The notes under the pieces are model-generated. The model saw nothing but the letters and a program-made list of their open reading frames with translations, was not told the DNA's origin and ran no database searches. Of a stretch of DNA of 64,000 nt, positions 1 to 64,000 are shown in pieces. A program made the position numbers and the translations under genes. This DNA is from Trueperaceae bacterium (GTDB taxonomy: Bacteria; Deinococcota; Deinococci; Deinococcales; Trueperaceae): assembly GCA_965215565.1 (NCBI GenBank), contig CBDCDZ010000004.1, positions 1,312,001-1,376,000 on the forward strand, given 5' to 3'. Within the stretch, counting starts at the first letter, position 1. Every line of letters begins with the position of its first letter.

Positions 1-11
1 GGGCTCCAGCG

Positions 12-806
12 GTGGGCTCGAGCCTCACCACTACGAACTACACTTTCTACGCGAGACCGAGTTGTGGGGATAATGTGCTCGAGTGCTTCTTCGCGCTGCC
101 GCAGCACCCCGTCCCTTTCCCTCATTGGATTGCGGCGGGCGTCGCACCCTTTTTCAGTAAATATCCTTTTACGGACGAACGCAACGTTGTAAGAGCGACG
201 CTTTATACGGCGCTGGGGACATTGGCGGCGTTGGCGTTGGGTGGAGCGGTTGGGATTGTTCTCGCGGTGCTCTTTGTATTGCTGAGGCCGCTCGAGCGTG
301 CTCTCCTCCCTTGGGTCATCGCCTCGCAGACCGTCCCCATCATCGCGCTCGTGCCCGTGCTGCTCCTCGTGTTGGGCAACTTCGGCATTACCATTCAGAC
401 GAGTATTCTGCCGACTGCGATCATCGGCGCGTACATCGCATTCTTTCCCGTCGTCGTCGGAACGGTAAAAGGTTTGCGTTCGGTGGACCCACTCGCTTTA
501 GACCTCATGCGCTCCTATGCCGCCTCGCCGCGTCAAGTTTTTATGAAAGTGCGCTTTCCCGCTGCTGCGCCCTTCTTCTTTACCTCTCTCAAGTTGGGGA
601 CCGCCGCCGCGCTTGTCGGCGCACTCGTCGCGGAGACCGAATCGAACAATCGGCGCGGGTTGGGCTTTCAAATTTTGGGTCAAGTTCAGTCGGGCAACGT
701 CGCGGACGTGTGGATTTTGCTCCTTATCTCGGCGCTTCTGGGTGTTGGACTGGTGGCGCTTGTCGGCTTGGTGCAGCGATTGATTGCACCCTGGGAGCGG
801 ACGTGA
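12..806 (+). CDS. ABC transporter permease, NitT/TauT family (5' end probably outside the window)
   Basis: Hydrophobic helices; SQTVPIIAL and FFPVVVGTVKGLRSVDP...KVRFPAAAP (EAA-like loop). Confidence 0.85.
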   Translation: MGSSLTTTNYTFYARPSCGDNVLECFFALPQHPVPFPHWIAAGVAPFFSKYPFTDERNVVRATLYTALGTLAALALGGAVGIVLAVLFVLLRPLERALLPWVIASQTVPIIALVPVLLLVLGNFGITIQTSILPTAIIGAYIAFFPVVVGTVKGLRSVDPLALDLMRSYAASPRQVFMKVRFPAAAPFFFTSLKLGTAAALVGALVAETESNNRRGLGFQILGQVQSGNVADVWILLLISALLGVGLVALVGLVQRLIAPWERT

Positions 807-1918
807 CCTCTTCCGTAAAGCCGATTTGGACGGCGCTCGCCGCGTCACTTATTGTGCTCATTGGACTCTTCGGACCTCTTAGCAGTGAGGTGAGTGCGTT
901 CAGCGTCACGCTGCTCGTTCTCGGACTTCTCTCGCTCACCAGCGCAATAGTTGGACGCTTCTGGTTCGCGGTTACGCTCGTGCCCAGCGGACTTCTCGGT
1001 GCATTCGTTACCGTTCTCTCGCTCATGCAAGCAGGCGGTGAAGGTGCGTGGGGTTTCTGGTCACTCCTCTGGGGCTTCCTCTTCGTCGCCATATTCGGTG
1101 TCGGGCGGGTCAGTACGGATGAGACGACCTCTTCCCTCGAGACCCGCTTCAAGACACTTCTACCTTCCGCCTCCGTCCCCTTCTTGTTCCTCCTCGTCTG
1201 GCAGGGTTTAGTCATCGGTTACGGCGTGCCGAAAGGCATATTTCCCAGCGTCGTGGACGTGTGGCGCTCACTCGCGGCGTCGTTCAACGTGCTCCTCTCG
1301 GACGCTTACGTGACCTTTATTAAAGAGGTCTTGCTCGGTTCCTTAATCGGACTCACGGCAGGCTTTCTAGCAGGCGTCGGCATCGCTTTTAGCACCTTTT
1401 TGCGACGCGGCTTTTTACCTCTGGCGGCGGCGTTTGGCGCTGTGCCTATCGTCGGGCTCGCGCCTGTGTTGGGGCGGGCGTTCGGGGTGGATTGGGAGTC
1501 GAAAGCGGCGGTCGTCGTTATCGTGACCTTTTTTCCAGTCGTACTCAACACGGTGCAGGGGCTCGTGTCGGTGGACGCTTTGAAGCTCGAGCTTCTCCGC
1601 GCCTACGCCGCCACGCCAAGAGAAGTGTTCTTCAAACTCCGCTTGCCGAACGCGCTCCCTTACCTCTTCAACGCGCTCAAGCTCGCCGCCGTTCTAGCCG
1701 TCATCAGCGTCATCGTTGCCGAGTTTTTAATTCCGGGTCCGCCCGAGGGGTTGGGACAGCGGATTTCACTTTCAGCAAGACGCGGCGCGTACGACGTGGT
1801 GTTTGCGGCGATTTTGGTCTCGAGCGTCATCTCTATTGCCATCTATGGAGCGCTCGCTTGGTTAGAAAGACGCCTGACGGGTTGGCATCCGTCGTTCAGG
1901 GAAGGGGGACAGAAGTAG
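803..1918 (+). CDS. ABC transporter permease, NitT/TauT family
   Basis: GTG at 803 overlaps the upstream TGA; FFPVVLNTVQGLVSVD...KLRLPNALP. The ORF-track start at 311 is over-extended. Confidence 0.85.
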   Translation: MTSSVKPIWTALAASLIVLIGLFGPLSSEVSAFSVTLLVLGLLSLTSAIVGRFWFAVTLVPSGLLGAFVTVLSLMQAGGEGAWGFWSLLWGFLFVAIFGVGRVSTDETTSSLETRFKTLLPSASVPFLFLLVWQGLVIGYGVPKGIFPSVVDVWRSLAASFNVLLSDAYVTFIKEVLLGSLIGLTAGFLAGVGIAFSTFLRRGFLPLAAAFGAVPIVGLAPVLGRAFGVDWESKAAVVVIVTFFPVVLNTVQGLVSVDALKLELLRAYAATPREVFFKLRLPNALPYLFNALKLAAVLAVISVIVAEFLIPGPPEGLGQRISLSARRGAYDVVFAAILVSSVISIAIYGALAWLERRLTGWHPSFREGGQK

Positions 1919-1990
1919 GAAGCAAGAAGTAAGAAGTTGGAATTTGATCATCAAAGCACCTCTTTCGCGTCATCTCACTGGAGGAAACAC

Positions 1991-3040
1991 ATGAAAAGAA
2001 TTTTGTTCACCCTTGCCGCGCTTCTCTTCTCCACCACCTTTGCCCAAGACCTCATCCCCGTGACCTTTCAGTCGAAGTGGTTTCCGCAGGCGCAGTTTGC
2101 GGGCTACTTCGTAGCGATTGACCAGGGGTTTTATGAAGAGGAAGGCTTGGAGGTCACGGTCTTGGACGGCGGCAACGTCAACCCGACGGTGCAAGTTGCC
2201 TCGGGCAACGCCGACTTCGGGACGGACTGGATTGCGAACATGTTGGTGCAGCGCGAGCAAGGTCTCGAAGTGGTCCAAATCGCGCAGATTTATCAGGACT
2301 CGGGCTACCGGATGGTCGCGCTGCAAGACTCGGGCATCGAGACGTTTACTGATCTAGCAGGTCGGCGTGTGGGTGTGTGGGGCTTCGGCAACGAGTTCGT
2401 TGCGCAAGCCGCTTTTGACGTGGAGGGCTTGACCAGTGACCTTGACCCGACGACGAGCAACCCGGACGTGAACGCGGTTATCTACGCCTTCGACCCCGCG
2501 CTCGTCTTTCCCAACGAAGTCGAGGTGGCGTCCGTCATGACCTACAACGAACTCAACCAGGTTGTCGGGCTAGGCTACGAACTGGACGGTTTGAACATCT
2601 TGGACCCTGCCGACATTGACGCGGAGCTGTTAGAAGACCTCATCTTCACGACGCCAGAACTTTTGGAGACCGAAGACTTCAAAGGCTCGGGCGTCTCAGG
2701 GCAAGAGGTCGCGGAGCGGTTCTTGCGGGCGACGATTCGCGGCTGGGAATACGCGGTGGAGAATCCGGCGGAAGCCGTTGAAATCGTGCTCGGTTACTGC
2801 GGCGATACGTGTGCGGGGTCGGGGAGCACCTCGAGACCCGAAATCCACCAGTCCTGGCAGATGGACCAAGTTGCGCAACTCGTCAGACCGAGTGAGGATA
2901 CCGAAATCGGTGCGCTCAGCGAAGAGGCGTTTAATGAGTCGGTTGAGCTACTTGTCCGAGTCGGCTTGATTAACGAAGCGCTCTCCTATGACGAGATTGT
3001 AGACCCTAGCGTCTACGAGGCGGTGAGCGGCGCAGAGTAG
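1991..3040 (+). CDS. ABC substrate-binding protein, NMT1/THI5-like
   Basis: GAGGA RBS, signal peptide, KWFPQAQFAGYFVA motif. Confidence 0.85.
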   Translation: MKRILFTLAALLFSTTFAQDLIPVTFQSKWFPQAQFAGYFVAIDQGFYEEEGLEVTVLDGGNVNPTVQVASGNADFGTDWIANMLVQREQGLEVVQIAQIYQDSGYRMVALQDSGIETFTDLAGRRVGVWGFGNEFVAQAAFDVEGLTSDLDPTTSNPDVNAVIYAFDPALVFPNEVEVASVMTYNELNQVVGLGYELDGLNILDPADIDAELLEDLIFTTPELLETEDFKGSGVSGQEVAERFLRATIRGWEYAVENPAEAVEIVLGYCGDTCAGSGSTSRPEIHQSWQMDQVAQLVRPSEDTEIGALSEEAFNESVELLVRVGLINEALSYDEIVDPSVYEAVSGAE

Positions 3041-3137
3041 GCAGCGCAGACGGTTGAGGCGTACACTGGGTGTGCGCCTTACTTTTATCTTGAACGTGGA
3101 GAAGAACATAGAGACGCTCGAGCCAAAGGAGAGCACG

Positions 3138-4445
3138 ATGATTTCCACCAAGGACCGCACCCAAGAACTCCTAGACCGCCAAAAAGACTACCTCTTCCCC
3201 ATTCAGAGCAAAATGCTCCTCTACGGCGACGAACCCTTAGCCGTCTCGCACGCCAAAGACCAATTTGTGTGGGACGTGGAGGGCAACAAATATCTCGACT
3301 TCTTCGGCGGCATCCTCACGGTCTCGGTAGGTCACGCCAACGAAGAGGTCACAGCGGCGGTCATCGAGCAACTTCTCCGCGTGCAGCACACCTCGACGCT
3401 CTACATCAACGAAATCACCATTAAAGTGGCGGAGAAGATCGCCAAGCTCACGCCCGGACGCTTGCAGCACTGCTTCTTCACGAGCAGCGGCACGGAAGCG
3501 GACGAAACTGCGATTTTGGCGGCGCGGATGTACACGGGCAACACCGATATCATCGCGCTAAGGCACGCCTACAGCGGGCGCTCAGCGAGCATGATGAGCA
3601 TGACCGCGCACGGCACCTGGCGCTTGGGCGGCGTGTTCGACGGTGCGATTAAGCACGTCAAGAACCCTTATGTTTACCGGATGCCCGCAGGGATGAACGA
3701 GGAGCAGTTTTTAGACTTCTTAGTAGATGACCTTAAAGAGATGATTGCGACGTGCACGAGCGGTAAAATTGCGGCGTTCATGGCGGAGCCGATTCAGGGC
3801 GTGGGCGGCTTTGTGGTTGCGCCGCAGGATTACTTTCAGCGCATCCTACCTGTGGTGAGAGAGGCGGGCGGGCTGCTCATTATAGACGAGGTGCAAACAG
3901 GTTGGGGGCGTACAGGTAAGTACATGTGCGGCATCGAGCATTGGGGCGTCGAGCCCGACATCATGACCTTTGCGAAAGGGATCGCCAACGGTGCGCCGGT
4001 GGGTTGCACGATTGCGACGCCCGAAGTGGCGGAAGCGGTGAATGGTCTCACCCTAGCGACGTTTGGTGGCAACCCGGTAGCGATGGCGCAGGCGTGCGCA
4101 ACGATTGAATATATCGAAGAAAACAGGCTCTGGGAAAACGCAGAGGTGCAAGGGGCGAAGCTGCGTGAACGCATGGAGGAGATGCAGAGCCGCTATCCCT
4201 TCTTGGGCGACGTGCGCGGGATGGGGCTCATGCAAGCCTTTGAAATTGTCAAGCCGGATGGGAAGGAGCCGGATAGTGCGCGGACGGCGGCGCTGGTGAA
4301 TGCGGCGCGGAAGCAGGGGCTGTTAATTGGTAAAGGCGGACTTTACAGCAACGTGATTCGGATTGCGCCGCATCTCAATGTTTCAGATAAAGACATGGAC
4401 AAGGGTTGTGAGTTGATGGAGGCGGCGCTTGAAGAGGTGGTGTAA
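3138..4445 (+). CDS. Class III PLP aminotransferase (AGXT2/beta-alanine aminotransferase-like)
   Basis: YLDFFGG, AEPIQG, DEVQTGWGRTG, FAKGIANG, TFGGNP motifs; AAGGAG RBS. Confidence 0.9.
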   Translation: MISTKDRTQELLDRQKDYLFPIQSKMLLYGDEPLAVSHAKDQFVWDVEGNKYLDFFGGILTVSVGHANEEVTAAVIEQLLRVQHTSTLYINEITIKVAEKIAKLTPGRLQHCFFTSSGTEADETAILAARMYTGNTDIIALRHAYSGRSASMMSMTAHGTWRLGGVFDGAIKHVKNPYVYRMPAGMNEEQFLDFLVDDLKEMIATCTSGKIAAFMAEPIQGVGGFVVAPQDYFQRILPVVREAGGLLIIDEVQTGWGRTGKYMCGIEHWGVEPDIMTFAKGIANGAPVGCTIATPEVAEAVNGLTLATFGGNPVAMAQACATIEYIEENRLWENAEVQGAKLRERMEEMQSRYPFLGDVRGMGLMQAFEIVKPDGKEPDSARTAALVNAARKQGLLIGKGGLYSNVIRIAPHLNVSDKDMDKGCELMEAALEEVV

Positions 4446-4453
4446 GGGGTAGG

Positions 4454-4482
4454 GGCTTAGGCGAGGCTTGAGCCCCTAAGCC
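4454..4482. terminator. Hairpin between convergent genes
   Basis: GGCTTAGG...CCTAAGCC inverted repeat just after the aminotransferase stop. Confidence 0.45.
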
Positions 4483-4706
4483 GCTCTTAAAAGCACCTCT
4501 TGAACACTAAGCGGAAGCTCAACGCTCATAAAGTACGCTTTAGGATAGAGGTAATCCTCGCTTGACTCATCAACCATGCGCAGGAGCTGATGCTTCGCAG
4601 CTTCATCGTCGGGAAGGCGCTGATAAATTTTGCGAACCTCGAGCGACGCAGAGTAGCCTTAGTTCTGAATACAGATCACAAATGCTGTTTCGGTCTCTAA
4701 TTTCAT
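4476..4706 (-). pseudogene. Small conserved hypothetical (TA-neighbourhood type) gene with an internal stop
   Basis: Hand translation: MKLETETAFVICIQN*GYSASLEVRKIYQRLPDDEAAKHQLLRMVDESSEDYLYPKAYF...; in-frame TAA at 4661-4659. Confidence 0.65.
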
Positions 4707-4720
4707 CTCTACAGTTTAAT

Positions 4721-4945
4721 CTAAAAAGCGTTTGATCTTAAAAGCACCCCTTCAGACCATTCTAGCGCTTCCGCTTCACGCGCCCCGTCCTCAGCCATCT
4801 GTTTATAAGCTGCGTCCAAGTCACTAAATAGAACGTGAGGGCGCACCAAAGATTCGGTAAACTGACCTATCTTGCCTTGACCTACCTGAGCGTAGAGACC
4901 TTCGTAAACCTGTTCATCAATCGTAATCGTCAGCTTCTTTTGCAT
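4721..4945 (-). CDS. Addiction-module antitoxin-like protein (orphan)
   Basis: MQKKLTITIDEQVYEGL...LDAAYKQMAEDGAREAEALEWSEG: RHH-like N-terminus and acidic tail, typical of MazF/PemK partners. Confidence 0.65.
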   Translation of the reverse strand: MQKKLTITIDEQVYEGLYAQVGQGKIGQFTESLVRPHVLFSDLDAAYKQMAEDGAREAEALEWSEGVLLRSNAF

Positions 4946-5094
4946 ATACGTATTCTACACGCACCGCTCTGTTTCATCACGTTTTGGTTTAACCCTAGAC
5001 AACCTGTTAGACTACACTGCTTTGCCCTATGTGGCGTAAAGGTAGACTTTATAGAATGAGTGAAGACGAAAGTATCGGGAAGTCAGGAGAAGAG

Positions 5095-6627
5095 ATGCAA
5101 ACAGAGATATTAGAACGGCAAGATGTAAGCGCCAAGTTCAAGGTGGACGTGCCCGCCGAAGAGGTCAATAAGGCGTACAGCACCATCCTTCGCAGCTTAG
5201 CACGGCAGGTCAAGGTGCCTGGCTTTCGCCCCGGCAAAGCGCCTAGAGGTGTGATCGAGGCGCGGGTCGGTAAGGACGCCGTCGCGCAAGAGGTCCGCGA
5301 CGCTCTAGTTGAGACCTACTATCCGCAAGCGGCGCAGGAGCTAGAACTGAACCCCGTCAGCGCCAACTTCCACGCGCATGAGCCTGTCGAAAACGAGGAC
5401 TACACGTTCGAAGTTGAGGTCGAACTCTATCCCGAGGTGACGCTGCCCAAGATTGAGGACATCGTCATCGACACGGAGGGCGTGCCCGTCACCGACGAGA
5501 TGGTCGCGGAGACAGTCGAGAATTTGCAGAGCGAAAACGCGACGCTCGTCCCGGTAGAGCGTCCTGCTGAAGCGGGCGACTATCTAACCGTCGAATCGCT
5601 CGGTGAAACCGCAGGCTCCACCATGCCGATTGACTTAGAGCGCGTGGGCGACACCCTCGCGGAGCAGTTCTACGGCAAGTTGATCGGCGACGAAGTTGCC
5701 TTGAAGTTGGACGTGCCGACGCCGCCTGAGATGGAAGAGGACGAAGAGGGCGTAGCGGAAGGTGAGTCCGAAGAGGATGCACAAGAGGTTGCGGCGGATT
5801 CGGGTCAAGACCTCTCGGAAGCTGAAGGCTCGAGCGAAGACGCCCAAACCGAAGAAGTCACGGAGGAGACCGAAGAGGATGCGGACGAACTCACCGTCCT
5901 CAACGTCGTTATTCGCGACATCAAAGCCAAAGAGAAGCCCGAGCCCGACAACGAGTTCGCGCAGACGCTCGGCTTTGGTACCTGGGAAGAAGCCGAGGCG
6001 CAAATTCGCAGGAGCCTCCAGGCGCAGATGGACCAAGAGATTTTCTCTGAGCAGCAAGAGGAGTTTATCGGCAAACTCGTTGAGGAGACCGAGCTTAGCC
6101 TCCCGCAGAGTTTAGTCAACCGCCGCAAGCGCAACCTCTTGGAGAATTTGGCGCAGGATTTGCAGGGGCGCGGCATGAACATGCAGACATATTTACAGAG
6201 CCTGGAGGAGGCCGACAAGCGCCAGGAGTTCGAGGACGAGTTGGACGAAGCGGCGACGACGGGCGTGAAGCGTGACTTGGTGCTGGAAAAGCTCCTAGAG
6301 GTGCGCGGCACGCAAGTCACGAGCGAAGAGCTAGACGCCGCGCTGACCTACATGGCGCAGCGCCAGCAGAGCAACGTCGCGAAGCTCAGGCAGGAACTCG
6401 GGCGCGAAGGAGTGGAGAACTACCGCTTCTTGCTCGCGCGGGACAAAGCGGTGCGCGAGAGCGTGCGCGAGCTTTTAGGCGAAGAGTCCGAGGACGAGGC
6501 GCTGCCGGGTGAATCAGAAGACACCGAGACCGCCGCGGCGAGCGCGGACGCGGATACAGAGACAGCGGAGGCGGACGTGAATGCGAATGAATCTACCGAG
6601 CCTCGAGCCGCTGAATCTACCGAGTAG
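5095..6627 (+). CDS. tig: Trigger factor with acidic insertion and tail
   Basis: VPGFRPGKAP ribosome-binding motif; AGGAG RBS; upstream of clpPX. Confidence 0.95.
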   Translation: MQTEILERQDVSAKFKVDVPAEEVNKAYSTILRSLARQVKVPGFRPGKAPRGVIEARVGKDAVAQEVRDALVETYYPQAAQELELNPVSANFHAHEPVENEDYTFEVEVELYPEVTLPKIEDIVIDTEGVPVTDEMVAETVENLQSENATLVPVERPAEAGDYLTVESLGETAGSTMPIDLERVGDTLAEQFYGKLIGDEVALKLDVPTPPEMEEDEEGVAEGESEEDAQEVAADSGQDLSEAEGSSEDAQTEEVTEETEEDADELTVLNVVIRDIKAKEKPEPDNEFAQTLGFGTWEEAEAQIRRSLQAQMDQEIFSEQQEEFIGKLVEETELSLPQSLVNRRKRNLLENLAQDLQGRGMNMQTYLQSLEEADKRQEFEDELDEAATTGVKRDLVLEKLLEVRGTQVTSEELDAALTYMAQRQQSNVAKLRQELGREGVENYRFLLARDKAVRESVRELLGEESEDEALPGESEDTETAAASADADTETAEADVNANESTEPRAAESTE

Positions 6628-6628
6628 G

Positions 6629-6719
6629 TGCAGCTCTCAAAACCGCTGAGCTTATGTCACGCAGATATTATCCTCGAACGTGTGGGCTAAAGGATGGTCT
6701 ACCTGAGTGAGAGCGTCTC
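6629..6719. repeat. Degenerate copy of the TAGCA...TGCTA element
   Basis: ctgag...cgcagatattatc..cgaacgtg...gtgagagcgtctc is collinear with 6801-6873. Confidence 0.55.
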
Positions 6720-6782
6720 TTCGCCTAGCGGGCCAGTGGGAGCTTTGCGGCTGCGGTCCACGCGACAGTAACTCCGTACGCC

Positions 6783-6893
6783 TAGCACTTCCAAAACATA
6801 CTGAGACGGAGCGCCGCAGATATCATCTCCGAATGTGCGCGATAGACAGCGTTTTTTACAGTGAGAGCGTCTCAAACCAGATGATACCTGCTA
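6783..6893. mobile_element. TAGCA...TGCTA MITE-like repeat (short form)
   Basis: Starts TAGCACTTCCAAAACATACTGAGACGGA and ends AAACCAGATGATACCTGCTA; homologous to the copies at 27150, 39712 and 48413. Confidence 0.8.
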
Positions 6894-7171
6894 ACCGTAA
6901 CCAGACAACACCTGCTGTCTCTTACGTGACCCTGATAACGGCAACGGAACGCAGGGACGTGAATACTAACAATAGTGATATTTTATATAGCGAGTACGCT
7001 TGGAGCCGAAACGGTTATCATTCACCATGAGACCGAAATGACACTTTCTGCAAGCTGCGTAGCAGACGAAGTTTTGGCAACGCCAAAGGTTTTACCTGAA
7101 GTGCGCGCTATATACCTTATCGACTCGTATCGTCCCCAACTAAACGATACCTGCTACAGAAGGAGCGATTT

Positions 7172-7795
7172 ATGTCCCTAGTCCCCTACGTCATCGAGCA
7201 GACCGGGCGCGGCGAGCGCATGTATGACGTCTACAGCCGCCTCATGAAAGAGCGCATCATCTTTCTAGGCACGCCCATTAACTCCGAAGTTGCCAACGTC
7301 ATCGTCGCGCAGCTTCTCCTCTTAGACGCGCAAAACCCCGAGCAAGACATTCAGATTTACATCAACTCGCCCGGCGGCGAGGTCTACGCGGGCCTCGCAA
7401 TCTACGACACCATGCAGCTCGTCTCCGCGCCGATCAGCACCATCTGCGTGGGCATCGCCATGTCGATGGGCTCCGTGATTCTCATGGCGGGCGAGAAGGG
7501 CAAGCGCTTGGCGCTGCCGAACTCGAGGGTCATGATCCACCAGGGCTCGTCGGGCTTTCGCGGCAACACCCCGGACGTCGAGGTGCAAGCCAACGAAATC
7601 CTCTTCTTGCGCGACACGATGCTGAACCTCTACGAGGAGCACACGGGGCTCGACAAGGAAAAGATCAAAAAGGACATGGAGCGCGACTACTTCATGTCGC
7701 CGGGCGAGGCGAAAGACTACGGGCTTATAGACCGCGTCGTCTCGCCGCGTGAAAACGTGCGCATCGGCGCGAGTCAGCTCAGTGAGGACGAATAG
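7172..7795 (+). CDS. clpP: ATP-dependent Clp protease proteolytic subunit
   Basis: YDVYSRL, YINSPGG, AMSMG (catalytic Ser), MIHQ. Confidence 0.98.
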
Positions 7796-7796
7796 G

Positions 7797-8996
7797 ATGC
7801 CGCAGGCACGCTGCAACTTCTGCGGGCGCACCCACGCCGAGGTCAAGCATTTGGTCGCCGCCGAAAATGGCATGACACACATCTGTAACGACTGTGTCGG
7901 GCGCATCTCAGACGTGCTCGCGAAGGCGAAGACGCAGCCCGCACCTCTTCTGCGGTTGCCAACGCCCAGAGAGGTCAAGCATCATCTAGACGCTTACGTG
8001 ATCGAGCAAGAGGAAGCGAAGAAAACCCTCGCGGTGGCTGTTTTCAACCACTACCGCCGCTTGCAACACCCGGACGCCGAGTTGCAAAAAGCCAACATCT
8101 TGCTGCTCGGACCGAGCGGCACGGGCAAGACGCTCCTAGCCCAGACCTTAGCAGACACCTTGCAAGTCCCCTTCGCCATCGCGGACGCCACCACGCTTAC
8201 CGAAGCGGGCTACGTCGGCGACGACGTGGAAAACATCATTCTGCGGCTTTTGCAAACGGCGGACTACAACGTCGAGGCGGCGGAGCGGGGCATCATCTAC
8301 ATCGACGAGATCGACAAGATCGCCCGCAAAAGCGAAGGGACGAGCATTACGAGAGATGTCTCGGGCGAAGGGGTGCAGCAGGCGCTTCTCAAGATCATCG
8401 AAGGCACCGTGACGCACGTGCCGCCGCAAGGGGGGCGCAAGCACCCGCACCAAGAACTCATCGCGGTGGACACCTCGAACATCCTCTTTATCTGCGGCGG
8501 CGCGTTCGAGGGCATCGAGGACATCATCCGCAACCGCGTGGACGTGTCGCGCGTCGGTTTTACGCATAGCGACATCATGGAGCAGCAGAGCAACTTAGCC
8601 GCCCAAGTCTCCCCCGAAGACCTCATGCACTTCGGGCTCATCCCCGAACTCATCGGGCGTTTGGCGATCACCGCGACCTTAGAGGACCTGAGCGTCGAGG
8701 CGCTCGTGGACGTGCTCACAAAGCCGCGCAACGCTTTAACCAAGCAATTTAGAGAGCTGTTTCGGCTCGAGAACGTCGACCTCAGCTTCAATGAAGACGC
8801 GCTTAAAGAGGTGGCGAGACGCGCCAAAGCGAGAGGTACGGGCGCACGCGGGCTGCGCTCCGTGCTGGAAAAGAACCTCTTGGAAGTCATGTACGAGGTG
8901 CCAGGTAGCGATATCTCGGCGCTGAACATCAATTTGGATAACCTGGATGACCCGGACAGAATCTTGACGCAGGCGCAGCGGCAGAAAACAGCGTAA
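7797..8996 (+). CDS. clpX: ATP-dependent Clp protease ATP-binding subunit
   Basis: CNFC...CNDC zinc finger, [20 protein letters not shown] loop. Confidence 0.98.
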
Positions 8997-8998
8997 AG

Positions 8999-9075
8999 GC
9001 GAGCAATGAGGTAAAAGAGAAAAGTTAAAAGCCCTTGACTTTCACTTTTCTCTTGGTCCTTTTCTCTTTTCTCTA
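8999..9075. repeat. GAGCAATGAG / heptamer-ladder hairpin downstream of clpX
   Basis: gagcaatgag...agagaaaagt...acttttctct inverted repeat; same family as 10931, 12425 and 15498. Confidence 0.6.
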
Positions 9076-9128
9076 AAAACAGCGACGTACTACCTCCGCA
9101 AAGGCACACTACTCGGTTAAACTACCCT

Positions 9129-9410
9129 ATGTTCTCGTTCCTCCGCAGAAATCCCAACTTCAAAAACGAAGGCAACTTTTTATTGGCTAGGGTGCGCACC
9201 TCGAGAAACGGCGAGGTCATCCCCGTCAGGTTGTCTAAGTCGAGTGAGATGAGCGCGCAGCCGGGGGGCGGCTACTTTGTGCGCAAGGTGCTGATCGGCT
9301 CGAGCAGCCTGGATGAAGCCGTGCTAGAGGTCTCTTTGAGCCGTAGTCACCGCATCAAAAACGCAACCGTAGACGGCGGTGAACTTATCCCCATCAAAGA
9401 ATGGGAGTGA
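9129..9410 (+). CDS. Conserved hypothetical protein
   Basis: Clean 93-aa ORF with TAAACT 5 nt upstream (leaderless); overlaps the NUDIX start. Confidence 0.7.
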   Translation: MFSFLRRNPNFKNEGNFLLARVRTSRNGEVIPVRLSKSSEMSAQPGGGYFVRKVLIGSSSLDEAVLEVSLSRSHRIKNATVDGGELIPIKEWE

Positions 9411-9850
9411 GCCTGCGGGTTATCTGCCGCCTCGCCATTTTGCACGGCGACCTCTTGCTACTCGTCCGAAACGAGGGTCTCCCCTACTGGTATCCGCCCG
9501 GCGGCGGTTGGGAAGCGGGCGAGACATTGCCGGAATGCGGGGCGCGTGAGGTCTTCGAGGAAACGCAGCTACGTGTAGAGGTAGGCGAACTTCTTTTCGT
9601 GCAGGAATTCTACGGCGAAGGCAAGCACGAACGCTCCTTAGAACTCACCTTCTTTGCCAGTTTAATCGGGGAAGAGAGCGAACCGAGCATTCCTGAGCAG
9701 GAGCATCTAGCCGAGGCACGGTGGTTTAGCCGCGACGAGGCGCAAAGCGTCACCGTCTATCCGCCGCAACTGAAAGAGGTGTGGACGCAGGAACGTAGAA
9801 ATCCTTACATCGGCTTCGCTGCGGGCGAATCGCAAGGGCGCGAACAGTGA
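9407..9850 (+). CDS. NUDIX hydrolase
   Basis: GGWEAGETLPECGAREVFEETQL Nudix box; GTGA overlap. Confidence 0.9.
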   Translation: MSLRVICRLAILHGDLLLLVRNEGLPYWYPPGGGWEAGETLPECGAREVFEETQLRVEVGELLFVQEFYGEGKHERSLELTFFASLIGEESEPSIPEQEHLAEARWFSRDEAQSVTVYPPQLKEVWTQERRNPYIGFAAGESQGREQ

Positions 9851-9954
9851 GCCTTTATCTTCCTCTGTTAGACTCGAGCGCTTTCAGCGTCTGAACTGAA
9901 ACAAACTTCGCGCGTATCCTCCCGCAAGGATACCTGCACACAAGGAGATTCACC

Positions 9955-10491
9955 ATGATTCACCCCTGGCACGATATCCCCCTGGGCGACAACGCACCTA
10001 AAGAGGTCCGCGCTGTGATTGAGGTTCCGGGCGGCGACACGACGAAGTACGAACTTGACCCCGAACTGGGCATCATCAGCGTAGACCGCGTGCTTCACCC
10101 GCCCATCCCCTACCCGACGAACTACGGTTTTTTGCCACAGACGCTGGACGACGACGGCGACCCCATCGACGTATTGGTCATGATGCAAAACGCTGTTATT
10201 CCCCTCAGCGTGCTGCGTGTGCGCCCTATCGGAATTTTCAAGATGAAGGACAACGACGAGACCGACGACAAGCTTATCTGCGTCCATATCGACGATCCTA
10301 TGTACAGCGACTACGAAGAGGTTAGCGACCTACCCCGCTACGAGCGCGACGAACTCAAATGGTTCTTTAATTCTTACAAAGACGCGATGCAAAAAGGTGT
10401 TGACGTCGAGGACTTTCAAGGTAGAGAGGCCGCGCAAGAGGCGATTGAGCGCTGCCGCAAGCTCTACAAGGAGAAGTTCGGGGACAAGTAA
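9955..10491 (+). CDS. ppa: Inorganic pyrophosphatase (family I)
   Basis: HPWHD, YPTNYG, DDDGDPIDV, DDK motifs. Confidence 0.95.
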   Translation: MIHPWHDIPLGDNAPKEVRAVIEVPGGDTTKYELDPELGIISVDRVLHPPIPYPTNYGFLPQTLDDDGDPIDVLVMMQNAVIPLSVLRVRPIGIFKMKDNDETDDKLICVHIDDPMYSDYEEVSDLPRYERDELKWFFNSYKDAMQKGVDVEDFQGREAAQEAIERCRKLYKEKFGDK

Positions 10492-10499
10492 AAACTCAA

Positions 10500-10880
10500 C
10501 TACTGCGCGCTCACCAGGTCCGGGCGGAGCTTGACCGCTTCGCGCAGATAGATGTGCTTCATCTCCTTTTGGCTCTTGCGCGTGTTGACCTGCATCATCA
10601 CGCGCACCGCCAGAGGCAGGCGGTTTGGCACAGGAATTTCTTGGTTACAGATTAAGGGCACCATGTTCATGCCGAGCCGCCGCGCCGCCTCAGCGGGAAA
10701 GGTACTGCAGAGGTCAGGCGTCGTCGTAAAGAAGATCGAAGCGATAGGCTCGAACTCAGTGACGCCGTTTTCGCGCAGCATGGTCTCTAAAAGCTCCCCG
10801 GTCGCCTCTAAAATAAGCTCCGGCTCGTCGCGCGCCACCGTCGTCGCCCCGCGAATCCCTCTTACCCAGTAGTGCTCCAT
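10500..10880 (-). CDS. aroH: Chorismate mutase, AroH class
   Basis: VRGIRGATT, FPAEAAR, YLREAVKLRPDL. Confidence 0.95.
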   Translation of the reverse strand: MEHYWVRGIRGATTVARDEPELILEATGELLETMLRENGVTEFEPIASIFFTTTPDLCSTFPAEAARRLGMNMVPLICNQEIPVPNRLPLAVRVMMQVNTRKSQKEMKHIYLREAVKLRPDLVSAQ

Positions 10881-10890
10881 AAGGGTAGTG

Positions 10891-11145
10891 TAGCAAGTTA
10901 TTGGTAGAGAGATAAGCGGTAAGGCGAAGAGAGCAATGAGTTAAAAGCAATCCAGTTGTACCCGAAGGGCACAGGGCTGGTTATGTAATCCAGTCAAGCT
11001 GGTGGCTTTAGCTTCCGCTTACAAAGTTTTCGCAAAGGCGAAAGGAACGAACGGTCTTGCGAAGCAAACGAACGGTGAGCAACGAGTGAAAAGCTTTTGA
11101 CTTTAACTTTCAACTCATTGCTCGTTGCTCGATACTCTTGTTTAC
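10891..11145. repeat. Composite nested repeat region (heptamer-ladder hairpin enclosing a TTAC-hairpin cassette)
   Basis: gagcaatgagtt at 10931 pairs with aactcattgctc at 11112-11123; 11011-11045 resembles the reverse complement of 27071-27107. Confidence 0.65.
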
Positions 11146-11195
11146 CTTTGTGCGTACACCGCGCTCTAAAAATAGTTCACGGTCTATAATGAGCT

Positions 11196-12392
11196 ATGAC
11201 AACCACACTTCGAAATGTTGAAAACAACCTCTGGTTCGAGCTAGACGCCGACCAGAAAGCGCTGATCGGCGCGCTCAAAGATTTTTTGAATCACGAAGTC
11301 GCGCCGGGCGCGTTGGAGCGCGACAAGTCGGGGGAGTTTCCCCTCGAGATCGTTAAACAGCTCGGCGAACTCGGCGTGATGGGGATGCAAGTCCCTGAGC
11401 AGTACGGCGGCTCCGCGCTAGATACTGAGACGATGGCGCGCATCATCGAAGAGATTGCCGCTGTGGACGGCTCGCTCTGCTTGAGCGTCGCCTCGCACAA
11501 CTCGCTCTGCACCGGGCATATTCAAATTGCCGGTAGTGACGCACAAAAAAGCGACTTTCTACCCGCCTTAGCGAGCGCAGAAAAACTCGGCGCGTGGGGG
11601 CTCACCGAGCCTGGCTCCGGCTCGGACGCGGCAGGGATGAAGACCAAAGCCGAGGACATGGGCGATCACTTCGTCCTTAACGGCTCGAAGATTTTTATCA
11701 CACAGGGCACGGTGGGGGGCACTTACGTAATTCTCGCCCGCACCGACGCGGCGGCGGAAGGGCGTTCGCCCTCAAGTGGCATCAGCGCGTTCGTCTTTGA
11801 CGGCGAGTCGACGGGGTTGATTCGGGGCAAGCCGGAGGAGAAGCTGGGTCTCCACTCCTCTGACACAACACCGCTCACGTTCGAGAACCTCGAGGTTCCC
11901 GCTGAAAACCTGCTCGGCGCACGTGGTCAAGCATTTAAGGACGTAATGGAGGTCTTGAACGGCGGGCGCATCGGCATCGGCGCGATGGGCATTGGGCTCG
12001 GGCGCGGCGCGCTGGAAATCGCTTCGAAGTACGCCTTAGAGCGCGAGCAGTTCGGTAAGCCTATTGCGGACAATCAAGGTATCAGCTTTAAGATTGCGGA
12101 GATGGCAACGGAACTCGAGGCGGCGCGGCTTTTGGTGTTGAAAGCGGCGGCGATGAAAGACGCGGGCAAGGACTACGCGATGGCGGCGTCGATGGCGAAG
12201 CTCAAGGGGAGCACCGCCGGGGTCAAGGCGTGCGACTACGCGATTCAGATTTTAGGCGGCTACGGCTACATCAAGGAGTACCACGTCGAACGGATGTGGC
12301 GCGACGCGCGGCTCACACGTATCGGTGAGGGCACCGATGAGATTCAGCATTTGATTATCTCGAGGGCGTATCTGTCGCAATTCCGCACATAA
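11196..12392 (+). CDS. Acyl-CoA dehydrogenase
   Basis: [42 protein letters not shown]; leaderless TATAAT at 11185-11190. Confidence 0.95.
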
Positions 12393-12424
12393 GAGAGTAC
12401 GGAGAGCAGTTCCGCAGAGTAGCG

Positions 12425-12456
12425 AGCAATGAGTCTAAAGGTTTTCACTCATTGCT
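12425..12456. repeat. GAGCAATGAG hairpin between convergent genes (possible bidirectional terminator)
   Basis: AGCAATGAGT...ACTCATTGCT perfect 10-bp stem. Confidence 0.65.
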
Positions 12457-12466
12457 TTTAACTTCC

Positions 12467-15205
12467 TTACAACACCGCAATCCCCTCAATGTACCCAATC
12501 CGAATCTCAGAACTCCCCTTCTTACCCGGTGTACTCGCCCGCACGTAGGGCGTCGAGCCCGAATACGTCACCGACTCGGGGATGACCTTTTCCGTGACGC
12601 GCTTACCCTTGACTTTTTTGTCGTAGCCGTAGCGGTTGTAGTTCGTCTTTTCGTGGTGGTAGCGCAGCTCGAGCTGCCGCCCCTGCGCAATGGCCGCCTC
12701 GATGAGTTCGCGCATCTTGCGGGTGTTGAGCCCGGTCTGCATGGCGCTGCTGTCGATGACCTGCGGTTTCACGTCCGCTTTGAAGCGTTCGGCGGGCTCT
12801 ATGCCAAGCTCGGAGAGGTGTTGCTCGAGCCGCTCCTCATGCCCCTCTTGAACCAAGAAGCTCGTTGCGTTGATAGAGGTGCTCAAGTGCGGCGCAATTT
12901 TGGGGTGCTTAGCGAGCGCCGCCGCGCTCGGGTGCTGAAAGACGCGAATCGTCGCGACGGTAGGGGCGGCGCTCTGGCCACTCCACACGTTGATGAGCGC
13001 TTCTAGCTGCGGCGGCAGACCGCCTTGCGCCCGTTCGGTAAGCGCGTCGCGGGCGGCTTGGGTGAGCGCGCCAGCGCGAACCTTGTCCACGTCGAGGTGG
13101 TACCCTTTTTCGTCTTGGGTAGCGAGTTGCGCTAAGACAGCGCGCCCTGCCAAGTCGGTGGCACCCTCCAACTTGAAGTGTCCCGAAGGCAGAAAACGCA
13201 GGGTGCGGCTCGGTGCATGGCCGTAGTGGTGGCGCACCTTGACTTTAGGCGGTTGTGCGCCTTTTTCCAGTAAGACGAAGCGTTCAGCCACGGGTCTCGC
13301 CCCTCGTCCCTGCAACTTTTTCAACGCGGTGTCTCGCTCTTTTTGGCTCGCGTATTCGAGTAGCCGCACGTCCTCTCTCACCTGCAAACGCTCGCGGCGC
13401 GACGCCCAGTCGCGCAAACTCTGTGTGACGTTGTCGGGGACGCCCATGCTGTGCTCGTTCAAGAGGTCGAGTAAGCCTCTTAGGTCTAGTCCGGTCTCGA
13501 GGGCGCGGTAGAGGCTCCCTCGGCTCAGCGTGTAGCTCGCCGTTTGCGCGTCCACGCGGGTCATTGCGGCGCAACTGAGCGCGGTCATCGCGGCGGGCGT
13601 GAGCTTGTCCAGATAGACTAAAATGTCGAAGTTCGGCTGAATCAGCAAACTGGGCTCGCTGGGTTTGCCCGTCTCGGGCTCGAGCCCTCCACGAAGCTGC
13701 GCTTCGGGCAGCGTCGTGACCTCTTGCAAGGCTCGCCCACGCTGGAACCATTCGAGACCTGACGCGGGCGCGACTGCGTGCCTGTACCCGGTGTCCTCTT
13801 TGTAGAGCGACGACGCCGGTACGATCTCGCCATTAACCATCACCTTGACGCCGTCTCGAGCTTTCTTCTCGGGTTGACTCACCCCTTTCAACTCCACTAT
13901 TCCTACCAAGCCTAGTTCGTGAAACGCGCTTTGCAGCACGCTGGCGAACCAAGCGGGGCGCTCAGGCTCGGCGTCGTCACCCCAACGCGGAGCCCTAGCT
14001 ACATACCTGAGCGTCCGCGTCCACAGTTCTTCCAGCGCCGCGTCCATCTTCATAGGTCGCTCCGGCAACACTTCCAGACTCTCTAAAAGCGCCCGCTTCG
14101 CCACCTCTTTGGAGACCAGGTCGGACGCGCCCGAGCCCCAAGCGCTGTCCGCTTCGGGGAGTTGCAAGTAGGCGTCCACCACGAAGCTGTAGGTGAGCGC
14201 TAAGGGCGCGCTTCTAAGCGCGTGGAGGCGCATGGGGTTGACGCGCCAGGGGTCTTTGCTGGACTCGCTCGTAGGCGGATCGAAGAGCCCCAGCGTTACG
14301 CCTAAATGCAGCAGCGTTTCGACGCGCCCTTCTAAGTTTGGACTGCGTTTCGCTAAACGCTTGAGCAGCGTTTTACTGACCGTGCCGCGCTGGGTGATCG
14401 GCACGCCGCCCTCTTCGGTGGTAAGAGACAAGAGGTCGAACAGCTCGAGCAACGTCCGCGCTGGATGCACCGCCGTGGGCGTGACGCCCTCGAGGGGTTT
14501 TAGGGCGAGCGGTTGCGGCTCCGGGGGCGGCTCATCCGTCAGGTGCTCCAAGATGCGCGGGTCTGCAAGCAAAACGTCGTCTTCGGGGCTGCTCTCGCTC
14601 CCGTAGAACTGATAGCGCAAAAACCACGAGGCGAGGTTGCTCGTGGGGATGAGCAGCCCGTCGCGAATCAGCACGCCTAGATACTCGAGCCCCAAAGCAC
14701 TGTTAAGTTGTTGCTTGTAGACGCTGCCGCTACCCACTCGCTTATTTGGCGTTAGGCCGCGCAAGGCAGCGTAGATGATGAGTGACCAACCGTCCGCCGC
14801 GCCGCCGCGCCGCTTGACTTCGCCTAAAAGGGTACGCTCAAGCGGGCTGAGCGCGGCTACCATCTGTTTCAGCGCTGCGGGCTTACTAAGCGCCTGTTTG
14901 ACAGCTTTCTTACTCTCCGCCATGCGACTCGCGTTCGCCCCTTCGTTGAAGCGTTTAGCGACCTGCTTGAGTTGGTCGGCGTTCATATATTGCAACATGG
15001 GCTCTAACCCCACGCCTTCGCTCACAGGTATCGACGCTGCGCCGGGTGACGAAGTGAGCGTCACCTTATCGAGCCCCGAGGTGCCGACGCTTACACCCAA
15101 CATGCGAAGTTTCTCGAGCAGTTCTGATGAAATCCCTTCGTCCGTCTCCAACTCACGCTCGCCGCTCAACTCACTGAGCAGTTCTAACAAGCTACCTCTC
15201 GCCAC
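12467..15205 (-). CDS. XPB helicase-associated domain protein with C-terminal WYL-like domain
   Basis: LLIQPNFDIL...YTLSRGSLYRALETG...VPDNVTQSLRDW (XPB N-terminal-like domain); C-terminal LIEAAIAQGRQLELRY...RIGYIEGIAVL. Confidence 0.75.
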   Translation of the reverse strand: MARGSLLELLSELSGERELETDEGISSELLEKLRMLGVSVGTSGLDKVTLTSSPGAASIPVSEGVGLEPMLQYMNADQLKQVAKRFNEGANASRMAESKKAVKQALSKPAALKQMVAALSPLERTLLGEVKRRGGAADGWSLIIYAALRGLTPNKRVGSGSVYKQQLNSALGLEYLGVLIRDGLLIPTSNLASWFLRYQFYGSESSPEDDVLLADPRILEHLTDEPPPEPQPLALKPLEGVTPTAVHPARTLLELFDLLSLTTEEGGVPITQRGTVSKTLLKRLAKRSPNLEGRVETLLHLGVTLGLFDPPTSESSKDPWRVNPMRLHALRSAPLALTYSFVVDAYLQLPEADSAWGSGASDLVSKEVAKRALLESLEVLPERPMKMDAALEELWTRTLRYVARAPRWGDDAEPERPAWFASVLQSAFHELGLVGIVELKGVSQPEKKARDGVKVMVNGEIVPASSLYKEDTGYRHAVAPASGLEWFQRGRALQEVTTLPEAQLRGGLEPETGKPSEPSLLIQPNFDILVYLDKLTPAAMTALSCAAMTRVDAQTASYTLSRGSLYRALETGLDLRGLLDLLNEHSMGVPDNVTQSLRDWASRRERLQVREDVRLLEYASQKERDTALKKLQGRGARPVAERFVLLEKGAQPPKVKVRHHYGHAPSRTLRFLPSGHFKLEGATDLAGRAVLAQLATQDEKGYHLDVDKVRAGALTQAARDALTERAQGGLPPQLEALINVWSGQSAAPTVATIRVFQHPSAAALAKHPKIAPHLSTSINATSFLVQEGHEERLEQHLSELGIEPAERFKADVKPQVIDSSAMQTGLNTRKMRELIEAAIAQGRQLELRYHHEKTNYNRYGYDKKVKGKRVTEKVIPESVTYSGSTPYVRASTPGKKGSSEIRIGYIEGIAVL

Positions 15206-15207
15206 GC

Positions 15208-15471
15208 TCAGCCCTCGACTTTAGGCGTATGCCCCGCCTTGAGCAGCGCCTTGAGAAAACTCTGGTGATGCTGGGGTAGCACAACCGCTTCGGTAGGCGA
15301 GAGCCGCGCTAAGATAAAATCTTTCAGGCGGGCGTCGGCTTGTAGAGCGCTCAACTCCGCCTCGTCTGAGACCTCGACGAGCGTCAAACCCTCGTGCAGC
15401 GCAACTTCTTTGGGAGCGGGGAGGGGCTCGAGCGAATCAAACTTGAGATTTCGTCTAGGTTTAGCGGACAT
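15208..15471 (-). CDS. Small hypothetical protein in the XPB operon (87 aa)
   Basis: AAGGAG RBS before MSAKPRRNL; LTLVEVSDEAELSAL...LARLSPTEAVV resembles subdomains of helicase-associated proteins. Confidence 0.7.
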   Translation of the reverse strand: MSAKPRRNLKFDSLEPLPAPKEVALHEGLTLVEVSDEAELSALQADARLKDFILARLSPTEAVVLPQHHQSFLKALLKAGHTPKVEG

Positions 15472-15487
15472 GAAAACTCCTTTAAGT

Positions 15488-15587
15488 AAAAAGCAACGAG
15501 CAATGAGTTGAAAGTGTAAAAGCGTTTTGGTTTTCACTCATTGCTCGGTACTCATTGCTCCCTATCTTTCACTACTTGGTACTCATC
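15488..15587. repeat. GAGCAATGAG heptamer-ladder hairpin inside the XPB operon
   Basis: gagcaatgagt at 15498-15508 with actcattgctc at 15536-15546 and 15550-15560. Confidence 0.7.
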
Positions 15588-15589
15588 CT

Positions 15590-17308
15590 TTAGTTCAGCG
15601 TGCTCGCATCCCTTACTTCCGGCTCCAACCACTCCGCCTCGTCCATAATCCTATACCCGTAGCCCTGCTCGGTCAAAAAGAGCTGCCTATGGTGCGCGAA
15701 GTCCTCCTCTTTGGTCTCGCGGGTGACGAGGCTGTAGAAGTAAGCGCTGACACCCGCACGTTTCGGGCGCAGCACGCGCCCCAAGCGTTGCGCCTCCTCC
15801 TGGCGTGAGCCGAACGCGCCCGAGACCTGAATCATCACCTGCGCGTCGGGCAAGTCGAGCGCGAAATTGCCGACTCTGGATAAGACGAGCGTCTTCACGC
15901 CGCCCTCCCTAAAGGCGGCGAAGAGCCGCTCGCGTTCGCTCTGCGGGGTTTCGCCCGTGATGAGCGGCGCGTCTAGGTCATTCGCGATGAGTTCTAACTG
16001 GTGCAGATACTGTCCGATTACCAGGCTCGGCTCACCTCGGTGATGGTCTAAAATCGTTTCGACCAGCTCGCGTTTACGCGGGTTCTCGGCGGCGATGCGG
16101 AACTTCAGCGCGGGCTCTGAGACCGCGTAGCTGAGCCGCTCTTCTTCGGACAGTCTGAGTCGCACCTCGCAGCACTGTGCGTTGGCGATCCAGCCGCTTT
16201 GCTCGAGGTCTTTCCACGGCACGTCAAAGCGTTTCGGACCGATGAGCGAGAACACGTCCCCCTCGCGCCCGTCCTCGCGAATCAGCGTCGCGGTGAGCCC
16301 CAAACGCCGCCGCGCTTGCACCTCGGCGGTGAGGCGGAACACGGGCGCGGGCAAGAGGTGGACCTCGTCGTACACGATGAGCCCCCAGTCCTGCTCGCGA
16401 AAGAGCTGCATGTGCGGGTAGACCGCTTCGGTCTCCTCTTCGCCCTTTTTGCGCCTTTTGCGCGTAGTGAGCATCTGATAGGTGCAGAGCGTGACCGGAC
16501 CCAGCTTCTTCGCGTTGGGGCGGTACTCCGCGACGTCCTCATGCGTGAGTGTGGTTTTGTCTAGCAGCTCGCGCCCCCACTGGCTGACGCTGGTGCGGTT
16601 CGTCGTCAGGATGAGCGTGCGCTGACCGACCCTGGTCATAGCGACGAGACCCACGACGGTCTTGCCCGCGCCGGGTGGCAAGACGATGACGCCGGAGCCG
16701 CCCTGCCGGGAGCCCCCGAGATAGAAGGCTTCCGCCGCGTCCTCTTGATAAGAACGCACCTGCAAGGTGTCGGCTAAAGCGACGGAAAGCTCTAACCCGT
16801 CACGGTAGCCCGCCAAGTCCTCGACGGGCCAGCCGACCTCTAAGAGCGCCTGCTTAATTAAACCCCGGTGCGCCAGCGGCACGGCGAAGGTCTGCTTGCC
16901 AAGGCGTTCGCCTAAAAGCGGGGTGACCTTGCGCTGTTTGGAGATCTCCAAGAGCAGCGCTTCGTCGCCGGGTTGGACCTCTAACCCGAGCCCCGCCCCC
17001 ACTTCCATGAGCCGCAGCCGTCCCCAGCGCCCAACGAGTTCCCGAACGTCCGTGATCACGTTTTCAGGGACGGGAAACTTGCTAAACGAGGTAAGCGCCG
17101 CCACCATCGTCTCGCTTTTTTGCCCACTGCTCGCGGCGTTCCATAAGGAGAGCGGCGTGAGCCTGTAGGTGTGCAGGTGTTCGGGGCTTTTCTCCAACTC
17201 GGCGAAGGGCGAAATCGCCGCCCTCGCCTCCTCTGCACGCGCATTGAAGGTCTCGAGGTAGATAGAGCGGTCCGCTTGCACGATGAGGGGGTTGGCAGCG
17301 TCGAACAT
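15590..17308 (-). CDS. Bacterial XPB/Rad25-type DNA helicase
   Basis: NPLIVQADRS, ELEKSPEHLHTYRLTPLSLWNA, PPGAGKT, DEVH, GLTAT, QRLGRVLR. Confidence 0.92.
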   Translation of the reverse strand: MFDAANPLIVQADRSIYLETFNARAEEARAAISPFAELEKSPEHLHTYRLTPLSLWNAASSGQKSETMVAALTSFSKFPVPENVITDVRELVGRWGRLRLMEVGAGLGLEVQPGDEALLLEISKQRKVTPLLGERLGKQTFAVPLAHRGLIKQALLEVGWPVEDLAGYRDGLELSVALADTLQVRSYQEDAAEAFYLGGSRQGGSGVIVLPPGAGKTVVGLVAMTRVGQRTLILTTNRTSVSQWGRELLDKTTLTHEDVAEYRPNAKKLGPVTLCTYQMLTTRKRRKKGEEETEAVYPHMQLFREQDWGLIVYDEVHLLPAPVFRLTAEVQARRRLGLTATLIREDGREGDVFSLIGPKRFDVPWKDLEQSGWIANAQCCEVRLRLSEEERLSYAVSEPALKFRIAAENPRKRELVETILDHHRGEPSLVIGQYLHQLELIANDLDAPLITGETPQSERERLFAAFREGGVKTLVLSRVGNFALDLPDAQVMIQVSGAFGSRQEEAQRLGRVLRPKRAGVSAYFYSLVTRETKEEDFAHHRQLFLTEQGYGYRIMDEAEWLEPEVRDASTLN

Positions 17309-17373
17309 CTCTTTAGCTTATTCGCTTAGGAAATGAGGTGCAACCTCGAGCGAACTGCGCTAGGATAGAGGGT

Positions 17374-17571
17374 GTGAAACGTGCTCTACTCAGTCGCATC
17401 ACGACTGACCCTGAAATCTGTCACGGCAAAGGGTGTATCCGAGAACTTAGATATTCGGTGGAGATGATTCTCGAGCTTCTCACGAGCGGTGTGACGTGGG
17501 ATGAGTTAGAGGATTACGAAGGCTTGGAGCGTGCGGATTTGCAAGCGGTTTCAGCTTCAGCGACCTCTTGA
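17374..17571 (+). pseudogene. DUF433 antitoxin-like gene, probably degenerate
   Basis: RITTDPEICHGKGCIRELRYSVEMILELLTSG; shortened C-terminus and no PIN/DUF5615 partner. Confidence 0.7.
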
Positions 17572-17579
17572 TACATTGA

Positions 17580-17732
17580 CTCGCTAAACTTTGGGGAGCG
17601 GCGCGTAAGCTTGTGCGTGAGCGCGAACTCCGTAGGGGCTACCGAGCCCTCGCGAAAGAGATGGCGCAGCAACCCGACCCCTTCATTGACTCTGGTTTGG
17701 AAGAGACGCTAAGGCTGATAGACGAGGGGTAA
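17580..17732 (+). pseudogene. C-terminal remnant of an antitoxin-like gene
   Basis: ...ARKLVRERELRRGYRALAKEMAQQPDPFIDSGLEETLRLIDEG*; in-frame stop at 17577 immediately upstream, no N-terminal domain. Confidence 0.4.
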
Positions 17733-17754
17733 AGGGCGGTCTCGAGACCGCCCT
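17733..17754. terminator. Perfect 22-bp palindrome at convergent gene ends
   Basis: AGGGCGGTCTCGAGACCGCCCT. Confidence 0.65.
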
Positions 17755-18730
17755 AACTCAGTTTGTGCAAGGTTCTCGCCAAGCCTTCTTGCCACGACAC
17801 CTTCGGCACATACCCAAGCTCTTTTTTCGCATTCTCAATAGAAAAGTGAACATCTTGCCGCATGAGCCGCGCCCTATAGCGGGTGAGCGGCGGCTCCCTT
17901 TGCGGCGCAACCTTCGCGTAAAGCGTTTCCACCACGCTGGAAAGAGGTTCGACGATACTCCCCGGCAGATTGAGGCGCGGTTTGGGTGCGTCCAAGAGGT
18001 TGGAGAGTTCGGTGAACAGCGCGCGCCAAGTCGGGGCTCCTTCGTCCGCGATAAGGTAGGTTCGCCCTGCGGCTGCGGGCGCGGACCCCGCTAAAACGAG
18101 TCCTTGCACCAGGTTCTCGGCGTACGCCGTGTTGAACACGGACGTGCCCCCGTCCACAAGAGGTAGCGTGCCGCGTCTAACCTCTCGCACAACCCTCAGA
18201 AAATTCGGGTCCCTCGTTCCGAAGGGCCACAGTCCGGGGCGGATGACAACGACTTCCAAATCTGATTTTATTGCCACATCTTCAGCTAGAACTTTTGAGT
18301 GGGCGTAGGCGTTGATGCTGCCGTCCCTAGGCAACGTGCGCGTATCTGCCTCCCTAAAACCCGTGTAGGGATGGACGGCGATGCTCGAGACCAACACCAA
18401 CCTCTTGACCTTTGACCTTTCAGCCTCTTTGAGTAGGTATTCTGTCCCCGAAACGTTCGTCTGGTAGAACCCCTCCCATGCACCCCAGTCCGCAACTTTG
18501 GCGGCGGCGTGAAAGACGACGTCAACCTCTTTGCAAACACCGCTTAGGCTCTCGGGTTGGGTGAGGTTGGCGCTTGTCAGCTCGAGCTTGGGATGCTCCA
18601 AAACTGCACCTAAGTTGTCTAGCCTCCCCCACGGACTCACCAGCGCGCGCACCGCCCAGCCTTCAGCCAGTAACCTCTCCGTAAGGTGACTGCCGATAAA
18701 GCCGTGCGCCCCGGTGACGAGCGCCTTCAC
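17753..18730 (-). CDS. NAD-dependent epimerase/3-beta-HSD-like extended SDR; candidate ceramide/3-keto-sphingoid reductase
   Basis: TGAHGFIG Rossmann motif and YAHSK (YxxxK). The specific role is inferred from context only. Confidence 0.8.
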   Translation of the reverse strand: MKALVTGAHGFIGSHLTERLLAEGWAVRALVSPWGRLDNLGAVLEHPKLELTSANLTQPESLSGVCKEVDVVFHAAAKVADWGAWEGFYQTNVSGTEYLLKEAERSKVKRLVLVSSIAVHPYTGFREADTRTLPRDGSINAYAHSKVLAEDVAIKSDLEVVVIRPGLWPFGTRDPNFLRVVREVRRGTLPLVDGGTSVFNTAYAENLVQGLVLAGSAPAAAGRTYLIADEGAPTWRALFTELSNLLDAPKPRLNLPGSIVEPLSSVVETLYAKVAPQREPPLTRYRARLMRQDVHFSIENAKKELGYVPKVSWQEGLARTLHKLS

Positions 18731-19443
18731 GGAAAGAGCGCGCCTTGACGCGCGAGGATGAACACGTCGGTGCTGAGCCCGATGACGAGGTGGAGGATGA
18801 CGGGATAGAGGAGCGACCTACCTCTCAGCGCTAAGACGGCGAAGAGGAGTCCGGCGGGCAGCGCGGCGAAGGTCTCGGCGGGCGGCTTGCCTAAGTGAAC
18901 CAGCGTCGAGGCGAGGGCTTGCGTCCAGATGGCGGCGGAGAGACCCCACACAGGCTCGATGACACGGAGCATGAAGCCTCGGTAGAAGAACTCGAACGAC
19001 ACGTAGTAGAGCCCGTAGAGGAACACCCAGGACAAGAGGTTGAAGGGCGACGCGCCGACCCACGCCCCCGCCCAGGGATAAGTGAGTTGCAGTGATGGGT
19101 CCGTGCTGCCGAGCGCCATTATGACAACCGCGACGAGCGAGGCGACGAGCGTGACGCTCACGCCGAAGCGCCAGTTGCCGAGCCCGAGCCCAACCTTGCG
19201 TAGTGAATCGCCCAAGCCCAGCATGAGCCCGGCGGGTAGCAAGAGCAGAAAGACGAGCGCCGTGCCTATGTTGAAGAGCGCGGTGGGCAAGGTGCGCGGT
19301 GTGTCTCGGAGGAGCTGCGGACCGGGACTGCCGAGATACCAGTAGGCGATCTGCAAAAGCGCCGCCATCAGGAGGTAGAGCGCGAGTTTGCTCCTGAACA
19401 GCGCGGCTAAGTCCGCGAAGAGGAGGCGCAACGAGGTCATCAT
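18727..19443 (-). CDS. CPBP (CAAX/Abi) family intramembrane protease-like protein
   Basis: Multiple TM helices; FEFFYRG, LVHLGKP, ILH motifs; ATGA-coupled to the SDR. Confidence 0.8.
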   Translation of the reverse strand: MMTSLRLLFADLAALFRSKLALYLLMAALLQIAYWYLGSPGPQLLRDTPRTLPTALFNIGTALVFLLLLPAGLMLGLGDSLRKVGLGLGNWRFGVSVTLVASLVAVVIMALGSTDPSLQLTYPWAGAWVGASPFNLLSWVFLYGLYYVSFEFFYRGFMLRVIEPVWGLSAAIWTQALASTLVHLGKPPAETFAALPAGLLFAVLALRGRSLLYPVILHLVIGLSTDVFILARQGALFP

Positions 19444-19450
19444 AAAACGT

Positions 19451-20566
19451 CTATAAAGTCTTCTGGTAGATGCGGTAGGTTTTGTAAAGCGCTGCGCCCG
19501 CCGCTGCGATGCCCTTGTTCATCTCCTCGTTGTCCTCTAAAATCCAGGAGCACTCGCCGCGCATATAGCCCTTGGCGCGGCTGCGCCTAATCACCTCGTC
19601 GATGAGCACTAACTCCAACCCCTTGCGCCGGTGCTCCGGCACGACGCCGAGAATCGGCAGGCGCGCCTGCGTGAGGATGCGCTTGCGGCGCAAGTAGTGG
19701 ATGAACCCGAAGGGCAAGAGCCGCCCGTTCATCTTCTTAAAAACTTGGTTGAGGTCGGGCAAGACGAGCGCCAAGCCCGCCATTTCGCCGTTCATCTCTA
19801 AAAAAATCACCACGTCGGGGTCTACGATGAGCTTGAGTTCCGCCGCGAGATGGTCAAATTCGGCGTCGGTGTACTTGACGAAGCCCCAGTTGTTCTCCCA
19901 AACCTCATTGTAAAAGTGCTTGACGACGCCCAGTTCGGAGTCGAAGTTGCCCTTGATGTCGGGCGTACGAATAGTGGGCGCGTAGCGCTTCTTGACTCGC
20001 TCGGCGAGGCGGTGAAGCCTGGTGTAGTCGCTCGTTTCGTGGTCAAAAAACCAGGCGTAGAGGTCTTTGGCTTTAGCGTAGCCTGCCCCTTCGACGTAGC
20101 GCGGGTACTCCGGCGGGTTGCTCGGCATCATCACGTAGGGGTCGGTGTCGAAAGCGTCGATCTGAAAGCCCGCGCCGTCGTTCATCGAAGGGTTCGCGGG
20201 ACCGCGCAAGGTGTCCCTGCCGAGTTTTTTCGCCCACGTCTCCGCGTGGTCCAAGAGGTCCTTGGCCACCCCTTCGTCCGCCGCCTCGAGAAAGCCAAAA
20301 AACGCTAGGTTGTCTCCGTGCGTTCGGTTGTGCAGTTCATCGTCGATCGCCGCGATGCGCCCGACAACCTTACCGCCGCGCTCCGCCAAGAAGAGGTCCA
20401 TGCGGGCGTGTTCGTAAAAAGGATTTTTCTTAGGGTTAAAACGTTCCCACTCGCCCATGCGGAGCGGCGGAACCCAGTACGGATCGTCCTTATATTTTTG
20501 ATACGGATAGTCGATGAAGCGTCGCAGCTCGCGCCTCGAGCCGACGGGCGTGATAACGGAGGTCAT
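19451..20566 (-). CDS. GNAT-like N-acyltransferase of the bacterial ceramide synthase (bCerS)/YghO family
   Basis: YKDDPYWVPPL, NPFYEHA, VGRIAA, FGFLE, LRGP, MMPSNPPEY, WENNWGF, LPDLN, SWILEDN, KTYRIY. Confidence 0.75.
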   Translation of the reverse strand: MTSVITPVGSRRELRRFIDYPYQKYKDDPYWVPPLRMGEWERFNPKKNPFYEHARMDLFLAERGGKVVGRIAAIDDELHNRTHGDNLAFFGFLEAADEGVAKDLLDHAETWAKKLGRDTLRGPANPSMNDGAGFQIDAFDTDPYVMMPSNPPEYPRYVEGAGYAKAKDLYAWFFDHETSDYTRLHRLAERVKKRYAPTIRTPDIKGNFDSELGVVKHFYNEVWENNWGFVKYTDAEFDHLAAELKLIVDPDVVIFLEMNGEMAGLALVLPDLNQVFKKMNGRLLPFGFIHYLRRKRILTQARLPILGVVPEHRRKGLELVLIDEVIRRSRAKGYMRGECSWILEDNEEMNKGIAAAGAALYKTYRIYQKTL

Positions 20567-20632
20567 ATGGACGCAAGCATACCGCATGGGGTTGGGGGTG
20601 TCGCGCGCCGCTCGAGCACGGGACATGAGCGC

Positions 20633-20663
20633 AAAAAAAGGGATGAGGTCAGAGCCTCATCCC
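20633..20663 (-). terminator. Intrinsic terminator after spt
   Basis: Minus strand reads GGGATGAGG-ctctga-CCTCATCCC-TTTTTTT. Confidence 0.85.
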
Positions 20664-20744
20664 GCACGCTTACACTGTCTTTTCTGAGCCACAAGGCTCG
20701 AGTCGCCCCAATCAGCAGCGTTCTACTGCCAATTTCAACGAAAC

Positions 20745-22082
20745 TCAGACAATAACGCCCAAACGCCTACCGACGTCCGAGAACGCCTCTAACAACCTGT
20801 CGAGTTGCTCGTCGGTGTGGTTCGCGTTGACGCTGGTGCGAATGATGCTCTGCCCAGCAGGAACGCCGGGCGGGAGCGCGGGCGTCGTGTAGACGCCCTC
20901 TTCCCACAACCCTTTCCAGAACATCATCGTCAGGTCGTCCTCACCGATGAGCACGGGCACGATGGGCGTTTCTGAGCCCATTGTGTCGAAGCCGAGCGTG
21001 TCCATGCCGCGCTTTAAGCGCGCCACGTTGCGCCAGAGCTTAGCGCGGTGCTGCGGCTCGTCACGCATGATGTGGAGCGCTTGCAGCGCCGCCGCCATCT
21101 GCATCGCGGGCAGCGCCGCCGTGAAGATAAAGGGGCGCGCCTTGTGCTTGACCCAGTTGACCACCTCGCGGGGTCCCGCCATGAAGCCACCCACCGAGGC
21201 GAACGACTTGGAGAACGTACCGATGACGAGGTCAACCTCGTCCTCTAAGCCGAAGTGCTCCGCTGTGCCGCGTCCGTTCGCGCCCAGCACACCCGTCGCG
21301 TGAGCGTCGTCCACGACGATGCGCGCGCCGTAGCGCTTTGCCAGCTTGACCAGCCCCGGCAAGTTGGCGATGTGACCGCTCATCGAGAAGACTCCGTCGG
21401 TGACGATCATGCGTCCACCCGGTTTGTCGGCGTCTTTTTGCAGGAGCCGCTCTAAGTCCTCTAGGCTGTTGTGCTCGTACTTGCGGAGCGTGCCGAACGA
21501 GAGCCGCGCGCCGTCATACAAACAGGCGTGGTTCTCGCGGTCGAAGTAGAGGATGTCCTGGCGTCCGGTCACCGCGCTCAGCACTGCGAGCGAGCCCAGG
21601 TAGCCCGCGCTGAAGGTAAGCGCTGAGCCCGCGCCGAAGAAGTCCGCGAGCTGACGCTCCAACTCCTCGTGGAGCGTCAGGGTACCGGTGAGAAAGCGCG
21701 AGCCTGTACAGCTCGTGCCGAAGTCGCCGAGCGCCTCTTTCGCCGCCTCTTTGAGCCGCGCGTCCTGGGTGAGCCCTAAGTAGTCGTTCGAGCCCGTGAT
21801 GACCATCTCGCGCCCGTCCACGATAACGGTGCCACCCTGCTGCGACGCGATCGCTTTGAAGTAGGGGTGCATCCCCGCCTCCGCCGCTTCGTCCGCACGG
21901 GTAAAGTTATACGCCTTGCTGAAAATGTCGGCGGCGCGCTCGGCGGGCCTATCCAAAACGCTGCTGCGCGCCGTACTCCCTTGTACGTTCGCCCTTGCAG
22001 GTTTTTTTACGGTCGATTTTACAGATGGCTTCACGCTCGTTTTCGCATCTGTATTCAGTATGTTATCCACAGCGTCTGACAA
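20745..22082 (-). CDS. spt: Alpha-oxoamine synthase, serine palmitoyltransferase-like
   Basis: HPYFK, GSNDYLGLT, GSRFLTGT, HACLYDG, DDAH, GTFSKS, RPFIFTAALP; TTG start with GGAGG RBS (GTG at 22070 is an alternative). Confidence 0.75.
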   Translation of the reverse strand: MSDAVDNILNTDAKTSVKPSVKSTVKKPARANVQGSTARSSVLDRPAERAADIFSKAYNFTRADEAAEAGMHPYFKAIASQQGGTVIVDGREMVITGSNDYLGLTQDARLKEAAKEALGDFGTSCTGSRFLTGTLTLHEELERQLADFFGAGSALTFSAGYLGSLAVLSAVTGRQDILYFDRENHACLYDGARLSFGTLRKYEHNSLEDLERLLQKDADKPGGRMIVTDGVFSMSGHIANLPGLVKLAKRYGARIVVDDAHATGVLGANGRGTAEHFGLEDEVDLVIGTFSKSFASVGGFMAGPREVVNWVKHKARPFIFTAALPAMQMAAALQALHIMRDEPQHRAKLWRNVARLKRGMDTLGFDTMGSETPIVPVLIGEDDLTMMFWKGLWEEGVYTTPALPPGVPAGQSIIRTSVNANHTDEQLDRLLEAFSDVGRRLGVIV

Positions 22083-22367
22083 AAGACCCTCCAACTCACG
22101 TCCTAAGCAACGATGCGCCACTCTAACATGGGTTTGCCCGGCGCGCTCTACTTCGGTGAATCTGAGCGCGTAGGCGTGTGCATAATGAGTCGCGAATGAG
22201 TGTATAAAGATAAATCGGAACCTGAGTCTGTGCGCCAACCGCAGTTTGAGCCGTCGCTCAAGTTCCGCACCATAGTTGCCCATCCTACCTCGTATCACTC
22301 TGGCGTAAAGGGCTTGGGCAACATGAGGTTGCACGAAAAGTCGGTTGAGTAGAAGAGAGGGGTAAGA

Positions 22368-23466
22368 ATGGTTTACGACGAACAACCCTTACCCCAAAGC
22401 GAGTTTACTGGATAGACGTTGCCCTAAGTGCGAGATAAGGAAGCCTGAGAGTGGCAACGGCAGGGCGGCCTGCCCGTAACGCGGCTACCGCATCAGGAAA
22501 CACCGAGATGTAAACGGTATACGTGAAGAGAAAGTGTTGCGTGTGCGCTGTCAGCGGTGCAAAGGCAGCTTGGGGTGTGTTTACCCAGAGGGTGTCATGC
22601 GCTATAAGTGGTACAGCCGAAAGGTGGAGGGTATCTTTGCCATCTTAGATGTGCATCAGGTTGATGAAAGCTGCGCTGCTGAGGTAGCCGAGCACTTAGG
22701 TTATCCAATTCAGAGCGAAACTCGCGCCTCATGGCAAGGGACACGCGCTCTAAGAGCCGAGCGGCTAGAAGAGAAACAGGCAAAGCCCACTAAGCTCAAA
22801 GCCGCGAGCATAGACGAATTCAAACTAGGCGAGTGGTGGATGTACACGCTTACTGATGTTAAATCTCAAGCCGTTATGGACTACCGCCTATGCGAGAACC
22901 GTGATGAAGAGGTGGTTCGTGAGCTTATCGCTGCACACAACCCTAAGCTGATCATCAGTGATGGGTGTAAGAGCATCCAAGCGGCGTGTGAATACTTCGC
23001 TGACAAGCCGCATGGACGCTGTTGGTTTCACATCATCGAAGAGGTCTTGAAGCAGTTCCCCAAGAGAGAGCGTGAACTCGTGGCGCTTGATCTGCGTTTC
23101 TTGTATACCTGCACGAACCTCAAAGATGCAAGGTGGTTTCTAGGCGTCCTCACCGCTCGCTACGGCGCAACCCAGCTCGAGCCGCTACTGAATGCCTGGA
23201 CGCAGCTTGAATTCTACTGGCAGTACAAGGCGATGCCCTTGACCAACAACGCTTCGGAAACCCTTTATAGCGCTCTATGGTCAAGAAACAAAAAGCGCGT
23301 TGTCAAAGCCTTCCACCGCGCTTTGGACTGGTTCAAAGAAGCCCGCTATAGATGGCATCATCACCTCATTCGCAACAAGTCTCCCTGGCAACGCTTCACC
23401 GGACAACCCAGCAAGCCCTGGCTCAAAGCGCTCCTCACTCCTCTGAACTACTCAACCGACTTTTAG
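22368..23466 (+). pseudogene. DDE transposase with interrupted N-terminal zinc ribbon
   Basis: CPKC...CQRC, SIDEF, IISDG, CWFH, TNNASE; in-frame TAA at 22477 lies inside a 27-nt insertion; ATG 22368 is out of frame. Confidence 0.75.
22454..22480. repeat. 27-nt mobile hairpin cassette inserted in the transposase
   Basis: 22454-22482 is the exact reverse complement of 48470-48498. Confidence 0.9.
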
Positions 23467-23651
23467 GGGTGTCTCGAATCTCCGGCGTTTTATGGGGCGG
23501 TTCTGACAACACATTTGTATTCAGCCCTATGTCTGGTATTGAGAGAGATTTTGGTAAACCTTTCACGGTAAAATAGTACGGAGTTGTTGAACAGCTCCCT
23601 TCGGTCCGATGGTCAATTTATTGGGTCTTCGTAAACAAGTAAGGAGTCACC

Positions 23652-24083
23652 ATGCTAAAGTTTCTCTTACCACTTATTCTTCTGCTCGCACTTAGTGCTT
23701 GCGATGGCGGCCGTACAGTACGTGAAGTAGGCCTCATTAGCTCTTATGGAGCTACAGAAGAGGTCATCCTCGCGCCTGATACAGTTCAGGCAGGTGAAAC
23801 GTTTACAGTCACCGTTCAAACCTACGGGAATGGTTGCGTAGAAGCCGACGATGTGGAAGTTGCGATTACAGACAACTTAGCCATACTTACGCCCTATGGC
23901 CTTATTTCAATTCCTGGCAGAAATGAGGCCTGCCCAGAAGTTGAAAGACGACCCGAACACACTTCTCAAATCGTCTTCGAAGAGCCGGGTTCGGCAACGT
24001 TGAGGGTAAGGGGGATGCTAAAAGACAACGCTAACCCCGAGGGCGTGATGACGACTATCGAAAGGACTATTCAAGTGCAGTAA
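23652..24083 (+). CDS. Hypothetical lipoprotein (paralog 1)
   Basis: AAGGAG RBS and LSAC lipobox; similar to the next gene. Confidence 0.8.
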   Translation: MLKFLLPLILLLALSACDGGRTVREVGLISSYGATEEVILAPDTVQAGETFTVTVQTYGNGCVEADDVEVAITDNLAILTPYGLISIPGRNEACPEVERRPEHTSQIVFEEPGSATLRVRGMLKDNANPEGVMTTIERTIQVQ

Positions 24084-24131
24084 GCTGAGTAGTTTTGCGC
24101 AGCGCTAAGCTTTCGAAAGGGTGTGAAATCC

Positions 24132-24575
24132 ATGAAACGCTGGCTCCTTCTTTTCTTAATCCTGTTGCTCGCCGCTTGCGACGGCAGCCGCGTGGAACGC
24201 GAAATAGGTATTATCGAATCTGACACCTCTTTAGGAGAGGAAGTCATCTCGGCTCCTATGACGGTTCAAGCTAGCGTACCTTTCGAAGTTATAGTGCGAA
24301 CCTATGGTGGTGGTTGCATAGAACCTGACGGGTTAGAAGTCGAGATAGAGGGAAATGTAGCCGTTCTTGTTCCCTATGACCTCTACATCACACCCGGCAG
24401 GAACGAAGCTTGCCCCCTCATTTTTGAAGCCGAGCCCCACGCTGCACAGTTGACATTCAATGAGTCAGGCTCAGCAACGATCAGAGTCAGTGGGCGCAGT
24501 GAGAGCAACACAGATGTGACAGGAGGCGCGACGTATGGTCAAGCGGTTTTCGAGAAAACAATTACCGTAAAGTAA
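24132..24575 (+). CDS. Hypothetical lipoprotein (paralog 2)
   Basis: LAAC lipobox; shares TYGxGCxExD and PGRNEACP with paralog 1. Confidence 0.8.
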   Translation: MKRWLLLFLILLLAACDGSRVEREIGIIESDTSLGEEVISAPMTVQASVPFEVIVRTYGGGCIEPDGLEVEIEGNVAVLVPYDLYITPGRNEACPLIFEAEPHAAQLTFNESGSATIRVSGRSESNTDVTGGATYGQAVFEKTITVK

Positions 24576-24655
24576 AACAGACTAAGCACGAGGAAGAGGT
24601 AGTGGACACGGCCCCCCTACCTCTTCCCCTTTTCACGGGCTGTTACAATACCCCC

Positions 24656-25729
24656 ATGAGCGTCCGCCCCGAAGTCCTAGCCGCCCCTGCGTATCACTTT
24701 TCCGCCAAACCCTACACGGTCAAGCTCGATCAAAACGAGTCGCCTTACGACTTGCCCAGTGAGCTTAAACGAGAGGTGTTGACGCGGTTAGAGCGCGTGC
24801 CCGCCAACCGCTACCCCGAACTCGCGGGCGAGTCGCTCCGCGCCGCCTTAGCGCAGCGGCACGGCTGGGATGAAGCGGGCGTCGTCGTGGGGGGCGGCTC
24901 GAACACGCTGGTTCAGGCGTTCGTCATCGCGTGCGGGCTAGGGCGGCGCGTCTTGAGCGTCACGCCGACCTTTTCTGTCTACAGCTTGTGCGCGAACCTC
25001 TTGAACGCCGAGCTTACTGAGGTGCCTTTAGGGGAGGATTTTGCGCTGCCCACCGAGGCACTTAAAGCGGAACTGCAAAGAGGTCAGGGCGTCCTCTTTC
25101 TCGCGGTCCCCGCCGCGCCGACAGGCAACGTGTTCGTTAGAGCGGACCTCGAAGACCTCATCCGGGCGGCTGCGCCGAACTGGACGGTGGTTTTGGACGA
25201 GGCGTACTGTCAGTTCTCTCAAACGGACCTCTCTCACTTCGTGCGCACCTATCCGCACGTCGCCTGTTTGCGCACCTTGAGTAAAGCGTTTGGGATGGGC
25301 GGCGTACGCTTAGGCTTCGCGCTCGCGCAGCCCGCGTTGGCGGAGCAACTGCAGAAGGTGATCATGCCCTTTTCCGTTTCGTCACTGCAACTGGCAGTGG
25401 GTCTCACCGCGCTGGCGCACCCTGACTTCGTGGCGGCTCGAGTGACGGAAACACTGCGGGAGCGGGAGAAACTCGCTTCAGGTTTACGAGCACTCAACCT
25501 CCAAGTCTTCCCTTCCGAGGCGAATTTCCTGCTCTTCCGCGTGACGGACGCGCCCTCCTTTTACGAGGCGCTTTTAGCGCGGGGCGTGCTGATTCGGCGG
25601 CAGGACCACCTGCGTGGTCTCCACGGCTGTCTACGCGTGTCGGTAGGGACTCCGCAGGAGAACGCGGTGTTTTTAGAGGCGGCGAGGGATGTTCTTTCGA
25701 AACAGGTGCAAGAGGTTTCAGGTGGCTAG
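24656..25729 (+). CDS. hisC: Histidinol-phosphate aminotransferase
   Basis: KLDQNESP, NRYP, LDEAY, RTLSKAFG; leaderless TGnTACAAT promoter. Confidence 0.92.
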   Translation: MSVRPEVLAAPAYHFSAKPYTVKLDQNESPYDLPSELKREVLTRLERVPANRYPELAGESLRAALAQRHGWDEAGVVVGGGSNTLVQAFVIACGLGRRVLSVTPTFSVYSLCANLLNAELTEVPLGEDFALPTEALKAELQRGQGVLFLAVPAAPTGNVFVRADLEDLIRAAAPNWTVVLDEAYCQFSQTDLSHFVRTYPHVACLRTLSKAFGMGGVRLGFALAQPALAEQLQKVIMPFSVSSLQLAVGLTALAHPDFVAARVTETLREREKLASGLRALNLQVFPSEANFLLFRVTDAPSFYEALLARGVLIRRQDHLRGLHGCLRVSVGTPQENAVFLEAARDVLSKQVQEVSGG

Positions 25730-26306
25730 AGAAGCGAGCATTAGAAGGGAAACGAAGGAAACGCGGCTCGAGGTCTCCCTCAACCTAGATGAGGGGGCGA
25801 GCGGGGGCGCGAACACGGGTCACGGCTTTTTGAACCACATGTTAGACCAACTCATCCGCCACGGCGACTTCGCACTTACGGTGCGTGGAGAGGGCGATTT
25901 GGAGGTGGACGTGCACCACTTGGCGGAGGACACGGGCATCACTTTGGGGCAGGCTTTTCGCGCTGCACTCGGCGAGCGGCGCGGCATCGAGCGTTACGCG
26001 GACGCCTTTGTGCCGATGGATGAGACGTTGGCGCACGTCGTCTTGGACTTTTCGGGGCGTCCCTACCTCGACTTCGAGCCCGCGGGCTTCGAGGGCGACG
26101 CGAACGGCTTCAACGTTCACCACCTACGCGAGCTGCTGCGCGGCTTCTGCGCCCACGCGGGCGTGACGATGCACGTGCGGGTACTCTCGGGTGTAGAGGT
26201 GCACCACGTGAGTGAGGCAATTTTCAAGGCGTTTGCCAGGGCGCTCCGCGAGGCGGTGCGCGTGACCTCGGAGACACTGCCCTCGACGAAAGGGGTACTC
26301 GAGTGA
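25722..26306 (+). CDS. hisB: Imidazoleglycerol-phosphate dehydratase
   Basis: RETKET, HMLDQ, DVHHLAED, PMDE, HHVSEAIFK. Confidence 0.95.
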   Translation: MAREASIRRETKETRLEVSLNLDEGASGGANTGHGFLNHMLDQLIRHGDFALTVRGEGDLEVDVHHLAEDTGITLGQAFRAALGERRGIERYADAFVPMDETLAHVVLDFSGRPYLDFEPAGFEGDANGFNVHHLRELLRGFCAHAGVTMHVRVLSGVEVHHVSEAIFKAFARALREAVRVTSETLPSTKGVLE

Positions 26307-26995
26307 CCTCTGCGTCCACACCCGAGACCGCCCTTCCGAAAACCGTCCTCATCGACTACGGCGCGGGCAACCTCCACAGCGTCCACAAGGCGCTCCTGCG
26401 TGCGGGGCTGAGCGTCACGCTCACCGGTGATCCTGACGAGGCGGCGAACGCGGACGCGCTCGTGCTGCCCGGTCAAGGGCACTTTCGTCAGGTGATGGAG
26501 GCGTTCTTGGCGTCCGGCTTCGAGCCTGTTGTGCGGCGTCACCTCGCCCAAGAAAAGCCCTTTCTAGGCATCTGCGTCGGCTTGCAGCTCCTGATGGAGC
26601 GCTCCGAAGAAGCGCCGGGCGTGGCAGGGCTGGGCGCGCTGAAAGGTGAGGTCAAGCGTTTTGACGACTCGAGCGTCAGCGTGCCCCAGATGGGCTGGAA
26701 CCAAATCTACCCGTACGGCGCTCCGCCCCTCTTAGAAGGCGTCCCTGCGGGCGCGTTCGTGTACTTCGCGAACTCGTACTACGTAGAATTTTCTGGGGAG
26801 ATAGACGCCATACCCGGCGCGACGACGCAGCACGGCGCGGTGACGTTTAAGAGCGCCGTGTCGCGGGGGCACGTGCACGCCGCACAGTTTCACCCCGAGA
26901 AGAGCCAGCACGTGGGGCTGCGCGTGCTGGAAAACTTCCGCAGGCTCGTCCACGCACATGTAGGTATGTCAGCAAATAACACCGTTTCCAGTTGA
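26303..26995 (+). CDS. hisH: Imidazole glycerol phosphate synthase glutaminase subunit
   Basis: DYGAGNL, LPGQG, GICVG, QFHPEKS. Confidence 0.95.
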   Translation: MTSASTPETALPKTVLIDYGAGNLHSVHKALLRAGLSVTLTGDPDEAANADALVLPGQGHFRQVMEAFLASGFEPVVRRHLAQEKPFLGICVGLQLLMERSEEAPGVAGLGALKGEVKRFDDSSVSVPQMGWNQIYPYGAPPLLEGVPAGAFVYFANSYYVEFSGEIDAIPGATTQHGAVTFKSAVSRGHVHAAQFHPEKSQHVGLRVLENFRRLVHAHVGMSANNTVSS

Positions 26996-27070
26996 TTCCC
27001 GTAGAAATTAACCCGAGCGTAACGAGTAAAAAGAGCTACGGATTCCGGTGAGCTTCACGGCGCACTTCCG

Positions 27071-27107
27071 CCTTTCGCATTTGCGAAAACGTTGTAACCG
27101 CAGAAGC
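27071..27107 (-). repeat. TTAC-hairpin cassette
   Basis: Reverse complement gcttctgcggttacaacgttttcgcaaatgcgaaagg resembles 11011-11045. Confidence 0.7.
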
Positions 27108-27149
27108 GCGTAGTGTTTGCTGGTTGTGAAGTTTCATAACGCCCCTTAT

Positions 27150-27372
27150 TAGCAGGTATCATCTGGTCAGCTACACTCTCAGCGATGAGAACATCGTTCA
27201 GCACGCAACATACTGAGACGGATGAGCGCTTACGGAAGTTTTGGCAACGCCAAAGGTCTCAGCGAAGCTAGCGGGATTTCATCACCGAATGTGCGTGCTA
27301 GTTAGGCACTTTTCGTAAAGCGAAACGTCGTTTTATCTAGTGGGCGTGTCTCAAACCAGATGATACCTGCTA
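27150..27372. mobile_element. TAGCA...TGCTA MITE-like element with 18-bp perfect TIRs
   Basis: TAGCAGGTATCATCTGGT (27150-27167) and ACCAGATGATACCTGCTA (27355-27372); longer imperfect arms; non-coding. Confidence 0.85.
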
Positions 27373-27445
27373 CCAATAGCGCCAGAAACCTTACACCTGA
27401 GACGCCCGTACACCTTCCCATCCGAGAGCTTGGTATAGTAGCCGC

Positions 27446-28099
27446 GTGCTGCGTTTTCTCTCCCTCGCGCTTCTCGCGCTTCTCGCGCCCGTTCACGCCC
27501 AGAGCGCTCAGCCCTGGACGCTGCAAACGGCTGCGTTCAGCGACGCGGCGCGAGCAGATGTCGCCGTGAGGGGGTTGCGTCAAGCGGGCTTCGACGCCTA
27601 CAGCGAGCGCGCTCAAGAGGTGACGCGCGTGCGCGTAGGCTGCTTTTTAGATAGGGAGAGCGCCGAGGTTGTCGCTGTGCACTTAGCGCGGCGCACCGAG
27701 GGGCGAGCGCAGATTGTGGCGCTCAACCGCGCGGCTGTGAGCGTCGGTCCGACGTTCTGCGTTCGGCGCGAGGCGGGGTTTACGCTGCCTGCGCGCTGGG
27801 GCGTTGCAGAGACGACACCTGACACCATCACCTTTTGGGTCAACGCCGCCGGCCCGCGCGCTCTGCGCTTCGACGGGCGCGCGTGGCGCATCCGCCAGAG
27901 CGCACCCCTACGGGGCGCGTCCGAACGCGCTGAGGTTCAGACTGCGCAAGCCGCGCCGGTCCGCGCAGGCTCGCTGTTCGTCGGCTTCGGGCGCACGCTC
28001 TGGCGCTCGCCCGCGCGGTCCTCGCCGCAGACGTTCGTCGTGCAGGACGCAGAGGCTATTTCCACGCTCACTCTGATTCCTTTTGACGAGGTCGACTAG
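27446..28099 (+). CDS. Secreted SPOR-domain protein
   Basis: Signal peptide; WTLQTAAFSD...LRQAGFDAY...RVRVGCF; leaderless TATAGT. Confidence 0.75.
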   Translation: MLRFLSLALLALLAPVHAQSAQPWTLQTAAFSDAARADVAVRGLRQAGFDAYSERAQEVTRVRVGCFLDRESAEVVAVHLARRTEGRAQIVALNRAAVSVGPTFCVRREAGFTLPARWGVAETTPDTITFWVNAAGPRALRFDGRAWRIRQSAPLRGASERAEVQTAQAAPVRAGSLFVGFGRTLWRSPARSSPQTFVVQDAEAISTLTLIPFDEVD

Positions 28100-29032
28100 A
28101 TGAGGTTCGTCATCTTGACGGGGCTCTCGGGCGCGGGCAAAGCGACGGGGCTCGCCGCTCTAGAGGACATCGGCTACTTCACGGCGGACAACCTGCCGCC
28201 GATGCTCTGGGGCGAGTTGCTGGCGCAAGCGCGCGAGGCGAGCGGCAAAACAGCGCAGGACAAAGTCGTCGTAGGCATCGACGTGCGCACGCGGGACTTC
28301 CTGGACGACGTGCCGCGCGCGCTGGAGCAGCTCAAAGCGCAGGGTATTATCCCCGAGGTCATCTTTTTGGACGCTTCGGATGAGGTCTTAGTCAAACGCT
28401 ACAACCTGACGCGGCGCACGCACCCACTCGGGCAAGCGCCTCTGGGGTCAGATATCGCACAAGAGCGCGAAGTTTTGGGTGGCCTACGCGCCCTGGCAGA
28501 TTTCGTCCTCGACACGTCGCACTTCTCCGCCCGAGAGTTGACTGAGGAGCTGTGGACGCGCTTTGGCGACGAGCGGCGCTTTCGGCTGCGGCTCGTCTCG
28601 TTCGGCTTCAAGCGCGGCGCGCCCATCGACGCGGACAACATCTTCGATTTGCGCTCCCTACCCAATCCCTACTACGACCCCGCGCTGCGCCCTTTAGATG
28701 GACGCGACGAGCGCGTCAAAAACTACGTCTTTACGAGCGAAGGGTTGGCGTTCTACACCGAGCTGCGCGAGTTCGTGCGGCTTTTGGCGTCGCGAGCGGT
28801 CTCAGCGGGGCGCTCGAGCTACACCGTCGCCCTGGGCTGCACGGGCGGTCAGCACCGCTCGGTAGCGCTGACCGAGCGCCTGACCCACGACCTCGCCGAG
28901 ACGTTCGCTACCTACGCCGACCACCGCGACGTCGTCGTCGCGCTCGCCGAACATGGTCACGGCGCGAACCAACCTGCTGAGGGTGCACCTGCTCAAAAGG
29001 ACTCACAGGAGGACGCCCGTGGCGCGTCTTGA
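28100..29032 (+). CDS. rapZ: RNase adapter RapZ/YvcJ
   Basis: TGLSGAGK, DNLP, DVR, SFGFK, LPNPY, GCTGGQHRSV. Confidence 0.95.
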   Translation: MRFVILTGLSGAGKATGLAALEDIGYFTADNLPPMLWGELLAQAREASGKTAQDKVVVGIDVRTRDFLDDVPRALEQLKAQGIIPEVIFLDASDEVLVKRYNLTRRTHPLGQAPLGSDIAQEREVLGGLRALADFVLDTSHFSARELTEELWTRFGDERRFRLRLVSFGFKRGAPIDADNIFDLRSLPNPYYDPALRPLDGRDERVKNYVFTSEGLAFYTELREFVRLLASRAVSAGRSSYTVALGCTGGQHRSVALTERLTHDLAETFATYADHRDVVVALAEHGHGANQPAEGAPAQKDSQEDARGAS

Positions 29033-30338
29033 GCGCTTGCGCCGCATCAGCAACGTCCGCTACTGGCTCACGCCGGGCATGGGCGTCAAGCGTCACGTCT
29101 TCGTGGCGGCTTTGGGCACGCTGCTGCTCGTCATAGGCGTGATCAGCAGCGTCCTCTGGATACGCCACGCGGAAGACTACCTCCTCTTCGGGGCGCTGGA
29201 GCAGCGCTTAGCGAGCCGCATGTGGGAGGTGTGGGGCGGCTGGCTCTCCTTACTGACGCTCATGGGTGGGCTCAGCGTCGCGGTGTGGGCGGTGGGGCGC
29301 TTGAACCGCTCACTCTTGTCCAACTGGATGCCGCGCCCCAAAGATGCCGCCGTGCTGCTCCACCAACGGGTCTCACTAGCGAGAGGTCCGCGCATCGTCG
29401 CCTTGGGGGGCGGCACGGGTCTGTCCAACCTCTTGCGCGGTCTCAGGGAGTACACCTCGAACATCACCGCCGTCGTGTCGGTCAGTGATGACGGCGGCTC
29501 CTCGGGGCGACTGCGCGACGCCTTCGGCATCCCCGCGCCGGGCGATCTGACGGACTGCTTGGCGGCGCTCTCCGACAACGAGTCACAGGTCAGCCGACTC
29601 TTGGAGTACCGTTTCGAGCGCGGCGCGGAGCTAGAGGGACACACCTTCGGCAATCTCTTCATCACCACGCTGACCGAAGTCGAGGGCGACTTCGCGCGGG
29701 CGATTCGCGTCCTTAACGCGCTCCTCAACCTCTGCGGCGCGGTCTACCCGATCACCACAGACCCCACGTCGCTCAAGGTGATCAAATGCTCGGGCGAAGA
29801 GGTGGTGGGCGAGAGCAAGGTGAGCGCGGTGCCGGGTCCGGTGGCGCGCGTGCTGCTCGAGCCCCCAGACCCCGCCATCGTCCCCGACGTCGCGCAAGCG
29901 CTCGCGAACGCCGATCTCGTCGTTCTGGGGCCAGGCAGCCTCTTCACGAGCACCTTGCCGCCCCTGCTCGTACCGGGCGCGAAGCGCGCTCTTTTGGAGA
30001 CGCGCGCGCCCATCGTCTACCTCTGCAACGTGATGACCGAGCCCGGCGAGACGGACGGCTTCAGCGCCTGGGACCACGTCGCAGCGATCCACCAGCATCT
30101 GGGGCGCTACCCCGATCAGGTGCTGCTCAACAGCAGCGCAGTGGATAAAGCGCGCCGCGAGCGCTACAGGGTGCTGGGCGCAGAAGCTGTCCGGGTGGAC
30201 CTCGCCCCTTTCAAAAAGGCGGGCGTCGCAGTGAGCACCTTAGAGCTGCTCGGGTCTGGACCTCAGGTGCAGCACGACGCGGCGCGGCTCGCCGCTTGGC
30301 TGAACTCCTTCGCGCGCTTTTCGAAGGTGGGGGCTTGA
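29019..30338 (+). CDS. yvcK: YvcK/GlmR family protein with N-terminal membrane region
   Basis: ALGGGTG, DDGGSSGRLR, PGD, GHTFGNL, GPGSLFTS, ETDG. Confidence 0.9.
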   Translation: MARLERLRRISNVRYWLTPGMGVKRHVFVAALGTLLLVIGVISSVLWIRHAEDYLLFGALEQRLASRMWEVWGGWLSLLTLMGGLSVAVWAVGRLNRSLLSNWMPRPKDAAVLLHQRVSLARGPRIVALGGGTGLSNLLRGLREYTSNITAVVSVSDDGGSSGRLRDAFGIPAPGDLTDCLAALSDNESQVSRLLEYRFERGAELEGHTFGNLFITTLTEVEGDFARAIRVLNALLNLCGAVYPITTDPTSLKVIKCSGEEVVGESKVSAVPGPVARVLLEPPDPAIVPDVAQALANADLVVLGPGSLFTSTLPPLLVPGAKRALLETRAPIVYLCNVMTEPGETDGFSAWDHVAAIHQHLGRYPDQVLLNSSAVDKARRERYRVLGAEAVRVDLAPFKKAGVAVSTLELLGSGPQVQHDAARLAAWLNSFARFSKVGA

Positions 30339-31531
30339 TGGCTAGAGGGAGCCGGAGTATGCGGCGGCTCACGCTCTGGCTGTTCACACTGTCCGCACTC
30401 TCGCCCGTCGCCTTCGCCAACCTCTTATCCCTCACGGACCCGCTCGGCGACGCCGTGGGTGACGGCAGCCTCGCGTCGCCCACGGCTGAGCGCTTTAGCG
30501 GCGCGTTCGACGTGCGCGAGCTGCGCGTGTTGGACGAAGAGACCTTGACGGTTCAGCTCGAGCTTGCCGGGCTCGCGGCGCAAGGCGCTGGTGGCGGGGG
30601 CGACAGCGGGGTAGGTCAGCCGATCATCGAGGTTTACTTAGACAGCGAGCCGGGCGGCGAGGAGACCCTGCTACCCGGCTCGGGGATGCAGCTCGCGCAA
30701 GGCGGCTGGAACGTCGCCTTCCAAATCGCGGGCGGCCACCTCAGGGTGTTCGCTGCGGGTGACGACGCGGACCCCACCGGTAGCGACGGACCCACCGACG
30801 TCACCACGTCACTCGGCGCACGCTTAGCGCGAGAGGGCGACACGCTCACGGTTAGGACGCGCTTAGAGACCCCGGCGCGCTTTAGCCTCTACGGGCTCGT
30901 AGGCAGTTACGACCCCTTCAGCACTACGGGTTGGCGCAGCGTCTCGCCCGAGCCGTCGCCTTGGCACTTCTCGAGCCCCACCCAAACCCGCCCTGTCCTC
31001 GACGTGATGGCGGACGAGCCCGCCTTACAAGCCAGGGCGATCCGTAGCGGTCTACTCCCCGAAATCCGCACCTCGTTTCAGCAGGCGCGCTGGCTCTTCA
31101 TCGCCGCTGCCGGCACGCTCTTCGCCCTCTTCGGCGTTGCGCTGCGCCTCTTCGCTTCCACGCCGCGCGACCCTGAGCCAGCGCTCGCTCCCGCAAGCGA
31201 ACTTGCACCGAGCAAGCCCGTCATCTCCTACGGGGCTAGGGAGGCGGGCGAGCGAGCGCAGATTCTGCGCAGCATCGACTTCGAAACGCTGCAAAAGGGG
31301 AAGTGGCTCGAGCCTCTAGATGCAGACACGCCTCTCCACCGCTCGACTCGAGTCGGTCAGCGCCCCGCGTCAGAGGTTGGCGAAGAGGAATCCGAACGGA
31401 CACACTCAGCCGTACCCAGCGTGCCAAAGCCAGAGGCGGAAGTCACGTCGGGGGCGAGCGCCTCTAAATCGAGGATACCCAAGTTGGATAAACAAGACGG
31501 ACGTCTGAGCCGCGCCGACAATGGAGATTAG
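30338..31531 (+). CDS. Exported glucodextranase DOMON-like domain protein with C-terminal TM helix and disordered tail
   Basis: Signal peptide; DPLGDAVGDG...P, FDVREL, IIEVYLD, YDPF...GWR. Confidence 0.65.
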   Translation: MARGSRSMRRLTLWLFTLSALSPVAFANLLSLTDPLGDAVGDGSLASPTAERFSGAFDVRELRVLDEETLTVQLELAGLAAQGAGGGGDSGVGQPIIEVYLDSEPGGEETLLPGSGMQLAQGGWNVAFQIAGGHLRVFAAGDDADPTGSDGPTDVTTSLGARLAREGDTLTVRTRLETPARFSLYGLVGSYDPFSTTGWRSVSPEPSPWHFSSPTQTRPVLDVMADEPALQARAIRSGLLPEIRTSFQQARWLFIAAAGTLFALFGVALRLFASTPRDPEPALAPASELAPSKPVISYGAREAGERAQILRSIDFETLQKGKWLEPLDADTPLHRSTRVGQRPASEVGEEESERTHSAVPSVPKPEAEVTSGASASKSRIPKLDKQDGRLSRADNGD

Positions 31532-31538
31532 AAGGCGG

Positions 31539-32324
31539 TCAGCTCAGACCCGTCGGCGTCAGCGCCTCCTCGAGCCGCCCGATCGCAAAGTCCACGACGA
31601 GCGCCAAGAGCGCCACAGGCACCGCGCCTTCTAGCACGTACGCTAGGTTGCGGTTCGTCAGACCTGCGATGATCGGCACGCCCAACCCGCCGGTGCCGAT
31701 GATGGGCGCAACCGTCGCCGTACCGATGGTGTAGATCGCGCTGACGCGCACGCCCGCCAGTATCACGCGCAGCGCCAGCGGCAGTTCTAGGCGAAAGAGC
31801 CGCTCCCACGGTCCCATCCCCATCCCTTTAGCAGCTTCTTGCAAGGTAGTCGGGACGGCCTCTAAACCTGCGATGGTATTTCTCGTCACGGGTAAGAGCC
31901 CATAAGCGACGAGCGCGATGAGCGTCGGGCGCAGACCGAAGCCGAAAAAGGGCAGCGCGAGGGCCAAGACAGCGATGGGCGGGAAGGTCTGACCTACCGA
32001 GAGGAGGCTCGAGGCGAGCGGCAAGAACGCCCGCCCCGAGGGGCGCGTGAGCCACACACCTAAGGGAATCCCGATGACGAGGATCAGCGCGAGCGCCCAG
32101 CCGACGATGACGAGGTGTTGCAAGGTCAGCTCTAAGAGCGTGTTGCGTTCGAAAAGGACGGTGCGCTGCTCGGGAAAGAGCCGCCCTAGCACCGCACCCC
32201 ACAGCGCTTGTTGCGCGAACAGCCACAAGAGCGCGGCGAACATCGCGCCCGCCAAGCCTACTTGCAGCCACGCCTTGGCTTTAGGTGAAAGCGACGTAGG
32301 CAGGCGTCCGGTCAGGGCGCTCAC
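31539..32324 (-). CDS. Osmoprotectant ABC transporter permease (YehW-like)
   Basis: QTFPPIAVLAL, EAAKGMGM, ELPLAL; GTG overlaps the ATPase stop. Confidence 0.88.
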   Translation of the reverse strand: MSALTGRLPTSLSPKAKAWLQVGLAGAMFAALLWLFAQQALWGAVLGRLFPEQRTVLFERNTLLELTLQHLVIVGWALALILVIGIPLGVWLTRPSGRAFLPLASSLLSVGQTFPPIAVLALALPFFGFGLRPTLIALVAYGLLPVTRNTIAGLEAVPTTLQEAAKGMGMGPWERLFRLELPLALRVILAGVRVSAIYTIGTATVAPIIGTGGLGVPIIAGLTNRNLAYVLEGAVPVALLALVVDFAIGRLEEALTPTGLS

Positions 32325-33427
32325 GCGGCGGCCTCCTGCTCGCGCTCGCTCGTCAGCGTTAAAATCGTCTGCATGTCGATGACGCCGACGAGCCGCCCGT
32401 CTTCCTCGGTCACGGGCATCTCGGTGACGCCCTGCGTGAGCATCCGCGACAGGGCGTCTTTGGCGTCGTCGCCGCTCAGGACGCCGTACACCTCGGCGTC
32501 CGCTTCGGTGTAGGCGTCCGCCACGACTCTGTTGTCCGCGAAGGCGCGGCGGTCCAGCCAACCTACCAGCCGCCCTTTGTCCGTCACGTAGACGGTGCTA
32601 CGCTGCGCCAGCGCGGTCTCAGCCTCTTTGGGTGACGCGCCGCGCTCCACCGAGATGACCTCTTTGCGCAGGTCGCTCACCTGCACGCGGCTGAGGCGCT
32701 TGAGGGCGCGGTCACTCCCGACGAACTGCCGCACAAAGCGGCTCTTGGGTTGCGACAGGAGCGTTTCGGGCGTGTCGTACTGTTCCAACTCGCCCGCGTT
32801 CATCACGCAGACCTTGTCGCCCATCTTGATGGCCTCGTCGATATCGTGCGTGACCATAACGATGGTCTTTTTAAGCTGGCTCTGGAGCCGCAAAAACTCC
32901 TCTTGGAGCCGCTCGCGGGTCAGCGGGTCCACCGCGCCGAAGGGCTCGTCCATCAGCAGGACGGGCGGGTCCACCGCCAGCGCCCGCGCCACCCCGACGC
33001 GCTGCGCTTGCCCGCCGGAGAGTTCTTTCGGATACGAGTCGCGGTAACGCTCCGGGTCTAAGCCGGTGAGGTGGAGGAGTTCGTCGGCGCGCTCCGCACT
33101 CCGCCCCTTGTCCCACCCAAGCAGGTCAGGCACGACCTGAATATTTTGCTTCACCGTCATGTGCGGAAAGAGCCCGATGCTCTGAATGACGTAGCCGATG
33201 CCGCGCCGCAAAGCTTGCGGGTCAGCGTCTTCGGTGTCTTGACCGTCCACATAGATTTTGCCCGCCGAGGGCTCGATGAGGCGGTTGATCATCTTTAGGG
33301 TGGTCGTCTTGCCGCAGCCCGACGGACCGATCAACACGACTAAGTCGCCCTCGTCAATTTCAAAGGACAATCCCTTCACCGCTATTTCGTCGCCGTAGCG
33401 CTTGCTCACGTTCTCGAGTCTAATCAC
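32321..33427 (-). CDS. Osmoprotectant ABC transporter ATPase with CBS domains (YehX/OpuCA-like)
   Basis: GPSGCGKT, LSGGQ, LLMDEPF, VTHD; C-terminal CBS-like pair. Confidence 0.92.
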   Translation of the reverse strand: MIRLENVSKRYGDEIAVKGLSFEIDEGDLVVLIGPSGCGKTTTLKMINRLIEPSAGKIYVDGQDTEDADPQALRRGIGYVIQSIGLFPHMTVKQNIQVVPDLLGWDKGRSAERADELLHLTGLDPERYRDSYPKELSGGQAQRVGVARALAVDPPVLLMDEPFGAVDPLTRERLQEEFLRLQSQLKKTIVMVTHDIDEAIKMGDKVCVMNAGELEQYDTPETLLSQPKSRFVRQFVGSDRALKRLSRVQVSDLRKEVISVERGASPKEAETALAQRSTVYVTDKGRLVGWLDRRAFADNRVVADAYTEADAEVYGVLSGDDAKDALSRMLTQGVTEMPVTEEDGRLVGVIDMQTILTLTSEREQEAAA

Positions 33428-33443
33428 CGCGCTCCCCTTTCAC

Positions 33444-33480
33444 CAGCAGAAACCCTCTGGTTATAAGCGCTCTCACTGTA
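33444..33480. repeat. Degenerate partial arm of the TAGCA element
   Basis: cagcag......tctggtt.....cgctctcactgta aligns with the reverse complement of 6857-6893. Confidence 0.55.
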
Positions 33481-33674
33481 CCGCTTAGCCCATGCTGCGG
33501 GATAAAGCCCCGGCAGCCCGATTTTTTGGAACCTAGTTCTTTGGAATTTATCTCCCGCCATGCAAAAACTCTGCAAAGCGAACTGAAAGGTGCAGCTCCT
33601 AGCATACGGTTCGGTTCCATCAAGCGTCCGTTCGTGAAGCTTCAAGGCGTTAGTAGAGAACTGTACGCTTTTGT

Positions 33675-35081
33675 TCATGACTGAATACCGGGCGAGGTCA
33701 AGAGCGCTCCTACCCCGCGCAAAAGCGCGTCTACAAAGAGCGCCAGCAGGATAATCGGTATCGCGCCTAAGAGGATGAGGTCCGGCACCTGCTGGCTGAT
33801 ACCGCTCTCGATAAAGGTCCCTAAACCGCCCGCGCCGATTAAAAAAGCAACCGTCGCGATGCCGATGGTCAGAACCGCCGACGCCCGGAGCCCCTCGACG
33901 ATGAGCGGCAGTGCTAGGGGCAACTCGACGCGGCGCAGGATCTGCGCCCGGCTCATCCCCATTCCGCGCCCCGCGTCGATGGCGGACTTAGGCACCTCTT
34001 TGATGCCCGTGTAGCAGTTGCGGACGATCGGCAGGAGCGCGTAGAGCGTCAGGGCGATGAGCGCGGGAGCCGTGCCGATGCCGCGTACGCCCAGAGCCGA
34101 GAGCGGCGCGGTGAAGCCGGGCAGCGCGAGTTCGCCGAAGTCCAAGCTAAATACCGCAACGATGAGGTCGTTGAGGAACACGGCGAGAATAACCGTGAGG
34201 AGCGCAAGCGGAACTGTAGCGACAAGCACGACAACGCCTAAGTAGAGATTGGCTACACCCTCCGCGAGCCGCGCCTTTTGAAAGCCCCAGATGAGCGCGG
34301 CGGTCGCGGCGAGCCCTACGAGGATAAAGAGCAGCGCGGCTCCTACGCTCACCCCGTTGCCGAGCCGCGCCAGGGGTCCTAACATCAAACCGAACAGCGC
34401 GAGTGAGGGGAGCGTCTGCAACAGGCTCGCGGTAGGTAACACGACCGCTGCCGCCCGCTCGTTTCGCGCCGCCTGAATCGCGGCGGGCACGCCGATAGCG
34501 GCGGCTAGAAAGACGCTCGTGCCCGAGAGCGCTAAGTGCCGCACCACCTCGGCGGCGAAGTCTTCCCCGCGCACCGCGAACTCGCGGGCGAGACCCAAGT
34601 CGCTGAGCGCCCCTGACGCTATAAGAAGAAGCGCGCCGACGAGCCCTGGCACGACTATCAGGGCACTTTTCCACCTCTTACCGCGCAGTTCACCTAACGC
34701 CCCAAAAATTCCGATGTAGTAAGCGAGCAGCGTGACCCACACGCCGCCACGGGGTGAGACCCGCGCCCTGTCCGCGTTCTCTACCTCAGCGAGCAAGGCT
34801 TGTGTCCCCTGGCTCATGAGGACGATTCCCAAGAGCAACCCCGCCGAAGCGAGCAGACCGAGCACCCAAGGACGCCCTTGAACCTTTGCAAAACTGACCA
34901 GCGCGAGCGCGAGCCAAACGCCGAGCAGCAGGAGGACCCAAACGAGGGGCAACGCAAAGGCGCTGTACGCTTCGCCCTCGACGATGCGGTTCTCTTTGAG
35001 CAGCAGCCAATTCGCCGCGAGCACGCCGAGAACGCCCACGGCGCTCGCGAGCAGCGTTACAGGATTGAGTGAATCACGCAC
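33675..35081 (-). CDS. Osmoprotectant ABC transporter permease (YehY-like)
   Basis: QTLPSLALFG, GIGTAPA, DAGRGMGM, VELPLA. Confidence 0.88.
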   Translation of the reverse strand: MRDSLNPVTLLASAVGVLGVLAANWLLLKENRIVEGEAYSAFALPLVWVLLLLGVWLALALVSFAKVQGRPWVLGLLASAGLLLGIVLMSQGTQALLAEVENADRARVSPRGGVWVTLLAYYIGIFGALGELRGKRWKSALIVVPGLVGALLLIASGALSDLGLAREFAVRGEDFAAEVVRHLALSGTSVFLAAAIGVPAAIQAARNERAAAVVLPTASLLQTLPSLALFGLMLGPLARLGNGVSVGAALLFILVGLAATAALIWGFQKARLAEGVANLYLGVVVLVATVPLALLTVILAVFLNDLIVAVFSLDFGELALPGFTAPLSALGVRGIGTAPALIALTLYALLPIVRNCYTGIKEVPKSAIDAGRGMGMSRAQILRRVELPLALPLIVEGLRASAVLTIGIATVAFLIGAGGLGTFIESGISQQVPDLILLGAIPIILLALFVDALLRGVGALLTSPGIQS

Positions 35082-35098
35082 AACTCACCTCTTCATTC

Positions 35099-35130
35099 CA
35101 AAAAAGATGAGGACAGGTCAACCTGTCCTC
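35099..35130 (-). terminator. Hairpin/intrinsic terminator after the substrate-binding gene
   Basis: GAGGACAGGT/ACCTGTCCTC stem followed on the minus strand by ATCTTTTTTT. Confidence 0.7.
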
Positions 35131-35163
35131 TTGAAGCTCTTTTCAACGTATGAAAGGCGAACC

Positions 35164-36090
35164 TTACTGCAAGAAGCCTTCGGAGGTGAGGTAGTCCTCA
35201 GCCACCTGCGCGGGGTCGAGACCCTCCACCGCTACCTGACCGTTAAGGGTTTGCAGCGTCTCCTCATCGAGCGATTCGAAGACAGGGTTGAGAATTTCCG
35301 CGAGTTCCGGGAACTGGCTCGCCACCTCGCCGCGCACGGTGGGCGCAGGCTGATAGATAGCCACCGCGCTTTGAGGATCGTCTAACGTGGTGAGCCCGAG
35401 CGCCGAAATCGTGCCGTCGGTGCCGTACGCCATCGCCGCGTTGACGCCGTCGGTGCCCTGCGCCGCCGCTGTCTCGGTCTGCGTAGTGTTGCCGCCCGCT
35501 AAGATCACGAGTTGGTTTGACGAGACTTCGAAGCCGTAAGTTTCCTCGAAGGCGGGCAGCGCGTCTTCGCGGTCGACGAACTCCTGGCTCGCGGCGAGCT
35601 TGAATTCGCCGCCATCGTTGATATACGTGGCTAAGTCGCCGAGCGTCTCCAAGCCGTTCTCCTGCGCTAAACTTTCAGGCACGGCAATCGCCCAGGTGTT
35701 GTTCGCGGGCGCTTGCTCCAACCAGGTCACGTTGTTGCGCTCGGCGTCGAGCTGTTTCACGGTCTGGTAGAGTTCTTGGGCGTCCGTCGAAACGCCTTCG
35801 GGCAGTGCCGCGTCCGGGAAAAACGTCAGCGCCGAGCCCGTATACTCGGGGTAGAGGTCGATTTCGCCCGCTAAGAGCGCCTCACGCACCACCGACGTCG
35901 TGCCGAAGCCCGAGCGGTCATTTATAGCGAAGTCGTTCTGCTCCAACATGAGCCGGATGATCTGAGCGAGCACCGAGCCCTCGGTATCGATCTTCGAGCC
36001 GACGGTGAGCGTTCCCTTTTGTGCGAAGCCGAAGCTCGAGCCGAGGCTCACACTAAGGACGACGAATAGGACAAAGGCTAGTCTGCGCAT
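35164..36090 (-). CDS. osmF: Glycine betaine/osmoprotectant substrate-binding protein (OsmF/YehZ-like)
   Basis: VGSKIDTEG, DLYPEYTG, APANNTWAIA, MAYGTDG; AGGAGG RBS. Confidence 0.9.
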   Translation of the reverse strand: MRRLAFVLFVVLSVSLGSSFGFAQKGTLTVGSKIDTEGSVLAQIIRLMLEQNDFAINDRSGFGTTSVVREALLAGEIDLYPEYTGSALTFFPDAALPEGVSTDAQELYQTVKQLDAERNNVTWLEQAPANNTWAIAVPESLAQENGLETLGDLATYINDGGEFKLAASQEFVDREDALPAFEETYGFEVSSNQLVILAGGNTTQTETAAAQGTDGVNAAMAYGTDGTISALGLTTLDDPQSAVAIYQPAPTVRGEVASQFPELAEILNPVFESLDEETLQTLNGQVAVEGLDPAQVAEDYLTSEGFLQ

Positions 36091-36424
36091 GGTTTCCTCC
36101 TACTTGTTCTACTGGTATGTATACGGACGTAATGGACCGTTAGAACACATTCACGCAACCATCACTCAGGTCTAGGCTTACGCTTCACTGAACACGTAGT
36201 AGACAAAACGATGAACGCTATCAATGTGAAAAACTACGCTTTGAAGTAAAGCATACAAAGTCGCGAGGCTCTGTTAAGCGCCCTACCAAAAGTTTGTTCT
36301 GGTTGTCGTAAGAGGTGCGCCGACGCTGCCGCCGCACCTCGCCCGTGCTAAAAGGGGCACTAATAGAAGAGGTGAGGTTAGAACCTCACCCCCCACGCTG
36401 TAGAGACTTTACGCTTCGCGCCTG

Positions 36425-36646
36425 CTAAACTCTCGTTCTCATCTCGCCGAGCGAGACTCCCGTAAGGGCATTGCGCCTCTTTTGCCGCAGCGAATCACAG
36501 GCAGCTTGCCAGTTCGCCTTAGCGCGCCTAAGTTCAGCGCGCGCGTTCGTTACGTTGCGCCCCGTACGCTCCGCCTTGTCTACTCTAAATTGCGCTCTGA
36601 CGCACTGGTCTGCGGCTCGGTCTAATGGGGATGAAAAGAAGATCAT
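36425..36646 (-). CDS. Small basic helical hypothetical protein (73 aa)
   Basis: Strong AGGAGG RBS before the ATG at 36646; GGTGAGGTT/AACCTCACC hairpin at 36371-36390 downstream. Confidence 0.5.
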   Translation of the reverse strand: MIFFSSPLDRAADQCVRAQFRVDKAERTGRNVTNARAELRRAKANWQAACDSLRQKRRNALTGVSLGEMRTRV

Positions 36647-36896
36647 GACAGCCTCCTGCAGCTCTCTATGAGATTTCTCACATCTTAGACCTTCTCGTCT
36701 GCACAAGCAACCGCAAATGCGCCTTATGAAGAAACTGTGAGAGCGCTCCTTAGAAAGCGCTCTCTCGCCGTGCTACACGGCTTTTGAGGAACCACTGAGA
36801 GGACCGCGCCACGGCAAAAGACCTCACGGGGCGGTTTCACATATTCTTTATTTTTTTCTCATAAAAAGCGTCAGCGGTAGAGATTTGCGCGGTCTT

Positions 36897-38888
36897 TTAG
36901 GACGCCTCCGCCGCTGCCGACGCAGGTTGCTCCACCTCTTCCGCGCTCCGTCCGAACGTAAAGAGCACGCCGGCGAGCACGAGTAGCCCCGCGATGAGCA
37001 TCAGCCACCAGGGAGCCCCTAGGCCGACGGGCAAGAGCCCGATGAGCAGACCCACGACGCCCGCTGTGAGCGCGTACGGCAACTGCGTGCGCACGTGGTC
37101 GATGTGGTCACACCCCGACGCCATCGACGAGATGATCGTCGTGTCCGAAATCGGTGAGCAGTGGTCACCCCAAACCGCGCCTGAAAGCACCGAAGCTATT
37201 GAGGCGTAAAGGATAGCGTAGTGCTCGGGCGACGCCATCCCGTTCGCCTGCAAGATGGCCCAGGTCAGCGGCACCGTGAGCGGCACCAAAATGCCCATCG
37301 TTCCCCAACTCGTGCCCGTCGCGAACGCCGTCGCCGCCGACACGACGAAGATGAGCGCGGGCAGGGCGGCGGGCGCTAAGCTCTCGCCCAAGATGGAGAC
37401 GAGATAGTCGCCCGTATGCAGCACGTCCGTCACGCCAGAGAGCGCCCACGCCAAGATTAAGATGATAATCACGAAGAGCATGTTTTTGAGCCCGCCGTAC
37501 CACGCACTGACCGTCTCTTCCAAGGATAGAATCCGCTGCCCCACGCTGAGCAGCGCCGCCGCGAGCACGCCCAAGAGCGACGCCCACACGAGCGCGGTGA
37601 AGGAGTCCGCGCTGCCGATGATGTCTTGTATATTGTCGCCTTCGCCCGTCGCGAAAAGCCCGATGATCGCCACGCCGACGAGCACCACGATGGGAACGAT
37701 TGCGTTGAGCGCACGCTCGGGAACGTCCTCTTTAGGTTCCATCTCGTCGCCGATATCGTCCACCCTCGAGTCTCCGCGCATCACCGAGCCGGTGCGCCGT
37801 GCCCGCCGCTCCGCCTGGAGCATCGGACCGTAGTCGCGCCCGGAGAGCGCCACCATAAAGACGAACAGCACCGCGAGGATGGGATAGAAGCTGTAAGGAA
37901 CCGAGTTGAGGAAGATGGTGTAAGCCGCCATATCGAAGCCCTCGATACTACTCACTGCGTCGCCGATGAGCCCCACTTCGAAACCTATCCAGGTCGTGAT
38001 GAGCCCGATCGTCGCCACCGGAGCCGCCGTCGAGTCCACGATGTAGGCGAGCTTCTCGCGCGAGATTTTAAGCCTGTCGGTCACAGGGCGCATGGTGTTG
38101 CCGACGACGAGCGTGTTGGCGTAGTCGTCGAAGAAGATAGCGACGCCTAGAAAGCTCGTCGCCACCTGACCCCGTTTGGGCGTCGAGGCAAAGCCCGTGA
38201 TGCGGTTCACGACCCCTTTCATGCCCCCGTTGCGCGAGATGATGCCGACCATCCCACCGATCATCAAGGTGAAGAGGATAATCGCCGCGTGCCCGGTGCT
38301 GCCATCAGGCGGAACGAGGGCTTGCAGCACGTAGCGGTTGAGCGTCTCTAAAAGTCCTGTCCACACGCCAGAGAGCGACAAGCCGTGAACCGTCACCGCG
38401 CCCACGAAAATGCCCAAAAAGAGCGCCGGGATCACCTGGCGCGTCACGAGCGCCACCGCGATGGCGATGAGCGGCGGCAAAATCGCGAGCCAGCCGAAGA
38501 TCGCCCTCGAGGACCCCTCCGAAAGCGTCTCCCCGCCCTGAACGAGCCGCATGTCGAAGCTACCTGCTGGAACCTGAATATCCTCTACCGTCGCTTCAAA
38601 CCCTAAGCCGGACTCGCTGAAAGCGTCCGGGGCGATAGAGTAGCGCTGTCCGCCAACCTCAAGCTCGAGGGGTTCCCCCACCGGACCCGCCGCCTCAACC
38701 GTCTGGCTAAAAGGGATACCCGCCAGCGCCACCTCAGGCGCTTCGAAGGAAAAGGACTGCGCGTTTTGAGTTTGTGCGTGAGCAGCACAAAATAAAATAC
38801 TGTATAAAATTAGGACGCCGATAAAACCTATGCGCGAGTCCCGAAATTTGCTGGTACTAGAAAGCCGCCAGAACCAAACCTCTCTCAT
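36897..38888 (-). CDS. Na+/H+ antiporter NhaC family protein with N-terminal exported domain
   Basis: FFDDYAN, DSTAAP, GTSWGT, GDHCSPISDTT, DHVRTQLPY; start uncertain. Confidence 0.88.
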   Translation of the reverse strand: MREVWFWRLSSTSKFRDSRIGFIGVLILYSILFCAAHAQTQNAQSFSFEAPEVALAGIPFSQTVEAAGPVGEPLELEVGGQRYSIAPDAFSESGLGFEATVEDIQVPAGSFDMRLVQGGETLSEGSSRAIFGWLAILPPLIAIAVALVTRQVIPALFLGIFVGAVTVHGLSLSGVWTGLLETLNRYVLQALVPPDGSTGHAAIILFTLMIGGMVGIISRNGGMKGVVNRITGFASTPKRGQVATSFLGVAIFFDDYANTLVVGNTMRPVTDRLKISREKLAYIVDSTAAPVATIGLITTWIGFEVGLIGDAVSSIEGFDMAAYTIFLNSVPYSFYPILAVLFVFMVALSGRDYGPMLQAERRARRTGSVMRGDSRVDDIGDEMEPKEDVPERALNAIVPIVVLVGVAIIGLFATGEGDNIQDIIGSADSFTALVWASLLGVLAAALLSVGQRILSLEETVSAWYGGLKNMLFVIIILILAWALSGVTDVLHTGDYLVSILGESLAPAALPALIFVVSAATAFATGTSWGTMGILVPLTVPLTWAILQANGMASPEHYAILYASIASVLSGAVWGDHCSPISDTTIISSMASGCDHIDHVRTQLPYALTAGVVGLLIGLLPVGLGAPWWLMLIAGLLVLAGVLFTFGRSAEEVEQPASAAAEAS

Positions 38889-39047
38889 CGTGGGTCTCCT
38901 TTCGCTCCAAACGCAAGTGTACATCTTTTCGTTAAAGCGGAAGAAGATTCATACTTTGACGGTTCTATGGCGCTGCTTTGTGATGCCGCGAAGAGGTTGG
39001 ACGTTGCGGCTTACGCCTACGTTCGTCGTGGTGATATCGCCTAGGAT

Positions 39048-39701
39048 TCAAGAGGTAGAGCTGGATTCAGGCTGATTCAGCAGCCAAGCGTAGAGTTCAG
39101 GCGTATTGTAAGCGTCGTCCCAAGAGGTGTGACCCACCTCCGGATAGACCATCAACTTCGCGTGTCCGCTGCAAGCGTTCACAGCGTCAACCATCTTCGT
39201 CGATTCGCTCAGGGGCACGCGGTCATCTTTCGCGCCATGAAACGCCCAGATGGGCACCTCTTTGAGTGTACACGCCTCTTCAGGATTGCTCCTGCCGCAG
39301 ACGGGCGCGAGCGCGGCGAAGCGGTTGGGATGAGCCGCCCCTAAAAACCACACGCCTTGCCCTCCCAGGCTCAGCCCGGTGAGGTAGATGCGGCTTGTGT
39401 CTACATCGTAGCGCTTTACGGCGTCGTCCAGAAGAGCCTCGAGCGCGCCCAGGTGGTCCGTCCAGCGCGTCTCTTCGGGGCACTGCGGCGCGAGGACGAG
39501 AACTTCGGGGAAGGGGTTGCGGGTTTTCAGCACGTCGGGCAAGCCGTACGTTTTGACGCGCTCGAGATCGTCTCCTCTTTCACCCGAGCCGTGCAGGAAG
39601 AGGACGAGGGGTAGCGTATCGGTCTGAGCACCAGGCGCATACAAGAGGTAGGGCAGGTGCCCTGCCAAGCGAACTGGGCGCGGCGCAAGCGTCGTTTCCA
39701 T
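39048..39701 (-). CDS. Alpha/beta hydrolase (predicted peptidase/phospholipase-carboxylesterase)
   Basis: FLHGSGERG, APQCP, GLSLG nucleophile elbow, HGAKD, GH. Confidence 0.88.
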   Translation of the reverse strand: METTLAPRPVRLAGHLPYLLYAPGAQTDTLPLVLFLHGSGERGDDLERVKTYGLPDVLKTRNPFPEVLVLAPQCPEETRWTDHLGALEALLDDAVKRYDVDTSRIYLTGLSLGGQGVWFLGAAHPNRFAALAPVCGRSNPEEACTLKEVPIWAFHGAKDDRVPLSESTKMVDAVNACSGHAKLMVYPEVGHTSWDDAYNTPELYAWLLNQPESSSTS

Positions 39702-39711
39702 CTCAGAAGTA

Positions 39712-39846
39712 TAGCAACCAATATAAGTACTGATTAAAATAGCGCAAGTCTCAGCCTGCCAAGGCTAGCGGGATTTCATTCTCAAAGGTGCGTGCTATAT
39801 GGTGTTCTACATCGTGAGAGCGTCCCAAACCAAATAATACTTGCTA
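39712..39846. mobile_element. Degenerate TAGCA...TGCTA element
   Basis: tagca...tactga...ctagcgggatttcat...gtgcgtgcta...gtgagagcgtc..aaacca.at.atac.tgcta. Confidence 0.75.
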
Positions 39847-39895
39847 TATAGCGTGTGAGACGACCTCTTCATGAGTCTCGCGTTAGGCTTAAAGG

Positions 39896-41671
39896 ATGGC
39901 GAAACCTCCGTCCTCTTCCGCGCTCGCCAAGCTGTGGAGCCTCCTTGCGCCGCGCAAGTGGCAAGTCGCTGGACTCTCACTCCTGCTTACGCTCTCGGCC
40001 GCCACCGCGCAAATCAGCCCCCAGTTCGTGCGCATCGTCATCGACGACCTCATCCCGCGCGGCGAGGCGCGGCTCTTTTTGCTCCTCGGCGCGGCGATGC
40101 TCGTCTTTTACCTCGTCAGCGCGGGCGTGGGCTACGCGGCGATGTATCTCTCGTATGCGTTCACGCAGTCGGTGATCAGCGACGTACGGATGCGGGCGTA
40201 TTCGACGCTGCTGAGCCTTCCTCTGGCTCGCTTCACCCGCGAGCGCTCGGGCTCACTCGTCTCGCGCGTGGTGTCGGACGTAAACGCTTTAGAGGCCATG
40301 ATCCAGTCCGGCGCGTCGCGCCTTTTGGGGCAGCTTTTCAGCATCATTGTGGTGCTCGCCATTCTCTTCGTGATGGACTGGGTTTTGGCGCTCCTCAGTC
40401 TGGGCGTCGTCGTGCTGATGGCGCTCGTGACGGGCACCTACCAGGGCCCGCTGCGCGAGGCGGCGCGGCACATCCGCAGGAGCGTCGGTGAACTTAACGC
40501 CACTGCGACGGAGGCGATTGGCAACATCGGCGTGGTGAAGACGTTCGCGAACGAGGACCTGGAGCGGGGCACCTTCGGCGCGGAAAATAGCCGCTACGTC
40601 ACGCTCAACTTGGCGCGGCGCAAGCAGGTAGGCTGGATGGAAGGCTTGGTGGGTCTTACCGCCGAACTCGGCCTCGCGGCGCTCCTCCTCTTGGGCGGTT
40701 GGCTCATCGTGCAGCGTGACCTTACGGTGGGCGAACTCTCCGCGTTCTTGCTCTATCTGAATAACCTGATTGGACCCGTGCGCTCGGTCATGTTTTTCAA
40801 CAACTCGCTGCAAGCGGGCGTCGCGGCGCTAGAGCGCGTCAACGACCTCTTGGACGACGCGCCCGAGCAGGAGGGCGAAACGGAAGCGTTAGAGCGGGGG
40901 CGGCTCGAGTTCCGTAACGTCAGCTTCCGCTACCCGGACACCGACACCTTCGCCCTCAAAGACCTCTCGCTGAACGTCGAGGCGGGGCAGACCGCCGCAC
41001 TAGTGGGACCCTCCGGCGCTGGAAAAAGCACCGTCATCGCCCTCTTGAGCCGCCTCTATGACCCTACTTCCGGCGAGATTCGCTTGGCGGGGCGCGACTT
41101 GCGCGACTTCCGCCTGAAGACGCTGCGCCGCGCCGTCGCCGTCGTGCCGCAAGACCCGACGCTCTTCTCCGGTTCCGTGACCGATAACATCCGCTACGCC
41201 AAACCGGACGCGGACGAAGAAGAGGTCAGACGCGCCGCTAAGCTCGCCAACGCGCACGACTTTATCCTCGAGCTGCCGGAAGGTTACGACACGCAAGTCG
41301 GCGAGCGCGGCGTCAAGCTCTCAGGCGGGCAAAAGCAGCGCATCGCCATCGCCAGGGCGATTCTCAAAGAGGCGTCGGTACTGGTTTTAGATGAGGCGAC
41401 GTCGAACTTAGACGCCGAGTCCGAAGCGGTCATTCAAGACGCATTGGAAGGGCTTTTCTCGAGCCGCAGAAGAAGCGTCACGACGATTATCATCGCGCAC
41501 CGCCTCTCGACGGTGCGCAGCGCGGACGAGATTTTCGTGCTGGACCGAGGTGAACTCGCCGAGTCGGGCGTGCACCGCGACCTCTTGGCGCAAGATGGGC
41601 TCTACAAGATGCTCTACGACTTACAGATGGACGACGCCAACCTCTTGCCCTCTTCCGCCGCGTCTTCGTAG
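39896..41671 (+). CDS. ABC exporter, fused permease/ATPase (MsbA-like)
   Basis: N-terminal TM domain; GPSGAGKS, LSGGQKQR, LDEATS, IAHRLST. Confidence 0.93.
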   Translation: MAKPPSSSALAKLWSLLAPRKWQVAGLSLLLTLSAATAQISPQFVRIVIDDLIPRGEARLFLLLGAAMLVFYLVSAGVGYAAMYLSYAFTQSVISDVRMRAYSTLLSLPLARFTRERSGSLVSRVVSDVNALEAMIQSGASRLLGQLFSIIVVLAILFVMDWVLALLSLGVVVLMALVTGTYQGPLREAARHIRRSVGELNATATEAIGNIGVVKTFANEDLERGTFGAENSRYVTLNLARRKQVGWMEGLVGLTAELGLAALLLLGGWLIVQRDLTVGELSAFLLYLNNLIGPVRSVMFFNNSLQAGVAALERVNDLLDDAPEQEGETEALERGRLEFRNVSFRYPDTDTFALKDLSLNVEAGQTAALVGPSGAGKSTVIALLSRLYDPTSGEIRLAGRDLRDFRLKTLRRAVAVVPQDPTLFSGSVTDNIRYAKPDADEEEVRRAAKLANAHDFILELPEGYDTQVGERGVKLSGGQKQRIAIARAILKEASVLVLDEATSNLDAESEAVIQDALEGLFSSRRRSVTTIIIAHRLSTVRSADEIFVLDRGELAESGVHRDLLAQDGLYKMLYDLQMDDANLLPSSAASS

Positions 41672-42339
41672 GATAGATAGCCAGACGCGCAGACGCCCGC
41701 GCCGTAGAGGTTCGCTAGTCGGGTGAGTTCAAAGGCGTCGTTTCGTTCGGCGGACGCGAAGCGTCTACAGTCCACCGTGTAGGGGAGCGAGCCGTTTTGG
41801 GGAGCAGCCTCGAGCGTGACCTCTTCAAACGTGAAGCCGAGCGCGCGTAGCGCCCCGAAGAGGTCGTCGTACGCCATCTCGCTGAGGCGTCCCGCGACTT
41901 CGGTCAGCTCACCCACCTTGAGGCGCGCCTCTAAAAAGCTCCCGACGCAGAGCGCGGTGCGCTTCGCGAGACGGTCCACCCCTTCCCAGGTGCGCACGCC
42001 CCTCACTTCGTCATCAGAAATGAGCAAGGACGAGACGCTCGACTGAAGCAGGTGGACGCCGGGCTGGTGCTCTAAGAGGTACTTGGCGTGACGGTGGCAC
42101 GCCCAAGTGCTGACGAAACCGCCGTGTGCGACTTCATCGTAGATTTCTGCCATGAGCGTACCCGGGGGTGGCTCGAGGACCGCGCCGTCCCCGACGAGGT
42201 TGTAGAGCGTGTCCAGGCTCGTCGTGACGAGCAAGACGTCGCACCCGGCCCGCGCACACGCGAGCGCCGCCTCGCTACCTGTAATACCCGCGCCGACGAT
42301 AGCCACGTCATAAACGTGACCTGGCCCTGGGAAGCTCAC
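41614..42339 (-). CDS. Short GidA/MnmG-like FAD-dependent protein
   Basis: VAIVGAGITGSEAA, VRTWEG, GSFL, EVAGRLSEMAYDDL; start uncertain (42339 or 42390). Confidence 0.75.
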   Translation of the reverse strand: MSFPGPGHVYDVAIVGAGITGSEAALACARAGCDVLLVTTSLDTLYNLVGDGAVLEPPPGTLMAEIYDEVAHGGFVSTWACHRHAKYLLEHQPGVHLLQSSVSSLLISDDEVRGVRTWEGVDRLAKRTALCVGSFLEARLKVGELTEVAGRLSEMAYDDLFGALRALGFTFEEVTLEAAPQNGSLPYTVDCRRFASAERNDAFELTRLANLYGAGVCASGYLSYEDAAEEGKRLASSICKS

Positions 42340-42519
42340 CTCTTCCCTTCTAGGTTCTCTTTTTCTGCGTCCCCTTTTCCTGCGCCCCACTTTTCTACAG
42401 TGGTTCGTAGTTGGCTAGGGGCGGGCAAGAGGTCGCGGCTCTTTGGCGCGAGGTAGGCGCAGTGATGGGGGGCGGGTGGGTGCACTCGAGAGGAACTCGC
42501 CACAGCTTTGTCGCTAGCC

Positions 42520-43101
42520 CTACTCGCCGAACCCATCCAGGAGCGGGAAAGGCTGCCGCCGCCCAGGGGCGCGCAAAAGCAGGTGTTCGCCCGTGCGGGT
42601 GCGCTGATAGATGAAGACGCCCTTGGGATGCTCCAAGAGGTCGCTCGGCTCCCTGGCGTCCACCATCACGCGCAGGTGGAGGGGCAGCGTGTTCTGCAGC
42701 TCGCCGAGTTCGTAGTGCTCACCCTGGGCGCGGTAGCCGAAGAAGACGTCGGTAGTGATCTCACTGTAGATGCAGGTCAGCGACTGCGCTTCCGAGGCGC
42801 GGTAGAGCGCGACGGCCTCCCAGACGGCGGCGAGCGCCGCCTCTTCGCTCACGAGTTCGCAGGCCATCTCACCCGTGTCGCCATAAAACGCCGCCGGGAA
42901 GTTGCGCGACTGCGCGTAAAAGCCTCTTTTACTCACGATGAGCCGCATCACCTTGTTGCTGTACGAAGCGCCTTTCACCGCGCTCTTCATGTAGGCGATA
43001 GCGAGCCCGTAGCGGCGCTCGTGCGCCTCGGCGAAATCTTCCCAGTCGGGGTCGATCAGGGCGGTGTCGGTGTTGACCTCAAAGCCTGTGCGCGTCAACA
43101 T
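42520..43101 (-). CDS. Conserved hypothetical protein
   Basis: 193-aa ORF with host-like codon usage, co-oriented with its neighbours. Confidence 0.7.
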   Translation of the reverse strand: MLTRTGFEVNTDTALIDPDWEDFAEAHERRYGLAIAYMKSAVKGASYSNKVMRLIVSKRGFYAQSRNFPAAFYGDTGEMACELVSEEAALAAVWEAVALYRASEAQSLTCIYSEITTDVFFGYRAQGEHYELGELQNTLPLHLRVMVDAREPSDLLEHPKGVFIYQRTRTGEHLLLRAPGRRQPFPLLDGFGE

Positions 43102-43368
43102 AAATCTCTAGAAATAGCGGGTATGAGCCGTCTCACTGAGGTTCGGAACGGGTCATCAATGCGCTCACCTGCGAGAGCTGTAAACGAGTGCGCACGTTCA
43201 GAGGTTGTACTGGCGTGATACAAGCTCGGTAAAAGTAAAATTCTCTTAGCCAAAAGCTGAGCCGACATCCTATTGACGCCCTTATAGATAAGCCTGTTCA
43301 AAATTTCGCCCGACGCCCTCTTCTCAGCGCTTCGCATGTGATGTAAATGACGTAGAGCGCTGGGCACG

Positions 43369-44163
43369 TCAGGCTCCCCCCTCTTCTGGTTTATCCCCTA
43401 CATGTAGCGCTGACACCCCGAAAGTCTGTAAGGTGTAGCGCACGTCCGCGAAGCCTGCCGCCTCCATCATCGCGGCGAGCACACTGGGTTTGGGAAACTT
43501 CAAGACCGAGTCGGGCAGATAGGTGTACGCGCTCCGCCTGCCGGATAAGAGCCCGCCCAAAATCGGCACGACTTTGAGGAAGTAGAAGCGGAAGAGCTGA
43601 CCGAACACGCCCCCTGGTGGCGGCGGGAACTCCAGGACGACTAAACGTCCACCCGGTTTAAGCACGCGGTGAAATTCGGCCAGCCCCTTGTCGTAGTCGG
43701 CGAAGTTGCGCAGTCCGTACGCAACCGTCAGGGCGTCGAAGCTCCCGTCTGGAAAGTCCAGCGCCAAGCCGTCGCCCTGCTCAAGCCTGATATCTACCCC
43801 CCGCTTGGCAGCTTTGGCGCGTCCTAGCTCGAGCATCGCCGGGACGAAATCCACCCCGACAACCTCCGCACCGGGCGCAGCCTCTTTAAGCGCCAGTGCG
43901 AGGTCCGCCGTACCCGTCGCCACGTCTAAAATGCGCCCCCCATCCGGCGCACGTTCCAGCGCAGCCTGGACCGCCTGCTTGCGCCATGCGCGGTCGACGC
44001 CCAAGCTCAGGAGGCGGTTCAAGAGGTCGTAGCGGCGCGCGATCGCGCCGAACATCTCTTTGACCTGGTGCGCCTTCTGATCTCCTGGCTGATCTTCCGG
44101 CGCGTGGTTAGGCGCAGGGCTGGGCTGAGCGGCTGGAGGGGACGAGGGCTTGGGCGAATCCAT
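43369..44163 (-). CDS. menG: Demethylmenaquinone methyltransferase (UbiE/MenG)
   Basis: MFGAIARRYDLLN, LDVATGTAD, YGLRN, RVLKPGG, YTYLPDS. Confidence 0.92.
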   Translation of the reverse strand: MDSPKPSSPPAAQPSPAPNHAPEDQPGDQKAHQVKEMFGAIARRYDLLNRLLSLGVDRAWRKQAVQAALERAPDGGRILDVATGTADLALALKEAAPGAEVVGVDFVPAMLELGRAKAAKRGVDIRLEQGDGLALDFPDGSFDALTVAYGLRNFADYDKGLAEFHRVLKPGGRLVVLEFPPPPGGVFGQLFRFYFLKVVPILGGLLSGRRSAYTYLPDSVLKFPKPSVLAAMMEAAGFADVRYTLQTFGVSALHVGDKPEEGGA

Positions 44164-44252
44164 AACGCTACGGTATCACGGAGCCTCTGGGTGTGCCCAA
44201 CCTTTGCGGACGTAAAACCTTCATCGTTTCGCGCCGCGCTATACTGCCCGCT

Positions 44253-45629
44253 ATGACCCCTTACCTCACGAACTATCTGAACGAACACCGAGAACGCTTC
44301 ACCGAAGAACTCGCCGACTTCTTGCGCATCCCGTCAGTCAGCACTGACTCGTCTTACCGGGGGGACGTGCGCCGCGCCGCGTCCTTCGTGCTCGAGAAGC
44401 TGCAACAAGCAGGCTTAGAGACGCGCCTCATCGAGACGCCGCGCCACCCCGTCGTCTACGGCTCGTACCACGTTTCCAACCGCGCGCCTACCGTGCTCAT
44501 CTACGGTCACTACGACGTGCAGCCGCCTGAGCCCCTAGAGGGGTGGGACTCACCGCCCTTCGAGCCGAGAATCGAAGCGGGCGTCATCTACGCGCGGGGC
44601 GCAACCGACGACAAGGGTCAGGTGTACGCACACGTCAAAGGGGTGGAGGCGCTGCTCGAGACCGAGGGCGTTTTAGACGTCAACGTGAAGTTCTTGATCG
44701 AGGGCGAGGAGGAGATTGGCAGCCCGAGCCTAAACGAGGTGCTCAAGGTCAACCGAGACCTCTTCGCCGCCGACGTCGTCGTTATCTCGGACGGCTCGAT
44801 GATCGCCCCGGACACGCCCACCATCACCTACGGGCTCAAAGGGCTCGCCTACATCCAAGTCGACGTGCGCGGCGCGGCGCTGGACCTACACTCCGGCGCG
44901 TTCGGCGGCGGCGTCCCGAACCCGATCAACGCGCTCGCCAAGATGATCGCGCAGCTCCACGACGAGGCGGGGCGCGTGGCGGTGCCGGGGTTTTACGACG
45001 ACGTTTTGGACGTCACAGATAGCGAGCGCGAGGCGTTCGCGAAGGTCCCCTTCGACGAGGAGGGGTTCGCCCACGAGATCGGCGTCAGCGCGACGCCGGG
45101 GGAGGCGGGCTATAGCCTCTTAGAGCGGCTTTGGGCTCGCCCGACTTTAGACGTCAACGGAATCGCGGGCGGCTTCCAGGGCGAAGGGGCCAAGACGGTC
45201 ATTGCAAACACGGCGATGGCAAAGATATCGTGCCGCCTGGTGCCTAACCAAGACCCCGCCGACATCACGAGGAAGCTGAGCGACTATCTGCAGAAAGTTA
45301 CACCCGAAGGCGTCACGGTGGACGTGACCGATTTGCACGGCGGCTACCCCGCACTCACGCCCTTGGACTCGCCCGCCGTGCAAGCTGCGAGCCGAGCCCT
45401 CCAAGAGGTCTACAGCCGAGAGCCCGTCTACGCCCGCACGGGCGGCACCATCCCCGTGGTCAGCACCTTTCAGCAGCTCTTGGGCGCAGAGGTCGTTTTA
45501 GTCGGTTTTGGCTTGGAGAATGACCGAATGCACTCGCCCAACGAGAAGTTCGATCTGGTCAACTACTACAGGGGCATCGAAACGAGCGCGGCGCTGCTGG
45601 GAGCGTTTGCGCGTAGGAACAATTCATGA
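44253..45629 (+). CDS. M20 family dipeptidase
   Basis: YGHYDVQP, RGATDDKGQ, EGEEE, DLHSG, HSPNE. Confidence 0.92.
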   Translation: MTPYLTNYLNEHRERFTEELADFLRIPSVSTDSSYRGDVRRAASFVLEKLQQAGLETRLIETPRHPVVYGSYHVSNRAPTVLIYGHYDVQPPEPLEGWDSPPFEPRIEAGVIYARGATDDKGQVYAHVKGVEALLETEGVLDVNVKFLIEGEEEIGSPSLNEVLKVNRDLFAADVVVISDGSMIAPDTPTITYGLKGLAYIQVDVRGAALDLHSGAFGGGVPNPINALAKMIAQLHDEAGRVAVPGFYDDVLDVTDSEREAFAKVPFDEEGFAHEIGVSATPGEAGYSLLERLWARPTLDVNGIAGGFQGEGAKTVIANTAMAKISCRLVPNQDPADITRKLSDYLQKVTPEGVTVDVTDLHGGYPALTPLDSPAVQAASRALQEVYSREPVYARTGGTIPVVSTFQQLLGAEVVLVGFGLENDRMHSPNEKFDLVNYYRGIETSAALLGAFARRNNS

Positions 45630-45673
45630 GTCGCCTTCTACACAGCGCTACCAGTGGGTACAGAGAACGCAAA

Positions 45674-45706
45674 ATGTGGAGACGGGTTCCAAACCCGCCT
45701 CCACAT
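45674..45706. repeat. REP-like palindrome
   Basis: ATGTGGAGACGGGTT-cca-AACCCGCCTCCACAT with GTGG/CCAC feet. Confidence 0.65.
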
Positions 45707-45825
45707 CATTCCAATGAGGTCTTGCCGATGTATCCTACTTGAAGAGGTTGCGGATCAAGTTGTGTTGACACTTGTCCCTCGAAAGATCACGCTACCGGGC
45801 GTGGTAAACCCACGTGCTCCACAGC

Positions 45826-45867
45826 CTTCTCACTCCTCACTCCCTGCTTCTTACTTCTTGCTCCTTA
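45826..45867. repeat. Heptamer tandem repeat (six units)
   Basis: cttctca ctcctca ctccctg cttctta cttcttg ctcctta; contains the reverse complement of 1921-1936. Confidence 0.7.
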
Positions 45868-45914
45868 CATAGGGAGGCGAAACACATCATGGACAGTTTG
45901 AAACACTAACTGAT

Positions 45915-46727
45915 CTAGTTAAACGCGACAGCGTCCTCGTCGTACTCATCTTCATACTCCTCGTACTCGTACGCTTCAGCGAGGGTTTGCTCGCGGGCAA
46001 CCGAGTAGACGAGGAAGCTAAAGCCCGCTTTGGCGAGCCAGTCCGCGAGCATGTAGCCAAACTGCACGCCGACTTCGGTGGAGGAGCCCCCCAGCCCTAA
46101 GAAGGGCACCATGTAGATGACCGGGAAGAAGCCCCACGAGCCCAAGAGCAAGAGCACCGAGTTGGTGACGAGGCGGCTCGCGTGTTCGCTAAGCTCGGCG
46201 AGGGCGTCGTTGAGCACGCCGTAAAGCACCCAGAGGATATAGAGGAAAGGAACCGTGCTGGCGGTGCCCCAAATCACGCGCGTCTGCGTGTCGGTAGAGA
46301 TTTCGCCGGGGTAGCCGAGAGCGATCATAGCCACCGTCGCGACGCTCAAGCGGACGCCTAGCGAGAGCGCCTTGCCGCGAGGAAAGTCGAGCACGTTGAC
46401 GAGCGAGATGAGCAGAAGCGGCACGGTGGGGAGCCAGTAGACGTAGCGGTAGAGCGCGAAAGGTAGGGTGTCCTCAGTTGGAACGTAGAGCCCCTCTTGC
46501 AGCGCGTAGACGCCGCGCCACTGCGTGAAGAGGAAGAGGTAGTGTAGCGCCGACAGCCCGACGATCGTCGCCACCATCCAGAGCGCAGGGCGGTACGCTT
46601 CGTCGATCTTGCGCCGCGACACCACGAAAAAGGCGGCGAGCGAGACCATGAGCAGCACCGTTGCGATAAAAGCAACCACCACGAAGGTGTACTGAGCGGG
46701 CGAGAGGGCACTTAAAAAATTGAGCAT
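45915..46727 (-). CDS. Xanthorhodopsin-like microbial rhodopsin with atypical YTS motif
   Basis: 7 TM helices; YRYVYWLPTVPLL, MIALGYPGE, WGTASTVPF, DWLAK (Schiff-base Lys); AAGGAG RBS. Confidence 0.92.
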   Translation of the reverse strand: MLNFLSALSPAQYTFVVVAFIATVLLMVSLAAFFVVSRRKIDEAYRPALWMVATIVGLSALHYLFLFTQWRGVYALQEGLYVPTEDTLPFALYRYVYWLPTVPLLLISLVNVLDFPRGKALSLGVRLSVATVAMIALGYPGEISTDTQTRVIWGTASTVPFLYILWVLYGVLNDALAELSEHASRLVTNSVLLLLGSWGFFPVIYMVPFLGLGGSSTEVGVQFGYMLADWLAKAGFSFLVYSVAREQTLAEAYEYEEYEDEYDEDAVAFN

Positions 46728-47224
46728 AGTTCTCCTTATGATTAGACAGCATAGGCACAACGTCAAAAGTTCTTCCGACAGCGCGAGGGCAACTCCAAGA
46801 ACTGTCAGTGACGTATGTATCGTAGGCGAGAGGCTCTTCTCAAGAGGTCAAATTTTTCATCTTTACTCGGTGTTCAGAAAGTTCGCGGGTATAGCGCTCG
46901 GGGACCTGCTCACTTCTCTAGCCAACCTCTCAAAACAGCGTGCAGAAGGGCGTGAAGCGCGTTTTGCGGTCTACGGAACAGGACTAAAACACCGTAGTTT
47001 TTCACGAGCGAGCTATGACTTTTTGCGAAAAAGAGAGAAAAGTCATAGGGGTGCGGAGCGGCTCAACAGGGTTGGCATTTGGGTCTCAAGATTTGAGAAA
47101 CACTCGGGCTAGCTTCACCGTTCCTTCAGGCGCGTTCATGAAAGGGGGTCTCGCAAACTCGAGATGGTATACTCGCTCACAGGTATTAAATACCTCACAT
47201 CGCTCAATACACCCAGGAGGATTC

Positions 47225-48304
47225 ATGCGCAAACTCATCTTCGCTTCTCTTCTTCTCGCTCTGCCGCTAGCCGCCGCACAGGACTACGTCTTCGGTATCA
47301 CCTTCGACGCGGGCGGCAAGTTCGACGGCTCCTTCAACGAGGGCACCTGGAACGGTCTTTCTGGAGCCGTCGCCGACTTGCAAAACGAGGGTCTTCTCAT
47401 CGACATCTTGGAGTTTGAAGGCACCCCCGACACCGCCGCGCAAGGTCAGCGCCAGATCGCCAGCCAGGGCGCGGAACTCATCCTCGCGCCGGGCTTTTTA
47501 CAAGCTGACGCCATCGCCGCAACTTCGCAAGAGTTTCCCGAGACGAACTTCGTCTTGATCGACGCTGTAGCGGAGAACCCCAACGTGCGAAGCGTGCTCT
47601 TCAAGGAGCATGAGGGCAGCTACTTGGTAGGCTACATCGCGGGCTCCTTGACCCAGACGGGCACGGTGGGCTTCGTCGGCGGGATGGACATTCCGCTCAT
47701 TCGCGCGTTTGACTTGGGCTACGAAGAGGGCGTCAAGGCAGCGTGCCCCGAATGCGAAGTGATTTCGAACTACGTGGGCGTCACACCAGCCGCCTGGAAC
47801 GACCCCGCCCGCGCCAAAGAACTCGCCACCACCCAGCAGGCGCAGGGCGCGGACATCATCTACGCGGCGGCGGGCGCGTCGGGCAACGGCGTCATCGACT
47901 TCGTGAACCAGACCATGTGCTTCGAAGGCGGAGACCGCGAGTCGCCGCTCGCGGCGCAGATCGAGAGCGTTGACGTGAGCGACGCCTACGCCAGCAACTG
48001 CGAGGGGCAAAACCCGCTCTTTTTCATCGGCGTGGACTCGAACCAAAACCCGCGCGGCGACACGGATGGCAATCCCGCCACCTTGAACCACGGCTTGACC
48101 AGTATGCTCAAGCGCGTGGACACGGCTGCCTATAACGCCGCGATGGACGTCGCCAACGGCGAGTTCGAAGGCGGTATGCAGACCTTGGGCTTAGCCGAGG
48201 ACGGCGTGGGTTACGCGGTGGACGAGTACAACAGCGCGCTCATCCCCGAGAGCTTAGTGACTGAGTTAGAGGCTGTCAGGCAGCAGATCATCGACGGCGA
48301 ATGA
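47225..48304 (+). CDS. BMP family (nucleoside-type) ABC substrate-binding protein
   Basis: GGKFDGSFN, FKEHEGSYLVG, GADIIYAAAG, IGVDSNQ, TSMLKRVD; AGGAGG RBS. Confidence 0.9.
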   Translation: MRKLIFASLLLALPLAAAQDYVFGITFDAGGKFDGSFNEGTWNGLSGAVADLQNEGLLIDILEFEGTPDTAAQGQRQIASQGAELILAPGFLQADAIAATSQEFPETNFVLIDAVAENPNVRSVLFKEHEGSYLVGYIAGSLTQTGTVGFVGGMDIPLIRAFDLGYEEGVKAACPECEVISNYVGVTPAAWNDPARAKELATTQQAQGADIIYAAAGASGNGVIDFVNQTMCFEGGDRESPLAAQIESVDVSDAYASNCEGQNPLFFIGVDSNQNPRGDTDGNPATLNHGLTSMLKRVDTAAYNAAMDVANGEFEGGMQTLGLAEDGVGYAVDEYNSALIPESLVTELEAVRQQIIDGE

Positions 48305-48412
48305 ACTTAGTATAATTGTAGTAACGGACTTCCGCGAGCAGTAAAGCTCGGCGTAAACACTAGCGAGCCTTCTCTTCTCCGAGCAATCGTGTTGGGGCTC
48401 TTTTTCATCCTT

Positions 48413-48616
48413 TAGCAGTTCCAAGACATACTGAGACGGATGAGCGCAGATCTCTGTCCGCAAGGACTAGCGTTACGGGCAGGCCGCCCTGCCGTTGCGG
48501 GATTTCATCTCCGAATGTGCGTGCTAGTTACGCAGTTTTCCGCAGGAAACACCGCTTTCATAGTGAGAGTGTTGCTTCGCATCGCTCCGCGCACTCAAAC
48601 CAGATGATACCTGCTA
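48413..48616. mobile_element. TAGCA...TGCTA element carrying three nested small cassettes
   Basis: Same ends as 6783-6893; extra segments at 48473-48499 (27 nt), 48528-48548 (21 nt) and 48573-48593 (21 nt). Confidence 0.85.
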
Positions 48617-48655
48617 CTTGTTGTTTCATGCTCCTTACTTCGTCCCAGCCCCACA

Positions 48656-48664
48656 TGCTACAAT
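48656..48664 (+). promoter_or_regulatory. Extended -10 promoter of rnpB
   Basis: TGCTACAAT 7 nt upstream of the P1 start. Confidence 0.65.
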
Positions 48665-48671
48665 CACCTCT

Positions 48672-49152
48672 TGCGGTGAGAGGAACCTGGTCGCGGCTTA
48701 GCTGGGCAACTGGCTTGGCTGAGGAAAGTCCGGGCTCCGCAGGGCAGGGTGCCAGGTAACGCCTGGGCGTGTAAGGCGACGGCAAGTGCAGCAGAAAGCA
48801 AGCTGCCAGGGCGGTATCATCGTCGCTCGGACGCGCTAAGTTGTTAAAGCGACTACTGAGCGCGTTGATAGTGGTGGGATGATACCCCCTGGTAACGTTG
48901 AAACGGTGCGGTAAGAGCGCACCAGTGCCTTTGGTAACAAGGGCAGCTAGGTAAACCCCACCCGGTGCAAGGTCCGATAGGGAGAAAGAGCTTGCCCGGC
49001 TCGTTAGTATCTCCGGGTTGACCGCTCGAGGCGCTTGGCGACAAGCGTCCCAGATAGATGACTAGGTAGCTCCCGGAGGTATCACTTGGAGCGTTGCTCC
49101 ATAGATGATACCTCTGGGGACGAACAGGACCCGGCTTACCACCTCTCCCGCA
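48672..49152 (+). ncRNA. rnpB: RNase P RNA, type A
   Basis: GAGGAAAGTCCGGGCT, AAGTGCAGCAGAAA, GGTAAACCCC, AGATAGATG, AACAGGACCCGGCTTA; 5' and 3' ends pair (tgcgg.gagagg / cctctcccgca). Confidence 0.97.
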
Positions 49153-49469
49153 TTATTTTTTGGCGAACGCAACCTCTGCGTCCGCCTTTCTTTTTGGAGC
49201 TGGTTGGACAAGCCCACGCATGTAGGATTTTTTACATTCGCCGTTTCTCCAAACTCGGCGCTAAGTGGGGGCGCTGTAGGAGGCGAAGTGGGTGGTGAGG
49301 GGGGAGTACGTGGGGAGACGCCAACCTCGAGCTGACTACACTCCGAGAAAGTGCGTGCTAGACTGTAAAAAGCTACCTTTCTAGGACTCGCCACCCCCTT
49401 CCCACTCGTGCTACCCGAAGCTCCCAAATGGAGCACAAGTGGGAGAAAAATCAGAAAACGACGGTGAGA

Positions 49470-49520
49470 GTGGGTCAAAGGTGGGGACTTGTGGGAATCT
49501 GTGGAAAAGTGTGATACACT
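49470..49520 (+). promoter_or_regulatory. MraZ-binding GTGG repeats overlapping the dcw promoter
   Basis: GTGG at 49470, 49481, 49491 and 49501 (10-11 nt period), then TGaTACACT at 49512-49520. Confidence 0.8.
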
Positions 49521-49610
49521 TCATCCCATAGGTTAAGTCCCTGCGTCACGCCCCTTTGCTGGTCAGACGCTGAACTTGGGCTTTTCACTTAGGTGGGAGC
49601 GTCGTGGAAG

Positions 49611-50039
49611 ATGCCGTTTGGCGAATTTCAATACTCGGTAGACGACAAAGGTCGGGTCATCGTCCCACCTTCCTTTCGCGACTTCGTTACCGACGGCATG
49701 ATCGTAACAAGAGGCATGGAAGGTTGTTTGTACGTCTTCCCGCTCACCAAATGGAACGCGATCGAGAGCGAGCTGAGCAACCTCTCCATCACCGACGCGA
49801 AATCTCGGGGCTTCGTGCGCTTTTTCTATTCGGGCGCGTCCAAAGCCAAAATCGACTCGGCGGGTCGCATCACGATTCCCGCCACGCTCCGCGCTTTCGC
49901 CTCCTTGGAGAACAACGTCCGCATCGCGGGCTTCCCGAACCGCTTAGAGATTTGGGACGAAGCGAAGTGGGAAGAGAACATCAGCGCCGTGCAGCACCAA
50001 CCCGACGCCCCGGAAGCGCTGCTGGAACTCGTCGGATGA
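49611..50039 (+). CDS. mraZ: Division/cell wall cluster transcriptional repressor
   Basis: VDDKGRV and IDSAGRI repeats; RLEIW. Confidence 0.96.
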   Translation: MPFGEFQYSVDDKGRVIVPPSFRDFVTDGMIVTRGMEGCLYVFPLTKWNAIESELSNLSITDAKSRGFVRFFYSGASKAKIDSAGRITIPATLRAFASLENNVRIAGFPNRLEIWDEAKWEENISAVQHQPDAPEALLELVG

Positions 50040-50989
50040 GTCGTCCCGAGCAGCCCCATATCCCTGTCATGTTACGCGAATGTTTAGAGGGTTTAGATAT
50101 TCGCCAGGGCCACGTCTATATCGACGGAACCTTCGGTGCGGGCGGGCACAGCCAGGCGATCTTAGACGCGGGCGGCTCGGTTTTGGGCATCGACCGCGAT
50201 GAGAAAGCCCTGGCCTTCGCAGACAAACTCGACATCCCCGAGGGACAAATTTTTACCTTCGCACAGGGAAACTTTCGCCACTTAGACGAACACGCAAAAG
50301 AGGCCGACCTCTTTCCGGCTGCCGGTATCCTGCTTGACTTAGGCGTGTCGTCCATGCAACTCGATGAGGCGGAGCGCGGCTTCGCCTTTCGGCAGGCTGG
50401 ACCGCTCGACATGAGGATGGACGCTGGAGACAACAGCGAGAGCGAGTCGGCAGCGGACGTGGTCAACACCTACACGCAAGACGAGTTAGCCGCCATCATC
50501 TTCAAATACGGCGAGGAGCGTCACAGCCGCCGCATCGCCAGGCGCATCGTCGAGGAGCGGGCGACCTCTCCGATTGAGACGACGGAGGCGTTAGCTGACG
50601 TTATTCAGCGCGCGTACCCCGGCGGTTACAGACGCGACCATCCGGCGCGGCGCACCTTTCAAGCGCTACGCATCTTTGTCAACGACGAACTCGGCGCGTT
50701 GGAGGACGCCCTTCAAGCCGCCGAGCGGACGCTTCGCGTAGGTGGGCGGCTGGTGGTGCTCTCCTATCATTCTTTAGAAGACCGCATCGTCAAGCACTTC
50801 GGCAGGGGGAGCGGCGTGCTTACACCGCTGACCAAGCGTCCATTGACGGCGAGCGACGAGGAGATAGAGGTTAATCCCCGGGCTCGCAGCGCCAAGCTCC
50901 GCGTCGCTGTTCGCAACCAAGATTCGACTGAAGACTCAAACGACTCAATTGATAAAATCCTCTCCCCTGCCCCTTCGGAGGCGTTATGA
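50036..50989 (+). CDS. rsmH: 16S rRNA m4C1402 methyltransferase
   Basis: HIPVM, DGTFGAGGH, DLGVSSMQLD, FQALRI, NPRARSAKLR. Confidence 0.97.
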   Translation: MSRPEQPHIPVMLRECLEGLDIRQGHVYIDGTFGAGGHSQAILDAGGSVLGIDRDEKALAFADKLDIPEGQIFTFAQGNFRHLDEHAKEADLFPAAGILLDLGVSSMQLDEAERGFAFRQAGPLDMRMDAGDNSESESAADVVNTYTQDELAAIIFKYGEERHSRRIARRIVEERATSPIETTEALADVIQRAYPGGYRRDHPARRTFQALRIFVNDELGALEDALQAAERTLRVGGRLVVLSYHSLEDRIVKHFGRGSGVLTPLTKRPLTASDEEIEVNPRARSAKLRVAVRNQDSTEDSNDSIDKILSPAPSEAL

Positions 50990-51306
50990 CCAGACGGAGC
51001 CAAAGCCTACTCACGCTCTACCTCGCGCTCATCCTCGCGCTCGCCGCGTTAGGCGCGCGCAACCAGGGCCGCCACCGCTACCACTTCTCCCTCTTGGAGA
51101 CCAAACGCGCGCTCCAGTACGAGTTGAGCGATTTGCGCAGCGAAGCCGCGCAGGTCAAAGGTCCTCTCGCGGTGCGCCGCTGGGCGCTCTCGCACGGCAT
51201 GATTTCGTCCCCCGAGGGAACGGAAGCCACCGAGATCGCGCCCACCTCCGGCCCTGAACCCGAAACTCCCGAAGTAGGCCTGGAGGTCCGTACGATATGG
51301 CGGTAA
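50986..51306 (+). CDS. FtsL-like cell division protein
   Basis: Single TM helix plus coiled coil, located between rsmH and the PBP gene. Confidence 0.65.
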   Translation: MTRRSQSLLTLYLALILALAALGARNQGRHRYHFSLLETKRALQYELSDLRSEAAQVKGPLAVRRWALSHGMISSPEGTEATEIAPTSGPEPETPEVGLEVRTIWR

Positions 51307-52802
51307 GAGATACGAGGGCGCGGCTCTCAGCGAAGAGCAAGTCAGTGAAGCGCGGGCCTAAAAACACACACAAGAAAAAAGTCGCCGCTTACAAGACGCC
51401 TGAGAGTGAACCTGCGCCGCAGCTCCGCCTCCACAAGCGGGCGCTCTTTCTCGTCCTCCTCGCGCTGCCCCTCCTAGCGGCGCTCGGCGGCTTCGTCCGC
51501 TTGCAAGCCAAAGCGCCTGACCTGCCCGCCGCGCTCACTGAGGAGCCGAGGCGCGGGCTCATCCAAACGAGAGACGGTACTATCCTCGCCGAAGGTGCTG
51601 TCGAGCACCGCCGCTACCCGGAGGGGCGGCTCGCCGCGCATGTGGTTGGTTTTAGCGGCGCGGTGCAGCCCGACGGGAGGTTCGGTCTAGAGGGGCTCGA
51701 GTACGCCCTAGATAGGCGCTTGCAAGAGGGCGAAGACGTGACGCTGACCCTAGACCCGAGCCTCCAAGCCATCGCCCAAGCCGAGCTGCGCAAAGCTGCG
51801 CAGACCTTTGAGGCGGAGAACGGCGCGGTGGTGATGCTCGAGGCGAACACGGGGCGCGTCTTAGCTGCCGCCTCCTACCCCGAATTCGACCCCAAGAGAC
51901 AAGGACAGGTTGAAGAGCGCAGCATCATCAGCAACCGCGCATTTTTGCAGCAAGTCGAGCCCGGCTCCACTATGAAGCCTTTTGTGGTGGCTGCGCTCAT
52001 GGAAGCGGGGCGGCTCTCGCCAGACGAAACGCTGGAGGTCGGGCCTTACATGCGCGTCGGCACCCAGGACTTCCGCGACGTATCTTCGCACGACCCGGTC
52101 TTGAGCATCCCCGACATCTTACGAGTCTCAAGTAACGTCGGCATGATCAAGCTGGGCGAGCGCTTCTCGTCCGAAGAACTGTCCTCCTGGATGTATCATT
52201 TCGGCTTTGGGCGCGACGTCGGCTTGAACGCCGCATATACCCGCGACGGACGTATCAATCCCTGGCAGAACTGGGTGCCCCAAGACCACGCCTCCGCGAC
52301 CATCGGGCAGAGCGTCTCGACGACGGCGCTCCAACTCGCCGCCGCCTACAGCATCTTCGCGAACGACGGGGTTTACGTGCCGCCGCAACTTCTAGAAGAT
52401 GAGGTCACCTTCGAAGAGGTCAGAGGCGAACCCGTCCGCACAGGCGCGGTGCGGGTGCTCTCCTCGAGTACAGCGCAAAGTGTCAAGGACATGCTCGTCT
52501 ACACGGTGGAGAATAGCGGGCTCAGCGTCGCCAAGATTCCCGGCGTCAAAGTTGCGGGCAAGTCGGGGACGGCGGACGTCTTTGACAACGAAAAGGGCGA
52601 ATATATCAAAGCGGGCACGCTCCTCTTTGCAGGGATGTTTCCGGCGGACGCTCCCCGCGTCACGGCGGTGGTGTACCTGCAAAAACCCAAGGAAGAAAGC
52701 TTGAGCACCTACGTCGCCGCGCCCGTCTTTCGGGCGATCGGCAGCGAGACCGTCGCCCTCTGGGGGCTCCCGCCCAAACCCGGTCAGGTCGCGGGGCAAT
52801 AG
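51297..52802 (+). CDS. ftsI: Class B penicillin-binding protein
   Basis: EPGSTMK (SxxK), SSN, KSGT motifs. Confidence 0.9.
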   Translation: MAVRDTRARLSAKSKSVKRGPKNTHKKKVAAYKTPESEPAPQLRLHKRALFLVLLALPLLAALGGFVRLQAKAPDLPAALTEEPRRGLIQTRDGTILAEGAVEHRRYPEGRLAAHVVGFSGAVQPDGRFGLEGLEYALDRRLQEGEDVTLTLDPSLQAIAQAELRKAAQTFEAENGAVVMLEANTGRVLAAASYPEFDPKRQGQVEERSIISNRAFLQQVEPGSTMKPFVVAALMEAGRLSPDETLEVGPYMRVGTQDFRDVSSHDPVLSIPDILRVSSNVGMIKLGERFSSEELSSWMYHFGFGRDVGLNAAYTRDGRINPWQNWVPQDHASATIGQSVSTTALQLAAAYSIFANDGVYVPPQLLEDEVTFEEVRGEPVRTGAVRVLSSSTAQSVKDMLVYTVENSGLSVAKIPGVKVAGKSGTADVFDNEKGEYIKAGTLLFAGMFPADAPRVTAVVYLQKPKEESLSTYVAAPVFRAIGSETVALWGLPPKPGQVAGQ

Positions 52803-52871
52803 AGGTATAGTGTCCTCTATGAGCCAGATGGTGACGCAGCATACGAAAGACGAGCGGGGGAACGCTGCGCT

Positions 52872-54200
52872 GTGACGCCATTGTCACCTCAATTTGTCGC
52901 TGCTACGGCGGGCGTGTCGCTCGAGTCTAGGTCCCTACAAGACGCGAGCGGCGTGAGCTTTCACTCGGCGCGTGTTCATCCCGGCGACGCCTTTTTCGCG
53001 CTCCCCGGAGCGGCGGGACACGGACTCGCGTACGCGGACCAAGCGTTAGCTGCAGGCGCAGCTTTCATCGTTTCGGACAGGCCGCATCCGCGCGGGCTTC
53101 GGGTTGAGAACCCAGCGCAAGTTCTTCTCGACTTGGGCAAACATGCGAGAGGCCAACTCAGAGGTCCTGTCGTTGGCGTGACCGGTTCAGCAGGTAAAAC
53201 GAGCACCAAAGCGATGCTCGCAGCGGCGCTGGGCGCGGCGGCGAGTCCGGGCAACTTCAACACGCCGCTCGCGCTGGCGCAGGTCCTCATAGGCGCTTGG
53301 TTGCAGAGAAAAACGTCGGAAAACGAGAGGTTGGTCCTCGAGCTAGGCATCGACTTCGTCGGCGAGATGGACCAGCTCGTCGCGTTGGCTAAACCCACCC
53401 ACGCCGTTCTCACCCTGATTGCGGAGAGCCACCTGAGCGCCCTGGGCAACGTCGAGACCGTCGCGAGAGAAAAGCTCAAGCTCGTGGACGCGGCCGAACA
53501 CGCCTTCGTCAGCGAGCAAGCTGCACCCTTTACGAACGAGGATCAGCGTGAGAAAAGCACCGTCTACGGGCTCGGCGCAGAGGCAGACTTTTCAGGTGTT
53601 GTGACCGATGTATCGCCAATAGGTCAACGGCTGCAAGTCGGCGGCGTCACGTTTACGCTTCCCTACTTGGGCGACGCGATGGCGCGAAACGCGGTGGCAG
53701 CGGTGGGCGTGGCGCGGCATTTCGGGCTCGGTTTGGACGAAGTCGCTAAGAGGTTGAGCGAGGTGAGGCTCGAGCCCGGACGCTTAGAGGTCAAACGGAC
53801 CGGCAACCTCACCCTTATCGATGACTCGTATAACAGCAACCCCGCGTCGGCGGCGGTGGCTCTGGGCGTTCTGCGCCAATTCCCGAAACCTCACACCGCT
53901 GTTTTGGGCGACATGTTAGAACTCGGCGTGGTGTCAGAAGTGCGTCACCGTGACCTAGGTAAGCAGACGTTGGATTTGGACTACCTCTTTGCCGTGGGCG
54001 ACGAAGCGCGGTTCGTTGCGGCAGAAAATCCGCGCGCAGTTCACCTCGCTTCGGAGGACCTCTTAGACGTTATAGATGCGCTCCCCACTCACGGAACGGT
54101 GCTCGTCAAGGGCTCGAGGGGAACGCGGCTCGAGCGGCTCGTCCAGGCGCTACTCGAAGCGAACGCTAAAATCTCCCAACAAGAGGTGAGCGCGCCGTGA
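52872..54200 (+). CDS. murF: UDP-MurNAc-tripeptide D-Ala-D-Ala ligase
   Basis: GVTGSAGKTSTK, NFNT, DDSYNSNP, LGDMLELG, VKGSRG. Confidence 0.95.
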   Translation: MTPLSPQFVAATAGVSLESRSLQDASGVSFHSARVHPGDAFFALPGAAGHGLAYADQALAAGAAFIVSDRPHPRGLRVENPAQVLLDLGKHARGQLRGPVVGVTGSAGKTSTKAMLAAALGAAASPGNFNTPLALAQVLIGAWLQRKTSENERLVLELGIDFVGEMDQLVALAKPTHAVLTLIAESHLSALGNVETVAREKLKLVDAAEHAFVSEQAAPFTNEDQREKSTVYGLGAEADFSGVVTDVSPIGQRLQVGGVTFTLPYLGDAMARNAVAAVGVARHFGLGLDEVAKRLSEVRLEPGRLEVKRTGNLTLIDDSYNSNPASAAVALGVLRQFPKPHTAVLGDMLELGVVSEVRHRDLGKQTLDLDYLFAVGDEARFVAAENPRAVHLASEDLLDVIDALPTHGTVLVKGSRGTRLERLVQALLEANAKISQQEVSAP

Positions 54201-55120
54201 TCGTTCTCTGGTCCGCCCTCTCATCGCTCTTGCTCGTGGGCGTCTTTATTCAGCTTGCGGGGCGCTACGGCTGGGGCAAAGGGATACGGCGCGACGGACC
54301 CCCAAGCCACCTCAAAAAGGAGGGCACGCCGACGATGGGCGGCGCAGCCTTTCTGCTCGCCGCGCTCTTCACGTGGCTCCTCGCCGGTGAGCCGAGCTTC
54401 GACGGGCTCGCCGTCGTCATGCTGACCTTCGCCGCCGCCCTCTTGGGGCTCTACGATGACCTCTTGGCGCTCCGCCGCAAACGCCGCGCCCTCATCCATG
54501 AACAGGGTGGTGAGGACGACACAACGGGGCTCTTGGCGCGTTACCGCTTGCTCGTCCAGGGCGCGCTCGCCTTCGCCTTTTCTCTCTACGCCGTGCGGGG
54601 CGGCTACACGCTCTTCGATATTCAAGTGTTTGACCTCTTGGCCTTCACCTTTATTATCATGGGCACCATCAACGCCGTGAACTTCAGCGACGGGCTGGAC
54701 GGGCTCGCGGGCGGCATGACGGCGCTTATCTTGCTGCCGTTTAGCGGGGTCAGCTTTATCGCGGCTTTGATCGGTTCACTTTTAGGGTTTCTCTGGTATA
54801 ACGGCTCGCCTGCGCGAGTTTTCATGGGCGGCGTCGGCTCGGAGGGGCTCGGCGCGGCGGTGGCGGGCGTCGCCATCTTGTCCGGTTGGGTGTGGTGGCT
54901 GCCGCTCATCGCCCTCATCCCTGTGCTAGAGGTCTTATCCGTTATCATCCAAGTGACGTACTTTCGGGCGACGGGCGGCAAGAGGTTTTTCAAGATGAGC
55001 CCGCTGCACCATCACTTCGAACTCTCCGGGTGGTCGGAGACGCAAGTGGTCACGCGCTTTTGGCTCGTGACGGCGGTGTGCGTGGCGGTGGCGTGGAGCG
55101 CGCAAAGAGGTCTTTCATGA
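54197..55120 (+). CDS. mraY: Phospho-MurNAc-pentapeptide transferase
   Basis: KEGTPTMGG, YDD, NFSDGLDG, PLHHHFE. Confidence 0.97.
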   Translation: MIVLWSALSSLLLVGVFIQLAGRYGWGKGIRRDGPPSHLKKEGTPTMGGAAFLLAALFTWLLAGEPSFDGLAVVMLTFAAALLGLYDDLLALRRKRRALIHEQGGEDDTTGLLARYRLLVQGALAFAFSLYAVRGGYTLFDIQVFDLLAFTFIIMGTINAVNFSDGLDGLAGGMTALILLPFSGVSFIAALIGSLLGFLWYNGSPARVFMGGVGSEGLGAAVAGVAILSGWVWWLPLIALIPVLEVLSVIIQVTYFRATGGKRFFKMSPLHHHFELSGWSETQVVTRFWLVTAVCVAVAWSAQRGLS

Positions 55121-56499
55121 GAGCGCTTGTGTACGGTTTAGGGCGCAGCGGCGTCGCTGTAGGTAAGCTCTTGCGCTCGCAAGGTCATGAGGTCGTCTAC
55201 TTCGATGAAAACGTTGAGGCCTCGCCCGAATTGGACGCGCTCGGCTGCGAACGGGCGAACACACCTCTTGAGCACGCGAACATAGATGTCTGTATCGCGG
55301 CTCCGGGCGTCCCCTATGACCATCCCGACTTAGAGGCGTTGAGGGACCGCGGCGTTGACACCATCGGCGAAGTCGAGTGGGTGTATAGAACGGTAGACGC
55401 AGAAATCATCGGCATCACGGGTACGGCGGGTAAAGGCACCGTCACGCGCTGGACGAGCGACGTGCTGCGCTCAGCGGGGCTGGACGCGCCCGCCGGGGGC
55501 AACATCGACCCGGCGCTCGCAGAGGTAGCGGGGGCAGGCAAGACGCTCGTCGTGGAGATGTCGTCGTTTATGCTCGAGCGCACGCCCACCCTTAAACCTC
55601 TTATCGCTGCCGCCCTCAATCTAGATATAGACCACTTAGACCGCCACGGCAGCGTGGCAGCCTATCACGCAGCTAAGCGCAATCTTATTCGTAACGTGGA
55701 CGAAAGCTGTACCTTTATCTACAACGCCGACGACGCAACCTTGCGCGACTGGGCAACCGAGGCGCAGCAGAAGAACGCTGAGGTTCGCTTCTTTAGCACA
55801 ACCCAACCTGCGAACGCTTATCTGAACGACGATTCTATCTTTTTAGACGGAGACCCGCTTATGCCGCTCAGTGATTTACAGATTCAAGGCGCGCACCATC
55901 GCGCCAACGCGCTCGCCGTGACCCTCATCTGCCAGGCGAAGGGCTTGTCACGAGAGGAGATTCGAAGGGGTTTAGCCGAGTTCACGGGCGTCCCCGGACC
56001 CTACAGCTTGGTTAAGACCATAGGTAAGGTTCGCTTCATCGAGGATTCGATTGCGACACGCTCGCTCTCGGTTCGGGCTGCGCTGGAAGCCACACCTGCG
56101 CCTATCGTGTGGCTCGCAGGTGGACAGGATAAGGGCGCGGACTTCACCGCTTTAGAACCGCTTATCCGAGCTAAGGTGGCACTTTTTATCGGCATCGGCG
56201 TATCGGGTGAGCGGTTCGCTGAGGCTGTTTCGCCCTGGACGCAGACGGTTGTGGTTGAGGTTGAGGATGGTCAGGCAGCCATGCACCAAGCGGCGCAGCA
56301 AGCCGCAAAGTTTTTACAGGATTTCCCGCAAGGCGGTACGGTTTTACTCGCGCCTCTCGCCGCGTCGTTTGATCAATTTAAGGATTACAAGGAGAGGGCT
56401 CGAGCCTTTAGGGACGCGGTTCACGCTTTGGAAAACTCGTTGGAATTCCAAACCACGCCACAGGAAGAACGAGGGGAGGTCTCGTGGACCCGCTCTTAG
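55117..56499 (+). CDS. murD: UDP-MurNAc-L-Ala D-glutamate ligase
   Basis: GLGRSG, GITGTAGKG, EMSSF, DHLDRH, SFDQF. Confidence 0.95.
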   Translation: MRALVYGLGRSGVAVGKLLRSQGHEVVYFDENVEASPELDALGCERANTPLEHANIDVCIAAPGVPYDHPDLEALRDRGVDTIGEVEWVYRTVDAEIIGITGTAGKGTVTRWTSDVLRSAGLDAPAGGNIDPALAEVAGAGKTLVVEMSSFMLERTPTLKPLIAAALNLDIDHLDRHGSVAAYHAAKRNLIRNVDESCTFIYNADDATLRDWATEAQQKNAEVRFFSTTQPANAYLNDDSIFLDGDPLMPLSDLQIQGAHHRANALAVTLICQAKGLSREEIRRGLAEFTGVPGPYSLVKTIGKVRFIEDSIATRSLSVRAALEATPAPIVWLAGGQDKGADFTALEPLIRAKVALFIGIGVSGERFAEAVSPWTQTVVVEVEDGQAAMHQAAQQAAKFLQDFPQGGTVLLAPLAASFDQFKDYKERARAFRDAVHALENSLEFQTTPQEERGEVSWTRS

Positions 56500-57560
56500 T
56501 CTTTACGCAGCTCATCTTGGGCACGTTGGGCGTGCTGGGCGTCGCCACGAGCGCGCCCGAGCTGTGGCCCGCCCACCTCTTGCGCGTGCTCGCAGGGCTC
56601 GCCCTCACCTTTTTAGCCTCGCGCGTCTCGCCGCAGCGCGTGGTGCGCCTCAGCCCTTACGCCTACGTGGGCGTGCTCGTTCTCTTGGCGGCGGTCCTCA
56701 TCGTCGGCATCTCGCCCGAAGGCAGCGACGCAAAGCGCTGGCTCGACTTGGGCGTGTTCACACTGCAACCTTCCGAGCTGATGAAGGTGACCGTCATCGC
56801 CTACCTGACGGCTTTTTTTTACAACCACCTGGGTGACTGGCAGATTTGGCGGCCCATGTTCGTCATCGGTTTGGCGGCGGGGCTCATCGTGGCGGAGCCG
56901 GACGTGAGCACGGCGGGCTTTATCTTTCTCTTGGCGTTCGCCATCATGTTAGCGGCGGGCACGACTGTCGTGCGGCTGCTGAGTATTACGACAGCGGCGG
57001 CTATTGTCGCCGTCCTTATCGCAGGACCGTATCTCAGCGAATATACCTATATCGGTGACCGCATCAGGGGCTTTGAAGACCTCTGGGGAGCGCAAGAACA
57101 GGCGCAGACCGAAAGCTATCAGGCGGTGCAGGCGCAACGCACCCTCGTTCGCGCCGGGCTTTTCGGCGTCGGACCGGGCGAGATCATCCGCGTACCGGAG
57201 GCGGACACGGACATGATCGCGATTTCGGTGGCGCACGCGCTCGGGCTTTTAGGTGTAGCGACGCTCTTCGCGCTCTACATCTTTATTGCGTGGCGGGGGC
57301 TGAGCATCGCCTCGAGCCTCGCCGGACCCGGCTCGCTCTTAGCGGCGGGGGCGACGGCCTACATCTGCGGTCAAGCGGCGCTGAATTTACTTGTCGCTTC
57401 AGGTCTCGTGCCCGTAACAGGGATTCCCTTGCCGTTTGTTTCTTACGGGCAAAACAGTCTCTTCTCGGTGGCGATTGCGATGGGGTTCATTCACAGCGCC
57501 TACCGCATTTCTCAGAATCCTGAACTGGCAGCACAAAACGCTAAGGAGAAAACCGCGTGA
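56484..57560 (+). CDS. ftsW: SEDS peptidoglycan polymerase
   Basis: KRWL, LQPSE, EPD, PEADTD, TGIPLPFVSYG. Confidence 0.93.
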   Translation: MDPLLVFTQLILGTLGVLGVATSAPELWPAHLLRVLAGLALTFLASRVSPQRVVRLSPYAYVGVLVLLAAVLIVGISPEGSDAKRWLDLGVFTLQPSELMKVTVIAYLTAFFYNHLGDWQIWRPMFVIGLAAGLIVAEPDVSTAGFIFLLAFAIMLAAGTTVVRLLSITTAAAIVAVLIAGPYLSEYTYIGDRIRGFEDLWGAQEQAQTESYQAVQAQRTLVRAGLFGVGPGEIIRVPEADTDMIAISVAHALGLLGVATLFALYIFIAWRGLSIASSLAGPGSLLAAGATAYICGQAALNLLVASGLVPVTGIPLPFVSYGQNSLFSVAIAMGFIHSAYRISQNPELAAQNAKEKTA

Positions 57561-58717
57561 CTCGCGTTCTCCTCGCGACAGGCGGCACGGGTGGGCACAT
57601 CTACCCGGCGCTCGCCACCGCAGAGGAACTCGCGGCGCGCGGCTACGAAGTTGCCTTCATCGGACAGCGCGGCGGCATGGAGGCGCGGCTCGTGCCGGAA
57701 ACAGGCTTCGACTTTCACGGCGTCCGGGCAGGCAAGTGGCACCGGGGCAGCCCGGACCCGCGTCAGGCGGTTCAGGCGGGGCTGGGGCTATGGGACGCGG
57801 TCAAAGTCGTGCGCGAACTCAAACCGCTCATCGTCGTCGGCTTCGGCGGCTTCGCGAGTTTTCCGGGGTTGGCAGCCGCCACAGCGCTGCGCGTCCCGGT
57901 TGCGCTGCACGAGCAAAACGCGCTTCCCGGCAAGGTCACGCGCTGGTTTGCTCACCGCGCCGCCTTTGTCGCTACCGCCAACGAAGAGGTCGCGGCACAT
58001 TTACCCCTTCACCGGAGCAAACTCGTTCAGGTTGGCGTACCCGTGCGGGAGGCGCGCGTCGATAAACGCGGCGCGCGGCGTCAGCTCGGCTTCGCAGAAA
58101 CGGACGTGCTCACGCTGGTGATGGGCGGAAGTCAGGGGTCTGCCTTTCTCAACGAACACGCGCCGAAAGCGTTCGCGGGCCTCTCTCGGTCCTTACAAGG
58201 ACACTCTCTCAGCGTCTTACACAGCAGCGGCGAGCGGCATCTGAAAGGGGTCAAGGCCCTAGCCGAAGGGGTACCTAACTACCGCGTGGACAGCTTTGTA
58301 GACGCCGTGGTAGCCTGGTCTGCGGCGGATTTAGCGATCACCAGAGCGGGCAACGGCACGCTTGCGGAGGCGGCCTTTCACGGGGTACCTCTCGTGATGG
58401 TCCCGCTCGCCTCTTCGGCCGAAAACCATCAACTGCATAACGCGAGGGCGGTAGCAGCCGCTGGCGCAGGGCGAGTCGTGGAAGAGCGTGACGCAGGGCA
58501 GCTCGCGGCGGCGTGGCAGGCTCTCCTAGTTCCTGCGCCGCGCCGAGCTGCGGCGAAGGCGGCGCGGCAGCGTTCGCCCGAAGGTGCGGCGGCGCGGCTC
58601 GCGCGGCTTATCGACGAATCCGTGAACGCCTCAACGAACACTCGGTCACCAGACAAAGATTTTCACGCGGCGCACGCCTCTCAGCGGGGTGCAAAGCGTG
58701 TTCGGGAGCAACGATGA
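57557..58717 (+). CDS. murG: Lipid II GlcNAc transferase
   Basis: GGTGGHIYP, HEQN, GGSQG, RAG, HQ..N. Confidence 0.96.
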   Translation: MTRVLLATGGTGGHIYPALATAEELAARGYEVAFIGQRGGMEARLVPETGFDFHGVRAGKWHRGSPDPRQAVQAGLGLWDAVKVVRELKPLIVVGFGGFASFPGLAAATALRVPVALHEQNALPGKVTRWFAHRAAFVATANEEVAAHLPLHRSKLVQVGVPVREARVDKRGARRQLGFAETDVLTLVMGGSQGSAFLNEHAPKAFAGLSRSLQGHSLSVLHSSGERHLKGVKALAEGVPNYRVDSFVDAVVAWSAADLAITRAGNGTLAEAAFHGVPLVMVPLASSAENHQLHNARAVAAAGAGRVVEERDAGQLAAAWQALLVPAPRRAAAKAARQRSPEGAAARLARLIDESVNASTNTRSPDKDFHAAHASQRGAKRVREQR

Positions 58718-60087
58718 AGTCTCACTTACATTTTATGGGCATCGGCGGAGTTGGCATGAGTGGCTTAGCCAGGTGGTACGCGGCTGACGGATACAGGGTC
58801 TCGGGGTGCGATATCGGACTCAGCGAGGAGATAGAATCCCTTCAAGATGAGGGGGTAGCGGTGGACTTAGAGCACAACCCCGCCCACGTTGAACACATCG
58901 ACGCCCTCATCAGCACCATGGCTGTGCCCGCGACGCACCCCGAAATCGGCGCGGCGAAAGCGCAGGGCAAGCGCACCCTGCGGCGCATCGAACTCTTGGC
59001 GGAACTTTTAGCCGAACATAAGAGCGTCACGGTGACAGGCACGCACGGCAAGAGCACGACGACGGGCATGATCGCTACGCTCTTTTTGGAAGCGGGTACG
59101 GACCCCTCAGTATTGGTGGGCGGGCAGTTGGACATCGTGGGCGGCAACGTCCGCTACGGGCAGGGCGAGCGCCTCATCGCCGAGGTGGACGAGTCGGACC
59201 CCGGCTTCGCGTACCTCCCTTCCGACATCGCGGTCATCACCAACTTAGAAGATGACCACATCGCAGGCAGCTTCGCCGAGCGGCGCAACTATCACGAGAG
59301 CTTGGACGATTTAGAGCGCGCGACGCAGCGCTTCGCCGAACGCGCTAACTTCGTCCTGTACTGCGCGGATTGGGCGGGCTTAGCGCCGCTCTTGGCAAGC
59401 GACAAAGCTTTCACGTACGGGCTCAGCGAGCACGCGACGTACCGCGCAGAAGTGACGGCGCTGCGGGCGATGGGGAGCAGCTTTAAGTTGCACACCCCTG
59501 ACGGCTGCGTAGAGGTCCACGTGCACGTGCCCGGCGAATACAACGTGCAAAACGCGGCGGCGGCGCTCGCGGCGGCGCATTTAGCGGGGCTCGAGCTAGA
59601 AACCGCCGCCCAGCACCTCAGCAAATTCACGGGCATCGGGCGGCGCTGGCAGAGGCGCGGGAGCGCCCAAGGCGCACTCGTTATCGACGATTACGCGCAC
59701 CATCCGACGGAGGTCAGCGTCACGCTCACGGCTGCTAAGCACACCGGGCGGCGCGTCCGCGCAGTTTTGCAACCTCACCGTTGGGTGCGCACCGCGAGGC
59801 ACTGGCCCGCGCTGGCCGACGCCGCGAGCCTCGCCGACGAAATCATCGTGTTGGATGTCTACGCCGCTGGCGAAAAGGCCATCCCCGGCATCTCGCCCGA
59901 GCTTATCGTGGACCGGCTCCGCGAAGGGGGCAAAAAAGCGAGCTACCACAGCGCCGCCTCAGCGGAGCGCTATTTGGCTGAAACGTTAGAAGAGCGTGAC
60001 TTAGTGATCACCCTCGGCGCGGGCGACGTGTGGCGCGTCGCTGAAGGGATTGTCAGGGCTCGAGGCGGTGACGATGACTCCGCTTAG
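58714..60087 (+). CDS. murC: UDP-MurNAc L-alanine ligase
   Basis: GIGGVGMSG, GTHGKSTT, EVDESD, DDYAHHPTE, QPHR. Confidence 0.97.
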   Translation: MKSHLHFMGIGGVGMSGLARWYAADGYRVSGCDIGLSEEIESLQDEGVAVDLEHNPAHVEHIDALISTMAVPATHPEIGAAKAQGKRTLRRIELLAELLAEHKSVTVTGTHGKSTTTGMIATLFLEAGTDPSVLVGGQLDIVGGNVRYGQGERLIAEVDESDPGFAYLPSDIAVITNLEDDHIAGSFAERRNYHESLDDLERATQRFAERANFVLYCADWAGLAPLLASDKAFTYGLSEHATYRAEVTALRAMGSSFKLHTPDGCVEVHVHVPGEYNVQNAAAALAAAHLAGLELETAAQHLSKFTGIGRRWQRRGSAQGALVIDDYAHHPTEVSVTLTAAKHTGRRVRAVLQPHRWVRTARHWPALADAASLADEIIVLDVYAAGEKAIPGISPELIVDRLREGGKKASYHSAASAERYLAETLEERDLVITLGAGDVWRVAEGIVRARGGDDDSA

Positions 60088-60958
60088 TCCACTTGTAAAG
60101 CGCATGCGCTTAGGTCCGCTGACCACCTTGGGTGTTGGCGGCGAAGCGGAGCTGTGGGAAGTCGGAGACGAGAAGGGATTACGTCAAGCTACCACCGAAG
60201 CCTACCGCGTCTTAGGCGCAGGCTCGAACGTGCTCATCAGCGACGCGGGCGTGCCGGAGCGCGTTATCAAGTTGGGGCGTGCGTACAATACGATTCGTGA
60301 CTTTGACGGAGCGCGTGACCTCTGGTTGGGCGCGGCGACGCCACTGCCCGGTCTGGTGCGCCGCGCCACCGAAGCTGGGCTTTCTGGTCTGGAACCGCTT
60401 CTCGGTATTCCCGCTGTTTTAGGCGGCGCGATCACCATGAACGCGGGCACACGCTTCGGCGAGATGTCCGACGTGCTCCAAGAGGTCGAGGTGTTTGTGG
60501 ACGGAGGACTTCATCTTTTGAATGTCGATGCGTTAGGGCTCGAGTACCGCCATAGTCAACTACCCGAGGGAGCCGTCATCACGAGAGCGAGGCTCCGCCT
60601 CACGCCTTCTACGCCCGAGCGCGTCGCCGCAAAAGTTGCGCAAGTCGACGCCGCCCGCAAAGGTCAGCCCAAGATCAAGTCAGCGGGCTGCGCGTTCAAA
60701 AACCCCCCCGGAGACAGCGCGGGCAGACTCATCGACGTGCACGGGCTTAAAGGTCTGCGCGTCGGCAACGCCCAAGTCTCCTCTGAACACGGCAACTTTA
60801 TCGTCAACTTGGGAGGAGCGAGCGCATGTGACGTGATGGAACTTTTAGAGCAGATTAAAGACAGCGTCAACGTCCCCTTAGAGTCCGAATGGCAACTTTG
60901 GGGCTTCGACATGAAGGGCAACGAACAGGAGGCAGCGTGCGCCGCCCCCTCATGCTAG
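60074..60958 (+). CDS. murB: UDP-N-acetylenolpyruvoylglucosamine reductase
   Basis: GAGSN, MNAG, SAGCAFKNP, HGNF. Confidence 0.96.
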   Translation: MTPLSPLVKRMRLGPLTTLGVGGEAELWEVGDEKGLRQATTEAYRVLGAGSNVLISDAGVPERVIKLGRAYNTIRDFDGARDLWLGAATPLPGLVRRATEAGLSGLEPLLGIPAVLGGAITMNAGTRFGEMSDVLQEVEVFVDGGLHLLNVDALGLEYRHSQLPEGAVITRARLRLTPSTPERVAAKVAQVDAARKGQPKIKSAGCAFKNPPGDSAGRLIDVHGLKGLRVGNAQVSSEHGNFIVNLGGASACDVMELLEQIKDSVNVPLESEWQLWGFDMKGNEQEAACAAPSC

Positions 60959-61542
60959 CGCTTTTGGTTGCGCTTTTTGCGCTCCTCGTTACGACGCGCT
61001 TCTACCCGCAGGTGACGCGCATAGAAGTCTTGGGCGCGTCGCACTACAGCGACGAAGAGATTTTAGCTCTCGCCAACCTAGAGCGCGGGGACCCGCTTCT
61101 CTGGGTCACGAAGTGGCGCAGCGGCGCGCTCGTCCAAGACCCCTGGATACGCCGCGCCCGCATCATCCGTCACTGGCCGGGCACGCTCTCCGTCGCCGTG
61201 TGGGAACGCGAGCCGTTCGCCCGCTTTGGCGAAACGGTCTACGCGGTAGATGGTACAGTGCTCCCTAATGGTTCAACTGAAAGGGAGGAACTAGTGACAC
61301 TGCGCGGTTGGGGTCCAGACCGCACCGACGAGGCGCTCGCGCTCCTTAAGCTCGTCGCACCTTACGAGCCCGAGGTGTTAAGCTACTCGCCGAGCGGTTT
61401 CGACATTCGCTTCTCCGAATCGTCCCCCAAATCGTCGGTGTACACCCCAAGCGTAGAGCTTTTACAGACGCACTGGTCGGGTTTCGCGGGTCAGAGCGAG
61501 AAGCAAATAGCCGTCTACCCCTGGGGAGTGAGCGTACAATGA
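60937..61542 (+). CDS. ftsQ: FtsQ/DivIB POTRA-domain protein
   Basis: TM helix plus IEVLG...PWIRRARIIRHWPGTL..V.ER; position before ftsA. Confidence 0.85.
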   Translation: MRRPLMLALLVALFALLVTTRFYPQVTRIEVLGASHYSDEEILALANLERGDPLLWVTKWRSGALVQDPWIRRARIIRHWPGTLSVAVWEREPFARFGETVYAVDGTVLPNGSTEREELVTLRGWGPDRTDEALALLKLVAPYEPEVLSYSPSGFDIRFSESSPKSSVYTPSVELLQTHWSGFAGQSEKQIAVYPWGVSVQ

Positions 61543-62783
61543 TGGACGAACGTATAGTCGTCGGTTTAGATATCGGCACGACAAAAATCTGCACTGTAAT
61601 TGGTGAAGTCGCCTCGGATGGGGTTTTGGACATTATCGGCGAGGGAACCGTTCCCTCGGATGGTCTACGCAAAGGCGTCGTCGTGAATTTAGAGCGCACC
61701 ATCGCCTCGGTGCGCCAGTCCATCGCGGCGGCGGAGCGCGTCGCGGGCGTCGAGGTCGAGGAAGCGTGGATAGGCGTGGCGGGCAGTCACCTCAAAGCCT
61801 TTACGAGCCACGGCATGGCGGCGATCCGGCGCGGTCAGGAGATTTCAGGTGCGGACGTCGAGCGCACGATCGAGAACGCTAAAGCCGTCCCTTTAGAAGC
61901 CAATATGGACGTCGTCCACGTCATTCCGCAAGAATACGTCGTGGACGGTCAGGACGGCATCAAAGACCCGGTAGGGATGAGCGGAGTGCGGCTCGAGGTC
62001 GACGTTCACATCGTCGCGGGCGCACAAGGTCCGCTGCAAAACCTCTCGCGCTGCGCCAAGGACGCGGGCGTCAGAGTCGAGGGCATCGTCGTCCAATCGC
62101 TCGCTTCGGGTTTAGCCGTTTTGGACGACAGCGAAAAGGAACTCACCACCGTCTTGATCGACATTGGCGGCGGCACCACCGACGTGGGCGTCTTTCGGCG
62201 CGGCACCTTGGCGGACTCCTCGGTCATCCCCTTGGGTGGTGACCACATCACCCAAGACATCAGCCAACTTTTGCGCATCCCGCCCGACGAGGCCGAGCGC
62301 GTCAAGAAGAAGTACGGCGTCGCGATTCCCGACCTCGCGGACCGAGAGGTAGCCTTAGAGGTCGCGCATCCGAACTACACCGCGTCTTTGTCCACCTTCG
62401 AGCTTGCGCAGGTCATCCGCCCTAGGGTCGCCGAAATTTTAGACCTCGTCAAGCGCTCCATCGAACAGCGTATGGGTGCACTCGAACTCCTAGCGGGCAA
62501 CGTCGTCATCACGGGCGGCGCGTCCTTGATGCCTGGGCTAGACCAAGTTGCCACGGAGCGCTTTCGCTTGCCCGTGCGCGTCGGCAAACCCATCAACATC
62601 TCCGGTTTGGACGACGTCGTGGCGAGCCCGGCTCACGCTACTGCCGTCGGGTTGGTACGGTACGGCGTCGAGCATTCGGCTCAGCAAGCTGCGCATTCAG
62701 GTCCGCGCCGAGTCGGCGGGGGCGAGAGCAGCGTCTCGAACTTTTTCAGCAACATCCGCGATTTTCTCAAGGATTTTTTCTAG
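61539..62783 (+). CDS. ftsA: Cell division protein FtsA
   Basis: GLDIGTTKI, DIGGGTTD, ITGG, C-terminal amphipathic helix. Confidence 0.98.
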   Translation: MMDERIVVGLDIGTTKICTVIGEVASDGVLDIIGEGTVPSDGLRKGVVVNLERTIASVRQSIAAAERVAGVEVEEAWIGVAGSHLKAFTSHGMAAIRRGQEISGADVERTIENAKAVPLEANMDVVHVIPQEYVVDGQDGIKDPVGMSGVRLEVDVHIVAGAQGPLQNLSRCAKDAGVRVEGIVVQSLASGLAVLDDSEKELTTVLIDIGGGTTDVGVFRRGTLADSSVIPLGGDHITQDISQLLRIPPDEAERVKKKYGVAIPDLADREVALEVAHPNYTASLSTFELAQVIRPRVAEILDLVKRSIEQRMGALELLAGNVVITGGASLMPGLDQVATERFRLPVRVGKPINISGLDDVVASPAHATAVGLVRYGVEHSAQQAAHSGPRRVGGGESSVSNFFSNIRDFLKDFF

Positions 62784-62847
62784 TGACTTTTTCTGGGGGG
62801 CTTTTCTCAATGGACTATTCTATTCTTTCAGTTTTAAGGAGTAAACT

Positions 62848-63921
62848 ATGACCATCAGCAGCGCAAACATGGATAACGCCGTCATCAGAGTGATTGGTCT
62901 TGGAGGGGGCGGCAACAACGCCGTCAACCGGATGATTGAAGCGGGTTTAGAGGGCGTGCAGTTCGTCGCTGCAAACACCGACGCGCAAGTTTTAACCACG
63001 AGCTTGGCGGACACCCGCATCCAGATGGGCGATCACCTCACGAAAGGCTTGGGCGCGGGCGCGAACCCCGAGATCGGCGAGAAAGCCGCCAACGAGGACC
63101 GCGACCGCATCGCCGAGCAGGTGCGCAACTCCGACTTAGTCTTTATCACCGCCGGGATGGGTGGCGGCACGGGCACGGGCAGTGCGCCCGTCGTGGCGGA
63201 AATAGCCCGCGAACAAGGGGCGCTCACCGTCGCGGTCGTCACCACGCCCTTCAGCTTTGAAGGCCCTAAGCGGATGCGCCAGGCGGAAGAAGGGTTAAGA
63301 CGGCTCGAGGACAAAGTCGACGCCCTCATCGTCGTGGAAAACCAGCGCCTCTTGTCCGCTTTGGACCGCAAGGTCAAGCTCACCGACGCTTTCCGCGTCG
63401 CCGACCGCGTCCTCTACTACGGCGTCAAAGGCATCAGCGACGTCATCAACATGTCGGGTCTCATCAACGTGGACTTCGCCGACGTGCGCGCCCTCCTCTC
63501 GGGCGCGGGCACTGTGCTCATGGGTATCGGCACAGGGCGCGGCGAGCAGCTTGTCGAAGAGGCGGCGAACAGCGCCACGCACAGCCCGCTCTTGGCGCGA
63601 GGTGTCGAGGGCGCGCACCAACTCCTCATCAACATCACGGGCTCGGAAGAACTCACGCTTTTCGACGCCCACGAAATCGTCGAGAAGATCAGCGAAGCCA
63701 CCGAAGTCGAGGACGTCAACGTACTCTTCGGCGTCACCTACGACGAAGCCGCCGCCGACGAGGTGCGCGTGACCGTCATCGCCGCAGGCTTCGACCACAA
63801 CCCGCAGACCAAGATTTTACGCCCCGCCCAACTTCGCGCCGCGGGCGGCGCAGGGCGCTCGTACGACCCCTCGAACTACGACATCCCCGCCTTCTTGCGC
63901 TACAACACGGACGAGAATTAA
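62848..63921 (+). CDS. ftsZ: Cell division protein FtsZ
   Basis: [29 protein letters not shown] tail. Confidence 0.99.
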
Positions 63922-63924
63922 AAG

Positions 63925-63999
63925 TAGCTCTTAGCCATTAGGTATTAGCTTTTAGCACAACCCTTTCAGCTAGTACCTAACAGCTAACGGCTCATAGCT
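63925..63999. repeat. Heptamer-ladder inverted repeat after ftsZ
   Basis: ttagcca ttaggta ttagctt ttagcac ... gctagta cctaaca gctaacg gctcata. Confidence 0.6.
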
Positions 64000-64000
64000 T

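Follow-up and report, generated by a model that had tools for sequence, protein, structure and literature searches.

Are the Trueperaceae, a family of the Deinococcota, equipped to make ceramides? The question is raised by four minus-strand genes in a 64,000-nucleotide stretch of Trueperaceae genomic DNA, hereafter the window (Table 1), which the original prediction read as a ceramide biosynthesis cluster. The reference pathway, that of Caulobacter and E. coli BL21(DE3), comprises Spt, AcpR, AasR, bCerS (aca/YghO) and CerR (epi), as set out in passages of two papers (PMC9386255, PMC11087976). The four predicted co-oriented frames are all found in the window and the ten protein motifs quoted for them occur once each; among the gene calls only the GNAT start at 20626 gives way, most likely to the ATG where relatives begin. 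The TTG start of spt is backed by its relatives, where an L/V-S-D/E start preceded by a purine-rich stretch resembling a ribosome site is conserved. A recent insertion of the cluster was considered and rejected, as its G+C content, 0.57-0.65 per kb where the contig has 0.58, gives no sign of one. Judging from genes, homology, motifs and distribution, the cluster probably encodes a sphingolipid backbone pathway of the (glyco)ceramide type with a variant reduction module.

Table 1. Features of the candidate sphingolipid locus (window coordinates)
Feature	Coordinates	Strand	Remarks
spt-like alpha-oxoamine synthase	20745..22082	minus	445 aa, TTG start; profile, structure-sequence and tree evidence
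Intrinsic-terminator-like hairpin, spt/GNAT interval	20633..20663	minus	9-bp stem + T7; lineage-specific
TATGCT -10-like element	20576..20581	minus	9 nt 5' of likely GNAT start; putative function
bCerS-family tandem GNAT	19451..20566	minus	371 aa if started at ATG 20566; open frame reaches 20626; Pfam PF00583
CPBP/Rce1-like membrane protein	18727..19443	minus	238 aa; Pfam PF02517; altered motifs
Extended SDR, type A (SDR-A)	17753..18730	minus	325 aa; 4-nt overlap with CPBP stop

The synthase is likely Spt-like: it ranks highest with serine palmitoyltransferases by profile and by solved structures, though it stays under every curated cut-off. Its top NCBIfam profile is the Spt profile NF047600 (444.6 bits, below the cut-off of 640), followed among Spt profiles by NF047599 (395.2, cut-off 500) and NF047603 (320.7, cut-off 670); the NF047600 cut-off is also missed by the GNAT-linked synthases of Balneolota, Ignavibacteriota and Chloroflexota (468-544 bits). 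The closest PDB sequence is the S. multivorum SPT at 366 bits, against 303 bits for the best Kbl/BioF-type entry. Passages of PMC10196870 name the residues around the bound serine, and in our alignment with the S. multivorum enzyme N52, G80, S81, F83, H138, S185, T241, S243 and K244 of this site are kept, including the stacking His138 and the catalytic Lys of the GTFSKS motif. Kbl carries Val at the S81 site, and in the aligned columns E. coli Kbl has SVRFICGT, which bears out the predicted departure from the Kbl pattern. The Bacteroidetes-type SPT (S. multivorum, PDB 3a2b/8guh; NF047600) is thus the nearest known system in structure, profile, serine site and the lack of a dedicated ACP; unlike it, the Trueperaceae enzyme scores 445 rather than 640 bits, has five changes near the active site (S53->D, A79->T, N85->T, N117->S, M271->I) and an N-terminal extension of about 50 aa, and is encoded in a gene cluster. 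The cysteate acyltransferases of sulfonolipid synthesis (SulA/CFAT) share its fold and reaction type but score lower (241-255 bits), and their diagnostic lysine (SulA 281) is by motif position an alanine here (FTAA; FSAS in S. multivorum).

In the phylogeny the synthase stands apart from the Kbl-type clade (96, starred) and from BioF, while its grouping with E. coli BL21 Spt and the GNAT-linked synthases of other phyla is unstarred (73 rows, SH-aLRT 92); the clade with E. coli Spt drew long-branch warnings, and the tree includes one assayed Spt. We give next to no chance to the enzyme being the housekeeping Kbl or BioF of the genome in an incidental neighbourhood. It is the sole alpha-oxoamine synthase found in this genome and BLASTP does not separate it from Kbl (37% identity to either E. 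coli enzyme, at 251 bits for Kbl and 263 bits for Spt), yet it falls below the Kbl/BioF cut-offs as well (TIGR01825 397/535, TIGR00858 386/426, NF005394 374/460), whereas the Kbl/BioF-type enzymes of the phylum reach 589-606 on TIGR01825 and lie in another clade. Moreover, many genomes of the family keep a second, separate synthase, bioB and bioD have no match in this genome, and the linkage to GNAT is conserved across phyla. A preference for a different small amino acid such as glycine or alanine, which would yield 1-deoxy-type or other amino-ketone lipids acylated by the GNAT, is less far-fetched and still decidedly unlikely. The clade of the synthase is deep, separate and well supported (100, starred) and has its own substitutions near the cofactor, among them the aspartate at S53 and the loss of the asparagine at N117, and passages of PMC10196870 link the human counterpart of the A79 site, here threonine, to a change in substrate use. 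However, the assayed E. coli Spt likewise has threonine there, the serine-contacting N52, G80, S81, H138 and S243 are intact, and the downstream glycosyltransferases would suit a C1 hydroxyl.

Serine palmitoyltransferase chemistry, the preferred reading, would be followed by N-acylation. With E. coli BL21 YghO as the query, the only match in the genome is the GNAT of the cluster (34% over 383 aa, E 5e-68), inside the bCerS homology rule of PMC11334938 (E <= 1e-30, coverage >= 50%). The E. coli proteins serve here as stand-ins for Caulobacter bCerS and CerR and are, in the cited passages, named homologues rather than assayed enzymes. A PDB sequence search with the GNAT returned no relative and an ESM Atlas search generic GNAT names only. 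We place the protein in the bCerS family and propose that it N-acylates a long-chain base. HexSDF was considered as a possible link to bCerS and dropped, the passages of the HexSDF paper at hand containing none.

A survey of the Deinococcota located the feature in the Trueperaceae and one further family, and not in the phylum at large. An Spt orthologue and the GNAT occur together in 98 of 127 Trueperaceae genomes and in 18 of 19 genomes of another family of the order, and every Trueperaceae genome with the Spt orthologue has the GNAT (98/98). The GNAT is absent from all 216 genomes of three other Deinococcota families, which we take, from the family sizes, to include Thermus and Deinococcus. 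Beyond the phylum, spt-GNAT linkage recurs, and the Rubrobacteraceae (Actinomycetota) have spt sequences 70-76% identical to those of the Trueperaceae, which shows that the cluster has passed between phyla. The Rubrobacteraceae are nested within the Trueperaceae in all four trees; nevertheless we leave the donor unassigned, because the AU tests reject neither a single Deinococcota clade that leaves out the Rubrobacteraceae (p 0.164) nor, on joined Spt and GNAT alignments, a single Trueperaceae clade (p 0.513).

In the window spt and GNAT are parted by a terminator-like hairpin with a perfect 9-bp stem (20663-20640) and T7 (-16.9 kcal/mol), as predicted, but the split is not general among relatives, and the spt-GNAT gap is at most 30 nt in 21 of the 34 loci listed (of 40). 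The hairpin is single-copy in the genome, allowing up to four mismatches, and the two terminator-like sites found by the scan compare with 5.6 expected from shuffles, so that the site count is itself no enrichment. The predicted TATGCT is likewise present, while a sigma-70 scan gave 0 promoters; the element is kept in all three genomes of the genus, and GGTATGCT is retained 8 nt 5' of the GNAT start in both other genomes, where the flanks diverge. This partition of the three downstream genes from spt would suit a role of GNAT, SDR and CPBP in modifying glyceroglycolipids, for example by N-acylation of amino sugars, unconnected to any sphingoid base. GT28 and flippase pairs produce glyceroglycolipids elsewhere (passages of PMC10128005), and in four genomes of the family (G320-G323) the GNAT is divergent and a synthase match is missing, the GNAT of G320 having GT4, flippase-like and GT28 genes as neighbours. 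The G320 protein, however, sits on a long branch and its C-terminal motif is degenerate, and the co-occurrence in all Spt-positive family genomes, the mostly short gaps and the recurrent linkage described above tie the GNAT to spt. Against this role we also count that the GNAT-free families presumably hold Thermus and Deinococcus. Both genera make amide-linked glycolipids (PMC3398001). We consider such a role very unlikely, and return to the sphingoid pathway.

The reductase is not a CerR orthologue: the SDR matches the E. coli homologue at 25% (E 1.2e-12), outside the E 1e-30 rule of PMC11334938, and belongs to a separate clade (SDR-A; 100, starred), whereas a CerR-like type, SDR-B, groups with epi at 92. 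It keeps TGxxGxxG, N92, S115 and Y142xxxK146, and its best NCBIfam profile is OleD (160 bits, below the cut-off of 580). SDR-A and SDR-B nearly exclude each other, the 106 GNAT-positive genomes of the family having SDR-A in 80, SDR-B in 15, both in 1 and neither in 12 cases. This replacement in one slot suggests that SDR-A is a 3-keto reductase.

SDR-A is found in 80 of the 127 family genomes, accompanied by the CPBP protein in 80 of 80, and we propose the latter as its partner. CPBP glutamic intramembrane proteases are marked by the motifs EExxxR, FxxxH and HxxxN. The protein shares with Rce1, MrtA and SpdC the Pfam domain PF02517 and a helical membrane fold; unlike them it has one Glu in the first motif (FEFFYRG), Gly for the Asn of the last (H218xxxG, by alignment) and linkage to lipid genes instead of known sorting signals. 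H183 and H218 are kept, and E190 and D226 are extra invariant residues. The best NCBIfam profile is MrtA (67.9 bits, below the cut-off of 200), and the structure model (pLDDT 92.7) yielded weak Foldseek matches to SpdC and Rce1 and nothing at E <= 0.001. As to a myxosortase-type sorting system, the C-terminal sorting signals TIGR04288 and TIGR03901 have no match in the genome, the control genomes being equally silent. We know of no lipid role for Rce1, MrtA or SpdC.

How might these proteins work together? The Spt-like enzyme would join L-serine to a fatty acyl group, supplied as acyl-CoA or on the housekeeping ACP, to give a 3-keto long-chain base, a step that, as in the Bacteroidetes-type subgroup, should proceed without an ACP or ligase of its own; the cluster indeed contains neither an ACP nor an acyl-CoA ligase, and a motif scan located a single ACP in the genome (contig C4, about 2,633,966). 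The GNAT would convert the base to a keto-ceramide, SDR-A would reduce the 3-keto group and, in the weakest step, the CPBP protein might hold or present the lipid as a membrane partner. In relatives the operon is extended by glycosyltransferases and a flippase-like gene, and 34 of the 51 close metagenome loci have a GT28 gene on the downstream side; in this genome these genes are dispersed. GT28 enzymes may add sugars and flippase-like proteins move the lipid, which points to glycosylated products in a lineage where no LpxC was found. The arrangement resembles that of Caulobacter and E. coli BL21(DE3) in clustering an Spt-like synthase, a bCerS-family GNAT and an extended SDR, and differs in the clade of the SDR, the added CPBP protein, the lack of a clustered specialised ACP or acyl-ACP synthetase, and a genome with no match to LpxC or LptF2/LptG2. 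The original inference of ceramide synthesis is upheld at the genomic level for synthase, GNAT and their co-occurrence.

That the cluster serves to make the alkylamine or 1,2-diol lipids known from the phylum was considered and rejected, because on our reading the cluster-free families include genera making those lipids. For the cultured T. radiovictrix, which encodes at least two of the cluster genes (GNAT and SDR-A), a passage on its chemotaxonomy mentions no sphingolipid and describes the polar lipids only as a complex, uncharacterised mixture. For Deinococcota and Rubrobacter, literature searches at the level of listings returned no prior report of sphingolipid genes. Ding et al. 2024 (PMC11334938) predict sphingolipid synthesis from genes for an Spt-like clade B in 40 phyla, likewise from an Spt-like enzyme beside bCerS; the main text does not name the Deinococcota, which the supplement's phylum list may include. 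Given that breadth, finds of Spt and bCerS genes in further phyla are in themselves now unsurprising. In a bolder extension, which we hold to be unlikely, glycosphingolipids would form the basis of the outer membrane in the LpxC-lacking Trueperaceae, in convergence with Sphingomonas and in contrast to Deinococcus and Thermus. The CPBP protein and the SDR would then make up an undescribed sphingolipid module, its protease-fold membrane protein either remodelling or transferring the ceramide amide or using ceramide as an anchor for proteins, and transfer of the cassette between two radiation-resistant lineages would have provided the monoderm Rubrobacteraceae with sphingolipids.

On the evidence of its genes, this bacterium, with most of its family, most likely carries the means to produce membrane lipids of the ceramide type, with an unfamiliar protein pair for the last steps. 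SDR-A would represent a third way of filling the reductase step, and three-gene screens demanding CerR homology would miss such clusters, while a CPBP subfamily of unknown function becomes tied to lipid metabolism across phyla. For a family in a phylum known for glycerol-based phosphoglycolipids, the genes predict a major, unexamined class of membrane lipid, a prediction that can be tested at once in cultured T. radiovictrix.

The four genes lie on the minus strand where the original prediction had placed them, with every motif it quoted, in a genome of 4.49 Mb that is 99.99% complete. GNAT is 7 nt from CPBP, which in turn overlaps SDR by 4 nt. At the terminator proposed between spt and GNAT lies a perfect 9-bp hairpin followed by T7, and GGTATGCT stands ahead of the GNAT start in 3/3 genomes of the genus. 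Most relatives have no room for hairpin or -10-like element: the spt-GNAT gap is at most 30 nt in 21 of 34 loci (34 listed of 40).

Coordinates of the cluster, its neighbours and related features (window positions unless a locus is named)
Feature	Position	Strand	Remark
spt	20745-22082	-	start TTG 22082, supported by relatives
Terminator	20663-20633
GNAT	19451-20626	-	start most likely ATG 20566, where relatives point
CPBP	18727-19443	-
SDR	17753-18730	-
IS256/IS66-like transposase	22534-23466	+	~450 nt upstream of spt start, divergent; lower G+C (0.50-0.52); may reach into spt promoter region
DUF433 gene, 65 aa	17374-17571	+	alone, convergent on SDR; relatives carry a GT28 gene there
XPB/Rad25-type helicase	15590-17308	-	directly downstream of cluster
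Helicase_C_3 protein, 912 aa	12467-15205	-	downstream, beyond XPB/Rad25-type helicase
Divergent GNAT and its surroundings, L124 (genome G320)	3953-8493		beside GT4, flippase-like and GT28 genes
bCerS-like GNAT, L100	5387-6487
bCerS-like GNAT, L102	1293-2393
Two-domain SDR fusion, L119	13757-15598

The Spt identity proposed for the synthase is supported by its motifs, although it scores below the cut-off of every curated profile, Spt profiles included. Its best profile is NF047600 (Bacteroidetes-type Spt, 444.6 bits; BioF/Kbl-type 396.8, BioF 385.6, Kbl 374.1), and its best solved structure is S. multivorum SPT (366 bits; best AONS/KBL 303, E. coli Kbl 264, cysteate-type enzymes 255 and 241). 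A housekeeping Kbl/BioF enzyme, favoured by BLASTP scores about level for E. coli Kbl (251 bits) and E. coli BL21 Spt (263), is highly improbable. In a quick tree of 86 rows the synthase belongs to a clade (support 100, starred) whose 55 rows come from Deinococcota and Rubrobacteraceae. This clade sits inside a 73-row group (92, unstarred, with long-branch warnings) together with E. coli BL21 Spt and with synthases linked to a GNAT in Chloroflexota, Balneolota and Ignavibacteriota. E. coli Kbl falls in a separate clade (96, starred), shared with enzymes of Kbl/BioF type from two other Deinococcota families. The synthase is the sole alpha-oxoamine synthase of its genome, in which bioB and bioD found no match. 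That it uses an amino acid other than serine is rather unlikely: aligned to S. multivorum SPT it retains N52, G80, S81, F83, H138, S185, T241, S243 and K244, which surround the bound serine in the structure as excerpted from PMC10196870, with changes at S53->D, A79->T, N85->T, N117->S and M271->I. Where cysteate enzymes have Lys and Spt has Ala (PMC9304779, accessible part), it has Ala, as assigned by motif position. Some Trueperaceae carry a second alpha-oxoamine synthase clade (L129, L130, L133, L135), which BioF and Spt models score near-equally (405-410 versus 389-406 bits).

The GNAT was predicted to be a bCerS, and membership of that family stands up against E. coli YghO, used in the search in place of the Caulobacter protein; according to the text available from PMC9386255, the Caulobacter acyltransferase has its homologue in E. 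coli BL21(DE3) yghO and the reductase in ECD_02852. YghO matched a single ORF of the genome, the window GNAT (34%, 383 aa, E 5e-68), and the GNAT motifs align across 12 rows. In a congener (G258, locus L016) spt and CPBP are 93% and 90% identical to the window genes but GNAT just 63%, and it is placed elsewhere in the tree, which suggests that GNAT was swapped in place between the putative internal promoter and CPBP. A bCerS-like GNAT (29%) also occurs in two Thermoplasmatota archaeal MAGs (L100, L102), with no synthase nearby.

Among the 364 Deinococcota genomes surveyed, GNAT is present in 106/127 of family f1, read as Trueperaceae since the closest named relatives belong there (GNAT identity 73-81%), 19/19 of f3 and 1/1 of f6, and in 0/125, 0/23 and 0/68 of the remaining families, taken from their sizes to be Deinococcaceae, Marinithermaceae and Thermaceae. 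Spt orthologues (E <= 1e-100) number 98/127, 18/19 and 1/1, the best scores in other families being ~1e-92 or weaker. All such counts are tallies, not tests, related genomes not being independent; one unpublished genome, G324, is part of the f1 counts of GNAT, Spt, SDR-A, CPBP and GT28 alike, and its locus L029 appears in three trees: Spt, GNAT and joined. GNAT accompanies Spt in 98/98 f1 genomes. Eight have GNAT without an Spt orthologue: G326 and G358 at contig ends, G292 and G294 with weak or paralogous matches, and G320-G323 with divergent copies; that of G320, a genome with no synthase match, would be a relic or repurposed. Some near-complete f1 genomes (e.g. G299, G351) have neither gene, so not every member of the family has the pathway; in f3 and genus g15 spt and GNAT are unlinked. 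T. radiovictrix encodes a GNAT (P0121, WP_013178044.1) and an SDR-A (P0122, WP_013178046.1), 65% and 59% identical to the window proteins and two accession numbers apart; a name search of its proteins returned no Spt. No prior report was found in the literature listings searched, a result that the species lists of Stankeviciute 2022 and Ding 2024 may qualify; 'Deinococc' is absent from the accessible portions of PMC11334938, PMC9386255, PMC13692747 and bioRxiv 10.64898/2026.04.12.717747.

The SDR does not qualify as a CerR. It retains the catalytic set, and at 25% identity and E 1.2e-12 to the E. coli stand-in it falls outside CerR as delimited at 1e-30 (PMC11334938). The window SDR and its orthologues (SDR-A, E <= 1e-60) occur in 80/127 f1 genomes and nowhere else in Deinococcota; a CerR-like SDR (SDR-B), grouping with the E. 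coli homologue (92, unstarred), occurs in 15/127, mostly directly after GNAT. The two coexist in G357 only, no f1 genome has either without GNAT, and 12 GNAT-positive ones have neither. CPBP (85/127) accompanies SDR-A in 80/80 genomes and SDR-B in just 2/15. We infer that CPBP and SDR-A may together stand in for CerR; in Chloroflexota a third SDR clade occupies the slot, and the Bacteroides reductase BT_0972 (PMC9278070, in part) is a precedent for such variety. In several Trueperaceae (L119, L143, L144) a fusion of extended and classical SDR domains ends the cluster.

CPBP has a single Glu in its first motif, HxxxG in its last and conserved H183, E190, H218 and D226; its confident predicted model weakly resembles SpdC and Rce1 (E 0.03-0.35). 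A metagenome scan gave at least 91 CPBP loci, 80 of them kept. Among the matches listed, SDR-A directly follows CPBP in 50/51 close loci, and an extended SDR adjoins it in 19/28 distant ones (L208-L236, L214 left out as close), many being near-duplicates. In 3/3 distant loci examined the pair stands between genes for a DAGK/YegS-type kinase and a PAP2_3 protein, pointing to lipid metabolism while defining no particular reaction. These contigs (L212, L220, L234) have kinase - SDR - CPBP opposite the PAP2_3 gene, a recurring lipid module of a low-G+C lineage, with no spt within the flanks.

By analogy the cluster would work like the bacterial ceramide pathway, from which it departs in an SDR outside CerR and a synthase below Spt cut-offs. 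We consider it likely that Spt would condense serine and an acyl-thioester to a 3-keto base, which bCerS would N-acylate and SDR-A with CPBP reduce, before glycosylation and then flipping of the product; acylation before reduction follows the text available from PMC11087976. In relatives the operon extends to genes for a GT28/MGDG-synthase-like glycosyltransferase and UDP-galactopyranose mutase, to a flippase-like gene (LPG_synthase_TM) and to GT2/GT4 genes. GT28 lies downstream in 34/51 close metagenome loci (among the matches listed) and occurs in 65/102 f1 genomes sampled, 1/10 of f3 and 0/188 others; the window's genome has three copies outside the cluster, two next to flippase-like genes. 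Modification of a glyceroglycolipid instead of a sphingoid base is improbable. Glyceroyl-alkylamine phosphoglycolipids are the lipids described for Thermus and Deinococcus (PMC3398001, in part), and the accessible part of the T. radiovictrix genome paper (PMC3072082) lists branched fatty acids and 1,2-diols alongside glycolipids and phospholipids that were not characterised; it reports that no peptidoglycan was detected. Neither LpxC (matched in 4/14 control genomes) nor LptF2/LptG2 found a match in the window's genome.

Outside Deinococcota, spt-GNAT-SDR-B is found in Rubrobacteraceae, R. taiwanensis among them, at 70-76% (spt) and 57-63% identity; spt in loci of Balneolota, Ignavibacteriota and Chloroflexota is far more distant, at 42-50%. 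The class of Rubrobacteraceae has GNAT in 28/104 genomes, seven of the 28 unpublished (G384, G447-G451, G461). Five Rubrobacteraceae loci (L040, L046, L047, L049, L050) have a sulfatase/LTA-synthase-like gene after the cluster, and four of these also have an unannotated membrane protein of 391 aa ahead of it, hinting that the head group differs. Rubrobacteraceae nest inside f1 in trees, AU tests not rejecting other placements (p 0.164; p 0.513). The cluster was likely transferred between Deinococcota and Actinomycetota, with only the breadth of its distribution favouring Deinococcota as donor.

What the first reader, a model, noticed from the sequence alone, without database searches (positions are those of the whole stretch)
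45915..46727. Xanthorhodopsin-like opsin with a Y-T-S helix C motif instead of D-T-E
Seen: RYVYWLPTVPLLLIS gives Y97-T101-S108 at the positions of the proton acceptor, Thr and proton donor. Retinal Lys233, Asp229, His62 and Gly154 (WG) are kept. Other polar sites have also changed (FALYRY versus the usual FNDAYRY; WGFFP versus WGFYP), and there is a very acidic tail (EYEEYEDEYDED). Established: outward proton pumping needs the helix C Asp, and the equivalent Gly opens the carotenoid-antenna fenestration in xanthorhodopsin. Inference: this is not a standard proton pump and could be an anion pump, inward pump, channel or sensor, possibly with a carotenoid antenna. Caveat: TAC differs from GAC by one base, but the concerted changes argue against a lone error. 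No retinal synthesis or transducer gene is adjacent.
Basis: partly seen in the sequence, partly recalled or inferred. Interest (0 to 1): 0.85.

Follow-up and report, generated by a model that had tools for sequence, protein, structure and literature searches.

The report
Xanthorhodopsin offshoot with tyrosine counterion
This is an intact, conserved light-receptor gene that descends from light-driven proton pumps but has replaced the pump's two key acidic residues with tyrosine and serine, so it most likely senses light or moves another ion, and nobody appears to have tested this small group.

Summary
Window 46727..45915 (-) encodes a 270-aa rhodopsin of the xanthorhodopsin (XR) family (best solved relative psXR, 5e-60). 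It has Y97-T101-S108 where XR pumps have D-T-E. H62, G154, D229 and K233 are kept.

It is not an error or a decaying copy:
- The same motif defines a monophyletic clade (SH-aLRT 100) of 25 clusters (56 sequences), set apart by a score gap. 23 clusters are YTS, one YTA, one LTS.
- The Tyr codon is TAC or TAT in different species.
- Orthologue dN/dS is 0.10-0.13.

Twelve other positions switch with the motif, and several of them remove charges. The genome also holds a normal DTE pump, a Blh retinal synthase and phytoene synthase.

No transducer is adjacent in four contexts. ASRT and MCP genes elsewhere do not track the clade.

The only characterised Tyr-counterion rhodopsins I found, Proteo-SRs (Y(T/C)M), are non-pumping sensors from a different lineage. 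This clade fails their other defining features.

Best reading is a non-pumping photosensor (0.45). Rivals are an anion pump and an inward proton pump. Searches for the YTS motif with rhodopsin terms found no paper.

This scan noted the same kind of gene before, on another genome (e1-7783484). New variant of a known kind.

The parts
45915..46727 (-). Coding sequence of the YTS rhodopsin (270 aa plus stop), protein P0001
   Evidence: ORF list, sequence and translation. Pfam PF01036 4e-31. AF2 model with seven helices, pLDDT 83.8, pTM 0.81. Foldseek best match psXR 9wfa, TM 0.86/0.95.
46732..46737 (-). Shine-Dalgarno AAGGAG, 4 nt upstream of ATG 46727
   Evidence: Read. AAGGAGAACT is identical in G000 and G001 and similar in G002.
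46738..46766 (-). Promoter-like site TTGACG-17-AATCAT (weak)
   Evidence: Consensus scan found 1 site against 0.6 expected in shuffles, so it is not significant. The TTTTGACGTT block is shared by G000 and G001.
46542..46544 (-). His62 (helix B), the XR/PR-type partner of the helix-C counterion, retained
   Evidence: Invariant in alignments A1 and A2.
46437..46439 (-). Tyr97 (TAC) at the position of the Schiff-base counterion and proton acceptor Asp
   Evidence: HMMER alignments to psXR, GR and XR. Asp in 155 of 155 DTE relatives, Tyr in 94% of 31 clade sequences. Codon is TAC/TAC/TAT/TAC in L003/L004/L005/L037. X1 contig covers it with 0 differences.
46428..46430 (-). Pro100, a clade-specific Pro (Leu in 96% of DTE relatives), giving P-T-V-P in helix C
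   Evidence: The AF2 model breaks helix C at residue 97 (H88-96, H98-112).
46425..46427 (-). Thr101, second motif residue, retained
   Evidence: Invariant.
46404..46406 (-). Ser108 at the position of the cytoplasmic proton donor Glu
   Evidence: Glu in 155 of 155 DTE relatives, Ser in 97% of clade sequences. Alignment.
46266..46268 (-). Gly154 (after Trp153), equivalent of the carotenoid-fenestration Gly (SrXR position 156)
   Evidence: Alignment. Role of the Gly taken from passages of PMC12779958. Gly in 18 of 23 clade rows of A1, Phe in 4, Leu in 1.
46125..46127 (-). Phe201 in WGFFP, replacing a Tyr that is invariant in DTE relatives
   Evidence: Tyr in 155 of 155 DTE relatives, Phe in 100% of the clade.
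46029..46043 (-). Helix G D229-W230-L-A-K233: second counterion Asp, clade-specific Trp, retinal Lys
   Evidence: K233 invariant, D229 at least 90%, W230 invariant in the clade and Val/Ile in DTE relatives.
45918..45980 (-). Cytoplasmic C-terminal tail (residues 250-270), Tyr/Glu/Asp-rich
   Evidence: Conserved among the five full-length close relatives. A different Gln-rich tail ending in SGD or AGD occurs in the second subclade. AF2 pLDDT is below 50 for residues 259-270.

Best explanation
The gene encodes a retinal-binding paralogue of xanthorhodopsin-type proton pumps that has been rebuilt so that it can no longer pump protons outward in the usual way. Both carboxylates of the helix-C proton relay are gone (Asp->Tyr97, Glu->Ser108). 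Conserved charges of the pump relatives are gone too (Arg->Phe65, Lys->Gln247, and the Asn-Asp of FNDAYRY). The retinal Lys233, Asp229, Arg94 and His62 stay. The Tyr that normally sits in helix F (WGFYP) is lost (Phe201) while a Tyr appears in helix C, so the protonated Schiff base probably faces a Tyr97/Asp229 (plus His62) counterion complex. By analogy with the only characterised Tyr/Asp-counterion rhodopsins (Proteo-SRs), I infer a red-shifted pigment whose Schiff base does not hand its proton to helix C. I infer that it works as a slow-cycling photosensor or regulator beside the cell's ordinary DTE pump, passing its signal through its cytoplasmic face or conserved tail to a partner that is not encoded next to it. 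Shown here: intactness, clade, purifying selection, concerted substitutions, co-resident pump and retinal pathway. Inferred: counterion geometry, lack of pumping, sensory role.
For: It is an XR-family member by sequence and fold. The clade is monophyletic (23 of 23 clade rows together, SH-aLRT 100, stem length 0.58) and nested among DTE sequences. In a profile search the 25 clade clusters score 361-488 bits and the next protein, a DTE, scores 299. dN/dS is 0.107, 0.102 and 0.130 between the three orthologues at dS 0.60-0.85, so selection is purifying, though weaker than on the DTE paralogue (0.027). Clade-specific switches against 155 DTE relatives are A24, I55, S59, F65 (Arg in 154), inserted L92, Y97, P100, S108, R121 at the column of window residue L121, T131, F201, W230, F238 and Q247 (Lys in 155). 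The same genome has an intact DTE XR-like gene, a Blh beta-carotene dioxygenase (2.7e-52) and phytoene synthase (1e-70). Both sister genomes carry a YTS copy plus a DTE copy. Precedent: Proteo-SRs have Tyr in place of the helix-C carboxylate, absorb near 580 nm, do not deprotonate the Schiff base and do not transport protons (PMC10519204, sections 3.1 and 4 and passages).
Against: No transducer-type gene is adjacent in any of the four contexts I could read: the window, G001, G002 and the metagenome contigs L037/L039. Every characterised sensory rhodopsin I know of has its transducer next door. The genome's ASRT-family gene is 1.2 Mb away. That family was found in 7 of 61 related genomes, including five without the clade, and was not found in G002, which has the clade. 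MCP genes occur in 25 of 61 genomes and are not specific. No fused signalling form was found among longer proteins, which is weak evidence. The gene stands alone like a pump gene. The fenestration Gly typical of antenna-bearing pumps is kept in 18 of 23 rows. P0008 lacks both Tyr97 (Leu) and Asp229 (Thr), which fits an anion serving as counterion better than a Tyr/Asp complex. The Proteo-SR analogy is convergent, not homologous. Nothing here measures colour, photocycle or transport.
Confidence: 0.45

Rival explanations
1. Light-driven inward anion (chloride, nitrate or sulfate) pump. With the helix-C carboxylate gone, an anion bound between the protonated Schiff base, the Tyr97 hydroxyl, Thr101 and Arg94 acts as the mobile counterion, as in halorhodopsins and NTQ pumps.
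For: All known anion pumps replace the Asp85-position carboxylate and keep the helix-G Asp and the Arg (recalled; NTQ and halorhodopsins are named as chloride pumps in PMC10519204). Arg94 and Thr101 are invariant in the clade. The clade member P0008/P0272 has neither Tyr97 nor Asp229 (LTS, ATWVGK), which leaves no protein counterion at all. The gene is monocistronic and co-resident with a proton pump, as pump genes often are. Runs holding parts of the gene carry marine or biofilm metagenome labels, but the shares are small.
Against: Tyr is far bulkier than the Thr, Ser or Asn used by known anion pumps. No XR-family anion pump has been characterised to my knowledge. Similarity to NTQ pumps is only 24-25% identity and E about 1e-16. 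The charged residues lost from the pump relatives were replaced by hydrophobic ones, not by polar anion-friendly ones.
Confidence: 0.2
2. Light-driven inward proton pump, convergent with schizorhodopsins. An aromatic residue at the Asp85 position blocks outward transfer, Asp229 is the sole counterion, and the proton leaves towards the cytoplasm.
For: Schizorhodopsins carry Phe-Ser-Glu (FSE) with Phe at the counterion position and a helix-G Asp counterion, and they pump protons inward (bioRxiv 10.1101/2025.10.15.682728, passages). Y-T-S plus D229 resembles the first two features.
Against: The Glu at the donor position, described there as the conserved cytoplasmic acceptor, is Ser108 here. No clade-specific switch adds a carboxylate (the 14 switches are A24, I55, S59, F65, L92, Y97, P100, S108, R121, T131, F201, W230, F238, Q247), and Lys247 became Gln. 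The protein is an XR relative, not a schizorhodopsin: no chain named as a schizorhodopsin is among the 60 best solved-structure matches.
Confidence: 0.1
3. Still an outward proton pump that uses Asp229 (helix G) as acceptor and has no carboxylic donor, that is, a slow or weak pump.
For: Asp229, Arg94, His62 and Thr101 are kept. The relatives collected here include many donor-less helix-C motifs with Asp kept (DTA 9, DTQ 6, DTG 1, DTS 1 of 269). That donor-less proteorhodopsin relatives can still pump is recalled.
Against: Asp at position 97 is present in 155 of 155 XR-like relatives and in most other motifs seen. The genome already has a canonical DTE pump. Charged residues conserved in the pump relatives are lost (F65, FALYRY). 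Tyr/Asp Proteo-SRs do not pump.
Confidence: 0.08
4. Sequencing error or a decaying, functionless duplicate.
For: TAC is one base from GAC. dN/dS is about four times higher than for the DTE paralogue.
Against: Tyr is encoded by TAC or TAT in four independent assemblies. There are 25 clusters with full-length open frames, with the retinal Lys present in every clade row of the alignments. dN/dS of 0.10-0.13 is far below 1. An independent contig matches the codon region exactly.
Confidence: 0.02

Closest known systems
Xanthorhodopsin-type proton pumps (psXR 9wfa, Gloeobacter rhodopsin 6nwd, Salinibacter XR 3ddl, Thermus TR 5azd, Kin4B8 7ytb)
   Same: Same family by sequence (E 5e-60 to 9e-47; 39-45% identity) and by fold (TM 0.84-0.86, rmsd 1.5-2.1 A). 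They share His62, Arg94, Trp98, Thr101, GYPGE, Trp153-Gly154, Trp198, Pro202, Asp229 and Lys233.
   Different: D-T-E is replaced by Y-T-S. Twelve further clade-specific switches occur (A24, I55, S59, F65, inserted L92, P100, R121 at the column of window residue L121, T131, F201, W230, F238, Q247). The stem branch is long (0.58). The clade coexists with a true DTE paralogue in the same genomes.
Proteo-SR sensory rhodopsins, Y(T/C)M motif (Saliminasab et al. 2023, PMC10519204; outline, sections 1, 3.1 and 4, and passages read)
   Same: Tyr replaces the helix-C carboxylate counterion, the donor carboxylate is also lost, and the helix-G Asp and the Lys are kept. This is the only characterised Tyr/Asp counterion I found. 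Those proteins absorb near 580 nm, do not deprotonate the Schiff base and do not pump.
   Different: It is a different lineage: Proteo-SRs are closest to ESR/DTK pumps and 24% identical to XR, while this protein is 39-45% identical to XR-type pumps. The donor position is Ser, not Met. The PR/XR-type His is kept here and missing or shifted there. Ala, not Asn, precedes the Lys. There are no FPLLxG or LRE motifs. No Htr/Che genes are adjacent.
Schizorhodopsins (FSE inward proton pumps; bioRxiv 10.1101/2025.10.15.682728, passages read)
   Same: An aromatic residue sits at the Asp85 position, a hydroxyl residue at the next motif position, and a single helix-G Asp is the counterion.
   Different: Glu at the third motif position is Ser here. 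The family is unrelated.
Anabaena sensory rhodopsin with its soluble transducer ASRT (recalled; Pfam PF07100)
   Same: Ser at the donor position (recalled). An ASRT-family gene exists in this genome (7e-56).
   Different: ASR keeps the helix-C Asp (recalled). The ASRT-family gene is 1.2 Mb away and its distribution does not follow the clade.
NTQ chloride pumps (ClR/NM-R3, e.g. 5g28, 5b2n)
   Same: The helix-C carboxylate is replaced while Arg, Thr and the helix-G Asp are kept. The fold is similar (TM 0.85-0.88).
   Different: 24-25% identity. The motif is N-T-Q, not Y-T-S. No evidence of anion binding was obtained here.

Membership tests
Microbial (type 1) rhodopsins, Pfam PF01036 | Profile match above the curated cut-off | tested here: met
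   108.7 bits against a cut-off of 24.6, residues 18-245.
Microbial (type 1) rhodopsins, Pfam PF01036 | Seven transmembrane helices with the retinal-binding Lys in helix G | tested here: met
   AF2 model with helices 10-40, 43-73, 88-112, 117-143, 147-176, 181-206 and 215-260. K233 is invariant in the alignments.
Xanthorhodopsin-type pumps | Closest by sequence, fold and phylogeny | tested here: met
   The clade is nested among DTE XR-like sequences.
Xanthorhodopsin-type pumps | D-T-E helix-C motif (proton acceptor Asp, donor Glu) | tested here: not met
   Y97, T101, S108. psXR's DTE motif is tied to outward pumping in PMC12779958.
Xanthorhodopsin-type pumps | His-Asp counterion pair between helices B and C | tested here: not met
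   His62 is present but its Asp partner is Tyr.
Xanthorhodopsin-type pumps | Fenestration Gly for a carotenoid antenna (SrXR position 156) | tested here: met
   G154 is present here. Gly in 18 of 23 clade rows, Phe in 4, Leu in 1. Carotenoid binding itself was not tested.
Xanthorhodopsin-type pumps | Light-driven outward proton transport | not testable with these tools
   Needs expression and a pH assay.
Proteo-SR (Y(T/C)M sensory rhodopsins) | Tyr at the helix-C counterion position | tested here: met
   Y97. Feature taken from PMC10519204.
Proteo-SR (Y(T/C)M sensory rhodopsins) | Met at the donor position; Asn before the Lys; FPLLxG and LRE motifs; PR-type His absent or shifted | tested here: not met
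   S108, A232, 'VPLLLIS', H62 retained, compared with the description.
Proteo-SR (Y(T/C)M sensory rhodopsins) | Gene next to Htr, CheA, CheW and CheY genes | tested here: not met
   Neighbours are an M20 peptidase and Bmp (window, G001), Bmp and a permease-like ORF (G002), and PEGA, P450 and TPR proteins (L037/L039).
Proteo-SR (Y(T/C)M sensory rhodopsins) | Phylogenetic placement with ESR/DTK rhodopsins | not tested
Inferred not met from the paper's 24% identity to XR, against 39-45% here.
Schizorhodopsins (FSE) | Phe-Ser-Glu motif with Glu as cytoplasmic acceptor | tested here: not met
   Y-T-S. Feature.
NTQ or halorhodopsin-type anion pumps | N-T-Q or T-S-A/D motif; anion binding at the Schiff base | tested here: not met
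   The motif differs. Anion binding is not testable here.
Anabaena sensory rhodopsin system | Co-encoded ASRT transducer | tested here: not met
   The ASRT-family gene lies at G000:C4:144343-144693, 1.2 Mb away. It was found in 7 of 61 genomes, including 5 without the clade, and not found in G002.

The most novel reading that the evidence does not exclude
The YTS clade is the first sensory (non-transporting) lineage born inside the xanthorhodopsin family, and the first photosensory rhodopsin of Deinococcota. It would be a Tyr97/Asp229/His62-counterion pigment that can still dock a carotenoid through its retained fenestration. It would signal through its conserved cytoplasmic tail to a partner of a new kind that is not encoded next to it. 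That would make it an antenna-assisted light sensor that arose independently of haloarchaeal SRs, ASR and Proteo-SRs.
Probability: 0.3. Interest if true: 0.8.

Novelty: new variant of a known kind. Interest (0 to 1): 0.6.

Why it matters
Helix-C motifs are the main handle by which rhodopsin functions are predicted, and each new motif that has been characterised (NDQ, NTQ, FSE, Y(T/C)M) revealed a new function or mechanism. This is a small, clean, selectively maintained clade that sits inside a structurally well-known pump family, with solved relatives at 39-45% identity. It has swapped the primary counterion for Tyr. This may be a second, independent occurrence of the Tyr/Asp counterion seen in Proteo-SRs. 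That makes several questions directly testable:
- What a Tyr counterion does to colour, Schiff-base pKa and proton transfer.
- Whether pump-to-sensor (or pump-to-anion-pump) conversion needs the dozen co-switched residues.
- Whether an antenna-binding fenestration is used outside energy harvesting.

The LTS variant without any carboxylate is a natural further step for comparison. A red-shifted, non-pumping or anion-conducting XR scaffold could also be of use in optogenetics.

Tried and rejected
- **Literature.** 'YTS motif' + rhodopsin, YTS + xanthorhodopsin, and YTS + rhodopsins + DTE each returned 0 papers. Trueperaceae + rhodopsin returned 10 papers, 9 of them listed; none of the 9 titles and abstract openings concerns this clade. 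A Deinococcota/xanthorhodopsin/motif search found only the psXR paper. Subscription journals and supplementary tables were not searched, so a listing of this motif in a supplement cannot be excluded.
- **Partner hunting.**
  - ASRT family: no co-occurrence with the clade.
  - MCP: widespread.
  - The 85-aa ORF beside the subclade-b gene has no Pfam family and no match in G000.
  - The P450 beside it has only a 40% identical homologue in G000, at C4:1918437-1919621, which is not next to either rhodopsin gene.
  - Fused longer forms: none at E <= 1e-30, which is weak evidence.
  - I did not run complex prediction, because I do not claim any pair binds.
- **Other searches.**
  - Viral contigs: no relative.
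  - NCBIfam: no family for either rhodopsin.
  - Rfam in 43000-50000: only RNase P RNA, and no riboswitch in the 500-bp upstream gap.
  - Terminator scan: none found.
- **Expression.** No RNA holder listed.
- **Region-wise entropy**. Helix D and the tail are relatively more conserved in the clade than in DTE relatives. The two sets differ in depth and redundancy, so I draw no conclusion from this.
- **Model geometry.** The AF2 model gives no coordinates to the script machine, so Tyr97-Asp229-His62 distances were not measured.
Full report
**1. The observation**

The minus-strand ORF ends at 45915 and has its likely start at ATG 46727, four bases after AAGGAG (46737-46732). The 270-aa product (P0001) matches Pfam Bac_rhodopsin (4e-31).

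Among solved structures it is closest to the xanthorhodopsin (XR) group:
- psXR 9wfa, 5.2e-60
- Gloeobacter rhodopsin 6nwd, 4.5e-56
- Salinibacter XR 3ddl, 9.7e-53
- Thermus TR 5azd, 4.4e-49
- Kin4B8 7ytb, 8.7e-47

The printed alignments put 'yryvywlptvplllislv' opposite 'yryvdwlltvplllvetv'. So the proton-acceptor Asp is Tyr97, the Thr is kept (T101) and the donor Glu is Ser108. So are FALYRY, WGFFP and the acidic Tyr-rich tail. I checked each codon.

An AF2 model built on 23 clade sequences has seven helices (pLDDT 83.8, pTM 0.81), with a break in helix C at residue 97. It superposes on psXR at TM 0.86/0.95 and rmsd 1.5 A.

**2. Not an error and not a relic**

A word-indexed search of 5.8 billion clusters gave 2670 relatives at E <= 1e-20, of which the best 120 were listed. 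An exhaustive HMMER search of 1.84 billion representatives gave 664 at E <= 0.001.

A helix-C pattern scan of the 269 proteins then in hand found these motifs:
- DTE 178
- no match 33 (mostly fragments)
- YTS 23
- YTA 1 and LTS 1
- a scatter of other motifs

A profile of 23 clade members was searched again. It ranks 25 clusters (56 member sequences by my sum of the table) at 361-488 bits. The next protein, a DTE, scores 299 bits. Only the 8000 candidates sharing most words were scored.

I built a tree of 80 rows. The rows were P0001-P0005 and P0008-P0070 of at least 240 aa, plus 12 more distant representatives. The truncated P0006 and P0007 were left out. The method was IQ-TREE quick, LG+G4. 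All 23 clade rows fall on one side of a branch with SH-aLRT 100 and length 0.58, inside the DTE XR-like radiation.

The Tyr codon is TAC in G000 and G001, TAT in G002 and TAC in metagenome contig L037. Ser108 is TCG in all four.

Nei-Gojobori dN/dS between the three orthologues is 0.107, 0.102 and 0.130 (dS 0.60-0.85). For the DTE paralogue of G000 and G001 it is 0.027.

Logan contigs of run X1 cover 46324-46446 without a difference. None of the 40 listed variant positions hits the codon, but 123 further positions were not shown, so this check is partial.

**3. What changed together**

I compared 31 clade sequences with 155 DTE XR-like relatives. The 31 include near-identical cluster members. 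Fourteen positions are at least 85% one residue in the clade and at most 10% that residue outside it:
- A24
- I55
- S59
- F65 (Arg in 154 of 155)
- an inserted L92 (FALYRY against FNDAYRY)
- Y97 (Asp in 155 of 155)
- P100 (Leu in 149)
- S108 (Glu in 155 of 155)
- R121 at the column where the window protein has L121
- T131
- F201 (Tyr in 155 of 155)
- W230 (Val or Ile)
- F238
- Q247 (Lys in 155 of 155)

So the two relay carboxylates, an Arg in helix B, the Asn-Asp before helix C and a Lys at the cytoplasmic end of helix G are all removed. Meanwhile Arg94, Thr101, His62, Asp229 and Lys233 and the aromatic retinal cage (W98, W153, W198, P202) stay.

The helix-F Tyr lost at 201 corresponds, by my recalled bacteriorhodopsin numbering, to Tyr185, the hydrogen-bond partner of Asp212. 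Its loss together with the gain of Tyr97 looks like a relocation of the Tyr that pairs with the helix-G Asp. That is inference.

One cluster (P0008 and P0272, on contigs of 359 and 12 kb) has Leu97 and Thr229, so it has no protein counterion at all.

**4. Setting**

The window is G000:C4:1312001-1376000 of a 4.49-Mb genome that is 99.99% complete. Record titles of the two closest loci name Trueperaceae MAGs.

The rhodopsin gene is monocistronic. It converges on an M20 peptidase gene (44193-45629) and diverges from a Bmp/PnrA-type binding-protein gene. Bmp-rhodopsin synteny holds in all three genomes of the genus. The M20 gene is a neighbour only in G000 and G001.

The same genome carries:
- a canonical DTE XR-like gene at C4:1878709-1879386
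- a Blh-type beta-carotene dioxygenase (2.7e-52)
- phytoene synthase
- no RPE65-type oxygenase

So retinal and an ordinary pump are available. G001 also has both rhodopsins. In G002 the DTE copy appears split by a frame change or stop while the YTS copy is intact.

Among 364 Deinococcota species genomes, only these three carry the clade. The next-best hits that I inspected (L077-L079) are DTE. Among 185,579 species genomes scanned by pattern, only the two sister MAGs were returned.

The second subclade is 45-51% identical to P0001, with an FLQALYRY... helix-C start and a tail ending in SGD or AGD. It is known only from metagenomes. On L037/L039 it lies between a PEGA-domain protein and a convergent cytochrome P450. 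That P450 is 74-75% identical to genes of three other Trueperaceae-family genomes. This suggests, from one gene only, that this subclade is also from that family.

**5. Function**

Outward pumping through the normal relay is excluded by established knowledge, because acceptor and donor are both gone.

The literature search turned up a direct precedent for Tyr at this site. Proteo-SRs carry a Y(T/C)M motif. They absorb near 580 nm, do not deprotonate the Schiff base, do not transport protons, and bind Htr-like transducers encoded next to them (PMC10519204; outline, sections 1, 3.1 and 4, and passages).

Our clade is not a Proteo-SR:
- Those proteins are nearest to ESR and 24% identical to XR.
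- They lack the PR-type His.
- They have Met at the donor site and Asn before the Lys.
- They carry FPLLxG and LRE motifs.

None of these holds here. The resemblance may therefore be convergent, which I could not confirm because no Proteo-SR sequence was in hand. It is the main reason I rank a non-pumping photosensor first (0.45).

Several points count against that reading:
- No transducer is adjacent in four contexts.
- The genome's ASRT-family gene does not co-vary with the clade: it was found in 7 of 61 genomes, 5 of them without the clade, and not found in G002.
- MCP genes are common (25 of 61).
- No fused form was found.
- The stand-alone gene, the retained fenestration Gly (18 of 23 rows) and the counterion-less P0008 fit a transporter, especially an anion pump (0.2).

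An inward proton pump of the schizorhodopsin type (FSE) lacks its cytoplasmic Glu here (0.1). A weak outward pump that uses Asp229 is possible (0.08). An artefact or relic is effectively excluded (0.02).

**6. Novelty**

Three motif searches returned no paper, and two taxon searches surfaced none whose listing concerns the clade. No solved or named relative carries the motif. NCBIfam has no model for it. Supplements and subscription journals were not covered.

An earlier agent of this scan reported the same kind of gene on another genome, with the same reading (e1-7783484). I reached my conclusions from my own calls.

I class it as a new variant of a known kind: an XR-family offshoot with a Tyr counterion. 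It is rare (25 clusters), apparently confined to Trueperaceae-like bacteria, and readily testable by heterologous expression.

Noticed in passing
window 48674-49154 (+): Bacterial RNase P RNA class A (255.5 bits, E 4.7e-83, full length). The 138-aa ORF 49062-49478 (-), which has no Pfam family, overlaps it by about 90 bases (49062-49154).
   Followed up: partly
G000:C4:1878709-1879386 (-), locus L001 1420-2280: Second rhodopsin of the genome: a canonical DTE xanthorhodopsin-like gene (YRYIDWLLTVPLLLTE, WGVYP, ADVLAK) between a thiolase-like ORF and a MoaA-like ORF. It is 46% identical to the YTS protein. Its dN/dS against G001 is 0.027.
   Followed up: partly
L022 (G002:C2:1072255-1072948): In the sister genome G002 the DTE paralogue matches in two pieces (residues 23-190, then 187-251 with one TGA), so it may be frameshifted or mis-assembled. 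The YTS copy there is intact.
   Followed up: no
L061 1486-1863 (G000:C4:144343-144693, +): A 125-aa ASRT-family protein (Anabaena sensory rhodopsin transducer family, 1.6e-56) lies directly downstream of a cytochrome P450 gene. The family is patchy in relatives (7 of 61) and does not track any rhodopsin type.
   Followed up: partly
L037 2959-4194 (-) and L039 1615-2850 (-): In the second YTS subclade a cytochrome P450 converges on the rhodopsin gene. It is 74-75% identical to P450s of three other genomes of the window's family. I recall that P450s act as carotenoid hydroxylases in Thermus and Deinococcus, so a link to an antenna carotenoid is conceivable but untested.
   Followed up: partly
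window 49604-58717 (+): A cell-division and cell-wall (dcw) cluster follows: MraW methylase, a PBP transpeptidase, Mur ligases, a MraY-type glycosyltransferase and FtsW/RodA. ORFs beyond 57560 were not scanned against Pfam.
   Followed up: no
window 46800-46865 (-), alignment A3 columns ~425-495: A block upstream of the rhodopsin gene (ATGAAAAATTTGACC ... TACGATACA ... GTCACTGACAGTTC) is conserved across the three genomes of the genus, while the flanks diverge. It could be a promoter or operator. The TTGACC-to-TACGAT spacing is 21 nt, which is too long for a standard sigma-70 site.
   Followed up: no
window 36897-38924 (-): A 675-aa Na+/H+ antiporter-family protein (PF03553, 5e-60) lies 7 kb from the rhodopsin gene. 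No link was examined.
   Followed up: no
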